DNA of 60,668 bases from an uncultured virus (IMG/VR IMGVR_UViG_3300018405_000013). Lineage: Duplodnaviria > Heunggongvirae > Uroviricota > Caudoviricetes. Each line of letters opens with the position of its first letter. The first letter of the stretch is position 1. The notes under the pieces were generated by a model, which ran no database searches, had not been told where the DNA came from, and was given only the letters and a program-made list of their open reading frames with translations. Of this stretch, positions 1 to 60,668 are shown in pieces. The stretch lies in the IMG/VR virus record IMGVR_UViG_3300018405_000013. One strand, given 5' to 3'. Position numbers and translations under genes: made by a program.

Positions 1-1075
1 CATCTTTAACAATATGGTAATCAAGTATAAAATAATCAGAAGTATGCATAACAGAAGTATCTTCGACAACTTTTAAACAATCTTCTATTTCTTTATGATA
101 TTTCGGCAAATCCTTATCAGCTATACCATCTTCTATTTTTATTTTTTCAAAATTAGAATACGATAATTCCCTTAGTATTTTAAATTTTTCTTCTTCGCTC
201 TTACCTTTATGTAGGGATGGCATTTTAGGGTCGAAATTTATGTCGATATCGTCACATAGCGCAAATATATTGGTATTTGTTATAGATAAAATAATCATTT
301 CATTTGACAAAACACCCTGTTTCTCATATCTCTCAACCAATGTATTTATATGAGGATAGTCCAATATGAAAGAATCTTCATCATCATATTTAATCTTTTT
401 TCCGCTTAATAATGTTTCTCTTTTTTTGCTATCTTCTGGATGGATGTAATGCGAGTCATTTGCAGAAATTATAGAAATTTCATATGTATCCTTATATTTT
501 TCATATAATTCCAATACTTTTTTATTATGTTCAACTTGTTTTGTATGTGAATGTGCTTGAACCTCTAAAAATAATGAACTTTTAAAATGCTTCATCAATG
601 GAATAAATATATCGTTAATACTATCATCATCTCTAATAATACCTGCGACACATGCAGTTGTTATGTAAATATCATCTGGTGAAATTTTCAATAAATCATC
701 TAAAAATAATCTAGGTTTATAATAATAACCATTTCTATTAGCTGATGAGCTTGCCTTATTTAATTGTCTCCTTCCTTTATTTGTTCTTGCGATAAGGCAT
801 ATATGATAATTGCTTCTGTCTTTTTCTAATGGGTCTTTTACAATATATCCTTCCATAGCAAATATGCATTTTAATTCGTATTTCATGCATAATTCTTTTG
901 CTTCAAATATATCCCCACCATATCCGTGTTCTGTCGTAAAATAAGCTGTCTGATTTAATTCTTTAGCCCTCTTACAATATTCTTCAACCCTTGTATGTGT
1001 GTCGGGCGAAAATATATTAGACCTATGTGTGTGTTTGTGATAATTTTCATAGTTTTCGATATTTAATTTATTCAG
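1..1075 (-). CDS. dnaE: DNA polymerase III alpha subunit-like (PHP domain), N-terminal part, runs off window start; probable CTG start
   Basis: Manual translation: (M)NKLNIENYENYHKHTHRSN..SPD...YFTTEHG...AMEGY...NYHICLIARTNKGRRQL...YYKPRL...TACVAG, DnaE PHP motifs; RBS AAGGAGTG, in-frame TAG just before CTG at 1075. Confidence 0.88.
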   Translation of the reverse strand, partial: MNKLNIENYENYHKHTHRSNIFSPDTHTRVEEYCKRAKELNQTAYFTTEHGYGGDIFEAKELCMKYELKCIFAMEGYIVKDPLEKDRSNYHICLIARTNKGRRQLNKASSSANRNGYYYKPRLFLDDLLKISPDDIYITTACVAGIIRDDDSINDIFIPLMKHFKSSLFLEVQAHSHTKQVEHNKKVLELYEKYKDTYEISIISANDSHYIHPEDSKKRETLLSGKKIKYDDEDSFILDYPHINTLVERYEKQGVLSNEMIILSITNTNIFALCDDIDINFDPKMPSLHKGKSEEEKFKILRELSYSNFEKIKIEDGIADKDLPKYHKEIEDCLKVVEDTSVMHTSDYFILDYHIVKD

Positions 1076-1104
1076 CTAAATCACACTCCTTTCGATGTAT
1101 AAAC

Positions 1105-1133
1105 AGTATAACACAGTTTGACTTATTTGTCAA
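1105..1133 (-). promoter_or_regulatory. sigma-A-type promoter for dnaE
   Basis: TTGACA(1133-1128)-17 bp-TATACT(1110-1105). Confidence 0.75.
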
Positions 1134-1142
1134 GACACTATA

Positions 1143-1170
1143 TGTGGTATGTTAAAATTAACATACCACA
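1143..1170. terminator. hairpin, probable terminator
   Basis: TGTGGTATGTTAA-AA-TTAACATACCACA inverted repeat after ORF 1178..1360. Confidence 0.55.
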
Positions 1171-1177
1171 ACATTTA

Positions 1178-1360
1178 TCATCTAATTAACTTACCACAAG
1201 CCAAACATTTTCTTGCGCCGGTCATCCTATCTACATCATCAAGGTGGTTATGTGGACAAATATTTTGGATTTGTGATAATGCACACTCATATTCGCGCTT
1301 CTTATTTTGAAAATTCTCACTTAATGCCTCAACGATTACCTTTATATTTTCGTCTGTCAT
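1178..1360 (-). CDS. hypothetical protein with Cys/His (possible Zn-binding) C-terminus
   Basis: ORF with RBS GAGG; CPH...CxxC. Confidence 0.65.
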   Translation of the reverse strand: MTDENIKVIVEALSENFQNKKREYECALSQIQNICPHNHLDDVDRMTGARKCLACGKLIR

Positions 1361-1373
1361 ATCATACCTCTTT

Positions 1374-1559
1374 CTATTTCTTGTTTAATTTAGCAAATTC
1401 TATTTCTCTTCTTTTTATGATTCCTGTGATTAAATCAAGCTTTGCATTAATATTTTCTAAATTACTATTTTTTATATTATGCTGTGCAAATAACACAGAC
1501 AGTGCAATATCTAATGCTTTAACCTCTGATTCTGTTAATTCCAATGTGTAAGATGCCAT
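1374..1559 (-). CDS. hypothetical protein
   Basis: ORF; RBS GAGG before ATG 1559. Confidence 0.6.
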   Translation of the reverse strand: MASYTLELTESEVKALDIALSVLFAQHNIKNSNLENINAKLDLITGIIKRREIEFAKLNKK

Positions 1560-1616
1560 AATAACTACCTCATATAAAAATATATGTATAACCATACTAT
1601 AAGTATGGCTATATAA

Positions 1617-2273
1617 TTATTTTCTTCCCAATATAGACAAAACCCTAATAAACAGGTTAATTATATCCATATATATCGCAGTTGCACTATCTATTGCATT
1701 ATCAACTGTTTTACTAATCCTATTAGCCCTCTGCCAGTCATATCCGATATACCCACAGAAGATTAGTGCTACGATCCAATCTATAATTCCTGGATGCATA
1801 CCAAATAACGACAATCCAATTTCAACGACTATAACAGCAATAAGTGATACAAATAACACGCCACCAAGTTTAGAAAATATTTGTGGAAACAACGAACTTA
1901 AAAACATCATTATCAATGTAACGGTTCCTGTAACAAATATTGCCATAAATACTACGTCTGGATTATAACGGGCAATAAAAATATTTAAAAGCAAACCGAA
2001 TGGTATAACAATTAAATTATATCCTATAAAACTAATGACTGGATCGTCGCTTGAATTAACAAGATGAACACCCAATAAGCAAATTGCAAAATATGCCGCT
2101 AAAAATAATATGGGATTAACGGATTGCAAGGTAGACGTGTCAACAAACGCCACTAAAATCATATTAATAACAAAACCCCATAATAAAGTTGCTCCGATTA
2201 TAATATTGTATGCCTTGTCAGATATTAAATCACACCCATAATCCCTTTTGAAAACTTCATTTTCTATCTTCAT
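1617..2273 (-). CDS. Bax inhibitor-1/YccA family membrane protein
   Basis: ~7 hydrophobic segments; C-terminal FCGYIGYDWQ...A..IYMDIINLFIRVLSILG motif; RBS AAGGAG before ATG 2273. Confidence 0.85.
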   Translation of the reverse strand: MKIENEVFKRDYGCDLISDKAYNIIIGATLLWGFVINMILVAFVDTSTLQSVNPILFLAAYFAICLLGVHLVNSSDDPVISFIGYNLIVIPFGLLLNIFIARYNPDVVFMAIFVTGTVTLIMMFLSSLFPQIFSKLGGVLFVSLIAVIVVEIGLSLFGMHPGIIDWIVALIFCGYIGYDWQRANRISKTVDNAIDSATAIYMDIINLFIRVLSILGRK

Positions 2274-2274
2274 T

Positions 2275-2961
2275 TTAAACTCCTTTAATTTGAACAACAT
2301 CTTGATATAAACATCTGCACTTAAAATCATTCGTAAACATATCGTTGTGGTGATGACCAAAATACCATTTTTTAAAGGTTACGGCTTTATACACCTCATT
2401 TAGATACATATTAAGTTCATTAGGATTAGCTTTCCATGAATTTGTTATAACTTCATTTAAAAATATTTCCGGACAATCATGTGTCAAAATGTAATCAACT
2501 TTGTAATCATGTTTTTTTAGATTTATATCCGCTATTTCATATTCTTCCTTTGAAGGCATCTCCCTACTCCACCATGATATGCCTTCCGTTCGATACATTT
2601 TATCAACAGAATATCCGCCACCCATTGTGAATAATGTTTTACCATCAATGTTAAAAACTTGACCACGCATAAGGTGGTTTATTTGTTCATTTATTATATG
2701 AATATTCCCACCATTCCATTCGGTTATTGGCAAAGTGTCTAGCAAATCATGATTTTCATGGTTGCCGTCGACAAATAATACCTTGCATGGAACATTTCTC
2801 TTATACCATCTTTCTGTAAGATGGTCTAATTTCTCATTCCATCTAACAGCAACATCGCCACCAATAATTAAATAATCATTGTATGTTAAATTCATATCAA
2901 GCAGGCAATTTAATTTATCCGTGTCATTCATACCATGAGTATCGCCGGTAAAAAATATAAT
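2275..2961 (-). CDS. calcineurin-like metallophosphoesterase (probable ATT/ATA start)
   Basis: FTGDTHG (upstream of ORF-track ATG), GGD, DGNHE, THDCP, FGHHH motifs. Confidence 0.88.
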   Translation of the reverse strand: MIFFTGDTHGMNDTDKLNCLLDMNLTYNDYLIIGGDVAVRWNEKLDHLTERWYKRNVPCKVLFVDGNHENHDLLDTLPITEWNGGNIHIINEQINHLMRGQVFNIDGKTLFTMGGGYSVDKMYRTEGISWWSREMPSKEEYEIADINLKKHDYKVDYILTHDCPEIFLNEVITNSWKANPNELNMYLNEVYKAVTFKKWYFGHHHNDMFTNDFKCRCLYQDVVQIKGV

Positions 2962-2989
2962 ATATATGCACCCCCTCCTGTTTTTTTAT

Positions 2990-3130
2990 ATGATGATGTG
3001 TTGTTACACCAAAGCTTTCAGATAAATCCAATCCTTAAAACGGTATCGGTCTGTATCGACGTGTCGCTTTCGACGCCCTCCTACTCACACTCCTTAGATG
3101 ATGGCTACTTTTAAGCCTACATTTCATCAT
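2990..3130 (-). ncRNA. structured RNA resembling 23S rRNA H43/H44 (L11-binding GTPase-associated centre) with a ~70-nt insertion
   Basis: Minus strand AUGAUGAAAUGUAGGCUUAAAAGUAGCCAUCAUCUAAGGAG...CUUUGGUGUAACAACACAUCAUCAU; closed by AUGAUGA/UCAUCAU; GC-richer than flanks. Confidence 0.75.
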
Positions 3131-3133
3131 TTT

Positions 3134-4810
3134 TTATGGCAAGTTTACAATATTCACCATATTCTTTATTCTGTTTATTGTTCTATCTTTCCCTAAGATT
3201 TGTTGAATTTCCCAAATGTCCGGTGATTGTGTTTTGCCTGTCAAGGCCAATCTAATCAAAGAACTTACGTGTCCAACATGACCCTTATATTGCTCTGGAT
3301 TCTTCTTATGGTCTTTTGGTTTTACCGCATATCCTAAGTTTGATGTGATATCCTTAACAGAATTAAACCATTCAGATTGGTCAGCATCATGATTATAGGA
3401 TTCGATATATTCTTCAAGAATTTTTAAGGCATCATCCTTATCTATATTTTCTGGAACTTCGTCAATAATTTTAAGACATTCGTCAAAGAAATATTTGATG
3501 AAATCAAATATCTGGCTTGCACAGATTAAATCTTTTCTTGGTTTATCACCAGTTCTGCCCAAGTCAAGAATTTTACATACATAATCTCTACTTTTAACAA
3601 GCAACGCATATGCATCTTTGTTAAACTCTTGCGCCCAACTTACAAGGAAATCATATATCTCTTCTGCTGAAATTTTAACCATTACATTTTTCGAAACATC
3701 ATCCAATTTATTCAAATCAAACAATGCACCGGAATTACCCATCTTATCTACTGTAAATTGGAATTCATCAATAGATGCATCTGGATTTGCTATGCGCCAT
3801 TCTTCAAAGTTTGAATTTAGAATAGTCATAAGATATTCTCTTACAGCCGCAGGATGATAACCCAATTCCCTATAATAATCCAATGACAGTTCTGGGTCTT
3901 TTCTTTTGGAAAGCTTTCTTTTGTTGCCTTCTTCGTCAAATTTCATCAATTGTGCAGTATGGCAATAGGTCGGAAGTTCAAATCCAAGTTTTTCAAATAA
4001 TTCAATATGAACCGGTAAAGTGGATAACCATTCTGCACCTCTTACGACATGCGTGGTTCTCATTAGATGGTCGTCTACTGCGTGTGCAAAATGATAAGTC
4101 GGAATGCCATTGGTTTTTAATATTACTATATCTTGGTCATTTTCTGGCATTGTTAATTTGCCACGAATACCATCTTCGATAGAAACCATTCTAATTTGTT
4201 CCTTTGGCAAATCTAAATTACCGCTTGATTTAAGACGAATTACATATGGTTCGCCAGACTTAACCCTTTTAGCATATTCTTCAAGCGAAAGATTTCTATT
4301 AACCGCCCACTTGCCATATATTCCAAAGTTTTCCTTGTTCTTTTCCTGCGTTTCATGAATTGCTTCAAGTTCTTCTGATTTTAAGAAGCATGGATATGCT
4401 AATCCTTTTAACACTAAATCCCTAACAAAACATTGATAGATTTCACCACGGTTAGATTGGTAGTAATCACCATAATCACCAACTTGACCATCCACTGTAA
4501 CACCTTCATCGAAGTTCAGACCGAAATATTTCAAAGAGTTAATGATTACATCAACTGCACCCTCTACATAACGTTTATCATCCGTATCTTCAATTCTTAA
4601 ATAGAATGTTCCACCGCTTTGGTGTGCTAGACGTTCATCTGCAAAAGCACCATATAAATTGCCCAAATGGATAAAACCGGTTGGTGAAGGTGCAAGTCTT
4701 GTAACCATCGCATTGTTATCTAAATTTCTATTTGGGAATTGTGATTCGTAATAATCTGGTGTTCTGTCAATTGTCGGGAATAAGATTTTAGCTAATGCTT
4801 CATAATTCAT
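3134..4810 (-). CDS. gltX: glutamyl-tRNA synthetase (class I)
   Basis: TRLAPSPTGFIHLGN (HIGH), LRIEDTD, PTYHFAHAVDDHLMRTTHVVRG, KLSKR (KMSKS); C-terminal anticodon-binding RLALTG..SPDI. Confidence 0.93.
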   Translation of the reverse strand: MNYEALAKILFPTIDRTPDYYESQFPNRNLDNNAMVTRLAPSPTGFIHLGNLYGAFADERLAHQSGGTFYLRIEDTDDKRYVEGAVDVIINSLKYFGLNFDEGVTVDGQVGDYGDYYQSNRGEIYQCFVRDLVLKGLAYPCFLKSEELEAIHETQEKNKENFGIYGKWAVNRNLSLEEYAKRVKSGEPYVIRLKSSGNLDLPKEQIRMVSIEDGIRGKLTMPENDQDIVILKTNGIPTYHFAHAVDDHLMRTTHVVRGAEWLSTLPVHIELFEKLGFELPTYCHTAQLMKFDEEGNKRKLSKRKDPELSLDYYRELGYHPAAVREYLMTILNSNFEEWRIANPDASIDEFQFTVDKMGNSGALFDLNKLDDVSKNVMVKISAEEIYDFLVSWAQEFNKDAYALLVKSRDYVCKILDLGRTGDKPRKDLICASQIFDFIKYFFDECLKIIDEVPENIDKDDALKILEEYIESYNHDADQSEWFNSVKDITSNLGYAVKPKDHKKNPEQYKGHVGHVSSLIRLALTGKTQSPDIWEIQQILGKDRTINRIKNMVNIVNLP

Positions 4811-4847
4811 ATTTCTTGTTTCCTTTCTTGTTTTCAAACTTATCTTA

Positions 4848-5132
4848 TTATTTTAATATTTCTTTTAGCTGTTCCATCGTAACATTCAACTTTTCTCTGT
4901 CGTTAGACACAAGTTGCGTGTTTGCGTCCACCATCTTGTCAAGGATTCGTTTTAACTCTTCGGCTATAACAGCAATTCCGTTGACTTCCTTGATGTGTGC
5001 GGATTCTATTTCTAAATTAAAAAATACTATCTGCAGTTCCTTGGCGTATTTAATTGTATCCGCGTTAACTTTCCGGATATCTGCCACAACTTCTTCAAGA
5101 TGTTTGTAAATTTCATTTTGTTCAGCCATCAT
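4848..5132 (-). CDS. stand-alone methyl-accepting chemotaxis signalling-hairpin-like protein
   Basis: FFNLEIESAHIKEVNGIAVIAEELKRI resembles MCP tip LNAAIEAARAGE.GRGFAVVAEEVRKL. Confidence 0.6.
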   Translation of the reverse strand: MMAEQNEIYKHLEEVVADIRKVNADTIKYAKELQIVFFNLEIESAHIKEVNGIAVIAEELKRILDKMVDANTQLVSNDREKLNVTMEQLKEILK

Positions 5133-5329
5133 AATCTACCTTTCTTACTGCTTTTTTTCATGTCTTTAAATTTAACTTTAGCCATATATCCCCATACAAA
5201 CATACTAATAACGGAAACAATGACACCAAGCGTATAATTTGATTGTGTGAACATTGATATTGCAAAGAATAATCCAAATATTGAATATGCAACACATAAT
5301 ACAAACATAACGCAATTTAATTTATACAT
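5129..5329 (-). CDS. small 2-TM membrane protein
   Basis: RBS GGAGG; two hydrophobic segments. Confidence 0.65.
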   Translation of the reverse strand: MYKLNCVMFVLCVAYSIFGLFFAISMFTQSNYTLGVIVSVISMFVWGYMAKVKFKDMKKSSKKGRL

Positions 5330-5342
5330 TATATTACCTCCT

Positions 5343-5669
5343 TCAAAAATGAAATGTGATTGCTTTATCAGCAACTCTTCTTTCGCAATCTTCTTGTAAT
5401 ACAAACCAATATGGACAGTTTATATATGGAATATATGCCATTATCATTTCGCCATCATGCAATCTTGGAACCCTATAAATAACCGCACCACTATCAGTTA
5501 GAATTGAATATTTATCCCAATATAAATTATAACATCTTTCGCTACAAAATGGCTTGTATCTTGAATCTACATTCGAACCCCAAAATATTTGTCTATATTG
5601 CGTTAATGATAAAAAGTCTGTTTCAGAATCAAATAATAAATTTTCACCACAATTATTACATTTAATCAT
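5343..5669 (-). CDS. hypothetical protein (CxxC...FCSxxC Zn-finger-like)
   Basis: ORF with RBS GAGG. Confidence 0.65.
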   Translation of the reverse strand: MIKCNNCGENLLFDSETDFLSLTQYRQIFWGSNVDSRYKPFCSERCYNLYWDKYSILTDSGAVIYRVPRLHDGEMIMAYIPYINCPYWFVLQEDCERRVADKAITFHF

Positions 5670-5680
5670 AACAATACCTC

Positions 5681-5962
5681 TTATATTAAAGATACTTCGT
5701 ATCGGCTTGAAATTAATTTGAAGTCATAATTAGTCCACACGCATCCATCATACCAGATTTTATATAATGCATTTGTATCCATTAATATTTCTTTTTTAGC
5801 AAATCTTCCGGTAAATCTTATTTCATGTGGCTTATTGTCATCAGGGATGAGATATGAAAATTCAACAATGCCATTCCCTACACGATAGCAAACTTCGTAA
5901 GTCTGATTTAATTTGAACCTACCACCTTCACTTCTAGTGCATTTTACTTTAAAAGCTATCAT
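5681..5962 (-). CDS. hypothetical protein
   Basis: ORF with RBS AGGTG. Confidence 0.6.
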   Translation of the reverse strand: MIAFKVKCTRSEGGRFKLNQTYEVCYRVGNGIVEFSYLIPDDNKPHEIRFTGRFAKKEILMDTNALYKIWYDGCVWTNYDFKLISSRYEVSLI

Positions 5963-5970
5963 TACATCAC

Positions 5971-6201
5971 CTACTTAATAATATATAATATACCGCTATA
6001 ATTACTCGTTGACCCGCCAAAATGACTACGAATAAGCATAACTTCACTTGTAAGTAACTTAACGCTTAATTCACTGGTTTTGTATTTGAAATATCCAGGC
6101 ATATTATACTTATGTATAAATACCTCGCCCTCATTATCACCGTATTCTTTAATGGCGTCAGACAACAAAACAATTTTCTGCACTTCTTTTTTCTTAACCA
6201 T
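5971..6201 (-). CDS. hypothetical protein
   Basis: ORF with RBS AGGAGG. Confidence 0.65.
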   Translation of the reverse strand: MVKKKEVQKIVLLSDAIKEYGDNEGEVFIHKYNMPGYFKYKTSELSVKLLTSEVMLIRSHFGGSTSNYSGILYIIK

Positions 6202-6274
6202 AACGTCCTCCTAAATTAAAAAATCCCACATATGCACATATATATATTAGCATTATTGCGGGATTTTGTCAAGT

Positions 6275-6433
6275 TTATTTAAACAATATATTCCAAAAAA
6301 TATACAGCTTTTGACGAAACGTTAAATCCTTTGTTGCTTGGTCAACCATTGTCATAGGCAGTATTAGGTTCTTATTTTTTTCGAATAATCTTAATTCCTT
6401 ATAGAATTTTCTATACGCTTTAGGCTTAATCAT
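6275..6433 (-). CDS. hypothetical 52-aa protein (below ORF-track cutoff)
   Basis: RBS AGAGGTG; MIKPKAYRKFYKELRLF...FWNILFK*. Confidence 0.55.
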   Translation of the reverse strand: MIKPKAYRKFYKELRLFEKNKNLILPMTMVDQATKDLTFRQKLYIFWNILFK

Positions 6434-6455
6434 AATAACACCTCTTTAATATAAT

Positions 6456-6481
6456 GCAAGCCACCTGTATTGGTGGCTTGC
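6456..6481 (-). terminator. intrinsic terminator hairpin
   Basis: GCAAGCCACC-TGTATT-GGTGGCTTGC downstream of 6496..6900. Confidence 0.65.
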
Positions 6482-6495
6482 CAGTAGTAATAAAA

Positions 6496-6900
6496 TTAAA
6501 TGGATGCTAATCTTGTTGCGTTTTGAAGTAACTTAAGGTCGATTTCTGACTTAGCCTTCTTAAGTTCACTGATGTTTCTCTTAAGTTCTGTAGCCTCTAC
6601 CGTCTCTACTTCCCATAACTTGAATAGTTCCTTAGTGTTCTTTCTTGTCTCATACACGAACTTGATTCCTTCTGAAATCTGGTCTAAAACTGGAAGTGTC
6701 TGTGCGAATCCGTAAACTCTAATAACTTCCTTCTTTCTGTCGTCGAAATACATATCCTGTGTCTCGTCAATTCGACCCCAAGTTCCTCTTTCATTAAAGA
6801 TAGCCTTACGACCTGCTTCATCACAAAGAATAACATAGAATCCGTGGTCTCTTGTTTCAACAACATTACCAACTGTAAGGTCTCTTAAATTCTTAATCAT
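6496..6900 (-). CDS. hypothetical protein with C-terminal coiled coil
   Basis: RBS AAGGAG; long ORF. Confidence 0.75.
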   Translation of the reverse strand: MIKNLRDLTVGNVVETRDHGFYVILCDEAGRKAIFNERGTWGRIDETQDMYFDDRKKEVIRVYGFAQTLPVLDQISEGIKFVYETRKNTKELFKLWEVETVEATELKRNISELKKAKSEIDLKLLQNATRLASI

Positions 6901-6964
6901 AAATTTTGTTCTCCTTTAATTCTTATAGTTTTAACATTAATTAATGAAGTGCTTTATTGCACTA

Positions 6965-7039
6965 TGGTGACTCTGCCTAGCTTACGTACTAGGTTTTCCA
7001 GATTGAGATTCTGACGTACTTACGTTATACTACAGAGCC
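6965..7039 (-). tRNA. atypical tRNA-Glu(CUC)-like RNA 1 (no TPsiC, no D-loop GG, encoded CCA)
   Basis: GGCUCUG UA GUAU AACGUAA GUAC G UCAGA AUCUCAA UCUGG AAAA CCUAG UACGUAAG CUAGG CAGAGUC ACCA folds as a full cloverleaf. Confidence 0.85.
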
Positions 7040-7042
7040 ATA

Positions 7043-7117
7043 TGGTGACCTCGCCTAGTTTTACGTGCTAGGTTCCTTCGATTGAGCGTCGAATGTACTT
7101 CGATATACTACGAGGCC
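7043..7117 (-). tRNA. atypical tRNA-Glu(CUC)-like RNA 2 (G33, 9-nt T loop, encoded CCA)
   Basis: GGCCUCG UA GUAU AUCGAA GUAC A UUCGA CGCUCAA UCGAA GGAA CCUAG CACGUAAAA CUAGG CGAGGUC ACCA. Confidence 0.85.
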
Positions 7118-7137
7118 ATGTTTTAACTGATATATTT

Positions 7138-7166
7138 ATTATATCAGTTATGTATTTAATTGTCAA
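7138..7166 (-). promoter_or_regulatory. sigma-A promoter driving the two tRNA-Glu-like RNAs
   Basis: TTGACA(7166-7161)-17-TATAAT(7143-7138). Confidence 0.8.
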
Positions 7167-7199
7167 GTTTTTAATGTGCTTATTCTAAAACCCTTTTAT

Positions 7200-7565
7200 T
7201 TCACACAGCCCTGCTGAACCTATCCGAGTTTCTGCAATTAATACATACAAGGGTTCAGGACTACATATACAACGCAACAAAGAAGAAAACAAATTAGGCA
7301 AGTAGGATTATCTTGTTCCTTATGAATTGTTATATTATGTATCCCCACAAGCATTATGCTATTTGGGGATGGCATATAAAATGCCGATATATTTTAATTA
7401 TGAAAGAGAAGATTTTGGGAGGTGGCAGTTTAATCTTACAACTGCCAAGATGGATTAAAATATGAAAACAATAAACATTGCTTGCGGTTTGATATAGCTA
7501 TATATTAGGATTTAAAACTTAAAATATCAGCATAATTATAATATATTATACTATATATAACTTAT
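7200..7565 (-). ncRNA. candidate multi-hairpin non-coding RNA
   Basis: ORF-free; hairpins CTGAACC/GGTTCAG, ATCCCCA/TGGGGAT, GGCAT/ATGCC, TGGCAGTT/AACTGCCA; own promoter TTGACA(7600-7595)-17-TATAAT(7577-7572). Confidence 0.5.
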
Positions 7566-7589
7566 ATATTTATTATACCAGTTATGTAT

Positions 7590-8126
7590 TTATTTGTCAA
7601 GTTTTACATGTTTCCATCTTTTTCTACTTATTATACCAGATATTATAGAATGATCTATGTTGAATTTTTTTGCCAAAGCCATACATCCAAATTCTTTGTG
7701 TTTTGGAATATAATTTTCAAGAATATATATTACATCATTTTCTGTAAGTTTTGCGTTAAAACAATCTTCGCCCACCCTAAATAATCTATTAGAAGCGGCA
7801 TGAGCGTTATTATATTTTACCGTACACCATTCTAAATTATCTAAAGAATTATTTAATTTATTACCATCAATATGATTTATAATTGGATAATTATTTGGAT
7901 TCGGTACAAATGTTTCCATTAACGCCTTATGGATTCTTATTGCTTTTCTATTTTTACGAGAACCAAAACTCGCACCAAAATAATAATATCCACTTTTTAA
8001 TATTTTCAATTTTCTAATATATCCAGTTTTTGCATTTTTAACTATACCATTATTAGAAATTAAATAATAATCGCCATAATCTACACCCTGATATATTAAT
8101 CTTTCCCATTGTTCACATTGTAAAAT
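7590..8126 (-). CDS. NUMOD4-HNH homing endonuclease (probable ATT start)
   Basis: EQWERLIYQGVDYGDYYLISNNGIVKN (NUMOD4-like) upstream of track start; IHKALMETFVPN...INHIDGNKLNNSLDNLEW; NAKLTE..V C-terminal HTH. Confidence 0.88.
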   Translation of the reverse strand: MLQCEQWERLIYQGVDYGDYYLISNNGIVKNAKTGYIRKLKILKSGYYYFGASFGSRKNRKAIRIHKALMETFVPNPNNYPIINHIDGNKLNNSLDNLEWCTVKYNNAHAASNRLFRVGEDCFNAKLTENDVIYILENYIPKHKEFGCMALAKKFNIDHSIISGIISRKRWKHVKLDK

Positions 8127-8159
8127 TGTAATCGCTCCTTTTGTTTGTCAAGTTTTAAT

Positions 8160-8235
8160 TGGCTCCAAGGATGGGGCTTGAACCCATGACCTCGTGCTTA
8201 ACGGGCACTTGCTCTACCAACTGAGCTACCTTGGA
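8160..8235 (-). tRNA. tRNA-Asn(GUU), C33 variant, encoded CCA
   Basis: UCCAAGG..AGCUCAGUUGGUAGAGC..AGUGC CCGUUAA GCACG..UUCAAGC..CCUUGGA GCCA. Confidence 0.9.
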
Positions 8236-8239
8236 ATAT

Positions 8240-8314
8240 TGGTCGGCGTGGTGCGAATTGAACACACGAACAGAGAGATATAAGCTCCCACTCTTACCGC
8301 TGAGTTACACGCCG
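8240..8314 (-). tRNA. tRNA-Ile(UAU), encoded CCA
   Basis: CGGCGUG..GGGAG CUUAUAU CUCUC..GUGUG UUCAAUU CGCAC CACGCCG ACCA. Confidence 0.85.
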
Positions 8315-8319
8315 ATATT

Positions 8320-8404
8320 TGGTCGGTAGAATTGGATTCGAACCAATGAATCATAATGAAACGGATTTACAGTCCGCCTGCTTTAGCCACTTGCATATCT
8401 ACCG
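8320..8404 (-). tRNA. tRNA-Tyr(GUA), long variable arm, C1:G72
   Basis: CGGUAGA..GCGGA CUGUAAA UCCGU..AUUGG UUCGAAU CCAAU UCUACCG ACCA. Confidence 0.9.
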
Positions 8405-8407
8405 ATG

Positions 8408-8485
8408 TGGAGGCGGGGGTGGGATTTGAACCAACACGACCTTTAGGTTATGAGCCTAACAAGCTACCAACTGCTCTACCCCGCA
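8408..8485 (-). tRNA. initiator-like tRNA-Met(CAU)
   Basis: UGCGGGG UAGAGCAGUUGGUAGCUU..UUAGG CUCAUAA CCUAA..UUCAAAU..CCCCGCC UCCA; 1:72 mismatch and fMet-like D arm. Confidence 0.85.
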
Positions 8486-8498
8486 TCATCTTATATAT

Positions 8499-8527
8499 AT
8501 TATATCATACTTTAACATACTTGTCAA
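8499..8527 (-). promoter_or_regulatory. sigma-A promoter for the 4-tRNA operon
   Basis: TTGACA(8527-8522)-17-TATAAT(8504-8499). Confidence 0.8.
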
Positions 8528-8528
8528 G

Positions 8529-8708
8529 TTATTTTTTATCTGGTGAAATTAGACCATGATTAACAAGTTGTCTATATTGCATTTCTGCATATTCGACCCT
8601 GTCTCCGACATTATTACTATCACCCATATTTAATGAAGTTAGTAATGAAAAAACTATATCTGACTTACTCATGTCATTAACACTTATTTGTTTATCATAC
8701 ATAATCAT
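8529..8708 (-). CDS. hypothetical 59-aa protein (below ORF-track cutoff)
   Basis: RBS AAGGAG; MIMYDKQISVNDMSKSDIVFSLLTSLNMGDSNNVGDRVEYAEMQYRQLVNHGLISPDKK*. Confidence 0.65.
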   Translation of the reverse strand: MIMYDKQISVNDMSKSDIVFSLLTSLNMGDSNNVGDRVEYAEMQYRQLVNHGLISPDKK

Positions 8709-8728
8709 TTCTCCTTATGTTATTTTTT

Positions 8729-8788
8729 ACAAGATGCATTTAATAGATTTGCAGTCTAATTTTTTATGATTTGCTGTTAGCATCTTAT
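8729..8788 (-). ncRNA. CAGCAA stem RNA unit 1 (candidate Y-like RNA) with Cys(GCA) anticodon-stem-loop-like insert
   Basis: AAGAUGC UAA CAGCAA ... UAGA CUGCAAA UCUA ... GCAUCUUG; own promoter TTGACA(8823-8818)-17-TATAAT(8800-8795). Confidence 0.75.
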
Positions 8789-8827
8789 GTATATATTATA
8801 TAACAATATTTATCACTTGTCAAGTTT

Positions 8828-8886
8828 AAATCATCCGCCCGCAATATTATATCAATCACGGACGGATGTTGGAGAAAATAAATGAT
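8828..8886 (-). ncRNA. candidate anti-RBS small RNA
   Basis: Promoter TTGACA(8920-8915)-17-TATAAT(8897-8892); 5' CAUUUAUUUUCUCCAA followed by CAUCCGUCCG/CGGGCGGAUG hairpin. Confidence 0.55.
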
Positions 8887-8923
8887 AATTCATTATAACA
8901 TATCAAATGTGGTTTGTCAAGCA

Positions 8924-9205
8924 TTATATCAAATCTACCATATAGGAATTTTCCTTATAAACTACATTTGAATAACTTTTGCTTTTTGAAAATAATCCAT
9001 AATTTCCATCTTCCATTTTCTTGCATTGTATGAAACCACCATTATTGGATATATTGACGCACATTTTTGCCAATTCTTTAATATTATTTCTCTCGCACAT
9101 AAATATATTATATTCTTCAAAGAACATTGTAGCCGAATCAATATCATCGAACTTATAATTAATTTCAGAATTAATCCATCTAATATTTCTTTCTTCAAAT
9201 GTCAT
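8924..9205 (-). CDS. hypothetical protein immediately downstream of DUF2828 gene
   Basis: ORF with RBS GGTGGTG. Confidence 0.6.
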   Translation of the reverse strand: MTFEERNIRWINSEINYKFDDIDSATMFFEEYNIFMCERNNIKELAKMCVNISNNGGFIQCKKMEDGNYGLFSKSKSYSNVVYKENSYMVDLI

Positions 9206-9222
9206 AATCACACCACCATATA

Positions 9223-10698
9223 CTATACAGTGATGCAATCATACACAGGATTTTCCAAAGTGTTAATCATAGCTTCATATGGCGTTTTACCAATATTATT
9301 CAATATTGATTTAAATACCGATGGTGATTGACCGGATGCAAGCTGAACCCCTTTGTAATTACTTGTAACTTGGAATGCGCTTTTTGTAGAATTTACATTC
9401 CAGTATATAATATTTGGGAATTCATATCCATAATTAGAAAATCTTTTAACCATAGCGTTGTGCCATGTCATATTTCTATCTGTGGTTTGTGCATCAAACT
9501 GCATGTCAGATACTACAACTAATGATTTTGGCATATCTTCCATTGTTAAATTATTTTTTACTGCGGTTTCCAATATTAGTTCAAACGCCGCTTCAAGATT
9601 GGTATTTTGAACTATGGATGGAACGCATCTAATTTTTTCATACAATGTATCACCTACCAATTTAACAAAAGATGGCTGTCTTGAAAATGTCATAAATACA
9701 TCGCTAAAGACACCTTTATTTCTTTCTGCAAAATACATTGCCAGACCAATAGCTGTAGCCATAGGTCTACCATTCATACTTGCAGAAGTATCAGCCATTA
9801 CCAATATATTATTTTCACCATCAATATAATTAGGAAGTGATTTCCACTGTGCTTCAAGAACTTCATCATACTTATCTGGTCTTAAAGTAAAATAATTGCC
9901 AGAGCACATCTTTTCCAAAATGTCATATGGAAATAATGTCGATGCATTAATTTTCTTATCACCAGACTTAACAGCTTCAATATATTCAGTAAACCCATCT
10001 CTATCATGTTTAACGAATGAATTTCGATATATATTCATAGCGTTAGATGGAACTGCTTCATATTTTATATCCTGCCAATCATTATTGGACATTTTTCTTT
10101 CGACTACATCTATATGATTTCTCAACATAGATAACAATCTTCTATATTCTATTTCAGAATATCCAAGCGTCTTAGCCGTCAATCTTCCAATTTTAACAGA
10201 TTCTTTCGAACTTGTATTGGTTGATTTTAACCACTTGGCTAATAAACTTATAGATTCACCTTTTTTGAAGGCGTCAATATCTGCATTTAGCTGTGTTCTT
10301 ACAAAATCCCACATGGCAGATTCTGCCGGCGTTCCAATGAGAGCATATAAATCGTCATATCTTCCAAACATAGGGATGTTCTGCATATTTTTTATGATTA
10401 TTTCTGGATGAACGTTTGCAAGAAATTTAATTGATTCCTTAAACACCCTTCTTTCGCCTAATCCAGAATTTCTTACATCTCTCGCATAGAACAGCATCTT
10501 TGTGGCAATCAGCTTATCTTCTGAAAATGCCTTTATAAATAAATCGGTTATTGCTTCACATGAGGAGTTTCTCATTGCGCCAATAGTGCCGAACATATCT
10601 ACTAAGTTTGAATTTGTTGTTTTTAAGGCAGTAGCACCATTATGTGTGGTGGTAAGATTATTTTCAGCCTTAATTGATTGTATAAATTTTTCTGACAT
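9223..10698 (-). CDS. DUF2828-family protein (Ro60/TROVE-like helical domain + vWA/MIDAS domain)
   Basis: T.NGA..L.TT...VD.F, FYARDVR.GLGERR, GRYDDL, LLAKWL, ADTSASM (MIDAS), VSDMQFD, IIYWNV; RBS AGGAGG. Confidence 0.85.
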   Translation of the reverse strand: MSEKFIQSIKAENNLTTTHNGATALKTTNSNLVDMFGTIGAMRNSSCEAITDLFIKAFSEDKLIATKMLFYARDVRNSGLGERRVFKESIKFLANVHPEIIIKNMQNIPMFGRYDDLYALIGTPAESAMWDFVRTQLNADIDAFKKGESISLLAKWLKSTNTSSKESVKIGRLTAKTLGYSEIEYRRLLSMLRNHIDVVERKMSNNDWQDIKYEAVPSNAMNIYRNSFVKHDRDGFTEYIEAVKSGDKKINASTLFPYDILEKMCSGNYFTLRPDKYDEVLEAQWKSLPNYIDGENNILVMADTSASMNGRPMATAIGLAMYFAERNKGVFSDVFMTFSRQPSFVKLVGDTLYEKIRCVPSIVQNTNLEAAFELILETAVKNNLTMEDMPKSLVVVSDMQFDAQTTDRNMTWHNAMVKRFSNYGYEFPNIIYWNVNSTKSAFQVTSNYKGVQLASGQSPSVFKSILNNIGKTPYEAMINTLENPVYDCITV

Positions 10699-10727
10699 AA
10701 CAAAATCCTCCTATATATTAGAAATAA

Positions 10728-10783
10728 CAAGACACATAAACATTATTCTTGTATATGTATGTATTAATTGCTGCATGTGTCTT
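10728..10783 (-). ncRNA. CAGCAA stem RNA unit 2
   Basis: AAGACAC AUG CAGCAA ... GUGUCUUG. Confidence 0.75.
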
Positions 10784-10793
10784 TAAATAATCC

Positions 10794-10865
10794 CAAGATG
10801 CATAAATATGTAAACCTTTTAATAAATTATAATTTGAGTTTTATATTAATTGCTGTTAGCACCTT
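10794..10865 (-). ncRNA. CAGCAA stem RNA unit 3
   Basis: AAGGUGC UAA CAGCAA ... GCAUCUUG (G.U wobble retained). Confidence 0.75.
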
Positions 10866-10885
10866 TGTGGGGTTTTTATAATTGT

Positions 10886-11007
10886 TGGCGTGTAGGGGAT
10901 TCGAACCCATAACATATTGTTTCATCGCATTATTATTGTTTCGCAGTTAATGTCTAATACAAGACATTATATACACACAATTGCTCTACCAGTTGAGCTA
11001 ACACGCC
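10886..11007 (-). ncRNA. tRNA-like RNA whose anticodon loop is replaced by a 56-nt insert carrying the permuted stem motif
   Basis: GGCGUGU UAGCUCAACUGGUAGAGC A AUUGU [GUGUAUAUAAUGUCUUG UAU UAGACAUUAACUGCGAAACAAUAAUAAUGCGAUGAA] ACAAU AUGUU AUGGG UUCGAAU CCCCU ACACGCC A; no encoded CCA. Confidence 0.8.
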
Positions 11008-11013
11008 ATATTT

Positions 11014-11071
11014 CAAGACGGTATAAAAATAATATCCAAATAATTTTTATATAGTTTGCTGAACCCGTCTT
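11014..11071 (-). ncRNA. CAGCAA stem RNA unit 4
   Basis: AAGACGG GUU CAGCAA ... CCGUCUUG; internal UAUAAAAAU/AUUUUUAUA stem. Confidence 0.75.
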
Positions 11072-11078
11072 ATTCTTA

Positions 11079-11137
11079 CAAGATGCATTAATATTAATGT
11101 AACTATTATTAAATCTTTTGTTTGCTGTCTGCATCTT
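11079..11137 (-). ncRNA. CAGCAA stem RNA unit 5
   Basis: AAGAUGC AGA CAGCAA ... GCAUCUUG; internal stem with 7-nt GUUACAU loop. Confidence 0.75.
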
Positions 11138-11145
11138 ATGTATAC

Positions 11146-11174
11146 ATAATAACACATATCCAATCACTTGTCAA
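11146..11174 (-). promoter_or_regulatory. sigma-A promoter driving RNA array + DUF2828 operon
   Basis: TTGACA(11174-11169)-17-TG.TATTAT(11151-11146). Confidence 0.75.
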
Positions 11175-11198
11175 GTGTTTTTTAAAATTAATTTAAAA

Positions 11199-11411
11199 TT
11201 ATTTTTTATCAGAAGTCCAATATATTTTTAAATGTTTAATATCAACATCTAATTTATTTTCTGAATCTTCGTTTATTAATTCTGATAACATTTTACCAAA
11301 ATTTTCCTTGATTGTCAAGTATCCATCCTTTTTCTTTGAATCTAACAATTCTTTATCAAATTCTTCGTCTGGATATTCACCATATATATCTACGACGGCT
11401 TTAAATCTCAT
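11199..11411 (-). CDS. hypothetical protein
   Basis: ORF in gene-dense minus-strand run. Confidence 0.55.
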   Translation of the reverse strand: MRFKAVVDIYGEYPDEEFDKELLDSKKKDGYLTIKENFGKMLSELINEDSENKLDVDIKHLKIYWTSDKK

Positions 11412-11415
11412 AATA

Positions 11416-11778
11416 TTAATTCCCCATGACATCCCATCTTTTTTCAGTATGTTCTGGTATAACAACTTCTGGAATTACAACATCAACTATTTTATATTTC
11501 GAATATTTATCATTATCATAATAATAATCTGAAAAATATGAGCCAGACCTTGAAGAACTTCTTGATAATCCATAATCAAATAATGATATTACATTGTAAT
11601 TTTCATCATATTCACATAATACACCGGATTCTTCCCTATGTTGATATTTTCCTTCATCTTTCCAATCACTTTCCTCATATTTAAATCCGTATATTTTACC
11701 ATCATGCTCATATGAAAAATCATCCAGGTGTTGATCCCCAATTTCATTGGATATTTTTAAAAATAATTCATCATTCAT
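11416..11778 (-). CDS. hypothetical acidic phage protein
   Basis: RBS GGAGTG; SRSGSYFSDYYY motif. Confidence 0.7.
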   Translation of the reverse strand: MNDELFLKISNEIGDQHLDDFSYEHDGKIYGFKYEESDWKDEGKYQHREESGVLCEYDENYNVISLFDYGLSRSSSRSGSYFSDYYYDNDKYSKYKIVDVVIPEVVIPEHTEKRWDVMGN

Positions 11779-11795
11779 ATAACATCACTCCATTC

Positions 11796-12044
11796 TTATA
11801 ATTTATAACTTAATTTACGACCACAATTATGACAATATTTATCTTTTCTCTTAACAATTTCGCCACAATCACATATATATATCATTAAAAATATTTTCTT
11901 CGGATTAACAATTTCATTATCCCTATCGACTAATTCCGTTAGATATTGCATTGTGGCGATATGCTTTCTTGAACCATTTGACTTTAAATAATTCTTTAGT
12001 TTTGTATTTAAAAAGATTTTTGCTTCATTACCAATGATACTCAT
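11796..12044 (-). CDS. hypothetical protein with C-terminal zinc ribbon
   Basis: CDCG...YCHNCG. Confidence 0.65.
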   Translation of the reverse strand: MSIIGNEAKIFLNTKLKNYLKSNGSRKHIATMQYLTELVDRDNEIVNPKKIFLMIYICDCGEIVKRKDKYCHNCGRKLSYKL

Positions 12045-12222
12045 TTTTTCTTATCCTGTCAATTTTTATTTTTTTACCATTCAGATGCTTTTTTCTTACC
12101 CTTGGTAAGTATAGGTCACATTTTTGGCAATATTTACTATGTTCTGCCACCCTATTCTTTTCACACTTTCCAATACACACATAATGAATGCATGGTTCAA
12201 TTCTGTCCTTTGCCATAATCAT
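12028..12222 (-). CDS. small Cys-rich hypothetical protein
   Basis: RBS GGAGG; C..Y.C.G.C.K.R.A.H..YCQKC..Y. Confidence 0.65.
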   Translation of the reverse strand: MIMAKDRIEPCIHYVCIGKCEKNRVAEHSKYCQKCDLYLPRVRKKHLNGKKIKIDRIRKNEYHW

Positions 12223-12301
12223 AATCCTCCATCAGTCAAAACTATATTCTGCAAATACTGTATTGATATTCACATTGTATTATTTGTATTATATAATAAA
12301 C

Positions 12302-12568
12302 TTATTCATCTGTCAAGTTATTGACTAACTTTGCTAAAAAATCACCGTGACATCTTTTCGGTTTACAATAACAGCCCAATGTTTTATCTTTTAGTTCATA
12401 TAACGAATCTTTTAAATCTGTAGTCCAAAACCACTTTTCATATTCGTCACACACCCTATTTCTTTCATCGTCTGACCAATCTAACATTTGGAACGGATTT
12501 CCCCACTTGCTCCCTCTGCCTATATAAACGTCATATTTTTCTTTTTTTAAATTTACAACTCTAGTCAT
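12302..12568 (-). CDS. DUF4326-family protein
   Basis: YDVYIGRGSKWGNPF...LGCYCKPKRCHGD. Confidence 0.85.
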   Translation of the reverse strand: MTRVVNLKKEKYDVYIGRGSKWGNPFQMLDWSDDERNRVCDEYEKWFWTTDLKDSLYELKDKTLGCYCKPKRCHGDFLAKLVNNLTDE

Positions 12569-12972
12569 TAAAAATTAAACCCATATTCTTCAAATACTGT
12601 ATTAATATCATCAAAAGTTTTACCGTATGATATTTTTATTTTGATATTTTCAATTTCAGATTTCTTCTTATCTAATATTTTTCTTTCTTTAGCTAAAAGT
12701 TCAACAATAATTTCATCCTCTTGTGACATTCTATTATTGTATGTATTTCTAACTATGGATTCTACAGTTCCATAAGAATACCCTACGGTATATTTCAAAA
12801 TATTCTCCATATCTGGAAAATATTTTAACGCGTCATTAACCATGTTAACATAATATTCAACCCTTTTATTCTTTTCTGTAACAATTTCCTTTTTAATTTC
12901 TTCAATTTCTGATTCATATTTTTTGTTTATACAATTTGTAATTTTGTTATTTAATTCATTTGTTATCTTCAT
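12568..12972 (-). CDS. hypothetical protein
   Basis: ORF with RBS. Confidence 0.65.
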   Translation of the reverse strand: MKITNELNNKITNCINKKYESEIEEIKKEIVTEKNKRVEYYVNMVNDALKYFPDMENILKYTVGYSYGTVESIVRNTYNNRMSQEDEIIVELLAKERKILDKKKSEIENIKIKISYGKTFDDINTVFEEYGFNF

Positions 12973-12986
12973 AATCCTATACTCCT

Positions 12987-13220
12987 TTAAATTAATTCAA
13001 CTTCGTATTCGTTTTTTTGCTTTACAGAAATTTTACCAGACTTATCAAAAAATACTTCTAATTTGGCAAAGTCGATGGCTTTATATGTATATCCCCCACC
13101 ACCACCGGTGCTTACATATACACTTTCCGGTTTTCCATAACTGATTCCACTAGGATAACACTCATATCCATCAAAACTATAATTCCCACCTGCCGTGGAA
13201 GTCGTCCAAGCTGTTGCCAT
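12987..13220 (-). CDS. hypothetical protein
   Basis: RBS AAGGAG. Confidence 0.6.
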   Translation of the reverse strand: MATAWTTSTAGGNYSFDGYECYPSGISYGKPESVYVSTGGGGGYTYKAIDFAKLEVFFDKSGKISVKQKNEYEVELI

Positions 13221-13240
13221 GCATAATCAACTCCTTTTTT

Positions 13241-14245
13241 TTATAATCTTATTTTTTTATTATATAGCTGTTTAAAAATGTCATAACCTTTATCTATAGG
13301 ACTATCTTTTTCGTCCAATAAACCATAATTGTCAATTACTACGTATGTATTCGTAAATCTGATTAAATATGCAAATCTCTGCCTAATATCATTCAAAGAT
13401 ACGCCCTTATCCATACATATTACTATATTTTTTCCAGTTTTTATTAAAGCATTAGCTTGTTCCTTGGTTATCGAAGAAGTTCCTAAAGCCACGGAACAAT
13501 ACAAACCTATGGATTCAAGTTTCATTACAGATTTTTCACCTTCGAATAAAATTAAACTTTTATAATCGTTATATCGACCCTTATTCTGTGCGAAACCGTA
13601 TAAATGACTCAAAGTGCCAAGTTTGTTCAAATAAACGTATTTTGGCTTCTTTTTCTTCGAATAATCCTTATCTAATGTTCTTTTCTTTATATTTATTATG
13701 TTTCCGGCATTGTCATATATAGGAAAAACTATTGAGTTATCCAAATCATTATATCTGACAAGATACTTATCCAAAATGTCTTGTGATATACCTTCATTCA
13801 ACCACTCTTTTATCGGTCTATGTTCGTAAATAAGCATACAATCCTTATTCAATACTTTATAACCAGAATTATTCTCCTTTTTATTAAAAGTTCTTGATAA
13901 CTTTCTTAAATATTTTAAAACATCTGGTGGCGCTTTGACTTCTGAAACATCAAGATTAGCATACCTACACAAATGTATAACAGTTTCTTCCGCGGTAAAT
14001 TTATGATATAATTTTGCAAAATTGTAAACATTTCCACCCTGTTTGCAAGATAAACAAAACCAAAGTTGCTTATCTTGATTAACAGACATTGATTCAGTAT
14101 CATCTGTATGAAATGGACAATGATACCATACTTCACCGTTTAATTCTTTTTCTGAATCTATATATTGATTTATATATGAAAGGATATCTATATGAGAAAC
14201 TAGTGCTTCTAAATCTATTTGGCTACTATCAATTACATCACTCAT
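13241..14245 (-). CDS. dnaG: DNA primase (CHC2 zinc finger + TOPRIM)
   Basis: CPFH...WFCLSCKQGGN; LFEGEKS; CMD; KDSPID. Confidence 0.9.
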   Translation of the reverse strand: MSDVIDSSQIDLEALVSHIDILSYINQYIDSEKELNGEVWYHCPFHTDDTESMSVNQDKQLWFCLSCKQGGNVYNFAKLYHKFTAEETVIHLCRYANLDVSEVKAPPDVLKYLRKLSRTFNKKENNSGYKVLNKDCMLIYEHRPIKEWLNEGISQDILDKYLVRYNDLDNSIVFPIYDNAGNIINIKKRTLDKDYSKKKKPKYVYLNKLGTLSHLYGFAQNKGRYNDYKSLILFEGEKSVMKLESIGLYCSVALGTSSITKEQANALIKTGKNIVICMDKGVSLNDIRQRFAYLIRFTNTYVVIDNYGLLDEKDSPIDKGYDIFKQLYNKKIRL

Positions 14246-14272
14246 TTAGATACCCTCCTTTACATTATTGCT

Positions 14273-15661
14273 TTAATATGGACTTGATTCGCCACTACTA
14301 TGGTCTATAGGCGTTTTTGGTATGTCTTGAAAATCAAAATGTTCACCAACGAAATTCAAGTCTATGTATTCTTCACCTTCATGTGAATCACCAGAACGAT
14401 TACATTTTACACTTAATCTATAGTTTCCTAAATCACCATAACCAAGCATATTGTCTCTGTCTATTTCTTTTTTTGTTTTCTTTCTTAAATTTAGAATTGT
14501 GGAGGCGAACATTTCAATTTTAAAACTATCTGCAATATCTCCACCTCTGCCAAGTTGTGCCGCCGCAAGAACAGGAACATCGAAACCGCCGGCTATTTCA
14601 TTTTTTAAGAAATTACATAAGGAGCCCAAATTGTTATATACAGAACCGCTATCAAGAACATCACCATCAGCCTTCATGTAGTCAAACACTACTAAGTCAA
14701 GACCGCCTAATTTTTGATGCCAATATAATACAGCGGAGAATATTTTTTCTTTTGTCCAAGATGTTCTATAGTGATGTATAAATCCATTGTTTTTAGTAAA
14801 CCACTCTATAGTCTCTGAAACCCTTTCGTTTTCTTGGACGGTTAAATTATTTGACTTTAAATTTCTATTATTAATTTGTGCTTTATTAGAAATTAATCTT
14901 TCCATAACACTGCGACTATTTAACTCGGTGTCTAAATATAAAATACGCTTGTTTTTGTCAAGTTCAAGCTGATGCAAGGATTCATTCATACAAAAAACAC
15001 TTTTACCTTGTTTTCTCTGTGCCGCCACTACAACAAGTTCACCTTTTTCATATGTAACATAGTCATTTAGTTTGGTAAATTTGGATGGCAATCCACTAAC
15101 ACCGTTATTTTCTTTTAACCTTCTTCTGCTTTCACTCCACATATCTTGGACTATGTCGCAAAACAATTTATTATCTTCACCAACTGAGAATTTTTCTGTT
15201 AAATTTGAAACTATGTCTCTAAATTTTTCTTGAACGTCTTGAATTTCAGAATCATCTTTAAGACAAAGTCTTTGTATGTCACCCGCTTGACGATATGTTT
15301 CTCTTCTATAAGCGGATGTAATGATTCTATTTGCAAATAACATGTAATCTTCTAACGCATCTCTTCTAAATTCTGATGCCATATCTAAAAATTCAGAAAA
15401 ATTAGACTGATTTACATATGTATTTTTACCATATCTTTCTTTTATCTTTGCATCAATTGATGCAAAATCTATCTTTTTTATGTTATTTTTATATAATTCA
15501 CAAATACTCCAATATACATTACTATTAAAATCATCATGGAAGTATTCTGGTAATAATCTATCAGACGATACAGAATAATCTGGTCTATATACCAATGTGG
15601 CAAGAACCATAGCTTCTGCATTAGCATCGTATGTATCAAATATATTGCTAATAATGCCCAC
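14273..15661 (-). CDS. dnaB: replicative DNA helicase, DnaB family
   Basis: N-terminal AEAMVL..L domain; AAQRKQGKS Walker A, VVFDYMK, AAQL. Confidence 0.88.
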   Translation of the reverse strand: MGIISNIFDTYDANAEAMVLATLVYRPDYSVSSDRLLPEYFHDDFNSNVYWSICELYKNNIKKIDFASIDAKIKERYGKNTYVNQSNFSEFLDMASEFRRDALEDYMLFANRIITSAYRRETYRQAGDIQRLCLKDDSEIQDVQEKFRDIVSNLTEKFSVGEDNKLFCDIVQDMWSESRRRLKENNGVSGLPSKFTKLNDYVTYEKGELVVVAAQRKQGKSVFCMNESLHQLELDKNKRILYLDTELNSRSVMERLISNKAQINNRNLKSNNLTVQENERVSETIEWFTKNNGFIHHYRTSWTKEKIFSAVLYWHQKLGGLDLVVFDYMKADGDVLDSGSVYNNLGSLCNFLKNEIAGGFDVPVLAAAQLGRGGDIADSFKIEMFASTILNLRKKTKKEIDRDNMLGYGDLGNYRLSVKCNRSGDSHEGEEYIDLNFVGEHFDFQDIPKTPIDHSSGESSPY

Positions 15662-15666
15662 CCCTT

Positions 15667-16461
15667 CTATGATTTATATATACAAGCATCGCATGGAACC
15701 CCGCATATGTATTTACAAAAGAAATCGTTATAATTTTCTTCAAAGTCCGTCGTGTTATATATTTCATCGACAGTATCTTTTATATATGTTTTAGCATCTT
15801 CAAAAGCAGTTTCATCAAACAATGTCTCTGGAACATTATTGAAGTCTCTAAACAAATGGAATTTTAATTTGTATGGGTATTCACCATATTTTTCAAATAC
15901 CGGTATAGAATAAACATACATTTGTCTAAAGTATTCTTTTAATTCTTTTTTACTTTTGAATTTCTTCTTAGACTTATAATCGCTTATAATTATTCCATTT
16001 GAATCTCTTGAAATTCGGTCTACCACACCGACAAGTTTGATATCTCTATTTCTTTCTTCATCTTTAACGACAAATTCAAACTTTTCTTCTGCACCAATTA
16101 GTTCATCATTATATCCGTCAAAGTTCAATAAATATTCTTCACCAGAATTATAATAACTTGAACTTAAATCTACCCATGCGTTAGGCGGAAAATCAAGAGT
16201 TATATTTTTACTATAATTTTCTCTATAATAATCAACCAAATCCCATTCTGCTAATTCACCTTTCGAATAATTTTCCATCATGCCATGCAAAAATAATCCG
16301 TATTGCGCAAAAACACCAGGTTCACTTTTTAGTTTATCAATATATGTGCATTTAAACATATGTTTGCAGATATGAAAAGAGTTTATTCTACTATAACTCC
16401 AACTGCTAAAATTATCCAATGCTTCTTTTACTTCATTACTATTAATATCTACCATCCTCAT
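15667..16461 (-). CDS. PD-(D/E)XK exonuclease (RecB/Cas4-like)
   Basis: WSYSRI, G..LH, GVVDRI, ISDYKS, QMYVY, C-terminal Cys cluster. Confidence 0.85.
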   Translation of the reverse strand: MRMVDINSNEVKEALDNFSSWSYSRINSFHICKHMFKCTYIDKLKSEPGVFAQYGLFLHGMMENYSKGELAEWDLVDYYRENYSKNITLDFPPNAWVDLSSSYYNSGEEYLLNFDGYNDELIGAEEKFEFVVKDEERNRDIKLVGVVDRISRDSNGIIISDYKSKKKFKSKKELKEYFRQMYVYSIPVFEKYGEYPYKLKFHLFRDFNNVPETLFDETAFEDAKTYIKDTVDEIYNTTDFEENYNDFFCKYICGVPCDACIYKS

Positions 16462-16526
16462 TTCTGTAATTAGAACCCGCAGTAAAAACCACGGGTTCGT
16501 ATAAAGTTATTAACTATATTATAACA

Positions 16527-16943
16527 TTAGAATGGTAAATCACTATCCATCTCATCGTCTGATAATGATGCGAATGTAGTTGCCGGTTGTTGCTTAACTG
16601 TTGTATTAGCCGCACCTGCAATTTCGTTATTAGAAGCCATCTTTTCAAAATCGAAGATTACTACGTTATTGAAATATTTTCTAACACCGTCTGCACCAAC
16701 ATATGGCTTATTATCTACTGTTCCACTTAGAATCTTGATACGATCCTTTTCAACTAAATCGCCTGCCATAGTAAATGCCTTACCAACAAATACTGCATTT
16801 GACCAATTTGAATTTTCATATTCCTTACCATCAATCGGTTCTTTTAACTTCTTGGAAGTTGTAAGATTACACTTCATTCTTCTTTCTTCCATAACTGGTT
16901 GCCATACTGTTGCATAACTGAATCCTTCACCAATATTTAACAT
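16527..16943 (-). CDS. ssb: single-stranded DNA-binding protein
   Basis: OB-like body, acidic tail ending DLPF; position next to recombinase. Confidence 0.8.
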   Translation of the reverse strand: MLNIGEGFSYATVWQPVMEERRMKCNLTTSKKLKEPIDGKEYENSNWSNAVFVGKAFTMAGDLVEKDRIKILSGTVDNKPYVGADGVRKYFNNVVIFDFEKMASNNEIAGAANTTVKQQPATTFASLSDDEMDSDLPF

Positions 16944-16956
16944 ATGTATATACCTC

Positions 16957-17898
16957 TTACGCTTTCTTTAATCCTTCAATATAAGATACAACTTCATTTT
17001 TCAACTTAAGTGTTGCTTCTAAGTCAGTATTTTTAGCAAAATTCTTCACACCATTATTTAATTCGGAAATCTTATCGCCTAATTCTACTGCTGTGATAAC
17101 CTTGTCAACCTTAGTTGCCGTGCTACAAATTTCCTTAATTTCACCTATAACAGACTGAAGCTCTTCATTATCAATCTCTTCTTGTGATTTAATTACGATT
17201 TTTGGTGCCACAGATTCGCCATCATTAGCCCATGTATACAATAATTCACCAGTAGTTTCTGAAATTACATCAAACTTTCCATCAAACTGACTTGTATTAT
17301 CTTTCATTACCTGTGCAATATGCGTTTCTTGGTCAATCATAAATGCCAATGTTGAGTTGTATTCTAATTCTGAACCTCTTTGGTCAATTCCGCCCGCCAT
17401 TTTCTTTGGTGCAAACTTACCCTTTTCATTTGCTTCGATAACATAAGCATCCTTACCTCTAACTGTGCAGATAGTATGTATAGGTGCCTGTAAAATCTTT
17501 TCTACAAATGCATTATGTCTTGGTGTAACAGTTTTCCACTTTGTAAAATCATTTGTTCCAGGAATTTTAGAAACCAAATCCTTACAGAAATTCCACTCAT
17601 GTGTTGTTGAATCTATAATTATAACGGTGTATCCACCACTTACTGCATCATTAATTGCATTAATATACTTTTCTGGTTCGTATGGCTCTTGTAAAGTCAT
17701 TACATCAAAGTCAAAATCATTTGCATAATAATTCATACGACCATTTTCAGTATCAATTGCCGCAATTCTACCCCCACACTTTTTAACAATTCCAGTAGCC
17801 ATTCTTAATGCCGAGAATGTCTTACCACTACCTGCACTTCCTGCAAGCATTGTCTTAGTCCAAATTTTCTCTTTTTTAGCCTTTTGAAATCCTGCCAT
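16957..17898 (-). CDS. AAA_24/Sak4-like ssDNA-annealing ATPase
   Basis: GSAGSGKTFSAL, IDTENG, IIDSTTHEW. Confidence 0.82.
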   Translation of the reverse strand: MAGFQKAKKEKIWTKTMLAGSAGSGKTFSALRMATGIVKKCGGRIAAIDTENGRMNYYANDFDFDVMTLQEPYEPEKYINAINDAVSGGYTVIIIDSTTHEWNFCKDLVSKIPGTNDFTKWKTVTPRHNAFVEKILQAPIHTICTVRGKDAYVIEANEKGKFAPKKMAGGIDQRGSELEYNSTLAFMIDQETHIAQVMKDNTSQFDGKFDVISETTGELLYTWANDGESVAPKIVIKSQEEIDNEELQSVIGEIKEICSTATKVDKVITAVELGDKISELNNGVKNFAKNTDLEATLKLKNEVVSYIEGLKKA

Positions 17899-17951
17899 TT
17901 ATGTATCCTCTTTTCTTTAATTATATAAATTAAACTAAATTATGTTTGGTA

Positions 17952-18185
17952 TTAAATTAACTTTTCTACTTCTTCATACGATTTAAACTTATCATCTTTT
18001 GCTTTTTTACATTTAGAACATCTACATGGAACTATTAGTCCATTATTATATGTAGAACAAATTCTTCCAACTGTAGTTTCAAATTCTTCACCACAATCAA
18101 TGCAATTCATTTTGACAATTCTTTCAGATTTTCTATTAGTTAATTGGTTAAGTATATTTCTTTCTGCTTCTGATAATTTTTCCAT
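17952..18185 (-). CDS. zinc-ribbon protein
   Basis: CIDCGEEF...PCRCSKC. Confidence 0.7.
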   Translation of the reverse strand: MEKLSEAERNILNQLTNRKSERIVKMNCIDCGEEFETTVGRICSTYNNGLIVPCRCSKCKKAKDDKFKSYEEVEKLI

Positions 18186-18254
18186 AACTTTTGCCCTTCT
18201 TTCTTGTAATTGTGCAATGCCACAATTACGTGGCATTGCATTGATATGATTTAA

Positions 18255-18554
18255 CTACTTTGTTGTTCCGTCCTTAATCTTCTTAGATAGCTTGAATATT
18301 ACCTTAGTTCCGGCATCCTTTGCAGGAATAACTACTTCCTTACCTGTTAAACCAGAAGTCATTGTTCTTGCTGCCTTTGCCTTAGTTTCTACTACCTTAA
18401 ACTTACCAAGATCACCTAGGCTTACATCATCTTTGGATTCTACTACTGCTGTTTCTACTGCTCCTAAGAAAGCATCAATAACTGCTGCGCAATCCTTCTG
18501 TGTAATACCTATAGCTGTAGCTGTAGTTGCGATTAAATCCTTTTTAGTTACCAT
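18255..18554 (-). CDS. hup: HU-family DNA-binding protein
   Basis: TKKDLI..., LGKFKV...AR....TG..V.IPA...VIFKLSK. Confidence 0.88.
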   Translation of the reverse strand: MVTKKDLIATTATAIGITQKDCAAVIDAFLGAVETAVVESKDDVSLGDLGKFKVVETKAKAARTMTSGLTGKEVVIPAKDAGTKVIFKLSKKIKDGTTK

Positions 18555-18640
18555 AATTTTTTGTTCTCCTTTAATTCTTATAATTTTTTAAATTTATAAT
18601 TAACAGCCATATTGCCGTTAACAGCTTTAACAGTGATATT

Positions 18641-18764
18641 ATTATATTACATATTTACTAGATTGTCAAGTATTTTTCAAAAATAATTTTAATTTATTTT
18701 TACTTAAAAACAATCAATTGTCAACTTGTATTACTATTATATCACAAGTTTAGATACTTGTCAA
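18641..18764 (-). promoter_or_regulatory. tandem sigma-A promoters upstream of HU/replication operon
   Basis: TTGACA-17-TATAAT at 18669-18641 and 18764-18736. Confidence 0.75.
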
Positions 18765-18794
18765 GTTTTTTATAAATATTTTTTATAAAATATT

Positions 18795-19211
18795 TTACCA
18801 ATTAGGTATAACAAACTTATTTAATGAGACAAGTGTGGTATTAAATATTTTATCCAATTCGAGAATATCTTCAAACCCACACCATCTAATCTCAGAAATT
18901 TCCTCTAATTGCGGTGTGATTTCGCCCTCGAATACATCTGTGCTAAATATATCTGATATTACATTTATAGTCTCGCCATGTGACACTATTTTGGCATATA
19001 TTGTTCCATTAAATATAATATCATTCTTTGATATTTTCACACCAAATTCTTCTTCTGATTCACGAATTGCCGTCTCTACTGGTGTTTCACCTAGTTCTTT
19101 CTTACCACCACATAAACACCATCCCTGTCCATCAGTCCTATTGCCTAATAATATTTTGCTTCTATTTTCATTATAGACAATTACACCTGCGCCGCCAGTA
19201 TATAATTTCAT
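18795..19211 (-). CDS. NUDIX hydrolase
   Basis: GGKKELGETPVETAIRESEEEFG Nudix box. Confidence 0.9.
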   Translation of the reverse strand: MKLYTGGAGVIVYNENRSKILLGNRTDGQGWCLCGGKKELGETPVETAIRESEEEFGVKISKNDIIFNGTIYAKIVSHGETINVISDIFSTDVFEGEITPQLEEISEIRWCGFEDILELDKIFNTTLVSLNKFVIPNW

Positions 19212-19231
19212 ACAATAGCCAACCTTTCTAT

Positions 19232-19471
19232 TTAAGGTAATTTAACCTGTGCTTGCTTAAGTTCTGCAAGGTCTTTAGCCTTTTTCCATATTACATATCG
19301 AGAACCATATGGAATATTAAGTTTTTCACATCTTTCTTCCGCTTTTTTACAATCTTCCGCCGCTTTTTCTACGGATTTATAGAAAGGGCATCCCTTTTCT
19401 TTATTACACTTTTCAGTATATAAAACTTCACATCTTCCAAGCACCATGCTTTCGCCAAAACATCTATTCAT
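19232..19471 (-). CDS. Cys-rich hypothetical protein
   Basis: ORF; C...CEVL...C....CPFYK; promoter at 19542-19570. Confidence 0.65.
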   Translation of the reverse strand: MNRCFGESMVLGRCEVLYTEKCNKEKGCPFYKSVEKAAEDCKKAEERCEKLNIPYGSRYVIWKKAKDLAELKQAQVKLP

Positions 19472-19576
19472 ATATCACTATTTCACTTTCATATATTTAT
19501 TTTTTTGCATTAACATATTTATTAACGTGTATGTATAACATAGTATACCACAATATTTTCAATTTGTCAAGTATAG

Positions 19577-19777
19577 CTATATTAAATTTTTAAGTCCACA
19601 CTGTTTTGTTATTTTTGTTGCTATTTTAAAATTTAAATTAACTAAAGGAACTGATACGCTTTGTTTTCCATTGCTATAAATAGAGTGACTTCCTTTAGTA
19701 TCTCTTACTTTTTCATATCCGGCTTCTTTTAATGCCTTTATTAATCTTCTGCTATCAATATCTTTCAAAATTATCAC
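19577..19777 (-). CDS. hicA: HicA-family (dsRBD-fold) mRNase-like protein
   Basis: LIKALKEAGYEKVR.TKGSH.IY...VSVP; RBS AAGGAGG. Confidence 0.8.
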   Translation of the reverse strand: MIILKDIDSRRLIKALKEAGYEKVRDTKGSHSIYSNGKQSVSVPLVNLNFKIATKITKQCGLKNLI

Positions 19778-19789
19778 ACCTCCTTTAAA

Positions 19790-21007
19790 TTATTTTACAA
19801 CTCTAACCTTATCGCCATGTAATGAATATGTGTATAATTGCTGATTAACACAATATTTTTCAACAAAATCTTGGAAATCTTCCAAACTTATATCTTTCAA
19901 TTGTGATATTCTTTCATCTGTTGACAATGGCATACTATGCTCATATCTGTTTATTAAAGCATCAACAAATTTTGAATTATCTTCATCTATTTTACATAAT
20001 GAAGAAAAATTTACTTTTTTTGCACGCTCAAATTCTTCATTTGTAACTTTATTCATCGCGTTAATTTCCATGTTACAATTATATAATATTTCTTCTAGTT
20101 TGTCAAGTTCATTAAAACTAATACCAATTCCAATATAGTCTTTTTCACCAATATCATATGAATATGAAAATATCTGATAACATAATTTCTTATCTTCTCG
20201 AATATTTTTGTATAATCTTGAGGTCATACCGCCACCCAATATTTGAGTATATAATTCGGTTAAATCATCAAACCCTTTAGGGATTAAAAATCCGGTTAAA
20301 AGCTTAACTTGGTCTAAACTATCAGATACTTCATTGACATTAGTTGTAATATCTTTTATAATATACTTATTTTCATTTTTTACACCTTCAATGCCATATT
20401 CAACAAATACAGAGTACAACATACCAATAATGGTATCATAATCTATTGGTGTTACAATTGAAATAATCAAATTGTTAAAATTATAGTATTTTTTATGAAA
20501 ATCAAGAAAGTCATCATATTTCATACTGGTAACAGAACCTACCGTGCCAACTATTGCCGAACTTCCGAAGCATTTTGAAAAATATGAATCAAATGAATGA
20601 TTCCAAACATCATCATTTCTATCATATAACTCTTGTATAACTATTTTCTTTTCAGTATCAAAATCTTCTTCATTTAGGAGTGGATTAAAACACATATCTG
20701 ACAATACTTGAAATAATTTAACTGTATCATCCTGTGTTACATTGCCATAATAGCGAGTATAATGTTCAGATGTGCAAGCATTGATATCCCCACCACATTC
20801 TTCAATAATTTCTTCTATCTTACCTTTTGGATATTTTTTAGTTCCATTAAACATCATATGTTCTAATAAATGAGCACATCCATATATATTTTCAGTTTCA
20901 TCATTCGAACCAACTAAAAAATGATACTTTGCGTAGGTAAAATAACTTTGTTTTTGTGAATATAACACCGTGGCACCATTTTTTAACTTGATTTTTCTTA
21001 CATCCAT
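19790..21007 (-). CDS. M16 (pitrilysin/insulinase) zinc peptidase
   Basis: AHLLEHMMFNGT (HxxEH), NACT, EKKIVIQE, LGGGMTSRLY..IRE...LCY. Confidence 0.9.
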   Translation of the reverse strand: MDVRKIKLKNGATVLYSQKQSYFTYAKYHFLVGSNDETENIYGCAHLLEHMMFNGTKKYPKGKIEEIIEECGGDINACTSEHYTRYYGNVTQDDTVKLFQVLSDMCFNPLLNEEDFDTEKKIVIQELYDRNDDVWNHSFDSYFSKCFGSSAIVGTVGSVTSMKYDDFLDFHKKYYNFNNLIISIVTPIDYDTIIGMLYSVFVEYGIEGVKNENKYIIKDITTNVNEVSDSLDQVKLLTGFLIPKGFDDLTELYTQILGGGMTSRLYKNIREDKKLCYQIFSYSYDIGEKDYIGIGISFNELDKLEEILYNCNMEINAMNKVTNEEFERAKKVNFSSLCKIDEDNSKFVDALINRYEHSMPLSTDERISQLKDISLEDFQDFVEKYCVNQQLYTYSLHGDKVRVVK

Positions 21008-21008
21008 T

Positions 21009-21473
21009 TTAATACTCCTTTATGTATATAACACATTTAATATAAGAATCTTTAAAATACTTTTCTATCATTCCTCTAACTACAACCCAGCTTCCGCCAC
21101 CTCGATTACATCCAATTTTATATGGAATTGCTAAACTATAGTTATGCACTTCACAATAATCATACAACTTTTTAAGGCACATGTCAAGTGCATCATAATC
21201 TGTATATTGTTTCTTATCTCTTCCATAATCATCTTGGGCAAAAAGATTAACGATAATAACATCGTCACATTCTATTGGTTGGATTTTTCCAAGAAGTTTG
21301 TTGCCAAGAAGGTCGCAATATTTTTTATATGAGGCAAACACATTTGGATATCTTATTCTTACGGAATATGCAATTCCCGAACCCATTTTTGATTTACAGT
21401 TTGTTTGATGGGCAATACAATCACAATTTGTATTAAATATATCATCTTTAATATATTCAATCATAATTGACAC
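21009..21473 (-). CDS. macro domain protein (Poa1p/TARG1/DarG-like)
   Basis: IAHQTNC..MGSGIA, NLFAQ, PYKIGC.RGGGSW. Confidence 0.85.
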   Translation of the reverse strand: MSIMIEYIKDDIFNTNCDCIAHQTNCKSKMGSGIAYSVRIRYPNVFASYKKYCDLLGNKLLGKIQPIECDDVIIVNLFAQDDYGRDKKQYTDYDALDMCLKKLYDYCEVHNYSLAIPYKIGCNRGGGSWVVVRGMIEKYFKDSYIKCVIYIKEY

Positions 21474-21676
21474 CTTGTATCATGATATAATACTCCGGCT
21501 TCATTATAAAATAATGCATTTCTTGGATAATCACCACTGAATTCTGTAATCATGCCTTTTTTATCTGCTATAAATTTAATTCCAATTCTTTCAATAATTA
21601 CATATTCTGCTATATCTTTATTAAGAAGGTCATTTATTTTTGATTTAATTCTATCAATTTCATATGTCGAAAACAT
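21461..21676 (-). CDS. hypothetical protein
   Basis: ORF with RBS GAGG. Confidence 0.55.
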   Translation of the reverse strand: MFSTYEIDRIKSKINDLLNKDIAEYVIIERIGIKFIADKKGMITEFSGDYPRNALFYNEAGVLYHDTRCQL

Positions 21677-21678
21677 AA

Positions 21679-22182
21679 TTATACCTCTTTATTTTTTTCA
21701 TAATCAGATTTAAATATTTCATACATTTTTAAATCATAATACTTTCCATCAATTAACCTACAATGTTCTTTCTTAATTCCGACTACACATCCACCATATT
21801 TGGAAATTATCTTGTCGTATGATTTTTCTATTGGATTGCCAACAATTACCGAAAAATTCATTTTTCTAAAGTTAAATTTTTCAAAAATATCTGTCAATGC
21901 AGTAATTAAATCACGTCCAAATGTGATTTTATTGTCCGTAAAATTAATTATACTTAACCCGCCAACAGCATCGGATGTTCTATTTATATCATATCCAATA
22001 TATCCTATTATGTTTCCCTCGGAATCTTTTGATACAAATTCAATGGCATTCCATGTCGTTGTTTGCTTCTTGTATAGGTCATAGTATGTGTTGCTATTAT
22101 AAAACATGTATTTTTCATTATGCCACGTATTCATAAATAATTCTTGCAATTCTTGTTCATATCTATTTGCAACTTCAAGCAT
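21679..22182 (-). CDS. GNAT acetyltransferase (RimJ/RimL-like)
   Basis: IIGYI, FEKFNFRK, GNP....Y, G..K......DGKYYD..MYEI. Confidence 0.75.
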   Translation of the reverse strand: MLEVANRYEQELQELFMNTWHNEKYMFYNSNTYYDLYKKQTTTWNAIEFVSKDSEGNIIGYIGYDINRTSDAVGGLSIINFTDNKITFGRDLITALTDIFEKFNFRKMNFSVIVGNPIEKSYDKIISKYGGCVVGIKKEHCRLIDGKYYDLKMYEIFKSDYEKNKEV

Positions 22183-22714
22183 TTTTTATTTCAATCCTTT
22201 CTAATATTAGATTTTTTATGTATTCACATCCATCTAAATCACCAGTTGCCGTATAATATTTAACACCGTTATTATCCATGAATGATTTTATAAAACCATC
22301 ATATTGTCTAGCCTCTTCTAAGGAGTTCTCATTTCTTCCATTTGGATTGAATGGTTTTACTCTTTCTAAAAACACGTTTATATTGTCAAATTGGTTAAAT
22401 TTCTTTAAAATATATCGTCTAAAATCTTCATCTTGTTCTGGATCGTATATTGCATCCAACAATATTGGTCTATCTGTGATAATAACGTCTACATTTTCTG
22501 CAACTCTGAATAATTTATATAATTGCTTTCCAAATATATATGGTTGACATTCAAATATTTTTGTTCTGCCCTCCCAAATCATATCTTTCACATATTCGGT
22601 AACAAGTTCTGTTTCGACATTTAAGTCTTTTAACATCGAGAACAGTCTGGCGGCATTTGTGCTTTTACCTGCACCACTACCGGCTATTAAATTTACAACT
22701 ATTGCTCTATAAAT
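22175..22714 (-). CDS. P-loop kinase (AAA_28/NadR/dNMP-kinase-like), probable ATT start
   Basis: VVNLIAGSGAGKST Walker A lies upstream of the ORF-track ATG; EY.K, ITDRP. Confidence 0.8.
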   Translation of the reverse strand: MYRAIVVNLIAGSGAGKSTNAARLFSMLKDLNVETELVTEYVKDMIWEGRTKIFECQPYIFGKQLYKLFRVAENVDVIITDRPILLDAIYDPEQDEDFRRYILKKFNQFDNINVFLERVKPFNPNGRNENSLEEARQYDGFIKSFMDNNGVKYYTATGDLDGCEYIKNLILERIEIKNA

Positions 22715-22731
22715 ATAGCATCACTCCTTAT

Positions 22732-23445
22732 TTAATTTAAAACAGTTGAAATATAATTTACACCCTTATCATATAATTCTTCATCCAATTCAATAGCTAT
22801 GCAACTTCTATTGTTTTTTTCAGACGCACATAATACACTTCCAACACCAGAAAACATATCCAATATTGTTTCACCTTCATTGGTTGATTTTAATATTAAA
22901 AATTCAAGTAATTCAAGCGGTTTTTGATGTGCATGTATTAATCTTGAAGCTGGAATTTTTGAATATGTAAGAATATCATCATGTCTTTGCTTGCCATCTA
23001 CTACATTTAACTGCCTTCGTCCCTTCATTCCATAGACTATACATTCATATCTATTTCCGTATGCACCAGTTAAATCACCACTACCATGATTTCCCTTATC
23101 CCATATTATAACATTTTTTATATTATAATAAGCTTTTAAAATTGGTAATTGCTCATCTAACTTATCCCACCTCGTGAACCAATACATGTGTGTGTTATCT
23201 TCTAAGCAATTGTATGATAATTCTATTGACTGTGTTAACAAATCAATATTATCCTTGTCGTTTCTTATGCCTTTTTTTGTAAGCGTATCTGATTTATCCA
23301 GTCGTCTATTAGAATGGTGGTCAATTCCATATGGCGGGTCTACAAGTATACAATTAACTTTTTTGCCATCTTTTATCATATCATTCATTACAGACAAACA
23401 ATCATCATTAATATATACGCTATCATTAATGTTAAAATGTTTCAA
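22732..23445 (-). CDS. DNA N6-adenine/N4-cytosine methyltransferase (beta class)
   Basis: DPPY ... HAHQKP ... LDMFSGVGS. Confidence 0.9.
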   Translation of the reverse strand: MKHFNINDSVYINDDCLSVMNDMIKDGKKVNCILVDPPYGIDHHSNRRLDKSDTLTKKGIRNDKDNIDLLTQSIELSYNCLEDNTHMYWFTRWDKLDEQLPILKAYYNIKNVIIWDKGNHGSGDLTGAYGNRYECIVYGMKGRRQLNVVDGKQRHDDILTYSKIPASRLIHAHQKPLELLEFLILKSTNEGETILDMFSGVGSVLCASEKNNRSCIAIELDEELYDKGVNYISTVLN

Positions 23446-23528
23446 TAATATTTATCCTTTCATACAAGTTCTTGATTTAACGATTAATTATATTATATCA
23501 TAAAAATATGTAGCTGTCAAGTCCATAG

Positions 23529-24272
23529 CTATTTTGCGGACTTGTCAATATATTCAAATATCCATCCCTTGTGTGATTTTCTATCACCATTAAGACATCT
23601 TATAACACACGAATATACTAAATTATGTTCCTTTGAAAATTTATTGGCACCTTTGGTTATAATGGTTATTTTTGTATATACATTATACGCCTTAAAACTT
23701 TTCAACTTATCAAACTGTTTATTATTACTTAATTCTACATTTTTATTTTTTGTTATCCAAATACAGTTCGCAACATTATATTGTTCACCTAATTTTAAAT
23801 CTTTATCTAATTCAAGCAATCCTTGTAATATTAATTTTTCATCATATCCATCTATCATAACTACATCTATTATATAATTTTCAAAACATAACCATCTATC
23901 ACATACGGTTATGCCTTTGCCACCATAATTCTTATAATCTTTACAATCATATTTATAACATCTATATATCATACTTAACCATCTTGAATACAAACAATTG
24001 TTGCGGCGTGCATTGCCTATACATGCAATACCTAATATATTAGGAAAATATGGGTCTTTAATATTGCAATTAATTATTTCATTTTTATTAGCCAGAAAAG
24101 TATAATTACTGATAACAAAACTACACTCATATAATTTTGCTCTACCACATAATTTATCAGTTATGCCATTAACAATAAATTCACCATATTTTCCTAAAAA
24201 TTTCTTTCCAACAATATCGTCATTATTTTCTATTATAGAATAATCTTTAAACTTAATATATTTTCTCCTCAT
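23529..24272 (-). CDS. HNH-type homing endonuclease-like protein
   Basis: YSRWLSMIYRCY..YGGKGITVCDRWLCFENY, LDKD; C-terminal CLNG.RKSHKGW. Confidence 0.8.
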   Translation of the reverse strand: MRRKYIKFKDYSIIENNDDIVGKKFLGKYGEFIVNGITDKLCGRAKLYECSFVISNYTFLANKNEIINCNIKDPYFPNILGIACIGNARRNNCLYSRWLSMIYRCYKYDCKDYKNYGGKGITVCDRWLCFENYIIDVVMIDGYDEKLILQGLLELDKDLKLGEQYNVANCIWITKNKNVELSNNKQFDKLKSFKAYNVYTKITIITKGANKFSKEHNLVYSCVIRCLNGDRKSHKGWIFEYIDKSAK

Positions 24273-24283
24273 ATACCCACCTA

Positions 24284-25183
24284 TTACTTAGCTGAAATAT
24301 CTGCATTATGCAATAATTTTAAATTATCATATGTCTCTACTCCAACTAATTTTTTAAATTTATCTATTGATTTATTAGTATTTATATTATATAATTGCAT
24401 ATGCCATGTGATATATTTGCATATTTCAAGTATATCTTCGTCAGAATATTCTAACGATTTTAAATAAAACATTGCGTCATAAGCACCGACTAAGTGATGT
24501 TGATTGTATGTGCAATATCCTTTTTCTTGATTGAATTGTTTTGTGAAAGGTTTCCCAATATCGTGCATTTGTGCTGCCGTATATAATCTTTCATAAAATT
24601 CATCATTATTTGTCATAATTTCTAAATTTGTAGCACATGTATCAAGATGCCTACCGATTGTTAGTGTGTGATGTGGGTTATTTTGGTCTATTTCATCTAA
24701 TTCTGCTAAACGAGATATTATATTGAAATCTTTTTTATTAAACCGCCAAACTATGTCTATTTTGTCAAATCCTTCATATAACTGCGGTAAAAAAATATTG
24801 CTATACATCCTTTTAATTACATCTACACCGACGGTTCTTTCACGCTTACTGTCTGCAACAATGCAATCTTTATACGGTGTGGCAAAAACTAATGCTTTCT
24901 TTTCATGTTTATATTTTTCTATTGTTCTTAAAAAAGACGCCCTTTTTCTATGTGATATATTTGTTGCATCATATATAACATCATAGCCTAAATGCAAATC
25001 ATCTTGAATTCTCTTGTGCAATTCAGCAAATAAAATTTGATTTTTATCTACCACATTTACACTTCCAAACATCTCTTTTCTTAGTTCATCAGATGAATGA
25101 ACTTTAAAATTAGAAAAGTTTTCTTTTATAAATGTTGATTTTCCGCTTCCCGGCAAGCCTACGGTCATCACAAATTCACTCAT
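24284..25183 (-). CDS. polynucleotide kinase (AAA_33) fused to HD phosphoesterase
   Basis: GLPGSGKST, SSDELR, YDATN; HH..T...H, MHDIGKP, HH, WHM, AD. Confidence 0.88.
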   Translation of the reverse strand: MSEFVMTVGLPGSGKSTFIKENFSNFKVHSSDELRKEMFGSVNVVDKNQILFAELHKRIQDDLHLGYDVIYDATNISHRKRASFLRTIEKYKHEKKALVFATPYKDCIVADSKRERTVGVDVIKRMYSNIFLPQLYEGFDKIDIVWRFNKKDFNIISRLAELDEIDQNNPHHTLTIGRHLDTCATNLEIMTNNDEFYERLYTAAQMHDIGKPFTKQFNQEKGYCTYNQHHLVGAYDAMFYLKSLEYSDEDILEICKYITWHMQLYNINTNKSIDKFKKLVGVETYDNLKLLHNADISAK

Positions 25184-25184
25184 A

Positions 25185-25979
25185 TTATACTCCTAACTCT
25201 AATTTGAAGTTTTTTGACATGCAGTTATATAAAACATCATTTAAAACATTTTCTACGTTCTTATTTATACAAACTTCATTGTCGTTCATATATTTTGACT
25301 TAACTTCTCCGCTTTTCTTTAAAATCTTATTAGCTATTTCTCTGGCTTCATCTAAATTATGACGACCTTTTTTAACGTCTATTAAATATTCTGTATTTTT
25401 AGATATCAAACATTCACTGTATGGTTCTCCAGAAATATACCTCTCAATAAATTCTTCTAATCTAATTAGGTGATGCAATTGTTTTGGATCGTAGCCGAAC
25501 TTTTCTATTTTATCCATTGTTGCTGGATATGGATGTTCAAGTGCTTTGTGCTTTTCCATAATCATACCACACATACAATTCAAGGAAGCATAATTATTAT
25601 ACCTTGCCACATATTCACGTATATCAATTAGTGGTTTAAATATTTTTTCATATGCTGGATTAAATACTATATATTCTGTAAATAATATTTCTATGAAATT
25701 GATATTTTGCTTCTTAAAGCAATCAAACATCAATCTAATATCTTTTAAATCTATATGTTCATTATTTTCAAGAACATGTGTTGTGCTGATTGGTTTACTA
25801 TTTAATAAAAAGTCTTTAAATTTAGGCAAAATAATAGCTTTACAATCAATATCACTATCTTCATAATCCAAATTGTAGTTCTGAGAACCCTGTAAAAATA
25901 CACCAATTGTTTCATATTCCATATCTTTAACAGTATTATAATTTTCTTCTAATCTATTCATTATTTTCTTTTTATCCAT
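25185..25979 (-). CDS. Pol-beta-superfamily nucleotidyltransferase (RNA-ligase-associated type)
   Basis: LQGSQNYNLDYEDSDIDCK; NINFIEILF; GYDPKQLHHLIRL. Confidence 0.8.
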   Translation of the reverse strand: MDKKKIMNRLEENYNTVKDMEYETIGVFLQGSQNYNLDYEDSDIDCKAIILPKFKDFLLNSKPISTTHVLENNEHIDLKDIRLMFDCFKKQNINFIEILFTEYIVFNPAYEKIFKPLIDIREYVARYNNYASLNCMCGMIMEKHKALEHPYPATMDKIEKFGYDPKQLHHLIRLEEFIERYISGEPYSECLISKNTEYLIDVKKGRHNLDEAREIANKILKKSGEVKSKYMNDNEVCINKNVENVLNDVLYNCMSKNFKLELGV

Positions 25980-27204
25980 CTTTTTCCTCCAAATACGCAA
26001 ATGCTGCTGAATAATCCATAATTATACCAAGTTCATTTAACTTTTTGTAACTATTTGAATTATTTTTTAATACATTAAATTCTTTATTTAGATAAACACT
26101 TTTTATATATCCAATTAGATTAGGTGGACAGTTTTTATCGACCCATATCATAAATGTCTTTCTATCATCTTTTGGTGCATTATCATAATAATATCTTATC
26201 CAATTTTCCGTATTATGCTTATACTTAAAGATTTCATTAGATATTTTTTCAATCCTTATTTTATAATTATCGAGGATTTTACTAATCATATCATCATATC
26301 TATCTTCGGCAATATTTTGTATAACCACATTAATTGATGACATTTTATCAAGAAGTCTATGTAGGTTAATATAATCGTCACATTTAATTTTTATTTTGTG
26401 ACCATCAATATTTATTACCCATCCCTCTTTTTCATTAGACTTCAATTTTTTCATATTATCCAATATTTCATCAAGTGTAGTTTCTTCAATCTGTGTCATT
26501 GGAATATCGTATTTTTCAGCAAATAATTTAATATCATAATAGTTTAATTCTTCACCGGTATAAACATTTCTTATACCAATTAAATATAAACCTTGTTGAT
26601 TTGCATTATATAATACCACATGAGCATCTTTCATACTTATATATTCAAATATAAATGTATAATCTTGATTTTCATATAACATTGTTTTATAGTTATCAGT
26701 CAACATAGAATAACCATCTTGTAATCTCCAAGAATCATCTGCTGACAATGCCATACTACCAGACATAAAGTAATTATCTTTATAATATCTTGCAGATTGC
26801 ATAGAGCCATCTAATTTATTAGTATATTCAACTATTTTAGCCTTATTAAGTTCATCTGATATTACATCAACATTATTTTCTGGTATTTCATCCATGTTAA
26901 AGAATTTTCTAAATGGTGTTAATACAAGTTCTTCATTCTCCAAGTCAATAACAATACTTCTGCATTCCCTATAGATACTATTTGAATCTGTCCACATTGA
27001 CTCTTGCATGTCGGCAATACCATAACGTATTAACAAATAATTATTATATTGATTTGTTTGGAGACAATCAAATATGTCATTGTATTCAACATTATTTAAT
27101 TTTTCTATCCAAGTATTAAAATCAATTGTATCAATACCGAATTTATTTTTATATTCATTTTTTATAGACATAACTAAATTATATACTGGATTCCATTCAT
27201 ACAT
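25972..27204 (-). CDS. ATP-dependent RNA ligase, T4 Rnl1 family
   Basis: ECRS, PFRKFFN, KLDGS (motif I), FEY, EGWV, KIK. Confidence 0.88.
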   Translation of the reverse strand: MYEWNPVYNLVMSIKNEYKNKFGIDTIDFNTWIEKLNNVEYNDIFDCLQTNQYNNYLLIRYGIADMQESMWTDSNSIYRECRSIVIDLENEELVLTPFRKFFNMDEIPENNVDVISDELNKAKIVEYTNKLDGSMQSARYYKDNYFMSGSMALSADDSWRLQDGYSMLTDNYKTMLYENQDYTFIFEYISMKDAHVVLYNANQQGLYLIGIRNVYTGEELNYYDIKLFAEKYDIPMTQIEETTLDEILDNMKKLKSNEKEGWVINIDGHKIKIKCDDYINLHRLLDKMSSINVVIQNIAEDRYDDMISKILDNYKIRIEKISNEIFKYKHNTENWIRYYYDNAPKDDRKTFMIWVDKNCPPNLIGYIKSVYLNKEFNVLKNNSNSYKKLNELGIIMDYSAAFAYLEEKDG

Positions 27205-27219
27205 AATTATTCTCCAATC

Positions 27220-27531
27220 TTACAAACATGCACCGCAACAGCCATGTTCAACATTATTATTAAACATCGAGTCAATGTCGGCGGCGTATGGTTTCAATTC
27301 ATCTGGTAATAAACATACATCAATTACCCAATCGGCAATATTTGTGTATGATTTTGTATAATTTCTATTAAAACCACAAGAGCCACCACTACTCCAAAAC
27401 TTATTTCCTAATTTTGAGCTAAAAACATATTCAACGTCCTCAATTTTAAATTTTAATTCTCCATGACATAATGAAATTTCATGGTTGTATGAGATAAATT
27501 CAATTTTTGACTGTGTATAATTTTTTAACAT
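27220..27531 (-). CDS. hypothetical protein, first gene of RNA-repair operon
   Basis: RBS GGAG; FWSSGGSC...NVEHGCCGACL; promoter at 27565-27593. Confidence 0.7.
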   Translation of the reverse strand: MLKNYTQSKIEFISYNHEISLCHGELKFKIEDVEYVFSSKLGNKFWSSGGSCGFNRNYTKSYTNIADWVIDVCLLPDELKPYAADIDSMFNNNVEHGCCGACL

Positions 27532-27655
27532 TCTTATTTTCTCCAATCCGAAAAAGATAATTGCATTATATCATGCTTTATTAGTCTTGTCAAGTTTTTT
27601 GTAATCTTATGTTTTTTATTAAACATATAAATGTATCACGCATTAATATTATATA

Positions 27656-27792
27656 TATTATAAGTATTATTATATATACTTATATACTATGTCTATATAG
27701 TCTTATATTATAAGTATATAAACGTATATATAATAATAATACACTTACGTATATTATTATATATACTTATATAAGTATTATATTATAAGTAT
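27656..27792. repeat. AT-rich direct repeats in divergent intergenic region (candidate origin)
   Basis: TATTATAAGTAT at 27656, 27706, 27781; TATTATTATATATACTTATATA at 27665 and 27752. Confidence 0.6.
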
Positions 27793-27807
27793 GCTTAGTA
27801 ACTATAT

Positions 27808-28009
27808 ATTATATCATACTTTTTTATACTTGTCAAGTGTTTGGAGAAGAAAAAATAATTTAATTTAATTTTTGATATGGCTTGACAAATTATTTAATTT
27901 ATGCTATAATATATTCAACAGTTGAAATTATAAAGGAATTTATGTGAGAAGATAAATAATAAATTAATTTATAAAAACTATTGACAAAATTACAAATTTA
28001 TGCTATACT
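27808..28009. promoter_or_regulatory. divergent sigma-A promoters
   Basis: minus TTGACA-17-TATAAT 27836-27808; plus TTGACA-17-TATAAT 27882-27910 and TTGACA-17-TATACT 27981-28009 (both with extended TG). Confidence 0.8.
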
Positions 28010-28047
28010 GTATATACAAGGTAAACAAAAAGAAAAGAGGTGAAAAA

Positions 28048-28209
28048 ATGGCTACAATAGAAGTGAGATATTCTCACGGCGAAGAGAAGTATGTATGCTC
28101 TGAGTGTGAAGAAGAAATTAATGAAGCTCTAATTGAAGACTATATTTATGAAAAAGCGAAGAGATGCCCAAGTTGTGGGGAGCTTATAGAAGATGTTGAT
28201 ATTTTTTAA
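28048..28209 (+). CDS. small zinc-ribbon protein
   Basis: CSEC...CPSCG; RBS GAGGTG. Confidence 0.7.
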   Translation: MATIEVRYSHGEEKYVCSECEEEINEALIEDYIYEKAKRCPSCGELIEDVDIF

Positions 28210-28244
28210 TACATATAAAAATTAAAGAAAGATAAGAGGTATAA

Positions 28245-28454
28245 ATGATTTTACTTATAGGGAAAGAAAATTGCCCAAGATGTGAAATGACAAAGAAAAT
28301 TCTTAGTGATAAAAATATAGAATTTGAATATCAGTTATTATCATCTATGGATAATAAATTAGAAATAGAAAAAATGGCAAAGGAAAAAAATACAAATACA
28401 CTTCCTTTAATTTTAAAAGATGGCATTTTAGTAGATTTACAGGAGGTAATTTAA
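28245..28454 (+). CDS. glutaredoxin/NrdH-like redoxin
   Basis: CPRC, TLPLI..DG. Confidence 0.85.
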   Translation: MILLIGKENCPRCEMTKKILSDKNIEFEYQLLSSMDNKLEIEKMAKEKNTNTLPLILKDGILVDLQEVI

Positions 28455-28455
28455 T

Positions 28456-30354
28456 ATGTATTTCAAGACTACATACGAGAGTGCATTTGATGATTTATAT
28501 ATGCATTTAAGAGCAAAATATCCAGACAAATTGTTTGACATGGACGGAATTGGTAAACAAATGGATATGTCAGAATTTAGTAAGAACTTTTTTGCTTCAA
28601 ACGTTCAAGCAGATGCAAGCATAGATGCTAATGCTAATTGTGATGATATAAGCGTTATTGCATATAACACAGAGCTTCCGAAACCGTTCTTTAGACTAAA
28701 TAGCTATTATATTTTATGGAAAGAATTAAGAAGATTATATGGTCAATTAATTGCTAACGAAATTATTGAAATGCAATTAACAGGTGATATTTACATACAT
28801 GATTTCCACGGAATTGCTGCAGGATTGCCATATTGTTTTAACTATTCAACATATGATGTAATGACTAAAGGATTACCGATGGTAAAGAAAATTAAATCAT
28901 TACCACCAAAATACTTATATGCATTTAAGTCTCAGCTTGAACAATTTACAATTATTGCATCAAATTCAACACTTGGAGCAACAGGTGTAGCAGATTTATT
29001 AGTTGTAATGTCATATTACGTTAATAATATTTTAAAAACTAAATCAGATGCACATTTTAAATTTGAAACAGAAGATGATTGTTGGACTTACATAAGAGAA
29101 AATCTCGTGTCATTTATTTACACAATTAATCAGCCGATGAGGGCAAATCAATCACCATTTACAAATATCTCGGTGTATGATAAATATTTCTTGGATAAAT
29201 TATGTGAAGATTATCTATTTCCAGATGGAAGTTCTCCAGACAAGGATATTGTTAATAAATTGCAAGAAATTTATCTAAATATTATTAACGATGAACTATC
29301 AAGAACACCATTAACATTCCCAGTCACTACTGCATGTTTCAGCATTGACGAAGAAAATAATATTAAGGATGAAAAATTCTTAAAGTTTATAGCAGAACAA
29401 AATCAAGAGTACGGATTTATCAATATTTATTGTGGTGATAGTTCGACATTAAGTTCATGTTGTAGATTGAGAAGTGAACAAAAGTCAGAATACTTTAATT
29501 CATTTGGAAGTGGTTCAAGCAAAATTGGTAGTTTAGGTGTATGCTCAATTAACTTCCCAAGATTAGCAATTAAATATCCGAATGAAAAAGATTTTACTGA
29601 AAACCTATTAAAAATGGTTGTAGTATGTGCAAGAATTAATAATGCTAAAAGAAAGATTGTTGAAAAGAGAATTAAAAATGGTAATGAACCATTATATACA
29701 TATGGATTTATGGAATTGTCCAAACAATATTCAACAGTAGGTGTTAATGGATTTAATGAATGTATTGAAATTCTTGGAACAAATATTCTTGAAAAAGAAG
29801 GCCAAGAATTAGCTATAAGAATCCTTGATGCCGTTAATGATATGAATGCAAAATTACAAAAGAAGTATAACGCACCACATAACTGCGAACAGGTTCCGGC
29901 AGAAAACATGAGTATTAAGATGGCAGAAAAAGATAGATATTTAGGATACCAAGATAAGTATACTATTTATAGTAATCAATTTATTCCATTAACAACAAAT
30001 GCAGATATGTTGGATAGAATTAAACTACAAGGATTGTTTGATAAGCATTTTTCTGGTGGGGCTATATGTCATATCAATGCTGATTCAAAAATAGAAGATG
30101 TTAATGATATTATGAATTTGATTAAAATGACGGCTAAAATGGGCGTTGTATATCACGCAATAAACTATGTATTAGCTGAATGTAAAGATGGTCATATGAG
30201 TGTCACAAACAATGATACGTGTTTAATTTGTGGAAAACCAATTATCAATAAATACACGAGAGTAGTTGGGTTCCTTACAAATGTTAAAAATTGGCACAAA
30301 GTAAGAAGAGAACAAGACTTTCCAAATAGACAATTTTATCACGGTTTAAAATAA
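28456..30354 (+). CDS. nrdD: anaerobic (class III) ribonucleotide reductase, no ATP cone
   Basis: IYIHD, PYC, TFPV, SSCCRL, EQVPAE, SGG, YTRVVGFL glycyl-radical motif. Confidence 0.93.
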   Translation: MYFKTTYESAFDDLYMHLRAKYPDKLFDMDGIGKQMDMSEFSKNFFASNVQADASIDANANCDDISVIAYNTELPKPFFRLNSYYILWKELRRLYGQLIANEIIEMQLTGDIYIHDFHGIAAGLPYCFNYSTYDVMTKGLPMVKKIKSLPPKYLYAFKSQLEQFTIIASNSTLGATGVADLLVVMSYYVNNILKTKSDAHFKFETEDDCWTYIRENLVSFIYTINQPMRANQSPFTNISVYDKYFLDKLCEDYLFPDGSSPDKDIVNKLQEIYLNIINDELSRTPLTFPVTTACFSIDEENNIKDEKFLKFIAEQNQEYGFINIYCGDSSTLSSCCRLRSEQKSEYFNSFGSGSSKIGSLGVCSINFPRLAIKYPNEKDFTENLLKMVVVCARINNAKRKIVEKRIKNGNEPLYTYGFMELSKQYSTVGVNGFNECIEILGTNILEKEGQELAIRILDAVNDMNAKLQKKYNAPHNCEQVPAENMSIKMAEKDRYLGYQDKYTIYSNQFIPLTTNADMLDRIKLQGLFDKHFSGGAICHINADSKIEDVNDIMNLIKMTAKMGVVYHAINYVLAECKDGHMSVTNNDTCLICGKPIINKYTRVVGFLTNVKNWHKVRREQDFPNRQFYHGLK

Positions 30355-30365
30355 AGGAGTATAAT

Positions 30366-30830
30366 GTGCGTATTTTAGCATCACAATACACCTTAAATAA
30401 TAAAGCTTTTGAAATATATGTAGCCGGTTGCAGTGGTAAACCCCACTGTGCTGGCTGTCATAACCCTGAATCGTGGCGATTTGATATAGGTGATGTATAT
30501 GATAAAGATTATTATTTAGGTAAAATAAAGGAAAAAGTAGAAGAATTTGATATTATGATAGATAATATTATGATTTTCGGCGGAGAACCACTGGATAATG
30601 ATTATAATGAATTAGAATTTATGTTATTGGATTTTAAAAAACTAAAGAAAAAGATATGGTTATTTACAAGATATAATTTTAACGAAGTTCCGATGTTTGT
30701 TAAATCAAATTGTGATTATATAAAGTGTGGAAGGTATGATGAAAATTTAAGATGTGATGATAATATACAGTATGGTATAACCTTAGCCACATCAAACCAG
30801 AACATATATAAGAAAGGCAAGGATTATTAA
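30366..30830 (+). CDS. nrdG: class III RNR activase (radical SAM)
   Basis: GC...HCAGCHNPESW, GGEPLD, K.GRY, SNQ. Confidence 0.9.
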   Translation: MRILASQYTLNNKAFEIYVAGCSGKPHCAGCHNPESWRFDIGDVYDKDYYLGKIKEKVEEFDIMIDNIMIFGGEPLDNDYNELEFMLLDFKKLKKKIWLFTRYNFNEVPMFVKSNCDYIKCGRYDENLRCDDNIQYGITLATSNQNIYKKGKDY

Positions 30831-31298
30831 ATGAGTTACGGATATAAAATGAACATTCTTACAGATGGAACGTTCGATAATGATGCTTATAATGAATTAT
30901 CAAATGTAGTTATTGGTAAAAATAATGAAATTGGCGGATTTAGTTGGATTAATATTAATGAAGATAAAAACTATATTTCTCTTGAATCACATAATGGTCA
31001 TTGCCACAGACAAGATGGTTTTGGAAAAATAATGGCGGATTTATGTGCCATTAAAAATGCATCAACATTGGTAAGATTTTGGACTGATGAACATACAGGC
31101 AGAGGTGGAATTGAAGACAGCACAGATAGGTTAATCAAGAACGGTGTGTATATTGGAGATAGAAAAGCTACATATAAATATTCTATTGATGAAAATGGTT
31201 TTCCAACAAGCGTAATTGAATCACATAAATTTACATTAGAAGATATTGATGAAAATGAATTTATAAATGGTTCAATGTATAAGGTTGGTGGTAATTAA
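30831..31298 (+). CDS. hypothetical protein
   Basis: ORF, coupled to nrdG stop. Confidence 0.65.
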   Translation: MSYGYKMNILTDGTFDNDAYNELSNVVIGKNNEIGGFSWININEDKNYISLESHNGHCHRQDGFGKIMADLCAIKNASTLVRFWTDEHTGRGGIEDSTDRLIKNGVYIGDRKATYKYSIDENGFPTSVIESHKFTLEDIDENEFINGSMYKVGGN

Positions 31299-31299
31299 T

Positions 31300-31494
31300 A
31301 TGGAATTTATAATTGAAAAAAATCCAGATAATGAATTTTATGAAAATATTACAAAAGCCGTAAAAGAAAACGACGGATATTGCCCATGTTTACTAACCAA
31401 AGATTCTGACACCAAGTGTATTTGTAAAGATTTTAGAGAGCAAGACCATGAAGGATTTTGTCATTGTCAAAGATATATCAAAGTTAAGAAATAG
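31300..31494 (+). CDS. ferredoxin:thioredoxin reductase catalytic-subunit-like protein
   Basis: GYCPC...CIC...GFCHC..Y Cys pattern. Confidence 0.8.
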   Translation: MEFIIEKNPDNEFYENITKAVKENDGYCPCLLTKDSDTKCICKDFREQDHEGFCHCQRYIKVKK

Positions 31495-31502
31495 GAGAGA
31501 TT

Positions 31503-32177
31503 ATGAATAAATTATTAAACATATTAGATAAAACAACAATTATTTTTTCAATAACAACAATAATTCTTTTATTGTTAGCACCGATGATAATTGCATTTAC
31601 AATGTTTGCAATTACATTAATATCATCCTTATTATCAGCAATTGTAGAATTTTATGTAAATGTTAATAAAAAGAAGGTATATTTTTCTAAGGTTAGAGAA
31701 GATGTAGTTATTCCTTCTAAGTTAGAAGAGAATGCTGGATATGACGTATATGCTAATTTTAAAGAAGATTATATGGTTATAGCGCCACATGAAACAAAGA
31801 TGATTCCAACTGGAATTGCGAGTGCATGTTCATCAGATTACTATTTCCAATTATTTGAAAGAGGTACCACTGGCACAAAAGGAATTGCACAAAGATGTGG
31901 TGTAATTGACAGTGGGTATAGAAACGAATGGTTTGTTCCTATTACAAACACTACAAATAAAGTGATGTTTATTTCAAAATTATCTGAAAAAGATACATAT
32001 AGTAAATATTATAACGATAAGATGACAGAAAGCTTTGTATATCCATATGAAAAGGGAATTTGCCAAGCAGTATTATTACCAGTTCCAAAAGTTAATGTAA
32101 ACGAAATCTCATATGAAGATTTATGTAAGATTAAATCAAATAGAGGTATGGGCAAATTAGGGAGTAGTCATAAATAA
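31503..32177 (+). CDS. dut: trimeric dUTPase with N-terminal hydrophobic extension
   Basis: AGYDVY, IPTGI, GVIDSGYR, ICQ, RG.G.LGSS; first ~50 aa hydrophobic. Confidence 0.88.
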   Translation: MNKLLNILDKTTIIFSITTIILLLLAPMIIAFTMFAITLISSLLSAIVEFYVNVNKKKVYFSKVREDVVIPSKLEENAGYDVYANFKEDYMVIAPHETKMIPTGIASACSSDYYFQLFERGTTGTKGIAQRCGVIDSGYRNEWFVPITNTTNKVMFISKLSEKDTYSKYYNDKMTESFVYPYEKGICQAVLLPVPKVNVNEISYEDLCKIKSNRGMGKLGSSHK

Positions 32178-32178
32178 T

Positions 32179-32430
32179 ATGGTAGAAAGAAAAACTTGGG
32201 AAGAATTTAGAGATTGCAAAATGTTGTGGTGGATCAATATGATCCTTCACACGTTTGGATGGGCTATTGTTGTGGATATTGAAACAGAAACAGGTAAGGT
32301 TGTAGATTCATATCCAGCAAGAGTTAAGTTTAGAGGGTTTGAAGATAAGTATAATACGTCTGGATATATTGGTGTTAGCCAATTTATGAAAGATAACGCA
32401 GAAGAATTATATAAGGAGTCGATGGAATAA
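32179..32430 (+). CDS. conserved-looking phage hypothetical protein
   Basis: LWWIN.ILH.FGWAI...YPARVKFRGF. Confidence 0.7.
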   Translation: MVERKTWEEFRDCKMLWWINMILHTFGWAIVVDIETETGKVVDSYPARVKFRGFEDKYNTSGYIGVSQFMKDNAEELYKESME

Positions 32431-32699
32431 TGATGAAATTAAATGAAACAGTTGAAATGATGAACAGCGAAGATTATAAGGAAAGATTTTTAGCAGAATA
32501 TATGCAATTAAAGATTAGAGCGGATGGATTATTTAAGATGTTGGATAAGTATAAAGAAGGCACATTAGATTTTACACCATCATGCAGTTATGATTTATTA
32601 AACGCACAGCTAAAGTCTATGGATTTATACGCATCATATTTGGAAGATAGGGCAGAAGTAGAAGAAATTGACCTAAATGCCGAAATTGCGAAAATGTAA
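32430..32699 (+). CDS. phage hypothetical protein (crAss001_48-like)
   Basis: M.SEDYKERF.AEY.QL...L.FTP.C..LL..Q..M..Y...L..RA. Confidence 0.7.
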   Translation: MMKLNETVEMMNSEDYKERFLAEYMQLKIRADGLFKMLDKYKEGTLDFTPSCSYDLLNAQLKSMDLYASYLEDRAEVEEIDLNAEIAKM

Positions 32700-32712
32700 T
32701 TTTACAAACGAG

Positions 32713-32750
32713 AAAAAATAAGGGTAGACGTTAATCTACCCTTATTTTTT
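32713..32750. terminator. bidirectional intrinsic terminator between convergent blocks
   Basis: AAAAAATAAGGGTAGA-CGTTAA-TCTACCCTTATTTTTT. Confidence 0.85.
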
Positions 32751-34728
32751 ATTTTACTAATATTTGGATTATGTTTTTATTAACTCTTTTCATAACCCTG
32801 TATCCAGTATCACTATTAGTTGCAATACCATTATCGTTGGATTTGCAATATCCATTGACTTTGCAAGTTCCATCGTCTAATGCTAATAAAACACCCATCA
32901 TACCAATAGAATCCCACTCTTTTCTATTTTCTCTTGGTTCGTATTTAACAGAAGAGTCCCAATCTGGATTATACATAGGAATTATTTCAGTATGTTCTTC
33001 TCTTACTAATACATCTTTTTCTACTGGTATTTTAGTAATAACACCATCTTCATCAATATTTTCATTATAAGTTACAACTTTTTTATATTCTGCTGGAATT
33101 ATAACTTCTTTATGTTTAATTCTACCGAAATCATCAGTAACATACGTATTACACCATCCATCTGGATTGTTACCTATAACAGATGGGGTTGCAGAAACAA
33201 TTCCAAGTATGTAGCTATCTGTAGATGTTGCTTTTCTTATTTTATCACCATCTAAGGTTACAAAATAACCGGCGCGGTCTTCATCTAAAGTATTTCCATC
33301 CAACCACTCAAATAATTCAGCATAGTCTGCGCCACTTGAATTAAATGCGCTTAAACCATAAGTTTTACCATCAAATGTAACTCTAAATGCATTATTTTTA
33401 GCAGAAGGCCCACCACCATTCCCTATTACAAAAACATCAGAAGTTGACGTAAAAGAATTAACACTACCCGTCAAATCTTTATTAAAATTACCTATGGCAT
33501 GAGAAGCAAATGTATTTGCAGTTGTTCCACTTCCCTGTGAATGTGCAGCATATCCACTTGCAGTTGTCTGCGTCCCTTCTGCATGTGATGTCTCACCGCT
33601 TGATGTGCATCCATCACCTTCTGCGTGTGAATATAGACCGGAGGCAGTTGTAAACCCACATTCTGCATGTGAGCCATCGCCACTTGCCACCGTCTCTTCG
33701 CCTTCGGCATGAGAATTAACCCCGGAAGAAACAGTCTTATATCCTTCGGCATATGAATTTGTATTATTAGCAATAGTTTCCCTGCCACATGCATATGAAT
33801 TTTCACCAGATGCAGTTGTAGTATATCCAATAGCACATGATTGGTTGGCGCTTGCTATACACCCCATGCCTGCTGTATGGGCAGCTTGACCAGAGGATAC
33901 GCCTTCTATTCCTTCTGCGTGGGCAGCTCTGCCAGAAGCTATAGTTCTTAAACCTTCTGTGTGTGCACCCATTCCAGTAGAAACGGTTGCATACCCCTCA
34001 GAGTGTGATGTTAATGTCCCTGTTGCTTTTACGGCATATTCCCAACTTGAAGCCGGCGTCCCAAATTCAACAGTAACGGAATTGTCGGTTATGGTGGTTA
34101 TCCTTGTTTTTATTGGAGAATTGTTATATACATTAATATATATATAATCATTTACATACCATGAAGATGGCGTTGTTTCTAATGTAATAACCTGGCCTGC
34201 GAAACTTGATATTTTATAAAGATTTCCTTCTGCTGATAAATTACTTTTGCCTTCCGTATGTGTATTTCTACTTATTGACATATTGCTTTCACCTTCTGCA
34301 TGTGAATTATCGCCCGATGCAATGTTTATTCGTCCCTCAGCATGTGAAGCCGCACCAAGTGCGATATTGGAAAAACCTTCCGAATGTGAATTTGCACCTT
34401 CGGCAGAAGTAGAGTCGCCTTCTGCCACGCTATTTTCATGTAAAGCAAATGAAGATGAAGATAGTGATACGCCACGATACCCTTTACCTGTAATACGAAG
34501 TCCAATATCATCATCATCGCCAGAAGCAGTTATAATAGGTATTTCACCTATTATTGAGTTTGAAATATTAATCTCGTTAACAGCATCCGTAACAGTATCT
34601 GCAAATTTAATAATTTCATTACCATTATTATCATTTATAGATGGCATTAAAGATAGCGATAAATTTTCTATTCTGTATTTTGGATCGTATATGTTTCCAG
34701 AATAGAAACTACCCTTATAATCTGACAT
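32749..34728 (-). CDS. tail fibre/spike with SHAEG repeats and C-terminal peptidase G2 autocleavage chaperone domain
   Basis: ~14-aa SHAEG..T.ASG repeats; GADYAELFEWLDGN...RKEWDSIGMMG..DDGTC. Confidence 0.85.
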   Translation of the reverse strand: MSDYKGSFYSGNIYDPKYRIENLSLSLMPSINDNNGNEIIKFADTVTDAVNEINISNSIIGEIPIITASGDDDDIGLRITGKGYRGVSLSSSSFALHENSVAEGDSTSAEGANSHSEGFSNIALGAASHAEGRINIASGDNSHAEGESNMSISRNTHTEGKSNLSAEGNLYKISSFAGQVITLETTPSSWYVNDYIYINVYNNSPIKTRITTITDNSVTVEFGTPASSWEYAVKATGTLTSHSEGYATVSTGMGAHTEGLRTIASGRAAHAEGIEGVSSGQAAHTAGMGCIASANQSCAIGYTTTASGENSYACGRETIANNTNSYAEGYKTVSSGVNSHAEGEETVASGDGSHAECGFTTASGLYSHAEGDGCTSSGETSHAEGTQTTASGYAAHSQGSGTTANTFASHAIGNFNKDLTGSVNSFTSTSDVFVIGNGGGPSAKNNAFRVTFDGKTYGLSAFNSSGADYAELFEWLDGNTLDEDRAGYFVTLDGDKIRKATSTDSYILGIVSATPSVIGNNPDGWCNTYVTDDFGRIKHKEVIIPAEYKKVVTYNENIDEDGVITKIPVEKDVLVREEHTEIIPMYNPDWDSSVKYEPRENRKEWDSIGMMGVLLALDDGTCKVNGYCKSNDNGIATNSDTGYRVMKRVNKNIIQILVK

Positions 34729-34756
34729 GTATTATGCCTCCTTTCATATTTTGATG

Positions 34757-35269
34757 CTAAAATAACTTTTCAATGGCTTGATAAATTATATAAACCATTG
34801 CTACAAATTGTATTCCATATTTTTTAATCAAAACACGGACGTCAAATTTAAAAATTTCTTCATTTGAACTAATTTCATGTTCAATATTTTGTATTTTCTC
34901 ATCCATTTTAATTTCTAATTTTGATAAATTTTCTTGCGTCTCCTTTGTTTCGGAATTCAATTTATCTAAATTTAGATTTACTTTTTCTAATGTAAAAGAG
35001 AAAGAACGCATCAATTCATCTCTTCTATCGTTTTTCTTCTTTTCTAATACACTTTCTTCTTTATTAGTTTCCATCAATGTGGTTAATCTTGTTATAGCTT
35101 CGCTTATTGAATCAAGTTTTTCTATTTTCTCTCCCATAGACTCAATTTTAGTCTCGATTCTTGCGATTTTTTCGCCATGATCCTTCACATCTTTGCTAAT
35201 ATCTTCCATTATGCTTAAACCTACGCTTTCATTATATTTTTCTCCATAATCTTCGTCTAAATTTTTCAT
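34757..35269 (-). CDS. coiled-coil protein with C-terminal TM helix
   Basis: heptad pattern; hydrophobic C-terminus; RBS AAGGGAG. Confidence 0.7.
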   Translation of the reverse strand: MKNLDEDYGEKYNESVGLSIMEDISKDVKDHGEKIARIETKIESMGEKIEKLDSISEAITRLTTLMETNKEESVLEKKKNDRRDELMRSFSFTLEKVNLNLDKLNSETKETQENLSKLEIKMDEKIQNIEHEISSNEEIFKFDVRVLIKKYGIQFVAMVYIIYQAIEKLF

Positions 35270-35291
35270 GGAGTTTTTTTCACTCCCTTCA

Positions 35292-35864
35292 TCATAATTT
35301 ACTTTTTTTATTATACCGCATCATTAACGCAACGCATAATATAGACATGCTTATAGCGCTTGATATTAAATTACCGATATAATTATTCATGTTAACACAT
35401 AAAAAACTAATAAAATAAAATAAGATAAGTGTATTTATATATTTACTAACAAACCATTCCTTGGTTTTACCATTCATATTTTCTTTTGATATAATTGGAA
35501 CTTTTTTAATTATGTATATTCCAAATACCATACTTATAAACAATAGAATGTTTACTTGACACATTATGTATTTAGAGATTATAGCCGTAGATAATATCAA
35601 CGGAATACTAATACATAAACATTTATCAAGAGTTGTAGAATGATATCCACCACTATATAACCGTAATACATTTAACACAATTAGAACAATTATCATTTGT
35701 GGTATGCATTCAAATATATATGCAAGACCAAAAAAGAATATGTTGGATATAATAAAAAAAGTAAGAAATATGACGTTATCTTCAAAATCATCATAATTTC
35801 TTACTTTAAATAGCTTTGTTTTAATTAATGCGTCAATAATCCGCATTGATATTTTTATAATCAT
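35292..35864 (-). CDS. agrB: accessory gene regulator B (AgrB) family peptide-processing membrane protease
   Basis: LRLYSGGYHS...C motif (catalytic His/Cys), ~6 TM. Confidence 0.85.
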   Translation of the reverse strand: MIIKISMRIIDALIKTKLFKVRNYDDFEDNVIFLTFFIISNIFFFGLAYIFECIPQMIIVLIVLNVLRLYSGGYHSTTLDKCLCISIPLILSTAIISKYIMCQVNILLFISMVFGIYIIKKVPIISKENMNGKTKEWFVSKYINTLILFYFISFLCVNMNNYIGNLISSAISMSILCVALMMRYNKKSKL

Positions 35865-36045
35865 TAATTTGACCTTTCTTTATCCTAAAATTTGCAAAAT
35901 TAAAAGGCTGATTTTATCTGCTAAATGACACCTTACAAACGGCTAAATTTCAACGTTTGTATATGCCAAATTGGACAAAATCAACCTTTTTAATTTTTTG
36001 ATGGTATTTCACATCAATTTTGTAGATAATTATGTAAATTATCTA

Positions 36046-36096
36046 CTATTTTGTTCTAGTATCACCAAGAACCCAAAACTTTTCACAATTTCTCAC
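36046..36096 (-). CDS. 16-aa candidate AgrD-like peptide MRNCEKFWVLGDTRTK
   Basis: Strong RBS GGGAGGTG, GTG start; single Cys followed by EKFW; lies between sensor-like membrane gene and agrB. Confidence 0.5.
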   Translation of the reverse strand: MRNCEKFWVLGDTRTK

Positions 36097-36562
36097 TATA
36101 TCTACACCTCCCTTTATTTAAGTTTATTTTACAAAAATAAATAATTATGAATTCCATTATTTTAAATGGGATGCACATCATTAATTCTTTTGTTCCAAAT
36201 TTTGTTGAAAATACATCTATATTAAATAGTGTATTTAACGATATGGCTATAATAATTTCAATAACCATTACTAAGCATCCGACTTTTACGACGGACATAA
36301 TTGCTTTTTTAAGTTTTATATTAAATACTACTCCAAGTAATAATCCAGAATATAATATGAATATTATTTGAAATACCAATCCAAGCCATGATATAAAAGT
36401 ATATAACACGGCATTAATTATAGAAATACCAAAAAATGATAATATAAATTTCCTATAATTCTTTTCTAAGTTATTATCTAATATAAAATATGTTAAAATT
36501 ATTAATCCATCAAATACTGATGAAAAAATAAACATTGTTAAAATATTGTAAATGATGTTCAT
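36083..36562 (-). CDS. 5-TM membrane protein resembling AgrC-type sensor domain without kinase
   Basis: hydrophobic segments throughout; agrB context. Confidence 0.6.
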   Translation of the reverse strand: MNIIYNILTMFIFSSVFDGLIILTYFILDNNLEKNYRKFILSFFGISIINAVLYTFISWLGLVFQIIFILYSGLLLGVVFNIKLKKAIMSVVKVGCLVMVIEIIIAISLNTLFNIDVFSTKFGTKELMMCIPFKIMEFIIIYFCKINLNKGRCRYSEKL

Positions 36563-36579
36563 ACATACACACACAATCC

Positions 36580-36948
36580 CTATCTTTTTATTCTTTTTTC
36601 TTCTATATTCATAATTTCCTCTAATGCTTCATACATAACATTTTCCCCAAAAAATCTTATCCGAGCATTATTTTTATCTTTTTTTGATATATATTTTACG
36701 TTTTTTGTAGCTTTTGCTTCAAATAATAAGTTATAGCACATAAGTTCTGAATTTATTTGAATCAAATAACTAATTCCCAATTTTATTATAACACTATAAT
36801 CTCCAAATCCATCGTTAATAAAGTGATAGTTAGATTCTTTAATGCCAAAGTGGTCAAAAAGTTTAATGAAATAATCTTCATTGTTCTTTATAGAATTTCT
36901 CTTTAACCATAGGGAAATTTGTAAGTCTTTGTAATTAAAATCTCCCAA
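36580..36948 (-). CDS. hypothetical protein (agr-like cassette)
   Basis: RBS AAGGAGTG, TTG start. Confidence 0.65.
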   Translation of the reverse strand: MGDFNYKDLQISLWLKRNSIKNNEDYFIKLFDHFGIKESNYHFINDGFGDYSVIIKLGISYLIQINSELMCYNLLFEAKATKNVKYISKKDKNNARIRFFGENVMYEALEEIMNIEEKRIKR

Positions 36949-36952
36949 GCTA

Positions 36953-37330
36953 TCACTCCTTCTTATCTAAAACAATCTTATTCGTAATATTACCGCATTT
37001 AATTAACTGGTCAAATTGACACTCTGTTTGATTTAAATGCACGTTATTCAACTTAATCATATCATTAAGCATAGATTCTATTGTTGCTATTTTTTCTTCT
37101 TTCTCAACTATCGTTTTAATAATTTTCCTATTATCTATAATGAAGTAAAACAGAATAAGTATTAAAAATAATACTATTAAACTGAACACTATAAAAAATC
37201 CAAACATATTTTGTTTAAAAATAAGTTCTGCCCTGTTATAAAATTTTATAATATAATACAACAAGGATGATATTACAACAATAGAACCTATGATTGCTGG
37301 AATTGTCACGTATTTACCAAATCTACCCAT
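36953..37330 (-). CDS. 2-TM + coiled-coil protein (agr-like cassette)
   Basis: RBS AAGGAG; sigma-A promoter TTGACA(37399-37394)-17-TATAAT(37376-37371). Confidence 0.7.
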   Translation of the reverse strand: MGRFGKYVTIPAIIGSIVVISSLLYYIIKFYNRAELIFKQNMFGFFIVFSLIVLFLILILFYFIIDNRKIIKTIVEKEEKIATIESMLNDMIKLNNVHLNQTECQFDQLIKCGNITNKIVLDKKE

Positions 37331-37418
37331 ATGACATATCTCCTTTCTATAATATTTCTTTGTATAATATATTATATCATAGATAAGGTATTTTGTCAAG
37401 TATTTTTAATAATTTATT

Positions 37419-37577
37419 TTATTTTATTTTATATCCAGAGAATACTGCCGTAGAACCTTCTAATATATATATTAAATCACCAATATACATATATTCTCTT
37501 CCATCTTATGAAATTCCACTATTAACCCATTCTACGGTTTCGCCGCCATTATCGGCTCCAGATAGTAACACATCCAT
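37419..37577 (-). pseudogene. small ORF with internal TAA
   Basis: RBS GGAGG; MDVLLSGADNGGETVEWVNSGIS*DGREYMYIGDLIYILEGSTAVFSGYKIK*, stop at 37506-37508. Confidence 0.5.
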
Positions 37578-37598
37578 AATTATACCTCCAATAAATTA

Positions 37599-38288
37599 TT
37601 AAAATATACCATTAATGAGGCAAGTTCCTCTTATTATTTGTGAGGCCGTTGCCGTCCCAACTGGAATTTTTAAAATTACATGAAGATATGTTCCGGCTTC
37701 TATCATAATTGGTGCATCTAAATTTATATCTATTGGACTAGCAACCAGCACTAACCGCAAATGTTTGTATACTAAGCGGAATACTTCTTGCCGATCTTGT
37801 TCCACCTGTTGCGCTATCTGCTGTTTCCAATGATACACCAGTAGAACCAACTCCAAGATGTTTCTGTCATTTCACCACCAGTTATAACTAACACATTTGA
37901 ATTGGTGGCTGCCGATGTATTTGTTATTCCAATAACCTTATTTATATCCGATGATACAATATTGCTTGCATAATCAACTTTGTCGCCAGATATAATTTTT
38001 ACTACACGATTTCCGCTTAAATTTGTATTTGCAATTTTAGTAACAGAATTATCATTTTTTGAATTTATTGTTACTTTATTTAAATTTGAATCTACATCAA
38101 AAGTTGTATTTTCGCCAGAATTAAATTCAGTATTACCTTCAAGTGTTACGTTATTGAATTTAAAATCACCATCAACATCTCATTTTTTGACTTTGGACGC
38201 CGACGTCTGATACCATTACATTATTATTGGTGCTTGATACAATTATTTTTGAACTGTTATTATTAAAAACTACGATACTATCACTCAT
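37599..38288 (-). pseudogene. decayed virion-protein genes (frameshifts/deletion junctions)
   Basis: Consecutive protein-like segments in shifting frames: MSDSIVVF...DVGVQ / DVDGDFKF...NLSGNRVV...GEMTETSWSW / GVGSTGVSLETAD...IQTFAV / PIDINLDAP...GTATASQIIRGTCLING. Confidence 0.6.
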
Positions 38289-38644
38289 ATTGCAGTCACC
38301 GAAATAATATTATTTATATTTCCATATAACAAAACGGTTCCATTGCCATTCGAATCAATTAAGAATAGATCATATATGTATTTTTGTCCAGTTAAAAGTC
38401 TTGTTTGACTTGATTTGATCGTAATAACAATCTTTCCTTCATTGGGCGTAATAACTATACCACCATTGGTATTAGATGATAAATCAATAACTGGTTCAGT
38501 ATTTATATCAGTTCTTATGCACATTCTGCTTGTATATCCGGTTAAATTTATAACTGTGCCATTAGAGTCTTTCCATATAACCTCTCTTGTAAACATTTCT
38601 CCCTGATATGTTTCTAATGTATTTTTTGAAGCCAAATTTTTCAC
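38285..38644 (-). CDS. virion-associated beta-sandwich protein
   Basis: YQGE.F......D..G..INLTGY..RM.IR...YIYDL pattern typical of phage tail-region proteins. Confidence 0.7.
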   Translation of the reverse strand: MKNLASKNTLETYQGEMFTREVIWKDSNGTVINLTGYTSRMCIRTDINTEPVIDLSSNTNGGIVITPNEGKIVITIKSSQTRLLTGQKYIYDLFLIDSNGNGTVLLYGNINNIISVTAI

Positions 38645-38648
38645 CCCT

Positions 38649-38981
38649 TTATTTATATAAATGTGAAGTTTTTAAAAATTTTAATACATGAAACCAATTT
38701 GTAAAACTTCTCTTTTCAATGTGAAATTTAATTTTTCCAGTATTATTTTGCGCTAAATTATAATGTTTTAAATATATCTTGTCATCATTTTTAACAAAAC
38801 ATACATATATATGTCCATTCACATTTACTTCTAACTCGCAAGGAACATCCTCCCATTCTCTGGTATTTGGATTCCTTATATAATCGTATATTGTTTTAAT
38901 ATTCATATTGAAATATTTTTCATTAGTTTGTAAAATCATATCAATATTATCTTTAACCTTATTGTGAAATATTTTATTCAT
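38649..38981 (-). CDS. hypothetical protein
   Basis: ORF. Confidence 0.55.
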   Translation of the reverse strand: MNKIFHNKVKDNIDMILQTNEKYFNMNIKTIYDYIRNPNTREWEDVPCELEVNVNGHIYVCFVKNDDKIYLKHYNLAQNNTGKIKFHIEKRSFTNWFHVLKFLKTSHLYK

Positions 38982-39289
38982 TAAGCATATCAATTCACCC
39001 CTTCTCTTTATTATCATCGATCATAATTATTAATTCTTGACATACCCTGTTTTCGTTAATAATCCAATTAGAATATTTTTTTATATGTTTTTTTATTAAA
39101 AAATATATAATCCAAATATTAATAAGAAATATAGTTAATAATATTATATTAATATAATTATAAATATTAAATCATTCCTTTCCATTGGTATTTATATAAT
39201 AATCAAATTTAATTTGATTTTATTGTCAATATTATAATAAACCGTGTAAATATTAATATCTACACGGTTTATAAATGTGATATATAGAA

Positions 39290-39526
39290 CTACTTCTTTT
39301 CTTCAATCTGTTTGTCACTAATTCCAGGAGTAGTTGGGTCTACCAATACACCAACAGTAGCTAAAACATTAATTGCAATACCAACAATCTGAACGATCTG
39401 GTCTTGTGAAATAGATGTTGTAATACCTAAGATTCCAAGAATCTGGTATGCAAATGTTACTACACATGCAATAAGTGCTGCAAACACAGTTTTGTTTTTA
39501 AATCTTGATTTCAAATCAATTTTCAT
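39290..39526 (-). CDS. holin (phi LC3-like family)
   Basis: MKI.LK.RFKNK, 2 TM, G.LVDPTTPGISD. Confidence 0.88.
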   Translation of the reverse strand: MKIDLKSRFKNKTVFAALIACVVTFAYQILGILGITTSISQDQIVQIVGIAINVLATVGVLVDPTTPGISDKQIEEKK

Positions 39527-39532
39527 AGTCAA

Positions 39533-40207
39533 TTACCTCGCTAATCTTTCTAACATTGTGATAACTTGTTCTCTTGTAATATATCCATGTGGATTACTAC
39601 CATCTGTTATGCCATCTTTTTTTGCCTTTTCCCAAGCATCTTTTGCCCAAGTAGATGGTGTGCTATTGCTGTTATTTAATATTTCATTAATAACATCTTT
39701 AACGACCTGTCTTGTTTCTGCTTCAGTCAAATCCTCTACCTCCTTTTTAGTAACTATTGGCTGTATATTTTGAAGATATGGTAAAGGGTCAATATAACCC
39801 CTACTATCTTCTGTGGATTTTGAAAAATCTGAACATATTGCAAAATGCAAATGCACAGGAATTTTCAATTTATCAGTATTGGAACTGTTGCCCATAATTC
39901 CTAAAATGGTGCCAGATTTTACAGAGGTTCCAATGCCAATAGTGCATTTAGATTTCATATGTTGATATAGTGTTTGGAAGCCATTGTGTTGAATTACAAC
40001 AAACCAGCCCCTATAATCATTCCAATCATTATATTTCACAGTTCCATCAGCAACTGAAAATATATTTGTTTGTGATTTAGAAAAATCACGACCTAAGTCA
40101 ACACCATGATGAAAAGTTGATGCACCTTTTATTCCAGTGTCCCTTTTACCATATTTACTTGTAACACGAAAAGGTAATACTGGTGAATGCGTTAATTGTA
40201 TTGACAT
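39533..40207 (-). CDS. endolysin: M23 peptidase + C-terminal SLH-like cell-wall-binding motif
   Basis: FHHGVD, Y.H, HLHF; WAKDAW.KA...GITDG..P...ITREQV..ML. Confidence 0.88.
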   Translation of the reverse strand: MSIQLTHSPVLPFRVTSKYGKRDTGIKGASTFHHGVDLGRDFSKSQTNIFSVADGTVKYNDWNDYRGWFVVIQHNGFQTLYQHMKSKCTIGIGTSVKSGTILGIMGNSSNTDKLKIPVHLHFAICSDFSKSTEDSRGYIDPLPYLQNIQPIVTKKEVEDLTEAETRQVVKDVINEILNNSNSTPSTWAKDAWEKAKKDGITDGSNPHGYITREQVITMLERLAR

Positions 40208-40294
40208 TAAAAATCATCTCCTTTCTATAATATAATATTTATATTATTTTATTAATATACCTGTGACATTGTTCCGCTTGAATTCTTATAATAC

Positions 40295-40666
40295 TTACCA
40301 GCTATTAAACCTCCGGTTTTTTGCGGATGCATTATCTGCAAAAGCCATTAGTAAATTGTATGTTCTTGATTGTGTCGCAAATCTTACGATTACAATACCA
40401 GAACCGCCATTGCCACCAGTTGCAGAAGAGGAACTTGTTTCACCGCCACCGCAGATACAAATGGAATGAACTGATGTTACGCCCTTTGGAACCGTGAATG
40501 CTGAACTTCCGAATGTTAAATATTTAAGAATTGTTTTCCAGCTTACGGATACTCTGTCTATAATAGCGTTTCCACTTACAATTCCGTCGTCTATAATTTC
40601 ATTCATACTTGAACCAGAAAGCATACTAAATTTAGATTCTGGTATTCCATTTGTAAATTTTGCCAT
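40295..40666 (-). CDS. short, probably internally deleted glycine-rich tail protein
   Basis: FTVPKGVTSV....GGG joined almost directly to GGNGGSGIVIVRF (cf. full-length 48686..49885). Confidence 0.55.
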   Translation of the reverse strand: MAKFTNGIPESKFSMLSGSSMNEIIDDGIVSGNAIIDRVSVSWKTILKYLTFGSSAFTVPKGVTSVHSICICGGGETSSSSATGGNGGSGIVIVRFATQSRTYNLLMAFADNASAKNRRFNSW

Positions 40667-40726
40667 TTATATCAACCATTTCAGACATAAAGATAAGAAT
40701 AAAACATCTGTGTAAAATATATGATT

Positions 40727-41845
40727 CTAAATATCACTCCATGTTCCAATCATATTTGTAACAAGCCATACATTTCCTACTGATTGTATTTCTATATAAT
40801 TTCCAATAGTATTACTTTGAATATTAGAAACAGAAGTTCCGCTAACCATAATTGCGCCAGATATTCTCAACATATTAGCCGAATTAACGTAAAACGAATA
40901 CTTTAAACCAGATTCTACTGTTGGAAGTGTAAAAATTGTAGTTGCGGTTGCCCCTGTATTTAAAAATATTGCTAAATTATCACTTTTTACAATAGTATAA
41001 TCAATAGTTTTTGCAATTTCTTTAACAGATGGTGTATTTTTTTGTATTATAGCCCAATTTGCATCAGTAGTTCCAGGTATATTAACTTTTGCGAATATTA
41101 AATCACCGGCTTCGACCTGTGTTGAATTTAAAACACCATCTACACTTACATACCAAGCATCACCCTTTTCTATGGCACCACTTGCCCCACTTCCACCTGT
41201 GCTTGGGTAAACATTAGACGATGCATCGTAATCACCACGCAAATCAAGTAGTCCACTAACAGCCCTGTTAATTTCATTTTTTACAAAAGCAGTAGATGCA
41301 ATCTGTTGGGTATTTGTTCCGGCGGTTGCCGTAGGGACTAATGGTGTTCCAGTAAATGTTGGCGACTCCCTCCAGAACCCAAGTATACTTGCATGAATCC
41401 ACCCATCTTCATCAAATACTATAAATGCCGTCATTTCTTCTGGTATTGTTATTAATGTTCCACCAGTATTATCTATGTCATTAGTGGTATCTCCATCACA
41501 TGAAACACCGCCGCCCCAACCAGCACCAATAGTAACTGGTAGGGCAATTCCAGAATAATTAAATAAATAGAAGCATCCAAATTTAAAATTAGAATTTACT
41601 TTAAAATCATCTGCATTCATAGACACAGAGGTTACGCCGTTTTCGGCCTGAACCTCCTTATTAACGCACGATATATATGTTATTGCATTTGCGCCTGCGA
41701 TTTCAAGTCTAACCTTTCCACCAACGCTACCGCTACTACTTAATGCGTCTACTAATCCTGCATTATTAGAACTACTATCATAAACAAGAAATTTATCACC
41801 AGTTGACAATTCTATATTTGGTAATGTATTAATTAATTTAGCCAA
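40727..41845 (-). CDS. tail fibre-like protein
   Basis: SPTFTGTP.VPTA..GTNT.QIASTAFV repeat; G.YDASSN.YP...GD.W. Confidence 0.78.
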   Translation of the reverse strand: MAKLINTLPNIELSTGDKFLVYDSSSNNAGLVDALSSSGSVGGKVRLEIAGANAITYISCVNKEVQAENGVTSVSMNADDFKVNSNFKFGCFYLFNYSGIALPVTIGAGWGGGVSCDGDTTNDIDNTGGTLITIPEEMTAFIVFDEDGWIHASILGFWRESPTFTGTPLVPTATAGTNTQQIASTAFVKNEINRAVSGLLDLRGDYDASSNVYPSTGGSGASGAIEKGDAWYVSVDGVLNSTQVEAGDLIFAKVNIPGTTDANWAIIQKNTPSVKEIAKTIDYTIVKSDNLAIFLNTGATATTIFTLPTVESGLKYSFYVNSANMLRISGAIMVSGTSVSNIQSNTIGNYIEIQSVGNVWLVTNMIGTWSDI

Positions 41846-41878
41846 TTTATATCACTCACTTTCTTAATAAAATCTAAA

Positions 41879-42199
41879 CTATTCATTTTTGAATACGATA
41901 TAACTACCATCACTATCTGCAATTGTTTCATATATTATCGGGATATGAATTGTGTTGGAACGGGATGCATCAAGTGTTTCAAAAATATCCCTGTTAACAT
42001 TACTCTGTCCAGAAAGCCCTTCAACCCATGAAGATGAATTATGATCGTAATGAAATATCTTTTTTGTAGTATTGTTAAACCAAAATTCAAAACCAATCGC
42101 AGGCGCAGAAGTTGGATTAACAGACGATTCTATAATTGAAACTTTTTTAGACCAAGTAGAGTCTAGCCAAGCATTAAGTTGTTCTAAAGTCATACTCAT
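41879..42199 (-). CDS. virion-associated hypothetical protein
   Basis: P..GFEFWFNNTT motif; RBS AAGGAG. Confidence 0.65.
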   Translation of the reverse strand: MSMTLEQLNAWLDSTWSKKVSIIESSVNPTSAPAIGFEFWFNNTTKKIFHYDHNSSSWVEGLSGQSNVNRDIFETLDASRSNTIHIPIIYETIADSDGSYIVFKNE

Positions 42200-42242
42200 C
42201 GTTTAATTCTCCTTTCTATTACAATATAAAAACAATTTATTA

Positions 42243-45200
42243 TTAAGTTTCTTCAATAATTATTGTTATATTATTTTCATTATTATAATAGTAATTTGCC
42301 AATATATTTACTGGTGGCAATGTTAGTGTTGTGCCAGTAATATTATAGTCGCCAGCATTAGTAGGTGTAGTAACATTATTTCTACATAAAGTATATGGCG
42401 AAGTTGAATTTATTTGAGCTGATATTTTAACATTATTAATATTTGTTATTTTAGGAATTGTTACAGTATTCTCTGGATATGTTAAAGTGTATGTTTGAGG
42501 AACAAATCCATTTACATAATAATCCTTACTTATTGAAACAGTTTTATCAGATAATGTTGTAGAATTTAATAAAAATCCATATGCGTTGTTTGCATCTGTA
42601 TTTATTTCATCTAATGTAGCGGAAATATCTATGACAACACTATCTGTAAATTCATTTTGTGGTATCGGTGGATCTATTGTTATTGTTCCAATATCATATA
42701 AATTCCATAATGTTTGAATCATATTTGGCTGTGTTAACTTAGCATTAAATCTACCAGTTTCTCCTCCACGAATCCTAAATTTAAAATCTAATGATTCTTG
42801 AGTATATAACGCTCCCATATCTACAATTTTAACTACTATATTATTTGTTATAATGGCACCATTATGTGCGTTTCTTATTGTATATTTAACATTGGGCGTT
42901 GTTAAATTACTATAGTGTATACCTTGTGACATATTTTTTGCAACAGTGATTGTCTTAGTTCCACTATAAGTTGGTGCAGAATATGAACTATCCACGGAAG
43001 TTATTGTGCTATTAATTTCTGAAAGTATAGACTCTATAGTTATGTCCCTAACATAATCTTGGCAGTATGTAATATTTAATGGAATTTCTGCCTGTTCTAA
43101 TAATTTAATTGCACCTTGTTCGCTTTCGCCATTATATTTAATTGTTCCAACTGTGCAGGTGGGCAACACATCATTGCATGTCACTGTGTTATCACTAACA
43201 TACCAATTAGACCAAGAGCCATTAACACTTCTAACACGAACCCTTACGTGTTGCTGTGTATCACCAGAAGTAGAATTTGTATCAGCTACCATATATGGAA
43301 CAACCATTCCTGGATTATTTGAAACATCCCATATATTATGTATATTTTTTGTTCCGGCTTCAAAATCGTCGGTTTCAACTCTATCAAAATCAATATCTGC
43401 CACCACACCAAGGAAGGCGATATCATCCTTTTTTAATGCAGTTTGATGTATTGTGGTTGCACCAGTCCAAGTTAAAAATGGATATATATTTGATAATGTC
43501 ACTGAACTTATAACGGGTTTATTAAGTTTAATAATCGGCGTAATATGTTCAAAATTTCCTAAATTACATGTCAAGCTGTCTAATGAAGATATATCTACTG
43601 TTACCGTATTTATATATTCATTTCCAACCTTGCTATCATATGTTGTTATATCAACATCGCAACAGTTTGGACGTCCTTGGTATACTGTGTTAGCCCTCCA
43701 AGTAATGGTAACCTTAAGACTTGTTGCATCGGTAGATAGGCTTTTAACGACCTTATTTTCTGTTGAGTCATTCCATATTATATTAAGCGCATCATCAGTA
43801 TTTACTTTCTCTATATTTGTTATAAACACACTATTAAGCTGCTCATTTGTAGCTACCTTTTCCCAAATATCCTCTTTTGCAAGCAATATTATTTTTGGTA
43901 TTTTAGTCCCCAAAACACCAACTAATGTCGCCGACTTACTAAAACTCAATTCAAACCTATATGTATAATCTTTACTCATGTATACGCTTCCAACAGTCTC
44001 TCTGAGATTAAAAGTTTGTTCTCCGGCTGTGGTAGCTAAACTCCAGCAATTCTTATCTATAGAAAATTTAAACGCATCACTATCTTCACCATTTTCCCAA
44101 TGACGAACGCCTGTCGTCTCGTTTATTATTCTTAGTTTAACTTGAGTTCCAGCTACCGAAGTAACATTTTCTACCTTAATATTATCTAATCTTATGTTTT
44201 TACTAGGGCGATATCCAGATATCGCAAATGATTCGCCGCTAATATTTGATGTAGAGTTCCCGGCCGTGTCGAAATAATCATCCCCATCATAAGATACCCC
44301 GACGCCATCGCTAGTAGTTTGTAACCAAATACGTTTATTGTTGCTATTATTATCACCAACTAAAAGGTCATCGTCGCCACTCCATCTTAATGCAGCAAAA
44401 TATTTACCATCATCATCTTTTTTTCTTAATATAGCCAACTGGTCGTTAAAGATTTCTTTAGTTGACCATTCTTGTGTGGCCAAAGTTTCATAGTTAAATA
44501 TTTTTCCTCCAAGTTCTATATATGGTATAAAAACATTGGTTCCCCCAATATGACCTTTTAGCTTTACTGGGTTGCTAAAATTAAATTGAACTTTTGTGGA
44601 AACATTACTTAAAATAGGTCTTGGTGAAGTAAATGTAACAGTGTTCAATCCAGAATGACATAGTAACGACGTATTTGCCGAAGGATTATTTAAAGCGCCA
44701 ATATATCCAGATAGTGATACATTTTCAACCAACATATAAGAACTTCCATCTTCTAATAATAATTCGATCGCAACTCTGCAAATGGTATTCGTAGGAGGTT
44801 CCTCTTCTAATTCAAATGATAATGTTTCATTTACAAAGTTAATGGTTGTTCGTCTATCGTAATGCATTTCGTCATATTCTCTAAATGTATTGTTGTCATT
44901 TGGTGGAATATATGTTACGGCGGTGTTGCTAAATGGCGTAACGAGTCTTGCTGACTTATTTCCAGCCAATGCTATGTTCCCATCCATATTTCCTAATATA
45001 AGACCTTTTAAATCACTTGTTATACGCGTAAGATCATATCTTTTATTATCATATGGTGATTGGAAAAATAGTCCACCGGATGATTTATTTATTATAAAAT
45101 CATCTGTAGTTAACGATCCTATTTGTGAAACAAAATTCCACGTTAGTGGCTGATCCGTAGCCGCCATATCGTAAATCTCATAATCCAATTTATGATTGGT

Positions 45201-45353
45201 CGTATTCTTAACTAATCTCCAGTCATATTGAACTGGAGTAGTTTTATATGATTTCAATAATACGCCAGTATTAAATTCTGCTTCTGATACGGGCGAAAAT
45301 GTGGTTGAGGCTATATCCATAGCCATTCCTCTTGCGATTAAATCTATAGCCAA
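42243..45353 (-). CDS. large (1036 aa) beta-rich virion/tail-associated protein
   Basis: long ORF, Thr/Ser/Asn-rich, tail-module context. Confidence 0.7.
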   Translation of the reverse strand: MAIDLIARGMAMDIASTTFSPVSEAEFNTGVLLKSYKTTPVQYDWRLVKNTTNHKLDYEIYDMAATDQPLTWNFVSQIGSLTTDDFIINKSSGGLFFQSPYDNKRYDLTRITSDLKGLILGNMDGNIALAGNKSARLVTPFSNTAVTYIPPNDNNTFREYDEMHYDRRTTINFVNETLSFELEEEPPTNTICRVAIELLLEDGSSYMLVENVSLSGYIGALNNPSANTSLLCHSGLNTVTFTSPRPILSNVSTKVQFNFSNPVKLKGHIGGTNVFIPYIELGGKIFNYETLATQEWSTKEIFNDQLAILRKKDDDGKYFAALRWSGDDDLLVGDNNSNNKRIWLQTTSDGVGVSYDGDDYFDTAGNSTSNISGESFAISGYRPSKNIRLDNIKVENVTSVAGTQVKLRIINETTGVRHWENGEDSDAFKFSIDKNCWSLATTAGEQTFNLRETVGSVYMSKDYTYRFELSFSKSATLVGVLGTKIPKIILLAKEDIWEKVATNEQLNSVFITNIEKVNTDDALNIIWNDSTENKVVKSLSTDATSLKVTITWRANTVYQGRPNCCDVDITTYDSKVGNEYINTVTVDISSLDSLTCNLGNFEHITPIIKLNKPVISSVTLSNIYPFLTWTGATTIHQTALKKDDIAFLGVVADIDFDRVETDDFEAGTKNIHNIWDVSNNPGMVVPYMVADTNSTSGDTQQHVRVRVRSVNGSWSNWYVSDNTVTCNDVLPTCTVGTIKYNGESEQGAIKLLEQAEIPLNITYCQDYVRDITIESILSEINSTITSVDSSYSAPTYSGTKTITVAKNMSQGIHYSNLTTPNVKYTIRNAHNGAIITNNIVVKIVDMGALYTQESLDFKFRIRGGETGRFNAKLTQPNMIQTLWNLYDIGTITIDPPIPQNEFTDSVVIDISATLDEINTDANNAYGFLLNSTTLSDKTVSISKDYYVNGFVPQTYTLTYPENTVTIPKITNINNVKISAQINSTSPYTLCRNNVTTPTNAGDYNITGTTLTLPPVNILANYYYNNENNITIIIEET

Positions 45354-45443
45354 AATTAATCAACTCCTTATTATAAAATTATTTAAATAATAACTATTCT
45401 ACAATAATTCATAAACACTTTGATACAAATATTTTGGCTATAC

Positions 45444-45785
45444 CTAATCAACTATGGCGCCCCTTATGGTTAAATCGCCATTAGCAATACTAATTATTCT
45501 TACTCTTGCTTTACTAATGCCCTCTAAACTCATTTGCCACATTGTATCATTGGCTGTGCAGTTTGTATTCATAGCTAATGTTGTCAAATTTGCACATCTA
45601 ACAGCCTTCCAAACTCCGTCTGGGAAAACCAATACCTCAAAAATTGTGTCAAAAGATGTTGATGTGCCAGAAAAATCAATATTCATTAACATATTATTTT
45701 TGTTTACAATTAATTCGGCACCATTACCAATAACAGTTGATGCGTTTTGAAAAGTAATAACTTTCTCTCTATTATTACTACCCAT
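45444..45785 (-). CDS. virion-associated hypothetical protein
   Basis: RBS AAGGAG; beta-rich. Confidence 0.65.
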   Translation of the reverse strand: MGSNNREKVITFQNASTVIGNGAELIVNKNNMLMNIDFSGTSTSFDTIFEVLVFPDGVWKAVRCANLTTLAMNTNCTANDTMWQMSLEGISKARVRIISIANGDLTIRGAIVD

Positions 45786-45833
45786 TTTATATCACTCCCT
45801 TCTTCTTCTATAAACAAAATTGAATAAATATAA

Positions 45834-46943
45834 TTATTTTTCCAATATTAATACCTTTTGTAATGATTGCACCCAACCTACTTTACAATTTAGAACCTCG
45901 CTAACAAATTTTAAAGGAATTAATGTGCGATTATTCTTATCAATTAACGGTGCTTCATTTAACGTATAGTCTTGTCCATTCACTTTTGCTAATTTAGAAC
46001 CAGTATTTAAAACAATCACTATATTACCTTTTGTGATTTCAATATGCATAGATTTGTCCGCATTATACGCCGGTGTTTTAATTGTTGCACCTAAAATATC
46101 ACAAAGAGTTCTTAGTGGAACTAATGTGTTGCCATTAAGATTTACAGGCGTAGTATCCATAGTAAACTTCGCACCATCTACGAAATAATTATTATTACCA
46201 ATTTGCATAGTAGTATATTTCTTGTCTGTGGATGGAAGAATTGGAAGCCCATATCCTGTATATATATCCATTCCCACTGTTTCCAAATCCATACAAATCA
46301 TTTTTAAGTATTCAAATACTTCATCCTGTGTCAAATCGCCGTATCTTTGAATTAACAATGCACATTTACCAGCAAAATATGGTGTTGAAAAAGACGTTCC
46401 CCAATTCCATCCCATGAAATCTGTAAATTCTTTAGCGGTTCCATTGCAAAATTGCTTAACATATTGTGGAGAGCCTTTTATTAAACTACATGCGCCAATC
46501 CATATGGCAACATCTGATGGAAATGCGCCATTACATGTTTCACCAACATTACCAGATAAATTTAAAAATATAAGATTATATTTTTTCTTTAGCGCATTTA
46601 ATTCTTGTGAATACCATGTATTTTCTTCTGTGCCGCCATGATTTGACTGTGTCAATATTTTTACTTTATATTTTACTATAAAATCTTCAAGTGAATATGA
46701 TATATTATTATAGTATACATCATACTTATATATATCACCACCACTTGTAAGCGTTCCTATGCTTGCATTGATAACCGTAGCATCCGGTGCGGCATCAAGA
46801 ATACGCTGCTTAGTTTGTTGTCCATGCGTGCTATTTCCTTCGCAATTCATGATAACAACGCCTTTTCCGGTAAATTTGGAAGTGTTCCATCCGGTAACAT
46901 TACAATAATCATTCTGTTGTTTTATAACTTCTTGATTCGTCAT
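45834..46943 (-). CDS. S8 subtilisin-like peptidase + copper-amine-oxidase N-terminal (stalk) domain
   Basis: GKGV, HG, SGN, GTSFSTP..AG, G.G; RTLIPLKFVSE.L...V.W. Confidence 0.8.
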   Translation of the reverse strand: MTNQEVIKQQNDYCNVTGWNTSKFTGKGVVIMNCEGNSTHGQQTKQRILDAAPDATVINASIGTLTSGGDIYKYDVYYNNISYSLEDFIVKYKVKILTQSNHGGTEENTWYSQELNALKKKYNLIFLNLSGNVGETCNGAFPSDVAIWIGACSLIKGSPQYVKQFCNGTAKEFTDFMGWNWGTSFSTPYFAGKCALLIQRYGDLTQDEVFEYLKMICMDLETVGMDIYTGYGLPILPSTDKKYTTMQIGNNNYFVDGAKFTMDTTPVNLNGNTLVPLRTLCDILGATIKTPAYNADKSMHIEITKGNIVIVLNTGSKLAKVNGQDYTLNEAPLIDKNNRTLIPLKFVSEVLNCKVGWVQSLQKVLILEK

Positions 46944-46967
46944 TTTTAACCACGCTTTCTTTTATAA

Positions 46968-47657
46968 CTATATGGTAGATATAATATCTGATAACGTATT
47001 TTTACTTAAATCACCAATTATTGTATTTAATTTTAGTCCTTGTGTGCAATCTAATCTGCAATCAGTAGAAACTGTACCGTCATAATTAACACCCATACCA
47101 GTTTTAGAGTTAATAAATCCTATTTTTTCTTCTAATATTTCATTCAATTCTACTTTTTTATGAAATAAAATATAGTTTCTTTGCCAATTTAATAATGTAA
47201 CGATTTCTACGCCATTATACATTCCATACACATATCTATCATCTTGGTCTATTATCGACATTCCAAGATATTGATACAGATCAATAAAATAATCGAATCC
47301 CAAATTATCATAATCGTAAATATAAACTGAATCAACATTAAGATTAACTAGCGTAGAATTATTTATAAAATCCCCATTTGTATATAACACAACTTTATTA
47401 TCTGGCATAATTTCTTTTATTTTTTGCGCCTTACTTCTTAAATTATCAATTTCTATCATTGGTTCATTAAGTCTATTTAGCTTTATAACACCTTTAAACT
47501 CGCTATCTTTCAATTCTTTAATCAGATTATCAAAAACACTATCATCAAGTAATTTATTGACATTCCTATTTTCAGTAAAGTGTAGGCACCAGCTGCACTT
47601 GTTATTACAATTTGAAGATAATCCAATTTCTATTATGTCTAAGTCTTTAATCAGCAT
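46968..47657 (-). CDS. radical SAM protein (paralog 1)
   Basis: CNNKCSWC, NEPM, YTNGDF, YDYDN. Confidence 0.85.
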   Translation of the reverse strand: MLIKDLDIIEIGLSSNCNNKCSWCLHFTENRNVNKLLDDSVFDNLIKELKDSEFKGVIKLNRLNEPMIEIDNLRSKAQKIKEIMPDNKVVLYTNGDFINNSTLVNLNVDSVYIYDYDNLGFDYFIDLYQYLGMSIIDQDDRYVYGMYNGVEIVTLLNWQRNYILFHKKVELNEILEEKIGFINSKTGMGVNYDGTVSTDCRLDCTQGLKLNTIIGDLSKNTLSDIISTI

Positions 47658-47869
47658 TATTGAATCACATCTCCTATCTTATTATCAATAGAAGTTATTT
47701 TAATGCCTGCCTTTTCTTTTAATATAACAAGCCAGTAATCTATTGCCTCTTTAGTTGTCTTGGTGCTTGTGATAGCCTTTTCATAGGTCATTCCTACGTT
47801 GTTATCTATTAAATATTGCACAACTCTATATGCTAAATATCTAGCAATTACGTCATTAGAATAATCCAT
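47657..47869 (-). CDS. small tail-associated hypothetical protein
   Basis: RBS AAGGAGG before MDYSNDVIARYLAY. Confidence 0.6.
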   Translation of the reverse strand: MDYSNDVIARYLAYRVVQYLIDNNVGMTYEKAITSTKTTKEAIDYWLVILKEKAGIKITSIDNKIGDVIQ

Positions 47870-47885
47870 ATTAATACACCTCCTT

Positions 47886-48032
47886 TTATTGTGTTTCCAC
47901 CATCGTATCGAGAATTGTCGAAATATATTCTGCTTGTTCTCTAAGTTCCTCATTTTGCTTTGTTAATAGCTCTATCTTTTCTTCTTTTTCTTTTAATAAA
48001 GCAAGGGTTTGACCCCATTGTGTATTATCCAT
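47886..48032 (-). CDS. 48-aa coiled-coil protein (XkdW-like fibre-chaperone position; below ORF-track cutoff)
   Basis: RBS AGGAGG; MDNTQWGQTLALLKEKEEKIELLTKQNEELREQAEYISTILDTMVETQ*. Confidence 0.6.
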   Translation of the reverse strand: MDNTQWGQTLALLKEKEEKIELLTKQNEELREQAEYISTILDTMVETQ

Positions 48033-48696
48033 CTATTAAAACCTCCTTGAACGGGTTATTTATAAAATCACTAAACAACTTTTCATCTTGCAATATTGGA
48101 TTTGGTTTAATTATACAATTCTCTTCCCCTAATTCTTCTGATAGAAAATATATGTTATGACTAATATATGCACCTAAATGGTCTAATTCAAGTATCAATT
48201 CAAATTCAGATAGTTTTCTATCAAAATATATTTCATCCATGTTTTTATATGAAATGAAATCTATAAAATTATTAATCCTATTCATATCTAACATCTTTTT
48301 TTTCCAATATACATATTTTTCTGTGCTGTATGGAGATTTTACAAATATAAACTTTTTATCCAATCTATTTTCTTTATTACATAGCTTCAAGCTATATAAT
48401 CTGTGTTTTCCCATGAACATATATGGATGTTCGCTATTACTTATGAAAAACGGCGTATACATACCGTTTTTCAAAATATCTTTTCCTAATTCTATTTCTT
48501 TAGACCTATATTTTTTTAAATACGGGTTTATTAAATCACATCCATATTCATTAAATCTATAATCTGAACTACTATAAAAGTTTTCATAAACATCTTTAAA
48601 TTCATAGGAAAAGCCGTGTTCATTTATCATTTTATATAATATTAACATATAGTAATAATTATATAATTTATCTAAGTATTCTTTTTTATGCAACAT
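48025..48696 (-). CDS. ParB/Srx-fold-like protein (paralog 1)
   Basis: LGKDILKNGMYTPF...GKHRLYSL; IIKPNPIL.DE.LF. Confidence 0.6.
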   Translation of the reverse strand: MLHKKEYLDKLYNYYYMLILYKMINEHGFSYEFKDVYENFYSSSDYRFNEYGCDLINPYLKKYRSKEIELGKDILKNGMYTPFFISNSEHPYMFMGKHRLYSLKLCNKENRLDKKFIFVKSPYSTEKYVYWKKKMLDMNRINNFIDFISYKNMDEIYFDRKLSEFELILELDHLGAYISHNIYFLSEELGEENCIIKPNPILQDEKLFSDFINNPFKEVLIDG

Positions 48697-49885
48697 AATA
48701 TAAAACTATAGCTCCTTGTCCACCAGCACCACTATTCATTCCACCACCGCCGCCGTAGCCACCGCCACCACCTGCAGAAGATGCACCAGTTCCTTCTCCA
48801 CAAGAACCTCCACCGCCAGTTCCTATATCTTGACTTCCAGTTCCACCCGTGCCGGGGATTTCAGTAGGATAACTTGGATTTGTAGCACCAGATGTGCCAT
48901 TTCCTCCACCGTAGCCACCACCACCACCAGAATAATACACGGTCGGTGTGCCACCAGAGCTTACTTTGATAAATTTACCGCTTTGCGTTGGCGTTCCGCC
49001 AGTATCACCATATCCACCAGAAGCATCTTCTGTTCCTGTGGTCGATTGTTCGCCACCAACAGACGAAAGTGCACCAAATGTAGCTGCTGCACCATTGCCA
49101 GCTGGAACTGTATAACTTATTGATTGCCCTGGTGTTACTGATAGGGCGTATTGTGTATACGCACCACCTCTTCCACCATAATATCCCTGACCTCGACCGG
49201 CATTTTCTCCGGCACCAATCAAACAGACGGTTATACATGTTAAACCAGTAGGAACTGTAAATGTAGCCGTTCCGGGTGTTGTATATACATGTCTAAATCC
49301 ATTTATTGTTGATGAATAAGTATTTCTTATCGTATCAACCATAGTTGCATTACTTACCACATTTGTCATTGTATTATAGTCTTTAAACATATTTGTAATA
49401 GTTGTCGAGTTTAACATATTTGCAGATGCCCATGTGCTACTGGTTATTAATGAGTTAATATATGTATTACTGGTCATTTCGGATAATGCACCGGCCACAC
49501 AGTCATAAAACGTATTACATTTTATTAAATTTGTGAATGGTGAAGTCGAAGAGCTAGTTCCTTTGAACCACGCATACATCGCGAGCTGTAGCCCTATAAG
49601 CCCCACTCTATTAACATTGCCCTTACCAAAAGCAGCATCTAAGCCATTTGTATTAGCCGCCGTGCAAAATGCTATATATGATGAAAGATTTATATTCTTT
49701 TTTAATAAGTCATTTACTGTTGCTGTTGCACCGTCTATACCATAAAGCGTTTTAACGTCACTTGATAATAAGATTTTTGTATCATTAAATGTTCTTGTAT
49801 CTATTGTATCAACAAGCGTTTTTAAGTCGTTTAATTTTGTTCTAATAGCACCGGCATTTTCGCCATTAGCTATAAAATCTGCCAT
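48686..49885 (-). CDS. glycine-rich tail fibre protein
   Basis: YTTPGTATFTVP.G...GAG, poly-Gly tracts, GGQGAIVLY. Confidence 0.8.
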   Translation of the reverse strand: MADFIANGENAGAIRTKLNDLKTLVDTIDTRTFNDTKILLSSDVKTLYGIDGATATVNDLLKKNINLSSYIAFCTAANTNGLDAAFGKGNVNRVGLIGLQLAMYAWFKGTSSSTSPFTNLIKCNTFYDCVAGALSEMTSNTYINSLITSSTWASANMLNSTTITNMFKDYNTMTNVVSNATMVDTIRNTYSSTINGFRHVYTTPGTATFTVPTGLTCITVCLIGAGENAGRGQGYYGGRGGAYTQYALSVTPGQSISYTVPAGNGAAATFGALSSVGGEQSTTGTEDASGGYGDTGGTPTQSGKFIKVSSGGTPTVYYSGGGGGYGGGNGTSGATNPSYPTEIPGTGGTGSQDIGTGGGGSCGEGTGASSAGGGGGYGGGGGMNSGAGGQGAIVLYYVA

Positions 49886-49918
49886 ATTTATATCCTCCTT
49901 TGTTTATATAAGAAATTA

Positions 49919-51187
49919 TTATAATACCGATGGTGTAAAATTAAATTCTGTATATGTATAATCATCATTCCAAGGTTGTGCGTCATCCCATTTATAATCT
50001 TTATAATATTTGATTATGCCATCTTTTACCATCATCCAATCTGTTGTAGTATTTATAATTGTTCCACCTAAATATATATCAAAATTGTTATCGTTTAATT
50101 TTAGATTACTATATATAGTATCCTCAAAATGTAGTTTTCCACACAACACTGCATATTGCAAATCCTTAACCCTATACTTATCGCCTATATTATAAGTAAA
50201 GAAATATTTATAATCCACGCCATTAATATCTTTTTTTGGCAATAATGTCCAATTATGCAGACCTGTTGTTGTTTCCTCCTCTAAAAATACCTTATAGTTT
50301 CTATATAATTGAACATAAAAACTTGCTGGTCTATACCCATATATATTACTATCATCAACCCAAGTGATTGTATTTGAAGAATGCGAGACCGTTTGCAATT
50401 GATGTGTCATACTTGCAACATATCCATTAACTGTTAATGTGTTAGTATAATTCAACAAATTACTCGTGCTTGTTATAGTTATAACATCTGTGTTGAACAA
50501 AAATGCATTATATGAAGAAATCCATGTAGCCGTATTTGATCCAGTTATTGATATATTTTTAAACACTGAACCATTTTTATAAATTACATATTCATCAGAA
50601 TTTGGTCTGGTATTATATGCATTTAAACTATCATCTGTCCAATTCACAGTAAAACTAATGGTTTGCTGTGAAATAGGAAGTGTAAATGAGGCACTTGTTT
50701 TGGCATTTGTTTGCGTTACAGACGGTGTCACAATGGTTACAACATCTGACACACTCACGGTTAACGTGTCATCAAGCCATGCAACTGGCATATTAACATT
50801 AATGGTTTGTGTTGTAGCCAATGTGAACGTGCTTGTAGTGCCATCGCCTTTCGCTCCCAATATGGTAGTATTTGATGCTGAATATAACTGTATGCTACTT
50901 CCAAGAGTTACATTATTTAATTTAAATGTTGGCGTAGACGTATATGTAAAATTCGGAGCAGTATAGCCACTTGTTCCCGTTCTATTTATTACATCTGAGT
51001 TACTAATTGTTATTGGTAATATGCAAGTATCACCACTTATTATTGGCGTTTTCAGAGTAGCTGTAGCATTACTTGTTATCGTAGAAGTGTTCGTTGGATA
51101 TTGATAATACATTACATACCATGAATATACAGAACTTAGTGTGCCATAAGCTCCAAAATTAATCGTATATGGAAAAGTTATAGCCAC
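49919..51187 (-). CDS. virion protein with Cna-B-like domains
   Basis: W.DD..N.Y..RP motif twice; LPKKD.NG..Y.Y. Confidence 0.7.
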   Translation of the reverse strand: MAITFPYTINFGAYGTLSSVYSWYVMYYQYPTNTSTITSNATATLKTPIISGDTCILPITISNSDVINRTGTSGYTAPNFTYTSTPTFKLNNVTLGSSIQLYSASNTTILGAKGDGTTSTFTLATTQTINVNMPVAWLDDTLTVSVSDVVTIVTPSVTQTNAKTSASFTLPISQQTISFTVNWTDDSLNAYNTRPNSDEYVIYKNGSVFKNISITGSNTATWISSYNAFLFNTDVITITSTSNLLNYTNTLTVNGYVASMTHQLQTVSHSSNTITWVDDSNIYGYRPASFYVQLYRNYKVFLEEETTTGLHNWTLLPKKDINGVDYKYFFTYNIGDKYRVKDLQYAVLCGKLHFEDTIYSNLKLNDNNFDIYLGGTIINTTTDWMMVKDGIIKYYKDYKWDDAQPWNDDYTYTEFNFTPSVL

Positions 51188-51200
51188 AAAATATCACCTC

Positions 51201-52019
51201 CTAATAACGCAATTTTGATTTAACTATCTCTTCACTTGCATAGACTTTTTTATAATCATTGCCTAATGCAATTTCTATATTATTTAAAATTGGAATTAAT
51301 TTATTTAAATCATCAATATCTAAACTACTTTTTTGATCAGTTCCTTGCATATTCCTATCCAAAGTAATATGTCTTTCGATAATTTTAGAACCCAATGATT
51401 TAGCTATAATTGTCTGTAAATACCCATCTTCATGCCCACTATAACCTATTGCATTAAACGGATATAGTTTGCCCAAAGTCTTTATCATATTCAAATCAGA
51501 TTCTTCTAATTTTGTGGGGTAAGAGCTATTGCAATGCAATATAGATAATTCAACGTCATTAAGCAATTCTACGGCATTATTAATCTCTTCAAAAGTGCTC
51601 ATGCCCGTTCCAATAATTACTGGCAACCCATAAGATTTTACCTTTGTCAATAATTCTACATTTGTTATACATGCACTTGGTATTTTAATAAACGGAATAT
51701 CATATTGTGTAATAAATTCTAAACTGTCAATATCCCATACAGAAGCAGACCATTTAATGCCAATTTCCTTACATAATGCGTCTATCTGATCATATTCTTC
51801 TTTTCCAAATTCAATCAGATGTTTATATTTAATATATTCCATTTCACCAAAAATAGTGTTTTTAACTACATGTTTTTGGTTTTCTGGAACACAAACATCA
51901 GGATTTCTTTTTTGAAATTTAACTACATCAACCCCACATTCTTTGGCTTTAATAATTATTTCTTTGGCAATGTTAATATCGCCATTATGGTTGATTCCAA
52001 TATCCCCTACAAAAATCAT
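51201..52019 (-). CDS. neuB: N-acetylneuraminate/nonulosonate synthase family (no SAF domain)
   Basis: IGINHNGD, VKFQKR, KIPSA, HCNSSYP, GYSGHE, IERHITLDR..GTD. Confidence 0.92.
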   Translation of the reverse strand: MIFVGDIGINHNGDINIAKEIIIKAKECGVDVVKFQKRNPDVCVPENQKHVVKNTIFGEMEYIKYKHLIEFGKEEYDQIDALCKEIGIKWSASVWDIDSLEFITQYDIPFIKIPSACITNVELLTKVKSYGLPVIIGTGMSTFEEINNAVELLNDVELSILHCNSSYPTKLEESDLNMIKTLGKLYPFNAIGYSGHEDGYLQTIIAKSLGSKIIERHITLDRNMQGTDQKSSLDIDDLNKLIPILNNIEIALGNDYKKVYASEEIVKSKLRY

Positions 52020-52036
52020 AACTAATTCCTTTCATT

Positions 52037-52324
52037 CTAATCTAAATAAGTATCTTTTACACTTCTGTCGTCGATATAAATATCGGCGGATGGTTTACCC
52101 ATAATTAACTGGTCATACTTAACACCCCAATCCTTTAGTTGCCTCTTTGTAATATATTCCCAATCTATTCCTGTTTCATAACCTCTTGCTGTAAAAAACA
52201 CTATAGTATTTCCTGCGCCATATAAATCATTTATATGATTAATTCTATCCTTAAACGGCTTTGCATCACGATAATCTTTCTCTTGACTACAAATTGTTCC
52301 GTCAATATCGCAAACCACTTTCAT
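52037..52324 (-). CDS. small HAD-family phosphatase
   Basis: DIDGT, FTARG, GKP.ADIYIDD. Confidence 0.88.
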   Translation of the reverse strand: MKVVCDIDGTICSQEKDYRDAKPFKDRINHINDLYGAGNTIVFFTARGYETGIDWEYITKRQLKDWGVKYDQLIMGKPSADIYIDDRSVKDTYLD

Positions 52325-52980
52325 TATACATTCCTTTCATAAAGCCATTTAGCATATTCATATTCATCAAATGTATCAATATCCACCGTCTCTTCTTTCG
52401 GAATAATAAGTGGCAAAAATCCATCTTTGAGCATTAAACCATCTTCTTTAAATTTATTTTTATTAAATACGTGGAAACAATGAGCAGTTTGATACCAAGG
52501 AGTTATTTCTTTTGTCGTAAGCTTATCATAGTCTATATGATTTACAACATTGAAATTTTCATCCATAATCCAATTTTGTAATATTTTTGCACTGGTTCCA
52601 TATTCTTTATCGGAATTATCAAATTCTTCTATTTTTTTCAATATGGTTTCAACCGATAAAAATATTAGACATGGATTTAAAAACATCAAATAATCTTCTT
52701 CTACATCCAAAACGTCTTTAAAAATATAAACCAGTGGCGTTTCAGCATAACAGGTATCTTTATCTCTAATTATTGTTTTAACATTTGGATATTTGCTTGC
52801 AATATCAATCAATTCATCATCATTTATTAGCACATAAGTATTAACAAATTTGGATAAATATTCAAGTTTCTGACAACAGATATCAAACATGCATGTATCG
52901 CCGATTGGTAAAATTTGTTTATTTGGCAATCTTTTACTATCTAATCTTGCCGGAACAAAAATTCCTATTTTTTTATTCAT
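52324..52980 (-). CDS. neuA: CMP-nonulosonate synthetase / cytidylyltransferase family
   Basis: PARLDSKRLPNK, DIDT..E. Confidence 0.82.
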   Translation of the reverse strand: MNKKIGIFVPARLDSKRLPNKQILPIGDTCMFDICCQKLEYLSKFVNTYVLINDDELIDIASKYPNVKTIIRDKDTCYAETPLVYIFKDVLDVEEDYLMFLNPCLIFLSVETILKKIEEFDNSDKEYGTSAKILQNWIMDENFNVVNHIDYDKLTTKEITPWYQTAHCFHVFNKNKFKEDGLMLKDGFLPLIIPKEETVDIDTFDEYEYAKWLYERNV

Positions 52981-53782
52981 AATCAATACCAACCTTTCCA
53001 CTCGTATATCTACCACCACAATTACCGCATTTATGACAAGGTGAATCTTCCCCAAACACTCCATTTGCGCAATTTTCTCTAAATAAAATAACTTTTTTAT
53101 CTGTAAGTATTCCCTCTAAAGAGCTGTCATGTAAATCACCAATAATATAGGGTTTTAGTTTATCTACGTCATTTCTAATATTACAACATGGACTTACCGT
53201 TCCATCGTAATTGATGCCAACGAAATATGTAGGTTCGTAGCATGGTGTAGTTCTAACATCAGCAGAATACTCTGTTAACACTCCGCCTCTGTCTGTAATA
53301 TTTCTATATTTATCCCAATTTGTATAATACAATATTTTCATATCATCTTTATGTGCATAAATATAATTTTTAACAACTTTGTCTACAGTAGCACCAGCTT
53401 TGATTAATTTTTCTTTACAATAATCAATTCCGTCATTATCATAATCCATAATTGTTAACTCGTCTATTAACAATCCTTCTAAATTCTCTTTAGTTATAAA
53501 ATCACCATTAGTATTTGTGATTAATTTATTAGGAAGTATCTTTCTGATTTCAATTAATTTTTCTTTGAACACGTCAATATATGACATAGGTTCATTATAT
53601 CTTGAAAACGTTATAGGATTTGAATATCCCGACGCCTTAATTTCCTTTAATAATTTATAAAATATATCATTTTCTAATTCTTTATATCCAGTTCTATCAA
53701 TATCCCTATTTGGGCACCAATGACATTTTCTGTTGCAATATGAGAATAGTTCTATCTCGATTAATCTTAATTGTTCTATCAT
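52973..53782 (-). CDS. radical SAM/SPASM protein (paralog 2)
   Basis: CNRKCHWC, RYNEPM, NTNGDF, DYDN; C.EP...DG.V.PCC...CHKC. Confidence 0.9.
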   Translation of the reverse strand: MIEQLRLIEIELFSYCNRKCHWCPNRDIDRTGYKELENDIFYKLLKEIKASGYSNPITFSRYNEPMSYIDVFKEKLIEIRKILPNKLITNTNGDFITKENLEGLLIDELTIMDYDNDGIDYCKEKLIKAGATVDKVVKNYIYAHKDDMKILYYTNWDKYRNITDRGGVLTEYSADVRTTPCYEPTYFVGINYDGTVSPCCNIRNDVDKLKPYIIGDLHDSSLEGILTDKKVILFRENCANGVFGEDSPCHKCGNCGGRYTSGKVGIDYE

Positions 53783-53783
53783 A

Positions 53784-54737
53784 TTATCTCCTTTTATTCA
53801 AGTAATCAAACCCATCATACTTAAATCCTTCTTTGGAATCATCATATTTTAAGTATCGACTTTTCGTGCAATATTTACACTGTTTACAATATTCGCCTCT
53901 TTCTTCAATCATATATTTTTTGAAGTTCATAAACTTTTCACTTTTATATATTTCTTGAATTGATTGATTATTTATATTGCCCATTATCAATTCTTTATGT
54001 TGTTCAAAATCTTCTCTTGTATGACAACATGGCATTACAGAGCCATCGTAATGAACGGTTAAAAAATAACTTGGTTCTATACATGGAAAATCTCTTTGTT
54101 TTGATTGTAAATCAAGAATTCCACCTCTATTTTCTATTTTAAAGTGTTTTTCCCAATTACAATTACAAGTAATCATATTTACATATCTGTGTATTCCTGT
54201 TATAATTTCTGTATCATAATTAACATCTATAACACATATTCCAAGTTCAACAAGCTTATTTTCCCAATATTCAATTCCTTTATTGTCGTAATCCATTATA
54301 TTGATACTATTTAGTGGTAGATTTTCCAAACTTTCTTTTGTTAAAAAATCACCATTAGTATTTACACCCAAAGAAACTGTATTTGGCAAAATATCATATG
54401 CTTGTCGCACCCTTTGTTTAAATAAGTCTATATCCGAAAATGCTTCTTGGTATCCAGAAAAACAAAATATTGGCGAGGAGTAATTATAATCATTCGACGC
54501 AATATCAACATTGTGGTTGAATAATGCTTTCGAGCCAAATCCATTGTCTTTTAGGTCGTTTAAAAATCTAATATAAGTTTCTTCGGGCATTTCATTATGA
54601 CCTTGCCTGTTCAATGTTTTGTTTGGACACCAATCACACAATCTATTACAGTATGATTGATGTTCAAAGTCTATTCTTCTAATGTGTGAAAACATAAACC
54701 ACCTATAATTCTTTCCATTTATTGAATATTTCTTCAT
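53784..54737 (-). CDS. radical SAM/SPASM protein (paralog 3)
   Basis: CNRLCDWC, NTNGDF, DYDN; CIEP...DG.V.PCC...CKYC. Confidence 0.9.
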   Translation of the reverse strand: MKKYSINGKNYRWFMFSHIRRIDFEHQSYCNRLCDWCPNKTLNRQGHNEMPEETYIRFLNDLKDNGFGSKALFNHNVDIASNDYNYSSPIFCFSGYQEAFSDIDLFKQRVRQAYDILPNTVSLGVNTNGDFLTKESLENLPLNSINIMDYDNKGIEYWENKLVELGICVIDVNYDTEIITGIHRYVNMITCNCNWEKHFKIENRGGILDLQSKQRDFPCIEPSYFLTVHYDGSVMPCCHTREDFEQHKELIMGNINNQSIQEIYKSEKFMNFKKYMIEERGEYCKQCKYCTKSRYLKYDDSKEGFKYDGFDYLNKRR

Positions 54738-55734
54738 TATTTATAATTGGACTTGGCAATATATCTTGCCTATAATTAAATATTAAATCACGAACCCATA
54801 ATGGATATGAATGAATTGTGAATATAATATCTTCTATATTATACCCTCTATATTCTATGGTATAATCATTAATTAAACTATTTCCATCAGAATGTATTTT
54901 GTTAACAGCTTTACTTAGCATATTATCATCACCGATAACACCGCTTCCATATATATTTTCCAATATACATCTTAACATAATACTTTCTTTTAATGGCGTT
55001 TTTATATCAGTAGTTTTATAAATCATATAATTACATGGAATAACAATACATAATATCTTATAATCCATAGGCAATTCACCCATTGATTGCAATAATTTTA
55101 ATGATATTGCCCTGTGATTTCCTTCAAATATATAAAGATTTTCATCTGTTGGGTTTAAAGTTGAAACTATTAGTGGATAATAGGTTCCATTTTTCTTTAT
55201 ATCCAATCCTAATTTTATCTTATCTTCTGACATATTTTGTAGAAAAGGGTCAGAACAAAACGTATCCCAACGCTTTTCCACAATTCTATTTCTTAACTTA
55301 AGTTCATTAAGTTCGATAAATCTAAAATCAAATACACCACTTTTAATTATATTTTTTAAATTAAAGTCAATATAATCAGTATTATACATTGATGAAACTT
55401 GTTCCTTAGTATAATTTCTTTTTACATCTTGACGATTATAATATAAATTTCTACTATTATCGTAGTTTTCTATTTTTTTAATTTCAAAACATAACTTTTT
55501 GCTATCTACGTCTATATATTTATTATAATTATTGATATTTGAACAATAATTATCATAATCTATCGAATCATTTATAAAATACCCAATATTTTCACATTGT
55601 ATATTTGATTTAAATTCATTGATATTAAAGGGCGAATTATATGGCTTTACTATATTTAATACTTCTAAATTTTCTGTATTATAGAATACTACTATCTTAT
55701 TTTCTAATTCATTTTGTTCATATATCGTTCTCAT
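54703..55734 (-). CDS. ParB/Srx-fold-like protein (paralog 2)
   Basis: LGLDIKKNGTYYPL...FEGNHRAISL; ILPSPIINNEE.F. Confidence 0.65.
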   Translation of the reverse strand: MRTIYEQNELENKIVVFYNTENLEVLNIVKPYNSPFNINEFKSNIQCENIGYFINDSIDYDNYCSNINNYNKYIDVDSKKLCFEIKKIENYDNSRNLYYNRQDVKRNYTKEQVSSMYNTDYIDFNLKNIIKSGVFDFRFIELNELKLRNRIVEKRWDTFCSDPFLQNMSEDKIKLGLDIKKNGTYYPLIVSTLNPTDENLYIFEGNHRAISLKLLQSMGELPMDYKILCIVIPCNYMIYKTTDIKTPLKESIMLRCILENIYGSGVIGDDNMLSKAVNKIHSDGNSLINDYTIEYRGYNIEDIIFTIHSYPLWVRDLIFNYRQDILPSPIINNEEIFNKWKEL

Positions 55735-55743
55735 ATAATTCAC

Positions 55744-58641
55744 CTATACAACAAAGTATAATGTCGTAGCATCTTTTGTAGTTATTGCATCATACTGTGC
55801 CTGAGTTCCAGACCAAAACTTTATAGTTTGCGCAGCATTATTCTGATTAATCATACTGTCAACGGCGGTGCTATGAGTAATAGTCCAAGTGTATACGTTT
55901 CCAGATATCGCAGAACAATGATAAACAGTATTTGGCGTAGTGGATGTATTGATATATTCTTGCCCAATTTGACCAACCGTTGATGTTGATGGTGCTACCG
56001 TTCCAGTTATAGCCTTTAATTGAAATGCGCTTAATTTATCACTAAACCCATCAATTATTTCACTATCAAAGGATAATGGCAATAATACATTCTGTTCTCC
56101 ACCAACCCACATATACATCATACCAATATTCTTTTCAACTGTTCCAACTTGCATATCAAAAATAGATATATACATATTATTATTCTTAAATGGTACATTA
56201 GTAGCTACTGAGTCTGCTACACTATAATACTTGATTGCTGGACTTGACAGTGGCGCATTGTCTGGCGAATACTGGTGTGTTATTATATTTCCTGTAATTA
56301 CTGATGTAATATCTCCAAAAATAAGCGAATCACTATCATAATTATATATTTTATTATCAGTATTATTAAAAAATATTGATAATTTAGCATCAGATGAGTC
56401 ATTTGTCCATACGGTGCCATTATATTTATATACTTTGTTGTCAGTTGTATTAAAATAACACCATGCATCATTTACTGGCACTGGTGCAGTTGCATAAGCA
56501 TCAATTGAATACATGTATACATATACGACATTAACATCACCAGAGCCACCGCCAAGACTTGATTTTAAATTTGAGAATGATATTTTTTTCATTATATTTG
56601 ATGCGGCACTATCCATAATAGCAAGCATATCTGCATTTATCGGTGTCGTTTTTTCAGTTGCATCATTCATTAGAGAACCAATGGTTGTCGCTGTCTCATT
56701 TCCAGTATTTGTCCCACTAACCAAATCCAATGATGTTTTATTAGTGTGCGTATGCAATTTTGAATGTTCATCATATGTTAAATGATAATATCCTGTAGAG
56801 TCACCACCCATAATCTCTTTTAAATTATCATGATTTGGAATAGTTGCATATACTGGATCTGGATTGGCGATATTATCTATTTCGGCAGCACTACTTGCAG
56901 TAGCACGAACAATAATTCTTCCAACCAATATACAACCTGATTTAATTATATCTGGCACATCTGCCCTTGGTAATCCGAGTGCCGCTAAAGCCCAAGTTTC
57001 ATAATCTTCATTTCCCAGCAACACATATGTTTTAGATGAATTTTCAACACTCCTATAAACCCAATTTATACCATAATGATTATTACCCAATAAAGCCAAA
57101 TTGGTTCCATTGTCATATTGCGTATTATTATATTGTGTAATTGCTGTAAATGTAGTTACACCGCCTACATTAGAAATTAATTCACATGTATTAGCAACAT
57201 TGCTATCGCACGCCTGCATATTTATTTGTGTAATCCCATGCCATACAACACCAGATGACACAATTATTCTTCGTGTAGCAGACTCTGACAATATTAATCC
57301 ACTTTCTACACTAAATTTCTCGGCACGAATTAACCTTTGATGTATTTTATTCGATAGTCCACGCCCAAGAATTCCATAGTTTAACCTACTAATTGTAGTT
57401 CCATGTCTATATAATGCAAAAACTGGAATTATATTGCTTTCTGTAATTAAACTATAATTTGTTATGGCTTGATATTCCGGCGTTCCACTATTATAATTTA
57501 CAACAATATATGTAGTAGCATTATCGCCAAGCGTATATGTTCCGCCGGTTATTGAATACTCTTTTAGCTCTCCAGAGAAATCATTTGACGAATATATCCT
57601 TGCTGTAGCCACACCTATTGTAACAGTTCCATCACCGTTATCTAAATATGAAGGTAGCATAACCATACCAGCTTCACCTATTGCATGGATAAGTTGACTA
57701 TGGTCGTATGCTATTTTTCCACGATCGCCACGATATGCCGTTGTGGACGTTTCACCAAGAGCTGTCGGTTGACCAATTGAAGTATACGCACTTCCTGTCC
57801 ATCTATATATTAAATTAGTGTCAGTTGCAACATATATTTTATCACTAACACCGGGTGTTGGGAATGATGCTAAATTTGCATATTCCTCTAAACTATCACC
57901 AGATGATGTTGGAAGTTGTGAAGTTGGAACCTTCCCGTCGCTACCTAATTCAGCAAGCCCATTAGCCACGCCTTTTAGCGTTGAATTTAATGGTGTATAT
58001 CCCAATGCATCCTGCTTACCATTCCATGTGGCTTTTTCGGCATCTGTTACAAATCTGTTCGAACTATCCTGGACTATAATACTGGCTGGATGAGTAGCAG
58101 GGTGTGTATATACAGTGTCTGTAAATACGGCATTTGCCGGAACGTCTGTTAATACACGTGTGCTATTAACTTTTCCATCCAATTGTACCTGCAATCCTGT
58201 TACATTTGCAACCGTATGATTATGAGAATTGTCGTTCACGCTCATAATTCCATCAGTGCTAATAGTAATATCATCACCAGCTTTAACACCGCCTAAGGAG
58301 TATGTAGTTGCTACGGGCAACGTGTATGATGTTGTCCCGCCAGTACCACTTCCCGGCGCAGTATAACCGTTCTTAACTGCAATATATGCATTACCAAAAT
58401 TATTATCTCTGGCATGTATAATAACTGCATCGCCAACAGTAAGCGTCGTTCCTGTTTTATTATATAAATTAGGATATATGCTGCCATCAGATGGAATAGC
58501 TACATCATAAGTAATATCTGAATGTGATGCCGCCACAACACCAAAATATGAGTATTCTATGTTTTCTGTATTAAATTCTTGTTTTGCAATTGTTCTTATT
58601 GCCCCTACAAGATCTTTTGCGTCTTGTGCCGTTAAACCCAT
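55744..58641 (-). CDS. tail fibre / spike protein
   Basis: YTLPVAT...LGGVK.G, YTHPATHPAS.I..D...RFVTDAEK, LGETSTTAYRGDRG, WSGTQAQYDAI..KD..TLY fibre motifs. Confidence 0.85.
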   Translation of the reverse strand: MGLTAQDAKDLVGAIRTIAKQEFNTENIEYSYFGVVAASHSDITYDVAIPSDGSIYPNLYNKTGTTLTVGDAVIIHARDNNFGNAYIAVKNGYTAPGSGTGGTTSYTLPVATTYSLGGVKAGDDITISTDGIMSVNDNSHNHTVANVTGLQVQLDGKVNSTRVLTDVPANAVFTDTVYTHPATHPASIIVQDSSNRFVTDAEKATWNGKQDALGYTPLNSTLKGVANGLAELGSDGKVPTSQLPTSSGDSLEEYANLASFPTPGVSDKIYVATDTNLIYRWTGSAYTSIGQPTALGETSTTAYRGDRGKIAYDHSQLIHAIGEAGMVMLPSYLDNGDGTVTIGVATARIYSSNDFSGELKEYSITGGTYTLGDNATTYIVVNYNSGTPEYQAITNYSLITESNIIPVFALYRHGTTISRLNYGILGRGLSNKIHQRLIRAEKFSVESGLILSESATRRIIVSSGVVWHGITQINMQACDSNVANTCELISNVGGVTTFTAITQYNNTQYDNGTNLALLGNNHYGINWVYRSVENSSKTYVLLGNEDYETWALAALGLPRADVPDIIKSGCILVGRIIVRATASSAAEIDNIANPDPVYATIPNHDNLKEIMGGDSTGYYHLTYDEHSKLHTHTNKTSLDLVSGTNTGNETATTIGSLMNDATEKTTPINADMLAIMDSAASNIMKKISFSNLKSSLGGGSGDVNVVYVYMYSIDAYATAPVPVNDAWCYFNTTDNKVYKYNGTVWTNDSSDAKLSIFFNNTDNKIYNYDSDSLIFGDITSVITGNIITHQYSPDNAPLSSPAIKYYSVADSVATNVPFKNNNMYISIFDMQVGTVEKNIGMMYMWVGGEQNVLLPLSFDSEIIDGFSDKLSAFQLKAITGTVAPSTSTVGQIGQEYINTSTTPNTVYHCSAISGNVYTWTITHSTAVDSMINQNNAAQTIKFWSGTQAQYDAITTKDATTLYFVV

Positions 58642-58658
58642 AAATATACACCTCCTTT

Positions 58659-59846
58659 TTATGCACTTGGATAATATGGAAGACTGGCTACATTAGCGCA
58701 CTCTATACTAATTTTACTATCTATACCTATAGGTATATTTAAAGACTTAATGATAAATCTTTGATTCTTATATCCATAAAAATTATCCGTTATTGATATA
58801 CATTTATTTACATCCAAATGTATCATATACGTAGATTCCATTGAAATTGCCAAATTTAATATACTTATTTTACTTAGCTCATAATCCGCCCTATCTTGAC
58901 ATAATTGATTACTTGATATATTACTGTCTTCTATATATAGATTTCTAATACCTATCTTGCCAATTCTTGTTGGTGATTGGCCATTATTATTTTCAGAATA
59001 AGCAGAATATATCGTAACGCTATTAACATTCGCACCAACTACAGTTACCTTGTTTTTAACGTTAGTAAAATCATAACTTGTGGTACTTGAAAGATATTCA
59101 AGCTCACCATCATCATAATTCCATAATATCGGCTTTCTTAAATTTGATATATCTGTTATCCCACTTTGAATAACTAAATTTCCATTTTCATTATAATAAA
59201 CATCACACGCAATCATATTAGCTAATTCTATTATGATTTCACCAAGATTACTATTTGCATTTTTAGTTATTGTATATGTAGTATTCACATCTTTATATAT
59301 ATTGTCAAATATTAATGGAACGATATCATTTGGGTATCCATTTCCGTTGTCATCTAATAATATATCGGTAATTGCTTGCTTTATATTACTTCCATTTGGT
59401 ATAGTATATGTTGCTGTAATTGTTCCACCAAGCGTTCCGTCTAACATAGCAAACTTATCATAACATTGGATGTTAATCAGTTTTTCTCCACCATTATTCG
59501 TAGCTGATGGATTTGCAACAACAAATACACCATTTGGTTGCCAATATGTGTATCCTTCATCATTTTCAATGCCCAATTCAAGTTTAAATTTTGAATTAAT
59601 CCATAATCCGCCATTATTATCATTCGGCAACCATTTTCCGTCATCGTTCTTTAACGCAAAGTTTAAACTTCTTCTTTGACCTTGCTGATAATTTATAGAA
59701 AGGGAACCGCCACCACTAATAATATCATCTATTATCTCTTCTTTTACAGTTTCATTTTGATTTAACAATGATAATTTAAACTTTGGTCGTATAATGCTTG
59801 CTTTTACAGTGTTTATATAATCTAATGAATTTGAATTTATTGCCAT
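58659..59846 (-). CDS. baseplate hub/tail protein
   Basis: RRSL...G.F........CYDK..LDG, N.V.V.G, HLD; tail-module position. Confidence 0.7.
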   Translation of the reverse strand: MAINSNSLDYINTVKASIIRPKFKLSLLNQNETVKEEIIDDIISGGGSLSINYQQGQRRSLNFALKNDDGKWLPNDNNGGLWINSKFKLELGIENDEGYTYWQPNGVFVVANPSATNNGGEKLINIQCYDKFAMLDGTLGGTITATYTIPNGSNIKQAITDILLDDNGNGYPNDIVPLIFDNIYKDVNTTYTITKNANSNLGEIIIELANMIACDVYYNENGNLVIQSGITDISNLRKPILWNYDDGELEYLSSTTSYDFTNVKNKVTVVGANVNSVTIYSAYSENNNGQSPTRIGKIGIRNLYIEDSNISSNQLCQDRADYELSKISILNLAISMESTYMIHLDVNKCISITDNFYGYKNQRFIIKSLNIPIGIDSKISIECANVASLPYYPSA

Positions 59847-59862
59847 ATTATCACCACGCCAT

Positions 59863-60668
59863 CTAAACATTCTTTTCTACTACAGAGATTGAATCAATAC
59901 TCATTAATTCTACCCATGTAAAAGAAATCGTCGTAGGTTGTATTGCGGACACATCATCTATTTTAAATGAGTTAGAAATAATATCCACAACTCTAACGTT
60001 TCCTTTTCTATCTTTAATTAACTTGTGATTTCCGTTCGCAACAAACGCTTCAAATCTTTTTCTTTGACTAATAGTATCAATGTAACGATATACTCCATCA
60101 TCATCATATCCAACATCGCCTATTAGACAAGAAATTCCACCAGACATATAGTTTTTTTTACCAACATTGATTTTTGGAAATTGAGATAATCCCTCATATT
60201 TATATTTATCAATATTTTGCGTAGTTTCACCCGATGTAACATTAGCGTTAAACAACCAGATATTATCTTTATCTGCATAATATAGGTTATCATCCGTATC
60301 TGATTTAATGATATCTGTGATAGACCAATTACTCCACTTTGTTTTAACTGTTGCGGATTCCATTCTCGCACCGATCGTGTTAGCGGTTTCTGGGAATATT
60401 ACATACTTATAATCATTTTGATTACTTACTAAGTAATCTGTTAACTCTGTATATTTCCCCTCTATTTTATTAATATATTTCAACGTGGAAGAACCAACGT
60501 CTTGCCTATACACTATCCAATTTGTTACACTTTCTTGTAAGGACACAATATTGCCACCGCTTATACTTGTATCATAATTGGCTAATAATAGCGTATCACC
60601 ACCCCACGTTGGCTTATAATTGTTTCTTAACATATCAGCAGTTGGTTCTTCAACTGATGTTATAACAT
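59863..60668 (-). CDS. tail/baseplate-associated protein, 5'-truncated by window end
   Basis: Frame open to window edge; KDRKG, ISFTWVE. Confidence 0.65.
   Translation of the reverse strand, partial: VITSVEEPTADMLRNNYKPTWGGDTLLLANYDTSISGGNIVSLQESVTNWIVYRQDVGSSTLKYINKIEGKYTELTDYLVSNQNDYKYVIFPETANTIGARMESATVKTKWSNWSITDIIKSDTDDNLYYADKDNIWLFNANVTSGETTQNIDKYKYEGLSQFPKINVGKKNYMSGGISCLIGDVGYDDDGVYRYIDTISQRKRFEAFVANGNHKLIKDRKGNVRVVDIISNSFKIDDVSAIQPTTISFTWVELMSIDSISVVEKNV

What the first reader, a model, noticed from the sequence alone, without database searches (positions are those of the whole stretch)
6965..7117. Tandem tRNA-Glu(CUC)-like RNAs with rebuilt elbow, near a phage glutamyl-tRNA synthetase: possible non-ribosomal glutamyl-donor system
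Seen: two 75-nt cloverleaves with encoded CCA, own promoter, compensatory differences in acceptor and anticodon stems, CUC anticodon, G1:C72, G2.U71, A73, U11:A24, U13.G22 and a 4-nt variable loop; but T loops are UACGUAAG and CACGUAAAA (8-9 nt, no UUC), D loops lack GG (AACGUAA, AUCGAA), and copy 2 has G33. Established: U11:A24, U13.G22 and the short variable loop are GluRS identity elements; G2.U71/A73 matches Bacillus-type tRNA-Glu; non-proteinogenic tRNAs such as staphylococcal tRNA-Gly lose T/D-loop consensus. gltX lies ~2.2 kb downstream. Inference: chargeable but ribosome-excluded tRNAs feeding Glu to a transferase (protein, cell-wall or DNA modification), or nuclease/toxin decoys. tRNA scanners would likely miss them.
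Basis: partly seen in the sequence, partly recalled or inferred. Interest (0 to 1): 0.85.

Follow-up and report, generated by a model that had tools for sequence, protein, structure and literature searches.

The report
Phage tRNA-Glu look-alikes with rebuilt elbow
A large freshwater phage carries two tandem, strongly promoted RNAs that keep the shape and glutamate-enzyme recognition marks of tRNA-Glu but have replaced the universal tRNA "elbow", so they probably work with glutamyl-tRNA synthetase outside ordinary protein synthesis.

Summary
Two 75-nt cloverleaves, each ending in CCA, lie on the minus strand at 7117..7043 and 7039..6965, behind a perfect sigma-70-type promoter. All 42 stem cells pair, and 5 pairs differ between the copies on both sides. 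Both copies have anticodon CUC and the tRNA-Glu D-helix marks, but 8-9-nt T loops without UUC and D loops without GG. One copy has G33. ARAGORN misses both at default settings, and Rfam scores only one.

New evidence makes routine decoding unlikely:
- The shared T stem predicts EF-Tu binding about 1 kcal/mol weaker than the tRNA-Glu class.
- GAG is only 13% of Glu codons.
- A bacterium of the likely host lineage already has canonical tRNA-Glu(CUC).

The phage GluRS is an intact enzyme derived from Anaerovoracaceae (about 70% identity). It appears to travel with ORF134, the gene downstream of the RNAs, in three related contigs.

No aminoacyl-tRNA transferase family was found in the window. No copy of the RNAs was found in other GluRS-bearing viral contigs. 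There are no expression data. My best reading is a pair of selected tRNA-Glu mimics that GluRS can probably charge and that do not decode. Their downstream use is unknown.

The parts
7138..7167 (-). Sigma-70/sigma-A-type promoter with extended -10 (CTTGACA-17-TGATATAAT) driving the RNA pair
   Evidence: One search gives a 12/12 match with TG. One search shows it is one of 14 perfect sites in the window (0.06 expected). In the wastewater relative the hexamers are unchanged while the spacer differs.
7043..7117 (-). Copy A: 75-nt tRNA-Glu(CUC)-like RNA with D loop AUCGAA, anticodon loop CGCUCAA (G33), T loop CACGUAAAA and an encoded CCA
   Evidence: the cloverleaf is its minimum-energy fold; 99.2 bits to its own model. 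Rfam gives no match.
6965..7039 (-). Copy B: 75-nt tRNA-Glu(CUC)-like RNA with D loop AACGUAA, anticodon loop AUCUCAA (U33), T loop UACGUAAG and an encoded CCA
   Evidence: Rfam tRNA, 40.6 bits; ARAGORN -ps90 calls Glu ctc.
6496..6900 (-). ORF134, probably co-transcribed with the pair. It starts 65 nt after copy B behind an AAAGGAGAA ribosome-binding site. The scan found no terminator-like site on this strand between them.
   Evidence: It has 8 homologs at 60-72% identity. The AlphaFold model (pLDDT 85.5) shows a small beta-barrel plus a long C-terminal helix. It matches no family and no known fold.
6456..6481 (-). Terminator-like hairpin (10 pairs, 7 of them G-C) that closes the unit after ORF134
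3134..4837 (-). Phage glutamyl-tRNA synthetase. The likely true start is the ATG at 4810, giving 558 aa, as in the homologs.
   Evidence: Pfam PF00749 and PF19269. TIGR00464 scores 297.9 against a cut-off of 289.95. The HLGN and KLSKRK motifs are present, and 7 of 8 recalled glutamate-pocket positions are conserved against 1J09. It is about 70% identical to Aminipila and Anaerovoracaceae GluRS. The start position comes from the alignment.
8160..8485 (-). Context: cluster of four canonical phage tRNAs (Met-like CAU, Tyr GUA, Ile UAU, Asn GUU). All have normal GGUUC-type T loops, an encoded CCA and 3-5-nt spacers, which is the same gene style as the pair.

Best explanation
The two RNAs are functional derivatives of tRNA-Glu, not decaying pseudogenes.

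Proposed pathway:
1. Host RNA polymerase transcribes them from an early-class consensus promoter, probably on one transcript with ORF134.
2. They are cut out like tRNAs. RNase P would cut at G1, and the 3-nt spacer would be trimmed back to the encoded CCA.
3. GluRS binds them and probably glutamylates them, most likely the phage's own enzyme acquired from the host lineage. GluRS reads the acceptor end, the D helix and the anticodon, and these are exactly the parts the two copies keep identical.
4. The outer corner of the tRNA L-shape has been rebuilt. There is no T54-Psi55-C56 and no G18-G19, the T loops are 8-9 nt, and both D and T loops carry a CG core. The T stem has a weak 51-63 pair for EF-Tu, and one copy has G33.

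Together these changes should take the RNAs out of routine EF-Tu and ribosome traffic, and away from enzymes that read or cut the canonical T loop.

They therefore act as tRNA-Glu mimics that engage GluRS but do not decode. They could be glutamyl carriers for a non-ribosomal acceptor or a GluRS-directed mimic.

Shown: the anatomy, the covariation, the promoter, the tRNA-Glu ancestry and an intact GluRS. Inferred: processing, charging, exclusion from translation, and the downstream use.
For: - Structure is under selection. 42 of 42 cells pair, and 5 of 21 pairs are compensated on both sides (3 in the acceptor stem, 2 in the anticodon stem). The unusual loops are shared by both diverged copies, so they predate the duplication and were retained.
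- A wastewater relative (X7 contig, depth 3) shows 1 difference across 7026-7117, in the first T-loop nucleotide (C>U, as in copy B). It shows 7-8 differences across 7118-7211. Fisher p = 0.065 or 0.035.
- The positions identical in both copies are: pairs 1-3 and 7 of the acceptor stem, A73-CCA, U8, A9, the whole D stem (G10:C25, U11:A24, A12:U23, U13.G22), A14, A21, A46, the 4-nt variable loop, nucleotides 34-38 (CUCAA) and the whole T stem. Positions 26/44 swap from A/G to G/A.
- tRNA-Glu ancestry. The model R1 hits 1 of 24 tRNAs in L005, the tRNA-Glu, at 41.7 bits. The acceptor end equals that of Anaerovoracaceae tRNA-Glu(UUC).
- EF-Tu calculation, my arithmetic from Table 2 of PMC3239215. 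C49-G65 contributes 0.0, C50-G64 contributes -0.2 and U51-A63 contributes +1.0, giving about -9.3 kcal/mol.
  - The bacterial class means are Glu(CUC) -10.3 (sd 0.50, 70 tRNAs) and Glu(UUC) -10.4.
  - The host-lineage T stems give -10.6 and -10.3.
  - The staphylococcal Gly(UCC) outlier in that paper is -9.5 against a class mean of -10.8.
- Decoding need is low. There are 920 GAA and 138 GAG codons among 17,531 codons. An Anaerovoracaceae genome carries canonical tRNA-Glu(CUC) and (UUC).
- The phage's four ordinary tRNAs keep canonical T loops, so the remodelling is specific to this pair.
- GluRS is intact. Four GluRS sit on long branches apart from 52 bacterial sequences (SH-aLRT 99, quick tree). 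They are the window's enzyme and three linked to ORF134 homologs by equal contig lengths of 76353, 80504 and 43224.
Against: - There are no data on expression, processing or aminoacylation, and no RNA run holds the stretch.
- Only one distant-enough relative of the RNA was seen, a 191-nt contig at depth 3.
- No aminoacyl-tRNA-using transferase family turned up among the 78 ORFs scanned. ORF134 has no recognisable RNA-binding or transferase fold.
- Copy B has a normal U33 and a 7-nt anticodon loop, and it passes Rfam's tRNA threshold, so it could still decode GAG.
- The EF-Tu figure comes from a model built on canonical tRNAs, and the adjacent A52-U62 pair may alter it.
- The identity set used (U11:A24, U13.G22..A46, no residue 47) is recalled from E. 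coli work. The host-lineage tRNA-Glu has A13/A22 instead of U13.G22.
- The link between ORF134 and GluRS in relatives rests only on equal contig lengths.
Confidence: 0.42

Rival explanations
1. They are working GAG decoders. On this reading they are unusual but translation-competent phage tRNA-Glu(CUC) genes, whose altered loops help them escape a host nuclease that reads the T loop or anticodon loop, or are simply tolerated.
For: - They share the gene style of the canonical phage tRNA cluster: an encoded CCA, short spacers and the same promoter class.
- Copy B has U33, scores 40.6 bits on Rfam's tRNA model, and ARAGORN -ps90 calls it Glu(ctc).
- The phage carries a tRNA-repair set of kinase-HD, nucleotidyltransferase and Rnl1 ligase, which points to a conflict over tRNA damage.
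- A CRISPR-associated Schlafen cuts the T-loop UUC motif, and U54 or U55 mutations abolish that cleavage (PMC13462974, passages).
- Phage tRNAs that evade tRNA-targeting defences are known (PMC10264068, PMC11464382 and PMC11555353, abstracts in the search listing).
Against: - A CUC anticodon reads only GAG, which is 13% of the phage's Glu codons. It could not rescue GAA decoding if host tRNA-Glu were destroyed.
- The likely host lineage already has tRNA-Glu(CUC).
- The four other phage tRNAs keep UUC T loops, so a T-loop nuclease would still disable translation.
- Copy A has G33, and the calculated EF-Tu T stem is weak.
- From recall, no bacterial elongator tRNA lacking both GG and T-Psi-C is known to decode.
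Confidence: 0.25
2. They are uncharged decoys or sponges. On this reading the abundant tRNA-shaped RNAs soak up a host factor that attacks or senses tRNA-Glu, tRNA 3' ends or GluRS, such as an anticodon nuclease, a CCA-modifying toxin or a HipA-like kinase acting on GluRS-tRNA complexes. No glutamate transfer would be involved.
For: - The pair is tandem and sits behind a perfect early promoter.
- The anti-defence context includes RNA-repair genes and a DarG-like macrodomain.
- The CUCAA anticodon core and the CCA end are conserved.
Against: - Positions 32 and 33 of the anticodon loop differ between the copies (CG versus AU). That is odd for a decoy of an anticodon-loop nuclease.
- This reading gives no reason to conserve the full GluRS-type D helix and variable-region marks.
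- No cognate defence that targets tRNA-Glu in bacteria is known to me (recall).
- PADLOC shows no nearby system partner.
Confidence: 0.15
3. They are Y-RNA-like partners of the phage Ro-like DUF2828 protein, which lies 2.1 kb upstream.
For: - The DUF2828/DUF7788 protein (PHROG 850, annotated 'RNA-binding protein') is at 9223..10698.
- Bacterial and phage Y RNAs mimic tRNA (PMC4201824, passages).
- In Bacillus phage Tsamsa the DUF2828 gene directly follows the tRNA cluster.
Against: - A different RNA occupies the adjacent position. It is a 121-127-nt tRNA-like RNA with canonical D and T arms and an insert in the anticodon loop, and it sits directly upstream of DUF2828 in the window and in both nearest relatives.
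- R1 finds nothing in those three DUF2828 loci (0 of 3).
- YrlA keeps a canonical T arm, which this pair lacks.
Confidence: 0.05
4. They are decaying duplicate tRNA pseudogenes without a function.
For: - tRNA scanners reject or down-score them.
- Phage tRNA clusters often hold pseudo-tRNAs. Tsamsa, for example, annotates two tandem 'tRNA-OTHER' pseudogenes.
Against: - All 11 stem substitutions between the copies preserve pairing.
- The derived loops are shared by both copies.
- The pair has a dedicated perfect promoter.
- In a relative, copy A is conserved while its flanks diverge.
Confidence: 0.06

Closest known systems
Non-proteinogenic tRNA-Gly of Staphylococcus, the glycine donors for FemXAB cell-wall bridges
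   Same: Both are chargeable tRNAs that have lost the D- and T-loop consensus and carry a T stem weak for EF-Tu. PMC3239215 lists the Staphylococcus Gly(UCC) outlier at -9.5 against a class mean of -10.8. The pair here calculates to -9.3 against -10.3. Both sit beside ordinary isoacceptors.
   Different: The pair here is in a phage, carries glutamate identity, and has 8-9-nt T loops, with G33 in one copy. No Fem-type or other transferase partner was found in the 60-kb window. The loop details of the staphylococcal tRNAs are recalled. For PMC7826273 I saw only the abstract start in the search listing.
Bacillus cereus pseudo-tRNA 'tRNA-Other'
   Same: It is a Firmicute tRNA-like RNA with non-canonical features. 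It is aminoacylated but has a role outside decoding.
   Different: It is chromosomal, a single gene, and charged with lysine. It is not paired with its own synthetase gene in a phage.
YrlA-type bacterial and phage Y RNAs (PMC4201824)
   Same: They are tRNA mimics encoded near RNA-metabolism genes, and some are cut by RNase P and receive CCA.
   Different: YrlA keeps canonical D and T arms and replaces the anticodon arm with a Ro-binding helix. The pair here does the opposite: it keeps the anticodon arm and remodels the D and T loops.
Defence-evading phage tRNAs, such as T5 tRNA variants, the PARIS-neutralising tRNA-Lys and the retron-evading tRNA-Tyr (PMC10264068, PMC11464382, PMC11555353; abstracts only)
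   Same: They are phage-encoded tRNAs whose sequence changes are explained by conflict with tRNA-targeting immunity. The phage here also has tRNA-repair genes.
   Different: Those tRNAs are canonical decoders with changes in the anticodon loop. Here the elbow is rebuilt, and the anticodon serves a rare codon.
Phage T4 stable RNAs, species 1 and 2, in the tRNA region (recalled)
   Same: They are small stable RNAs of unknown role encoded beside phage tRNA genes, with tRNA-like ends.
   Different: They are longer and are not complete cloverleaves with an anticodon and synthetase identity marks.

Membership tests
Canonical bacterial elongator tRNA (Rfam RF00005) | Cloverleaf with 7/4/5/5-bp stems, U8, A14, A21 and an encoded or added CCA | tested here: met
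   42 of 42 cells pair, and U8, A14, A21 and CCA are present in both copies.
Canonical bacterial elongator tRNA (Rfam RF00005) | 7-nt T loop with U54-U55-C56 and A58, and G18-G19 in the D loop | tested here: not met
   The T loops are CACGUAAAA and UACGUAAG, and the D loops are AUCGAA and AACGUAA. The four neighbouring phage tRNAs do have GGUUC-type T loops.
Canonical bacterial elongator tRNA (Rfam RF00005) | U33 in a 7-nt anticodon loop | tested here: inconclusive
   Copy B has U33 and copy A has G33.
Canonical bacterial elongator tRNA (Rfam RF00005) | Score above the family threshold, and detection by ARAGORN | tested here: inconclusive
   Copy B scores 40.6 bits against a threshold of 29. 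Copy A has no match at E <= 10. ARAGORN at default settings finds 0 of 2.
tRNA-Glu (substrate of bacterial GluRS) | Augmented D helix: U11:A24, U13.G22..A46 and no residue 47 (the E. coli identity set, recalled) | tested here: met
   Both copies have all of these features. The host-lineage tRNA-Glu shares U11:A24 and the 4-nt variable loop but has A13/A22.
tRNA-Glu (substrate of bacterial GluRS) | Anticodon YUC followed by A37, and an acceptor end like that of host tRNA-Glu | tested here: met
   Both copies read CUC-A37. G1:C72, G2.U71 and A73 match tRNA-Glu(UUC) of genome G001. R1 hits only the tRNA-Glu among the 24 tRNAs of L005.
tRNA-Glu (substrate of bacterial GluRS) | Aminoacylation with glutamate | not testable with these tools
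   This needs an in vitro or in vivo charging assay.
Non-proteinogenic (non-ribosomal donor) tRNA | Weakened EF-Tu binding relative to its isoacceptor class | tested here: met
   This is a calculation only. The pair gives -9.3 kcal/mol against a class mean of -10.3 (sd 0.5) and host-lineage values of -10.3 and -10.6. The values come from the tables in PMC3239215.
Non-proteinogenic (non-ribosomal donor) tRNA | A cognate aminoacyl-tRNA-dependent transferase encoded by the same genome | tested here: inconclusive
   0 of 78 window ORFs hit such a Pfam family. At least 80 kb of the 143-169-kb genome was not available.
YrlA / Y RNA | A Ro-binding helix in place of the anticodon arm, a canonical T arm, and a position adjacent to the Ro-like gene | tested here: not met
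   The pair has a full anticodon arm and a non-canonical T arm. A different long tRNA-like RNA sits next to DUF2828 in 3 of 3 loci, and R1 hits 0 of 3 of those loci.
Type III toxin-antitoxin (ToxI-like RNA repeats followed by a toxin gene) | Tandem RNA repeats followed by a ToxN/AbiQ/CptN-family endoribonuclease gene | tested here: inconclusive
   The layout is similar: promoter, two repeats, then an ORF. However, ORF134 has no PADLOC, Pfam or PHROG hit, and no ToxN-type fold appears among the listed matches.

The most novel reading that the evidence does not exclude
The phage runs a private glutamate-activation pair made of a fast-evolving, host-derived GluRS and two elbow-remodelled tRNA-Glu carriers. 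The pair delivers glutamate to a non-ribosomal acceptor, such as a phage or host protein, a peptide, the cell envelope or a nucleic acid. ORF134 would act as the adaptor or user. This would be the first translation-independent aminoacyl-tRNA pathway encoded by a virus.
Probability: 0.13. Interest if true: 0.9.

Novelty: new variant of a known kind. Interest (0 to 1): 0.6.

Why it matters
Bacterial tRNAs that are charged but kept out of translation are known from very few systems, and none from a virus. Here a phage keeps two such candidates under selection beside its own synthetase. That offers a compact, testable system of two 75-nt RNAs, one enzyme and one small protein.

It bears on three questions:
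- How much of the tRNA elbow is needed for processing, charging and EF-Tu or ribosome use.
- Why some phages carry aminoacyl-tRNA synthetases.
- Whether phages use tRNA mimics in the current arms race over tRNA-targeting immunity.

It also shows that standard tRNA scanners miss this class.

Tried and rejected
Searches for relatives of the RNAs all came back empty or returned the phage itself:
- An exact 36-mer in viral contigs found nothing, as did a full degenerate pattern.
- A T-arm pattern gave 10 loci that were only the hairpin itself.
- A D-arm plus anticodon pattern gave 22 loci, the best at 15 bits and none a cloverleaf.
- The one metagenome scan returned only a 143-kb contig 99.95% identical to the window.
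- blastn against phages gave only E = 6 matches to ordinary tRNA-Glu.

Searches for related phages through proteins:
- GluRS as a single sequence found nothing in viral contigs.
- The ORF134 alignment found nothing in viral contigs or genome contigs.

Other searches with the RNA model R1:
- It found no match in five Anaerovoracaceae-type genomes. The tool warns that an empty answer shows nothing.

Records that could not be reached:
- The whole genome and the rest of the contig are not held.

Sequencing runs:
- No RNA holder is listed.
- An RNA-labelled wastewater run holds an identical 138-nt piece at 7176-7313. That piece lies upstream of the pair's promoter, shows no stable fold (z = +1.8 and +1.5), and may come from DNA.
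- The X7 contig at 6934-6972 (7 differences in 39 nt, then unlike sequence) was treated as spurious.

ORF134 function:
- The best Foldseek match had E = 0.48.
- The best VIA match had Z = 4.7, to papain-like and SH3-like barrels, below the tool's noise level.
- The Atlas returned only unnamed viral clusters.

Ideas rejected:
- A LanB-type dehydratase. The 1036-aa ORF at 42243-45353 has no Pfam or PHROG hit and lies among tail genes.
- A T-box decoy, an attachment-site fragment and a reading on the plus strand. The plus strand has no CCA and no promoter, and folds with z = -1.3.
Full report
**What the window is.** The window is part of a large tailed phage with 30.7% G+C. A freshwater metagenome contig of 143 kb is 99.95% identical to it, and the ORF134 protein is recorded on a contig of 169 kb. 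Nearly all genes run on the minus strand. The region from 1 to 28 kb holds replication and RNA-metabolism genes behind 14 perfect TTGACA-N17-TATAAT promoters, against 0.06 expected by chance. Tail genes follow.

**The observation.** On the minus strand a 12/12 promoter with a TG motif lies at 7166..7138. It is followed by copy A (7117..7043), a UAU spacer and copy B (7039..6965). Both copies are 75 nt and end in A73-CCA.
- On the cloverleaf, 42 of 42 cells are standard pairs.
- Five of the 21 pairs differ on both sides (acceptor pairs 4-6 and anticodon-stem pairs 2-3), and one differs on one side.
- Structures slid by 1-3 columns pair only 22-45% of cells, and 10 of 500 shuffles reach the observed scores.
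- ARAGORN at default settings finds neither copy. At -ps90 it calls copy B tRNA-Glu(ctc), and in mitochondrial mode it calls both Glu(ctc).
- Rfam's tRNA model gives copy B 40.6 bits and gives copy A nothing at E <= 10.

**What the RNAs derive from.** A covariance model of the two copies (R1) hits one of the 24 tRNAs of a Klebsiella phage locus, at 41.7 bits. That one is its tRNA-Glu(UUC).

The phage GluRS is about 70% identical to the housekeeping GluRS of Aminipila, Lentihominibacter and other Anaerovoracaceae. I therefore took an Anaerovoracaceae genome, G001, whose record title names Brotomerdimonas butyrica. It has 43 tRNA matches, including canonical tRNA-Glu(UUC) and tRNA-Glu(CUC). Its tRNA-Glu(UUC) has G1:C72, G2.U71, A73, U11:A24, a 4-nt variable loop and the T stem CCGGG/CCCGG. 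The phage RNAs share all of these except the two central T-stem pairs, which read CCUAG/CUAGG.

**What is conserved and what is rebuilt.** The following are identical in both copies:
- acceptor pairs 1-3 and 7, and A73-CCA;
- U8, A9, the whole D stem, A14 and A21;
- A46 and the 4-nt variable loop;
- nucleotides 34-38 (CUCAA);
- the whole T stem.

Positions 26/44 swap from A/G to G/A. So the tRNA core and the surfaces that GluRS reads (a recalled identity set) are kept. GluRS binds the inner side of the L-shape, which I recall from the Thermus complex.

Only the elbow is non-canonical. The T loops are YACGUAA plus 1-2 nt, and the D loops are A(U/A)CG(U)AA. The common element is a CG in each loop, which could form two Watson-Crick pairs. 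In copy B, five pairs are possible between the D and T loops. Because both diverged copies share these derived loops, the loops predate the duplication and have been retained.

**One natural variant.** A wastewater run (X7) holds a 191-nt contig, at depth 3, over 7026-7211.
- Across 7026-7117 it has one difference, C>U at the first T-loop nucleotide of copy A. That makes the loop match copy B and could close a sixth T-stem pair.
- Across 7118-7211 it has 7 to 8 differences, all outside the promoter hexamers.
- Fisher p is 0.065 or 0.035.

This is weak evidence for constraint on the RNA.

**Evidence against routine decoding.**
- GAA outnumbers GAG by 920 to 138. By contrast, the phage tRNA-Ile(UAU) matches 736 ATA codons.
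- The likely host lineage already has tRNA-Glu(CUC).
- Copy A has G33.
- EF-Tu binding can be estimated from the T stem using Table 2 of PMC3239215 (passages).
  - The pairs C49-G65, C50-G64 and U51-A63 sum to +0.8 kcal/mol relative to yeast tRNA-Phe.
  - That gives about -9.3 kcal/mol, which is my arithmetic. The -10.1 baseline was checked on three rows of the paper's Table 3.
  - The bacterial classes average -10.3 (sd 0.50) for Glu(CUC) and -10.4 for Glu(UUC).
  - The Staphylococcus Gly(UCC) outlier, which I recall as the cell-wall tRNA, is -9.5 against a class mean of -10.8.
  - The host-lineage tRNA-Glu stems compute to -10.6 and -10.3.
- The four ordinary phage tRNAs at 8160-8485 have canonical loops and the same CCA-plus-spacer gene style.

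**The synthetase and ORF134.** The GluRS gene is at 3134..4837, with the probable start at 4810.
- It passes TIGR00464, at 297.9 against a cut-off of 289.95.
- It has the HLGN and KLSKRK motifs.
- It keeps 7 of the 8 glutamate-pocket residues that I recall for 1J09, with N191 replaced by H.

Three GluRS homologs have longest contigs of 76,353, 80,504 and 43,224 bp. Three ORF134 homologs have exactly the same values. This suggests, indirectly, that GluRS and ORF134 travel together in related phages.

I built a quick IQ-TREE of 56 rows: P0002, P0012-P0059 and seven later rows. P0011 and most of P0060-P0130 were left out, and the careful search did not finish. In that tree these four sequences sit on long branches (0.45-0.83), outside a clade of 52 bacterial sequences with SH-aLRT 99.

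ORF134 starts 65 nt after copy B, and the scan found no terminator-like site on the minus strand between them. A terminator-like hairpin follows ORF134 at 6481..6456. Its model (pLDDT 85.5) is a small beta-barrel plus a long helix. It matches no significant fold or family.

- None of the 78 ORFs scanned with Pfam is a known aminoacyl-tRNA-dependent transferase. More than half of the genome was out of reach, however.
- R1 finds nothing in the whole records of the three closest GluRS-bearing 'phage' entries.
- It finds only ordinary tRNAs in a 735-kb phage.
- It finds nothing within 10 kb of GluRS in 9 IMG/VR loci.
- One INPHARED 'phage' with gltX is plainly bacterial DNA.

So the RNAs are not a general companion of viral GluRS.

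**Context for the conflict readings.** The phage encodes a kinase-HD protein, a nucleotidyltransferase and an Rnl1-type ligase (24284-27204), and a DarG-like macrodomain. T-loop-cutting Schlafen nucleases that need U54 and U55 are described in PMC13462974 (passages). Because only these two RNAs have lost UUC, and because CUC reads a rare codon, I rank escape-by-decoder below a non-decoding role.

**Literature.** Five full-text searches turned up no description of phage tRNA-Glu-like RNAs with remodelled elbows. The library is partial, and supplements were not consulted.

**Verdict.** This is a real, selected and unusual pair of tRNA-Glu mimics in one phage lineage. Chargeability and exclusion from translation are inferred, not shown. 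The downstream use is open.

Noticed in passing
window 10886-11007 (-); L019 1494-1620; L020 1570-1690: A 121-127-nt tRNA-like RNA sits directly upstream of the Ro-like DUF2828/DUF7788 gene in the window and in its two closest relatives. It has perfect D and T arms, a 7-bp acceptor stem and a roughly 55-nt insert in place of the anticodon loop. The insert contains a conserved AUGUC...GACAU hairpin. It is a likely Y-RNA-like partner of DUF2828 with an architecture unlike YrlA.
   Followed up: partly
window 24284-27204 (-): A tRNA or RNA repair cassette. It comprises a P-loop kinase fused to an HD domain (with a weak match to the HD part of CCA-adding enzymes), a 271-aa nucleotidyltransferase, and a T4 RnlA-family RNA ligase.
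   Followed up: partly
window 7176-7601 (-): A second promoter at 7601..7572 has a spacer nearly identical to that of the pair's promoter. It precedes about 390 nt with several hairpins and only a 45-aa ORF. An RNA-labelled wastewater run holds a 138-nt contig 100% identical to 7176-7313, but that piece shows no stable fold.
   Followed up: partly
window 8411-8485 (-): The phage tRNA(CAU) has a U1/C72 mismatch at the top of the acceptor stem. This resembles an initiator tRNA, although the anticodon stem has only two G-C pairs.
   Followed up: no
window 51201-55743 (-) and 35292-35864 (-), 45834-47657 (-): Unusual enzymes lie among the tail genes. They include NeuB-family synthase, a cytidylyltransferase, two radical-SAM/SPASM proteins, an unknown 346-aa ORF, an AgrB-like membrane protein, and an S8 peptidase with a copper-amine-oxidase N-domain. 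They may serve virion glycosylation or peptide maturation.
   Followed up: no
window 21009-21473 (-): A macrodomain protein resembles the DarG antitoxin (NF048014, E = 1.9e-14, below the cut-off). It may counter DNA ADP-ribosylation defences.
   Followed up: no
window 7590-8009 (-) and 23529-24272 (-): Two HNH homing-endonuclease genes. The first lies between the canonical tRNA cluster and the tRNA-like pair.
   Followed up: no
L016 (CAKLQH020000003.1) and L002 (MT835705.1): Some database entries labelled as phages look bacterial. The 'Acinetobacter phage MD-2021a' record carries ftsL, mraW and gltX with tRNA-Ala and tRNA-Glu. MT835705 carries a T-box leader.
   Followed up: no
L021 2477-2649 (Bacillus phage Tsamsa): Two tandem 83-nt 'tRNA-OTHER' pseudogenes lie inside a 19-tRNA cluster that sits directly upstream of the phage's DUF2828 gene. 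This is another phage with paired odd tRNAs next to this protein family.
   Followed up: no
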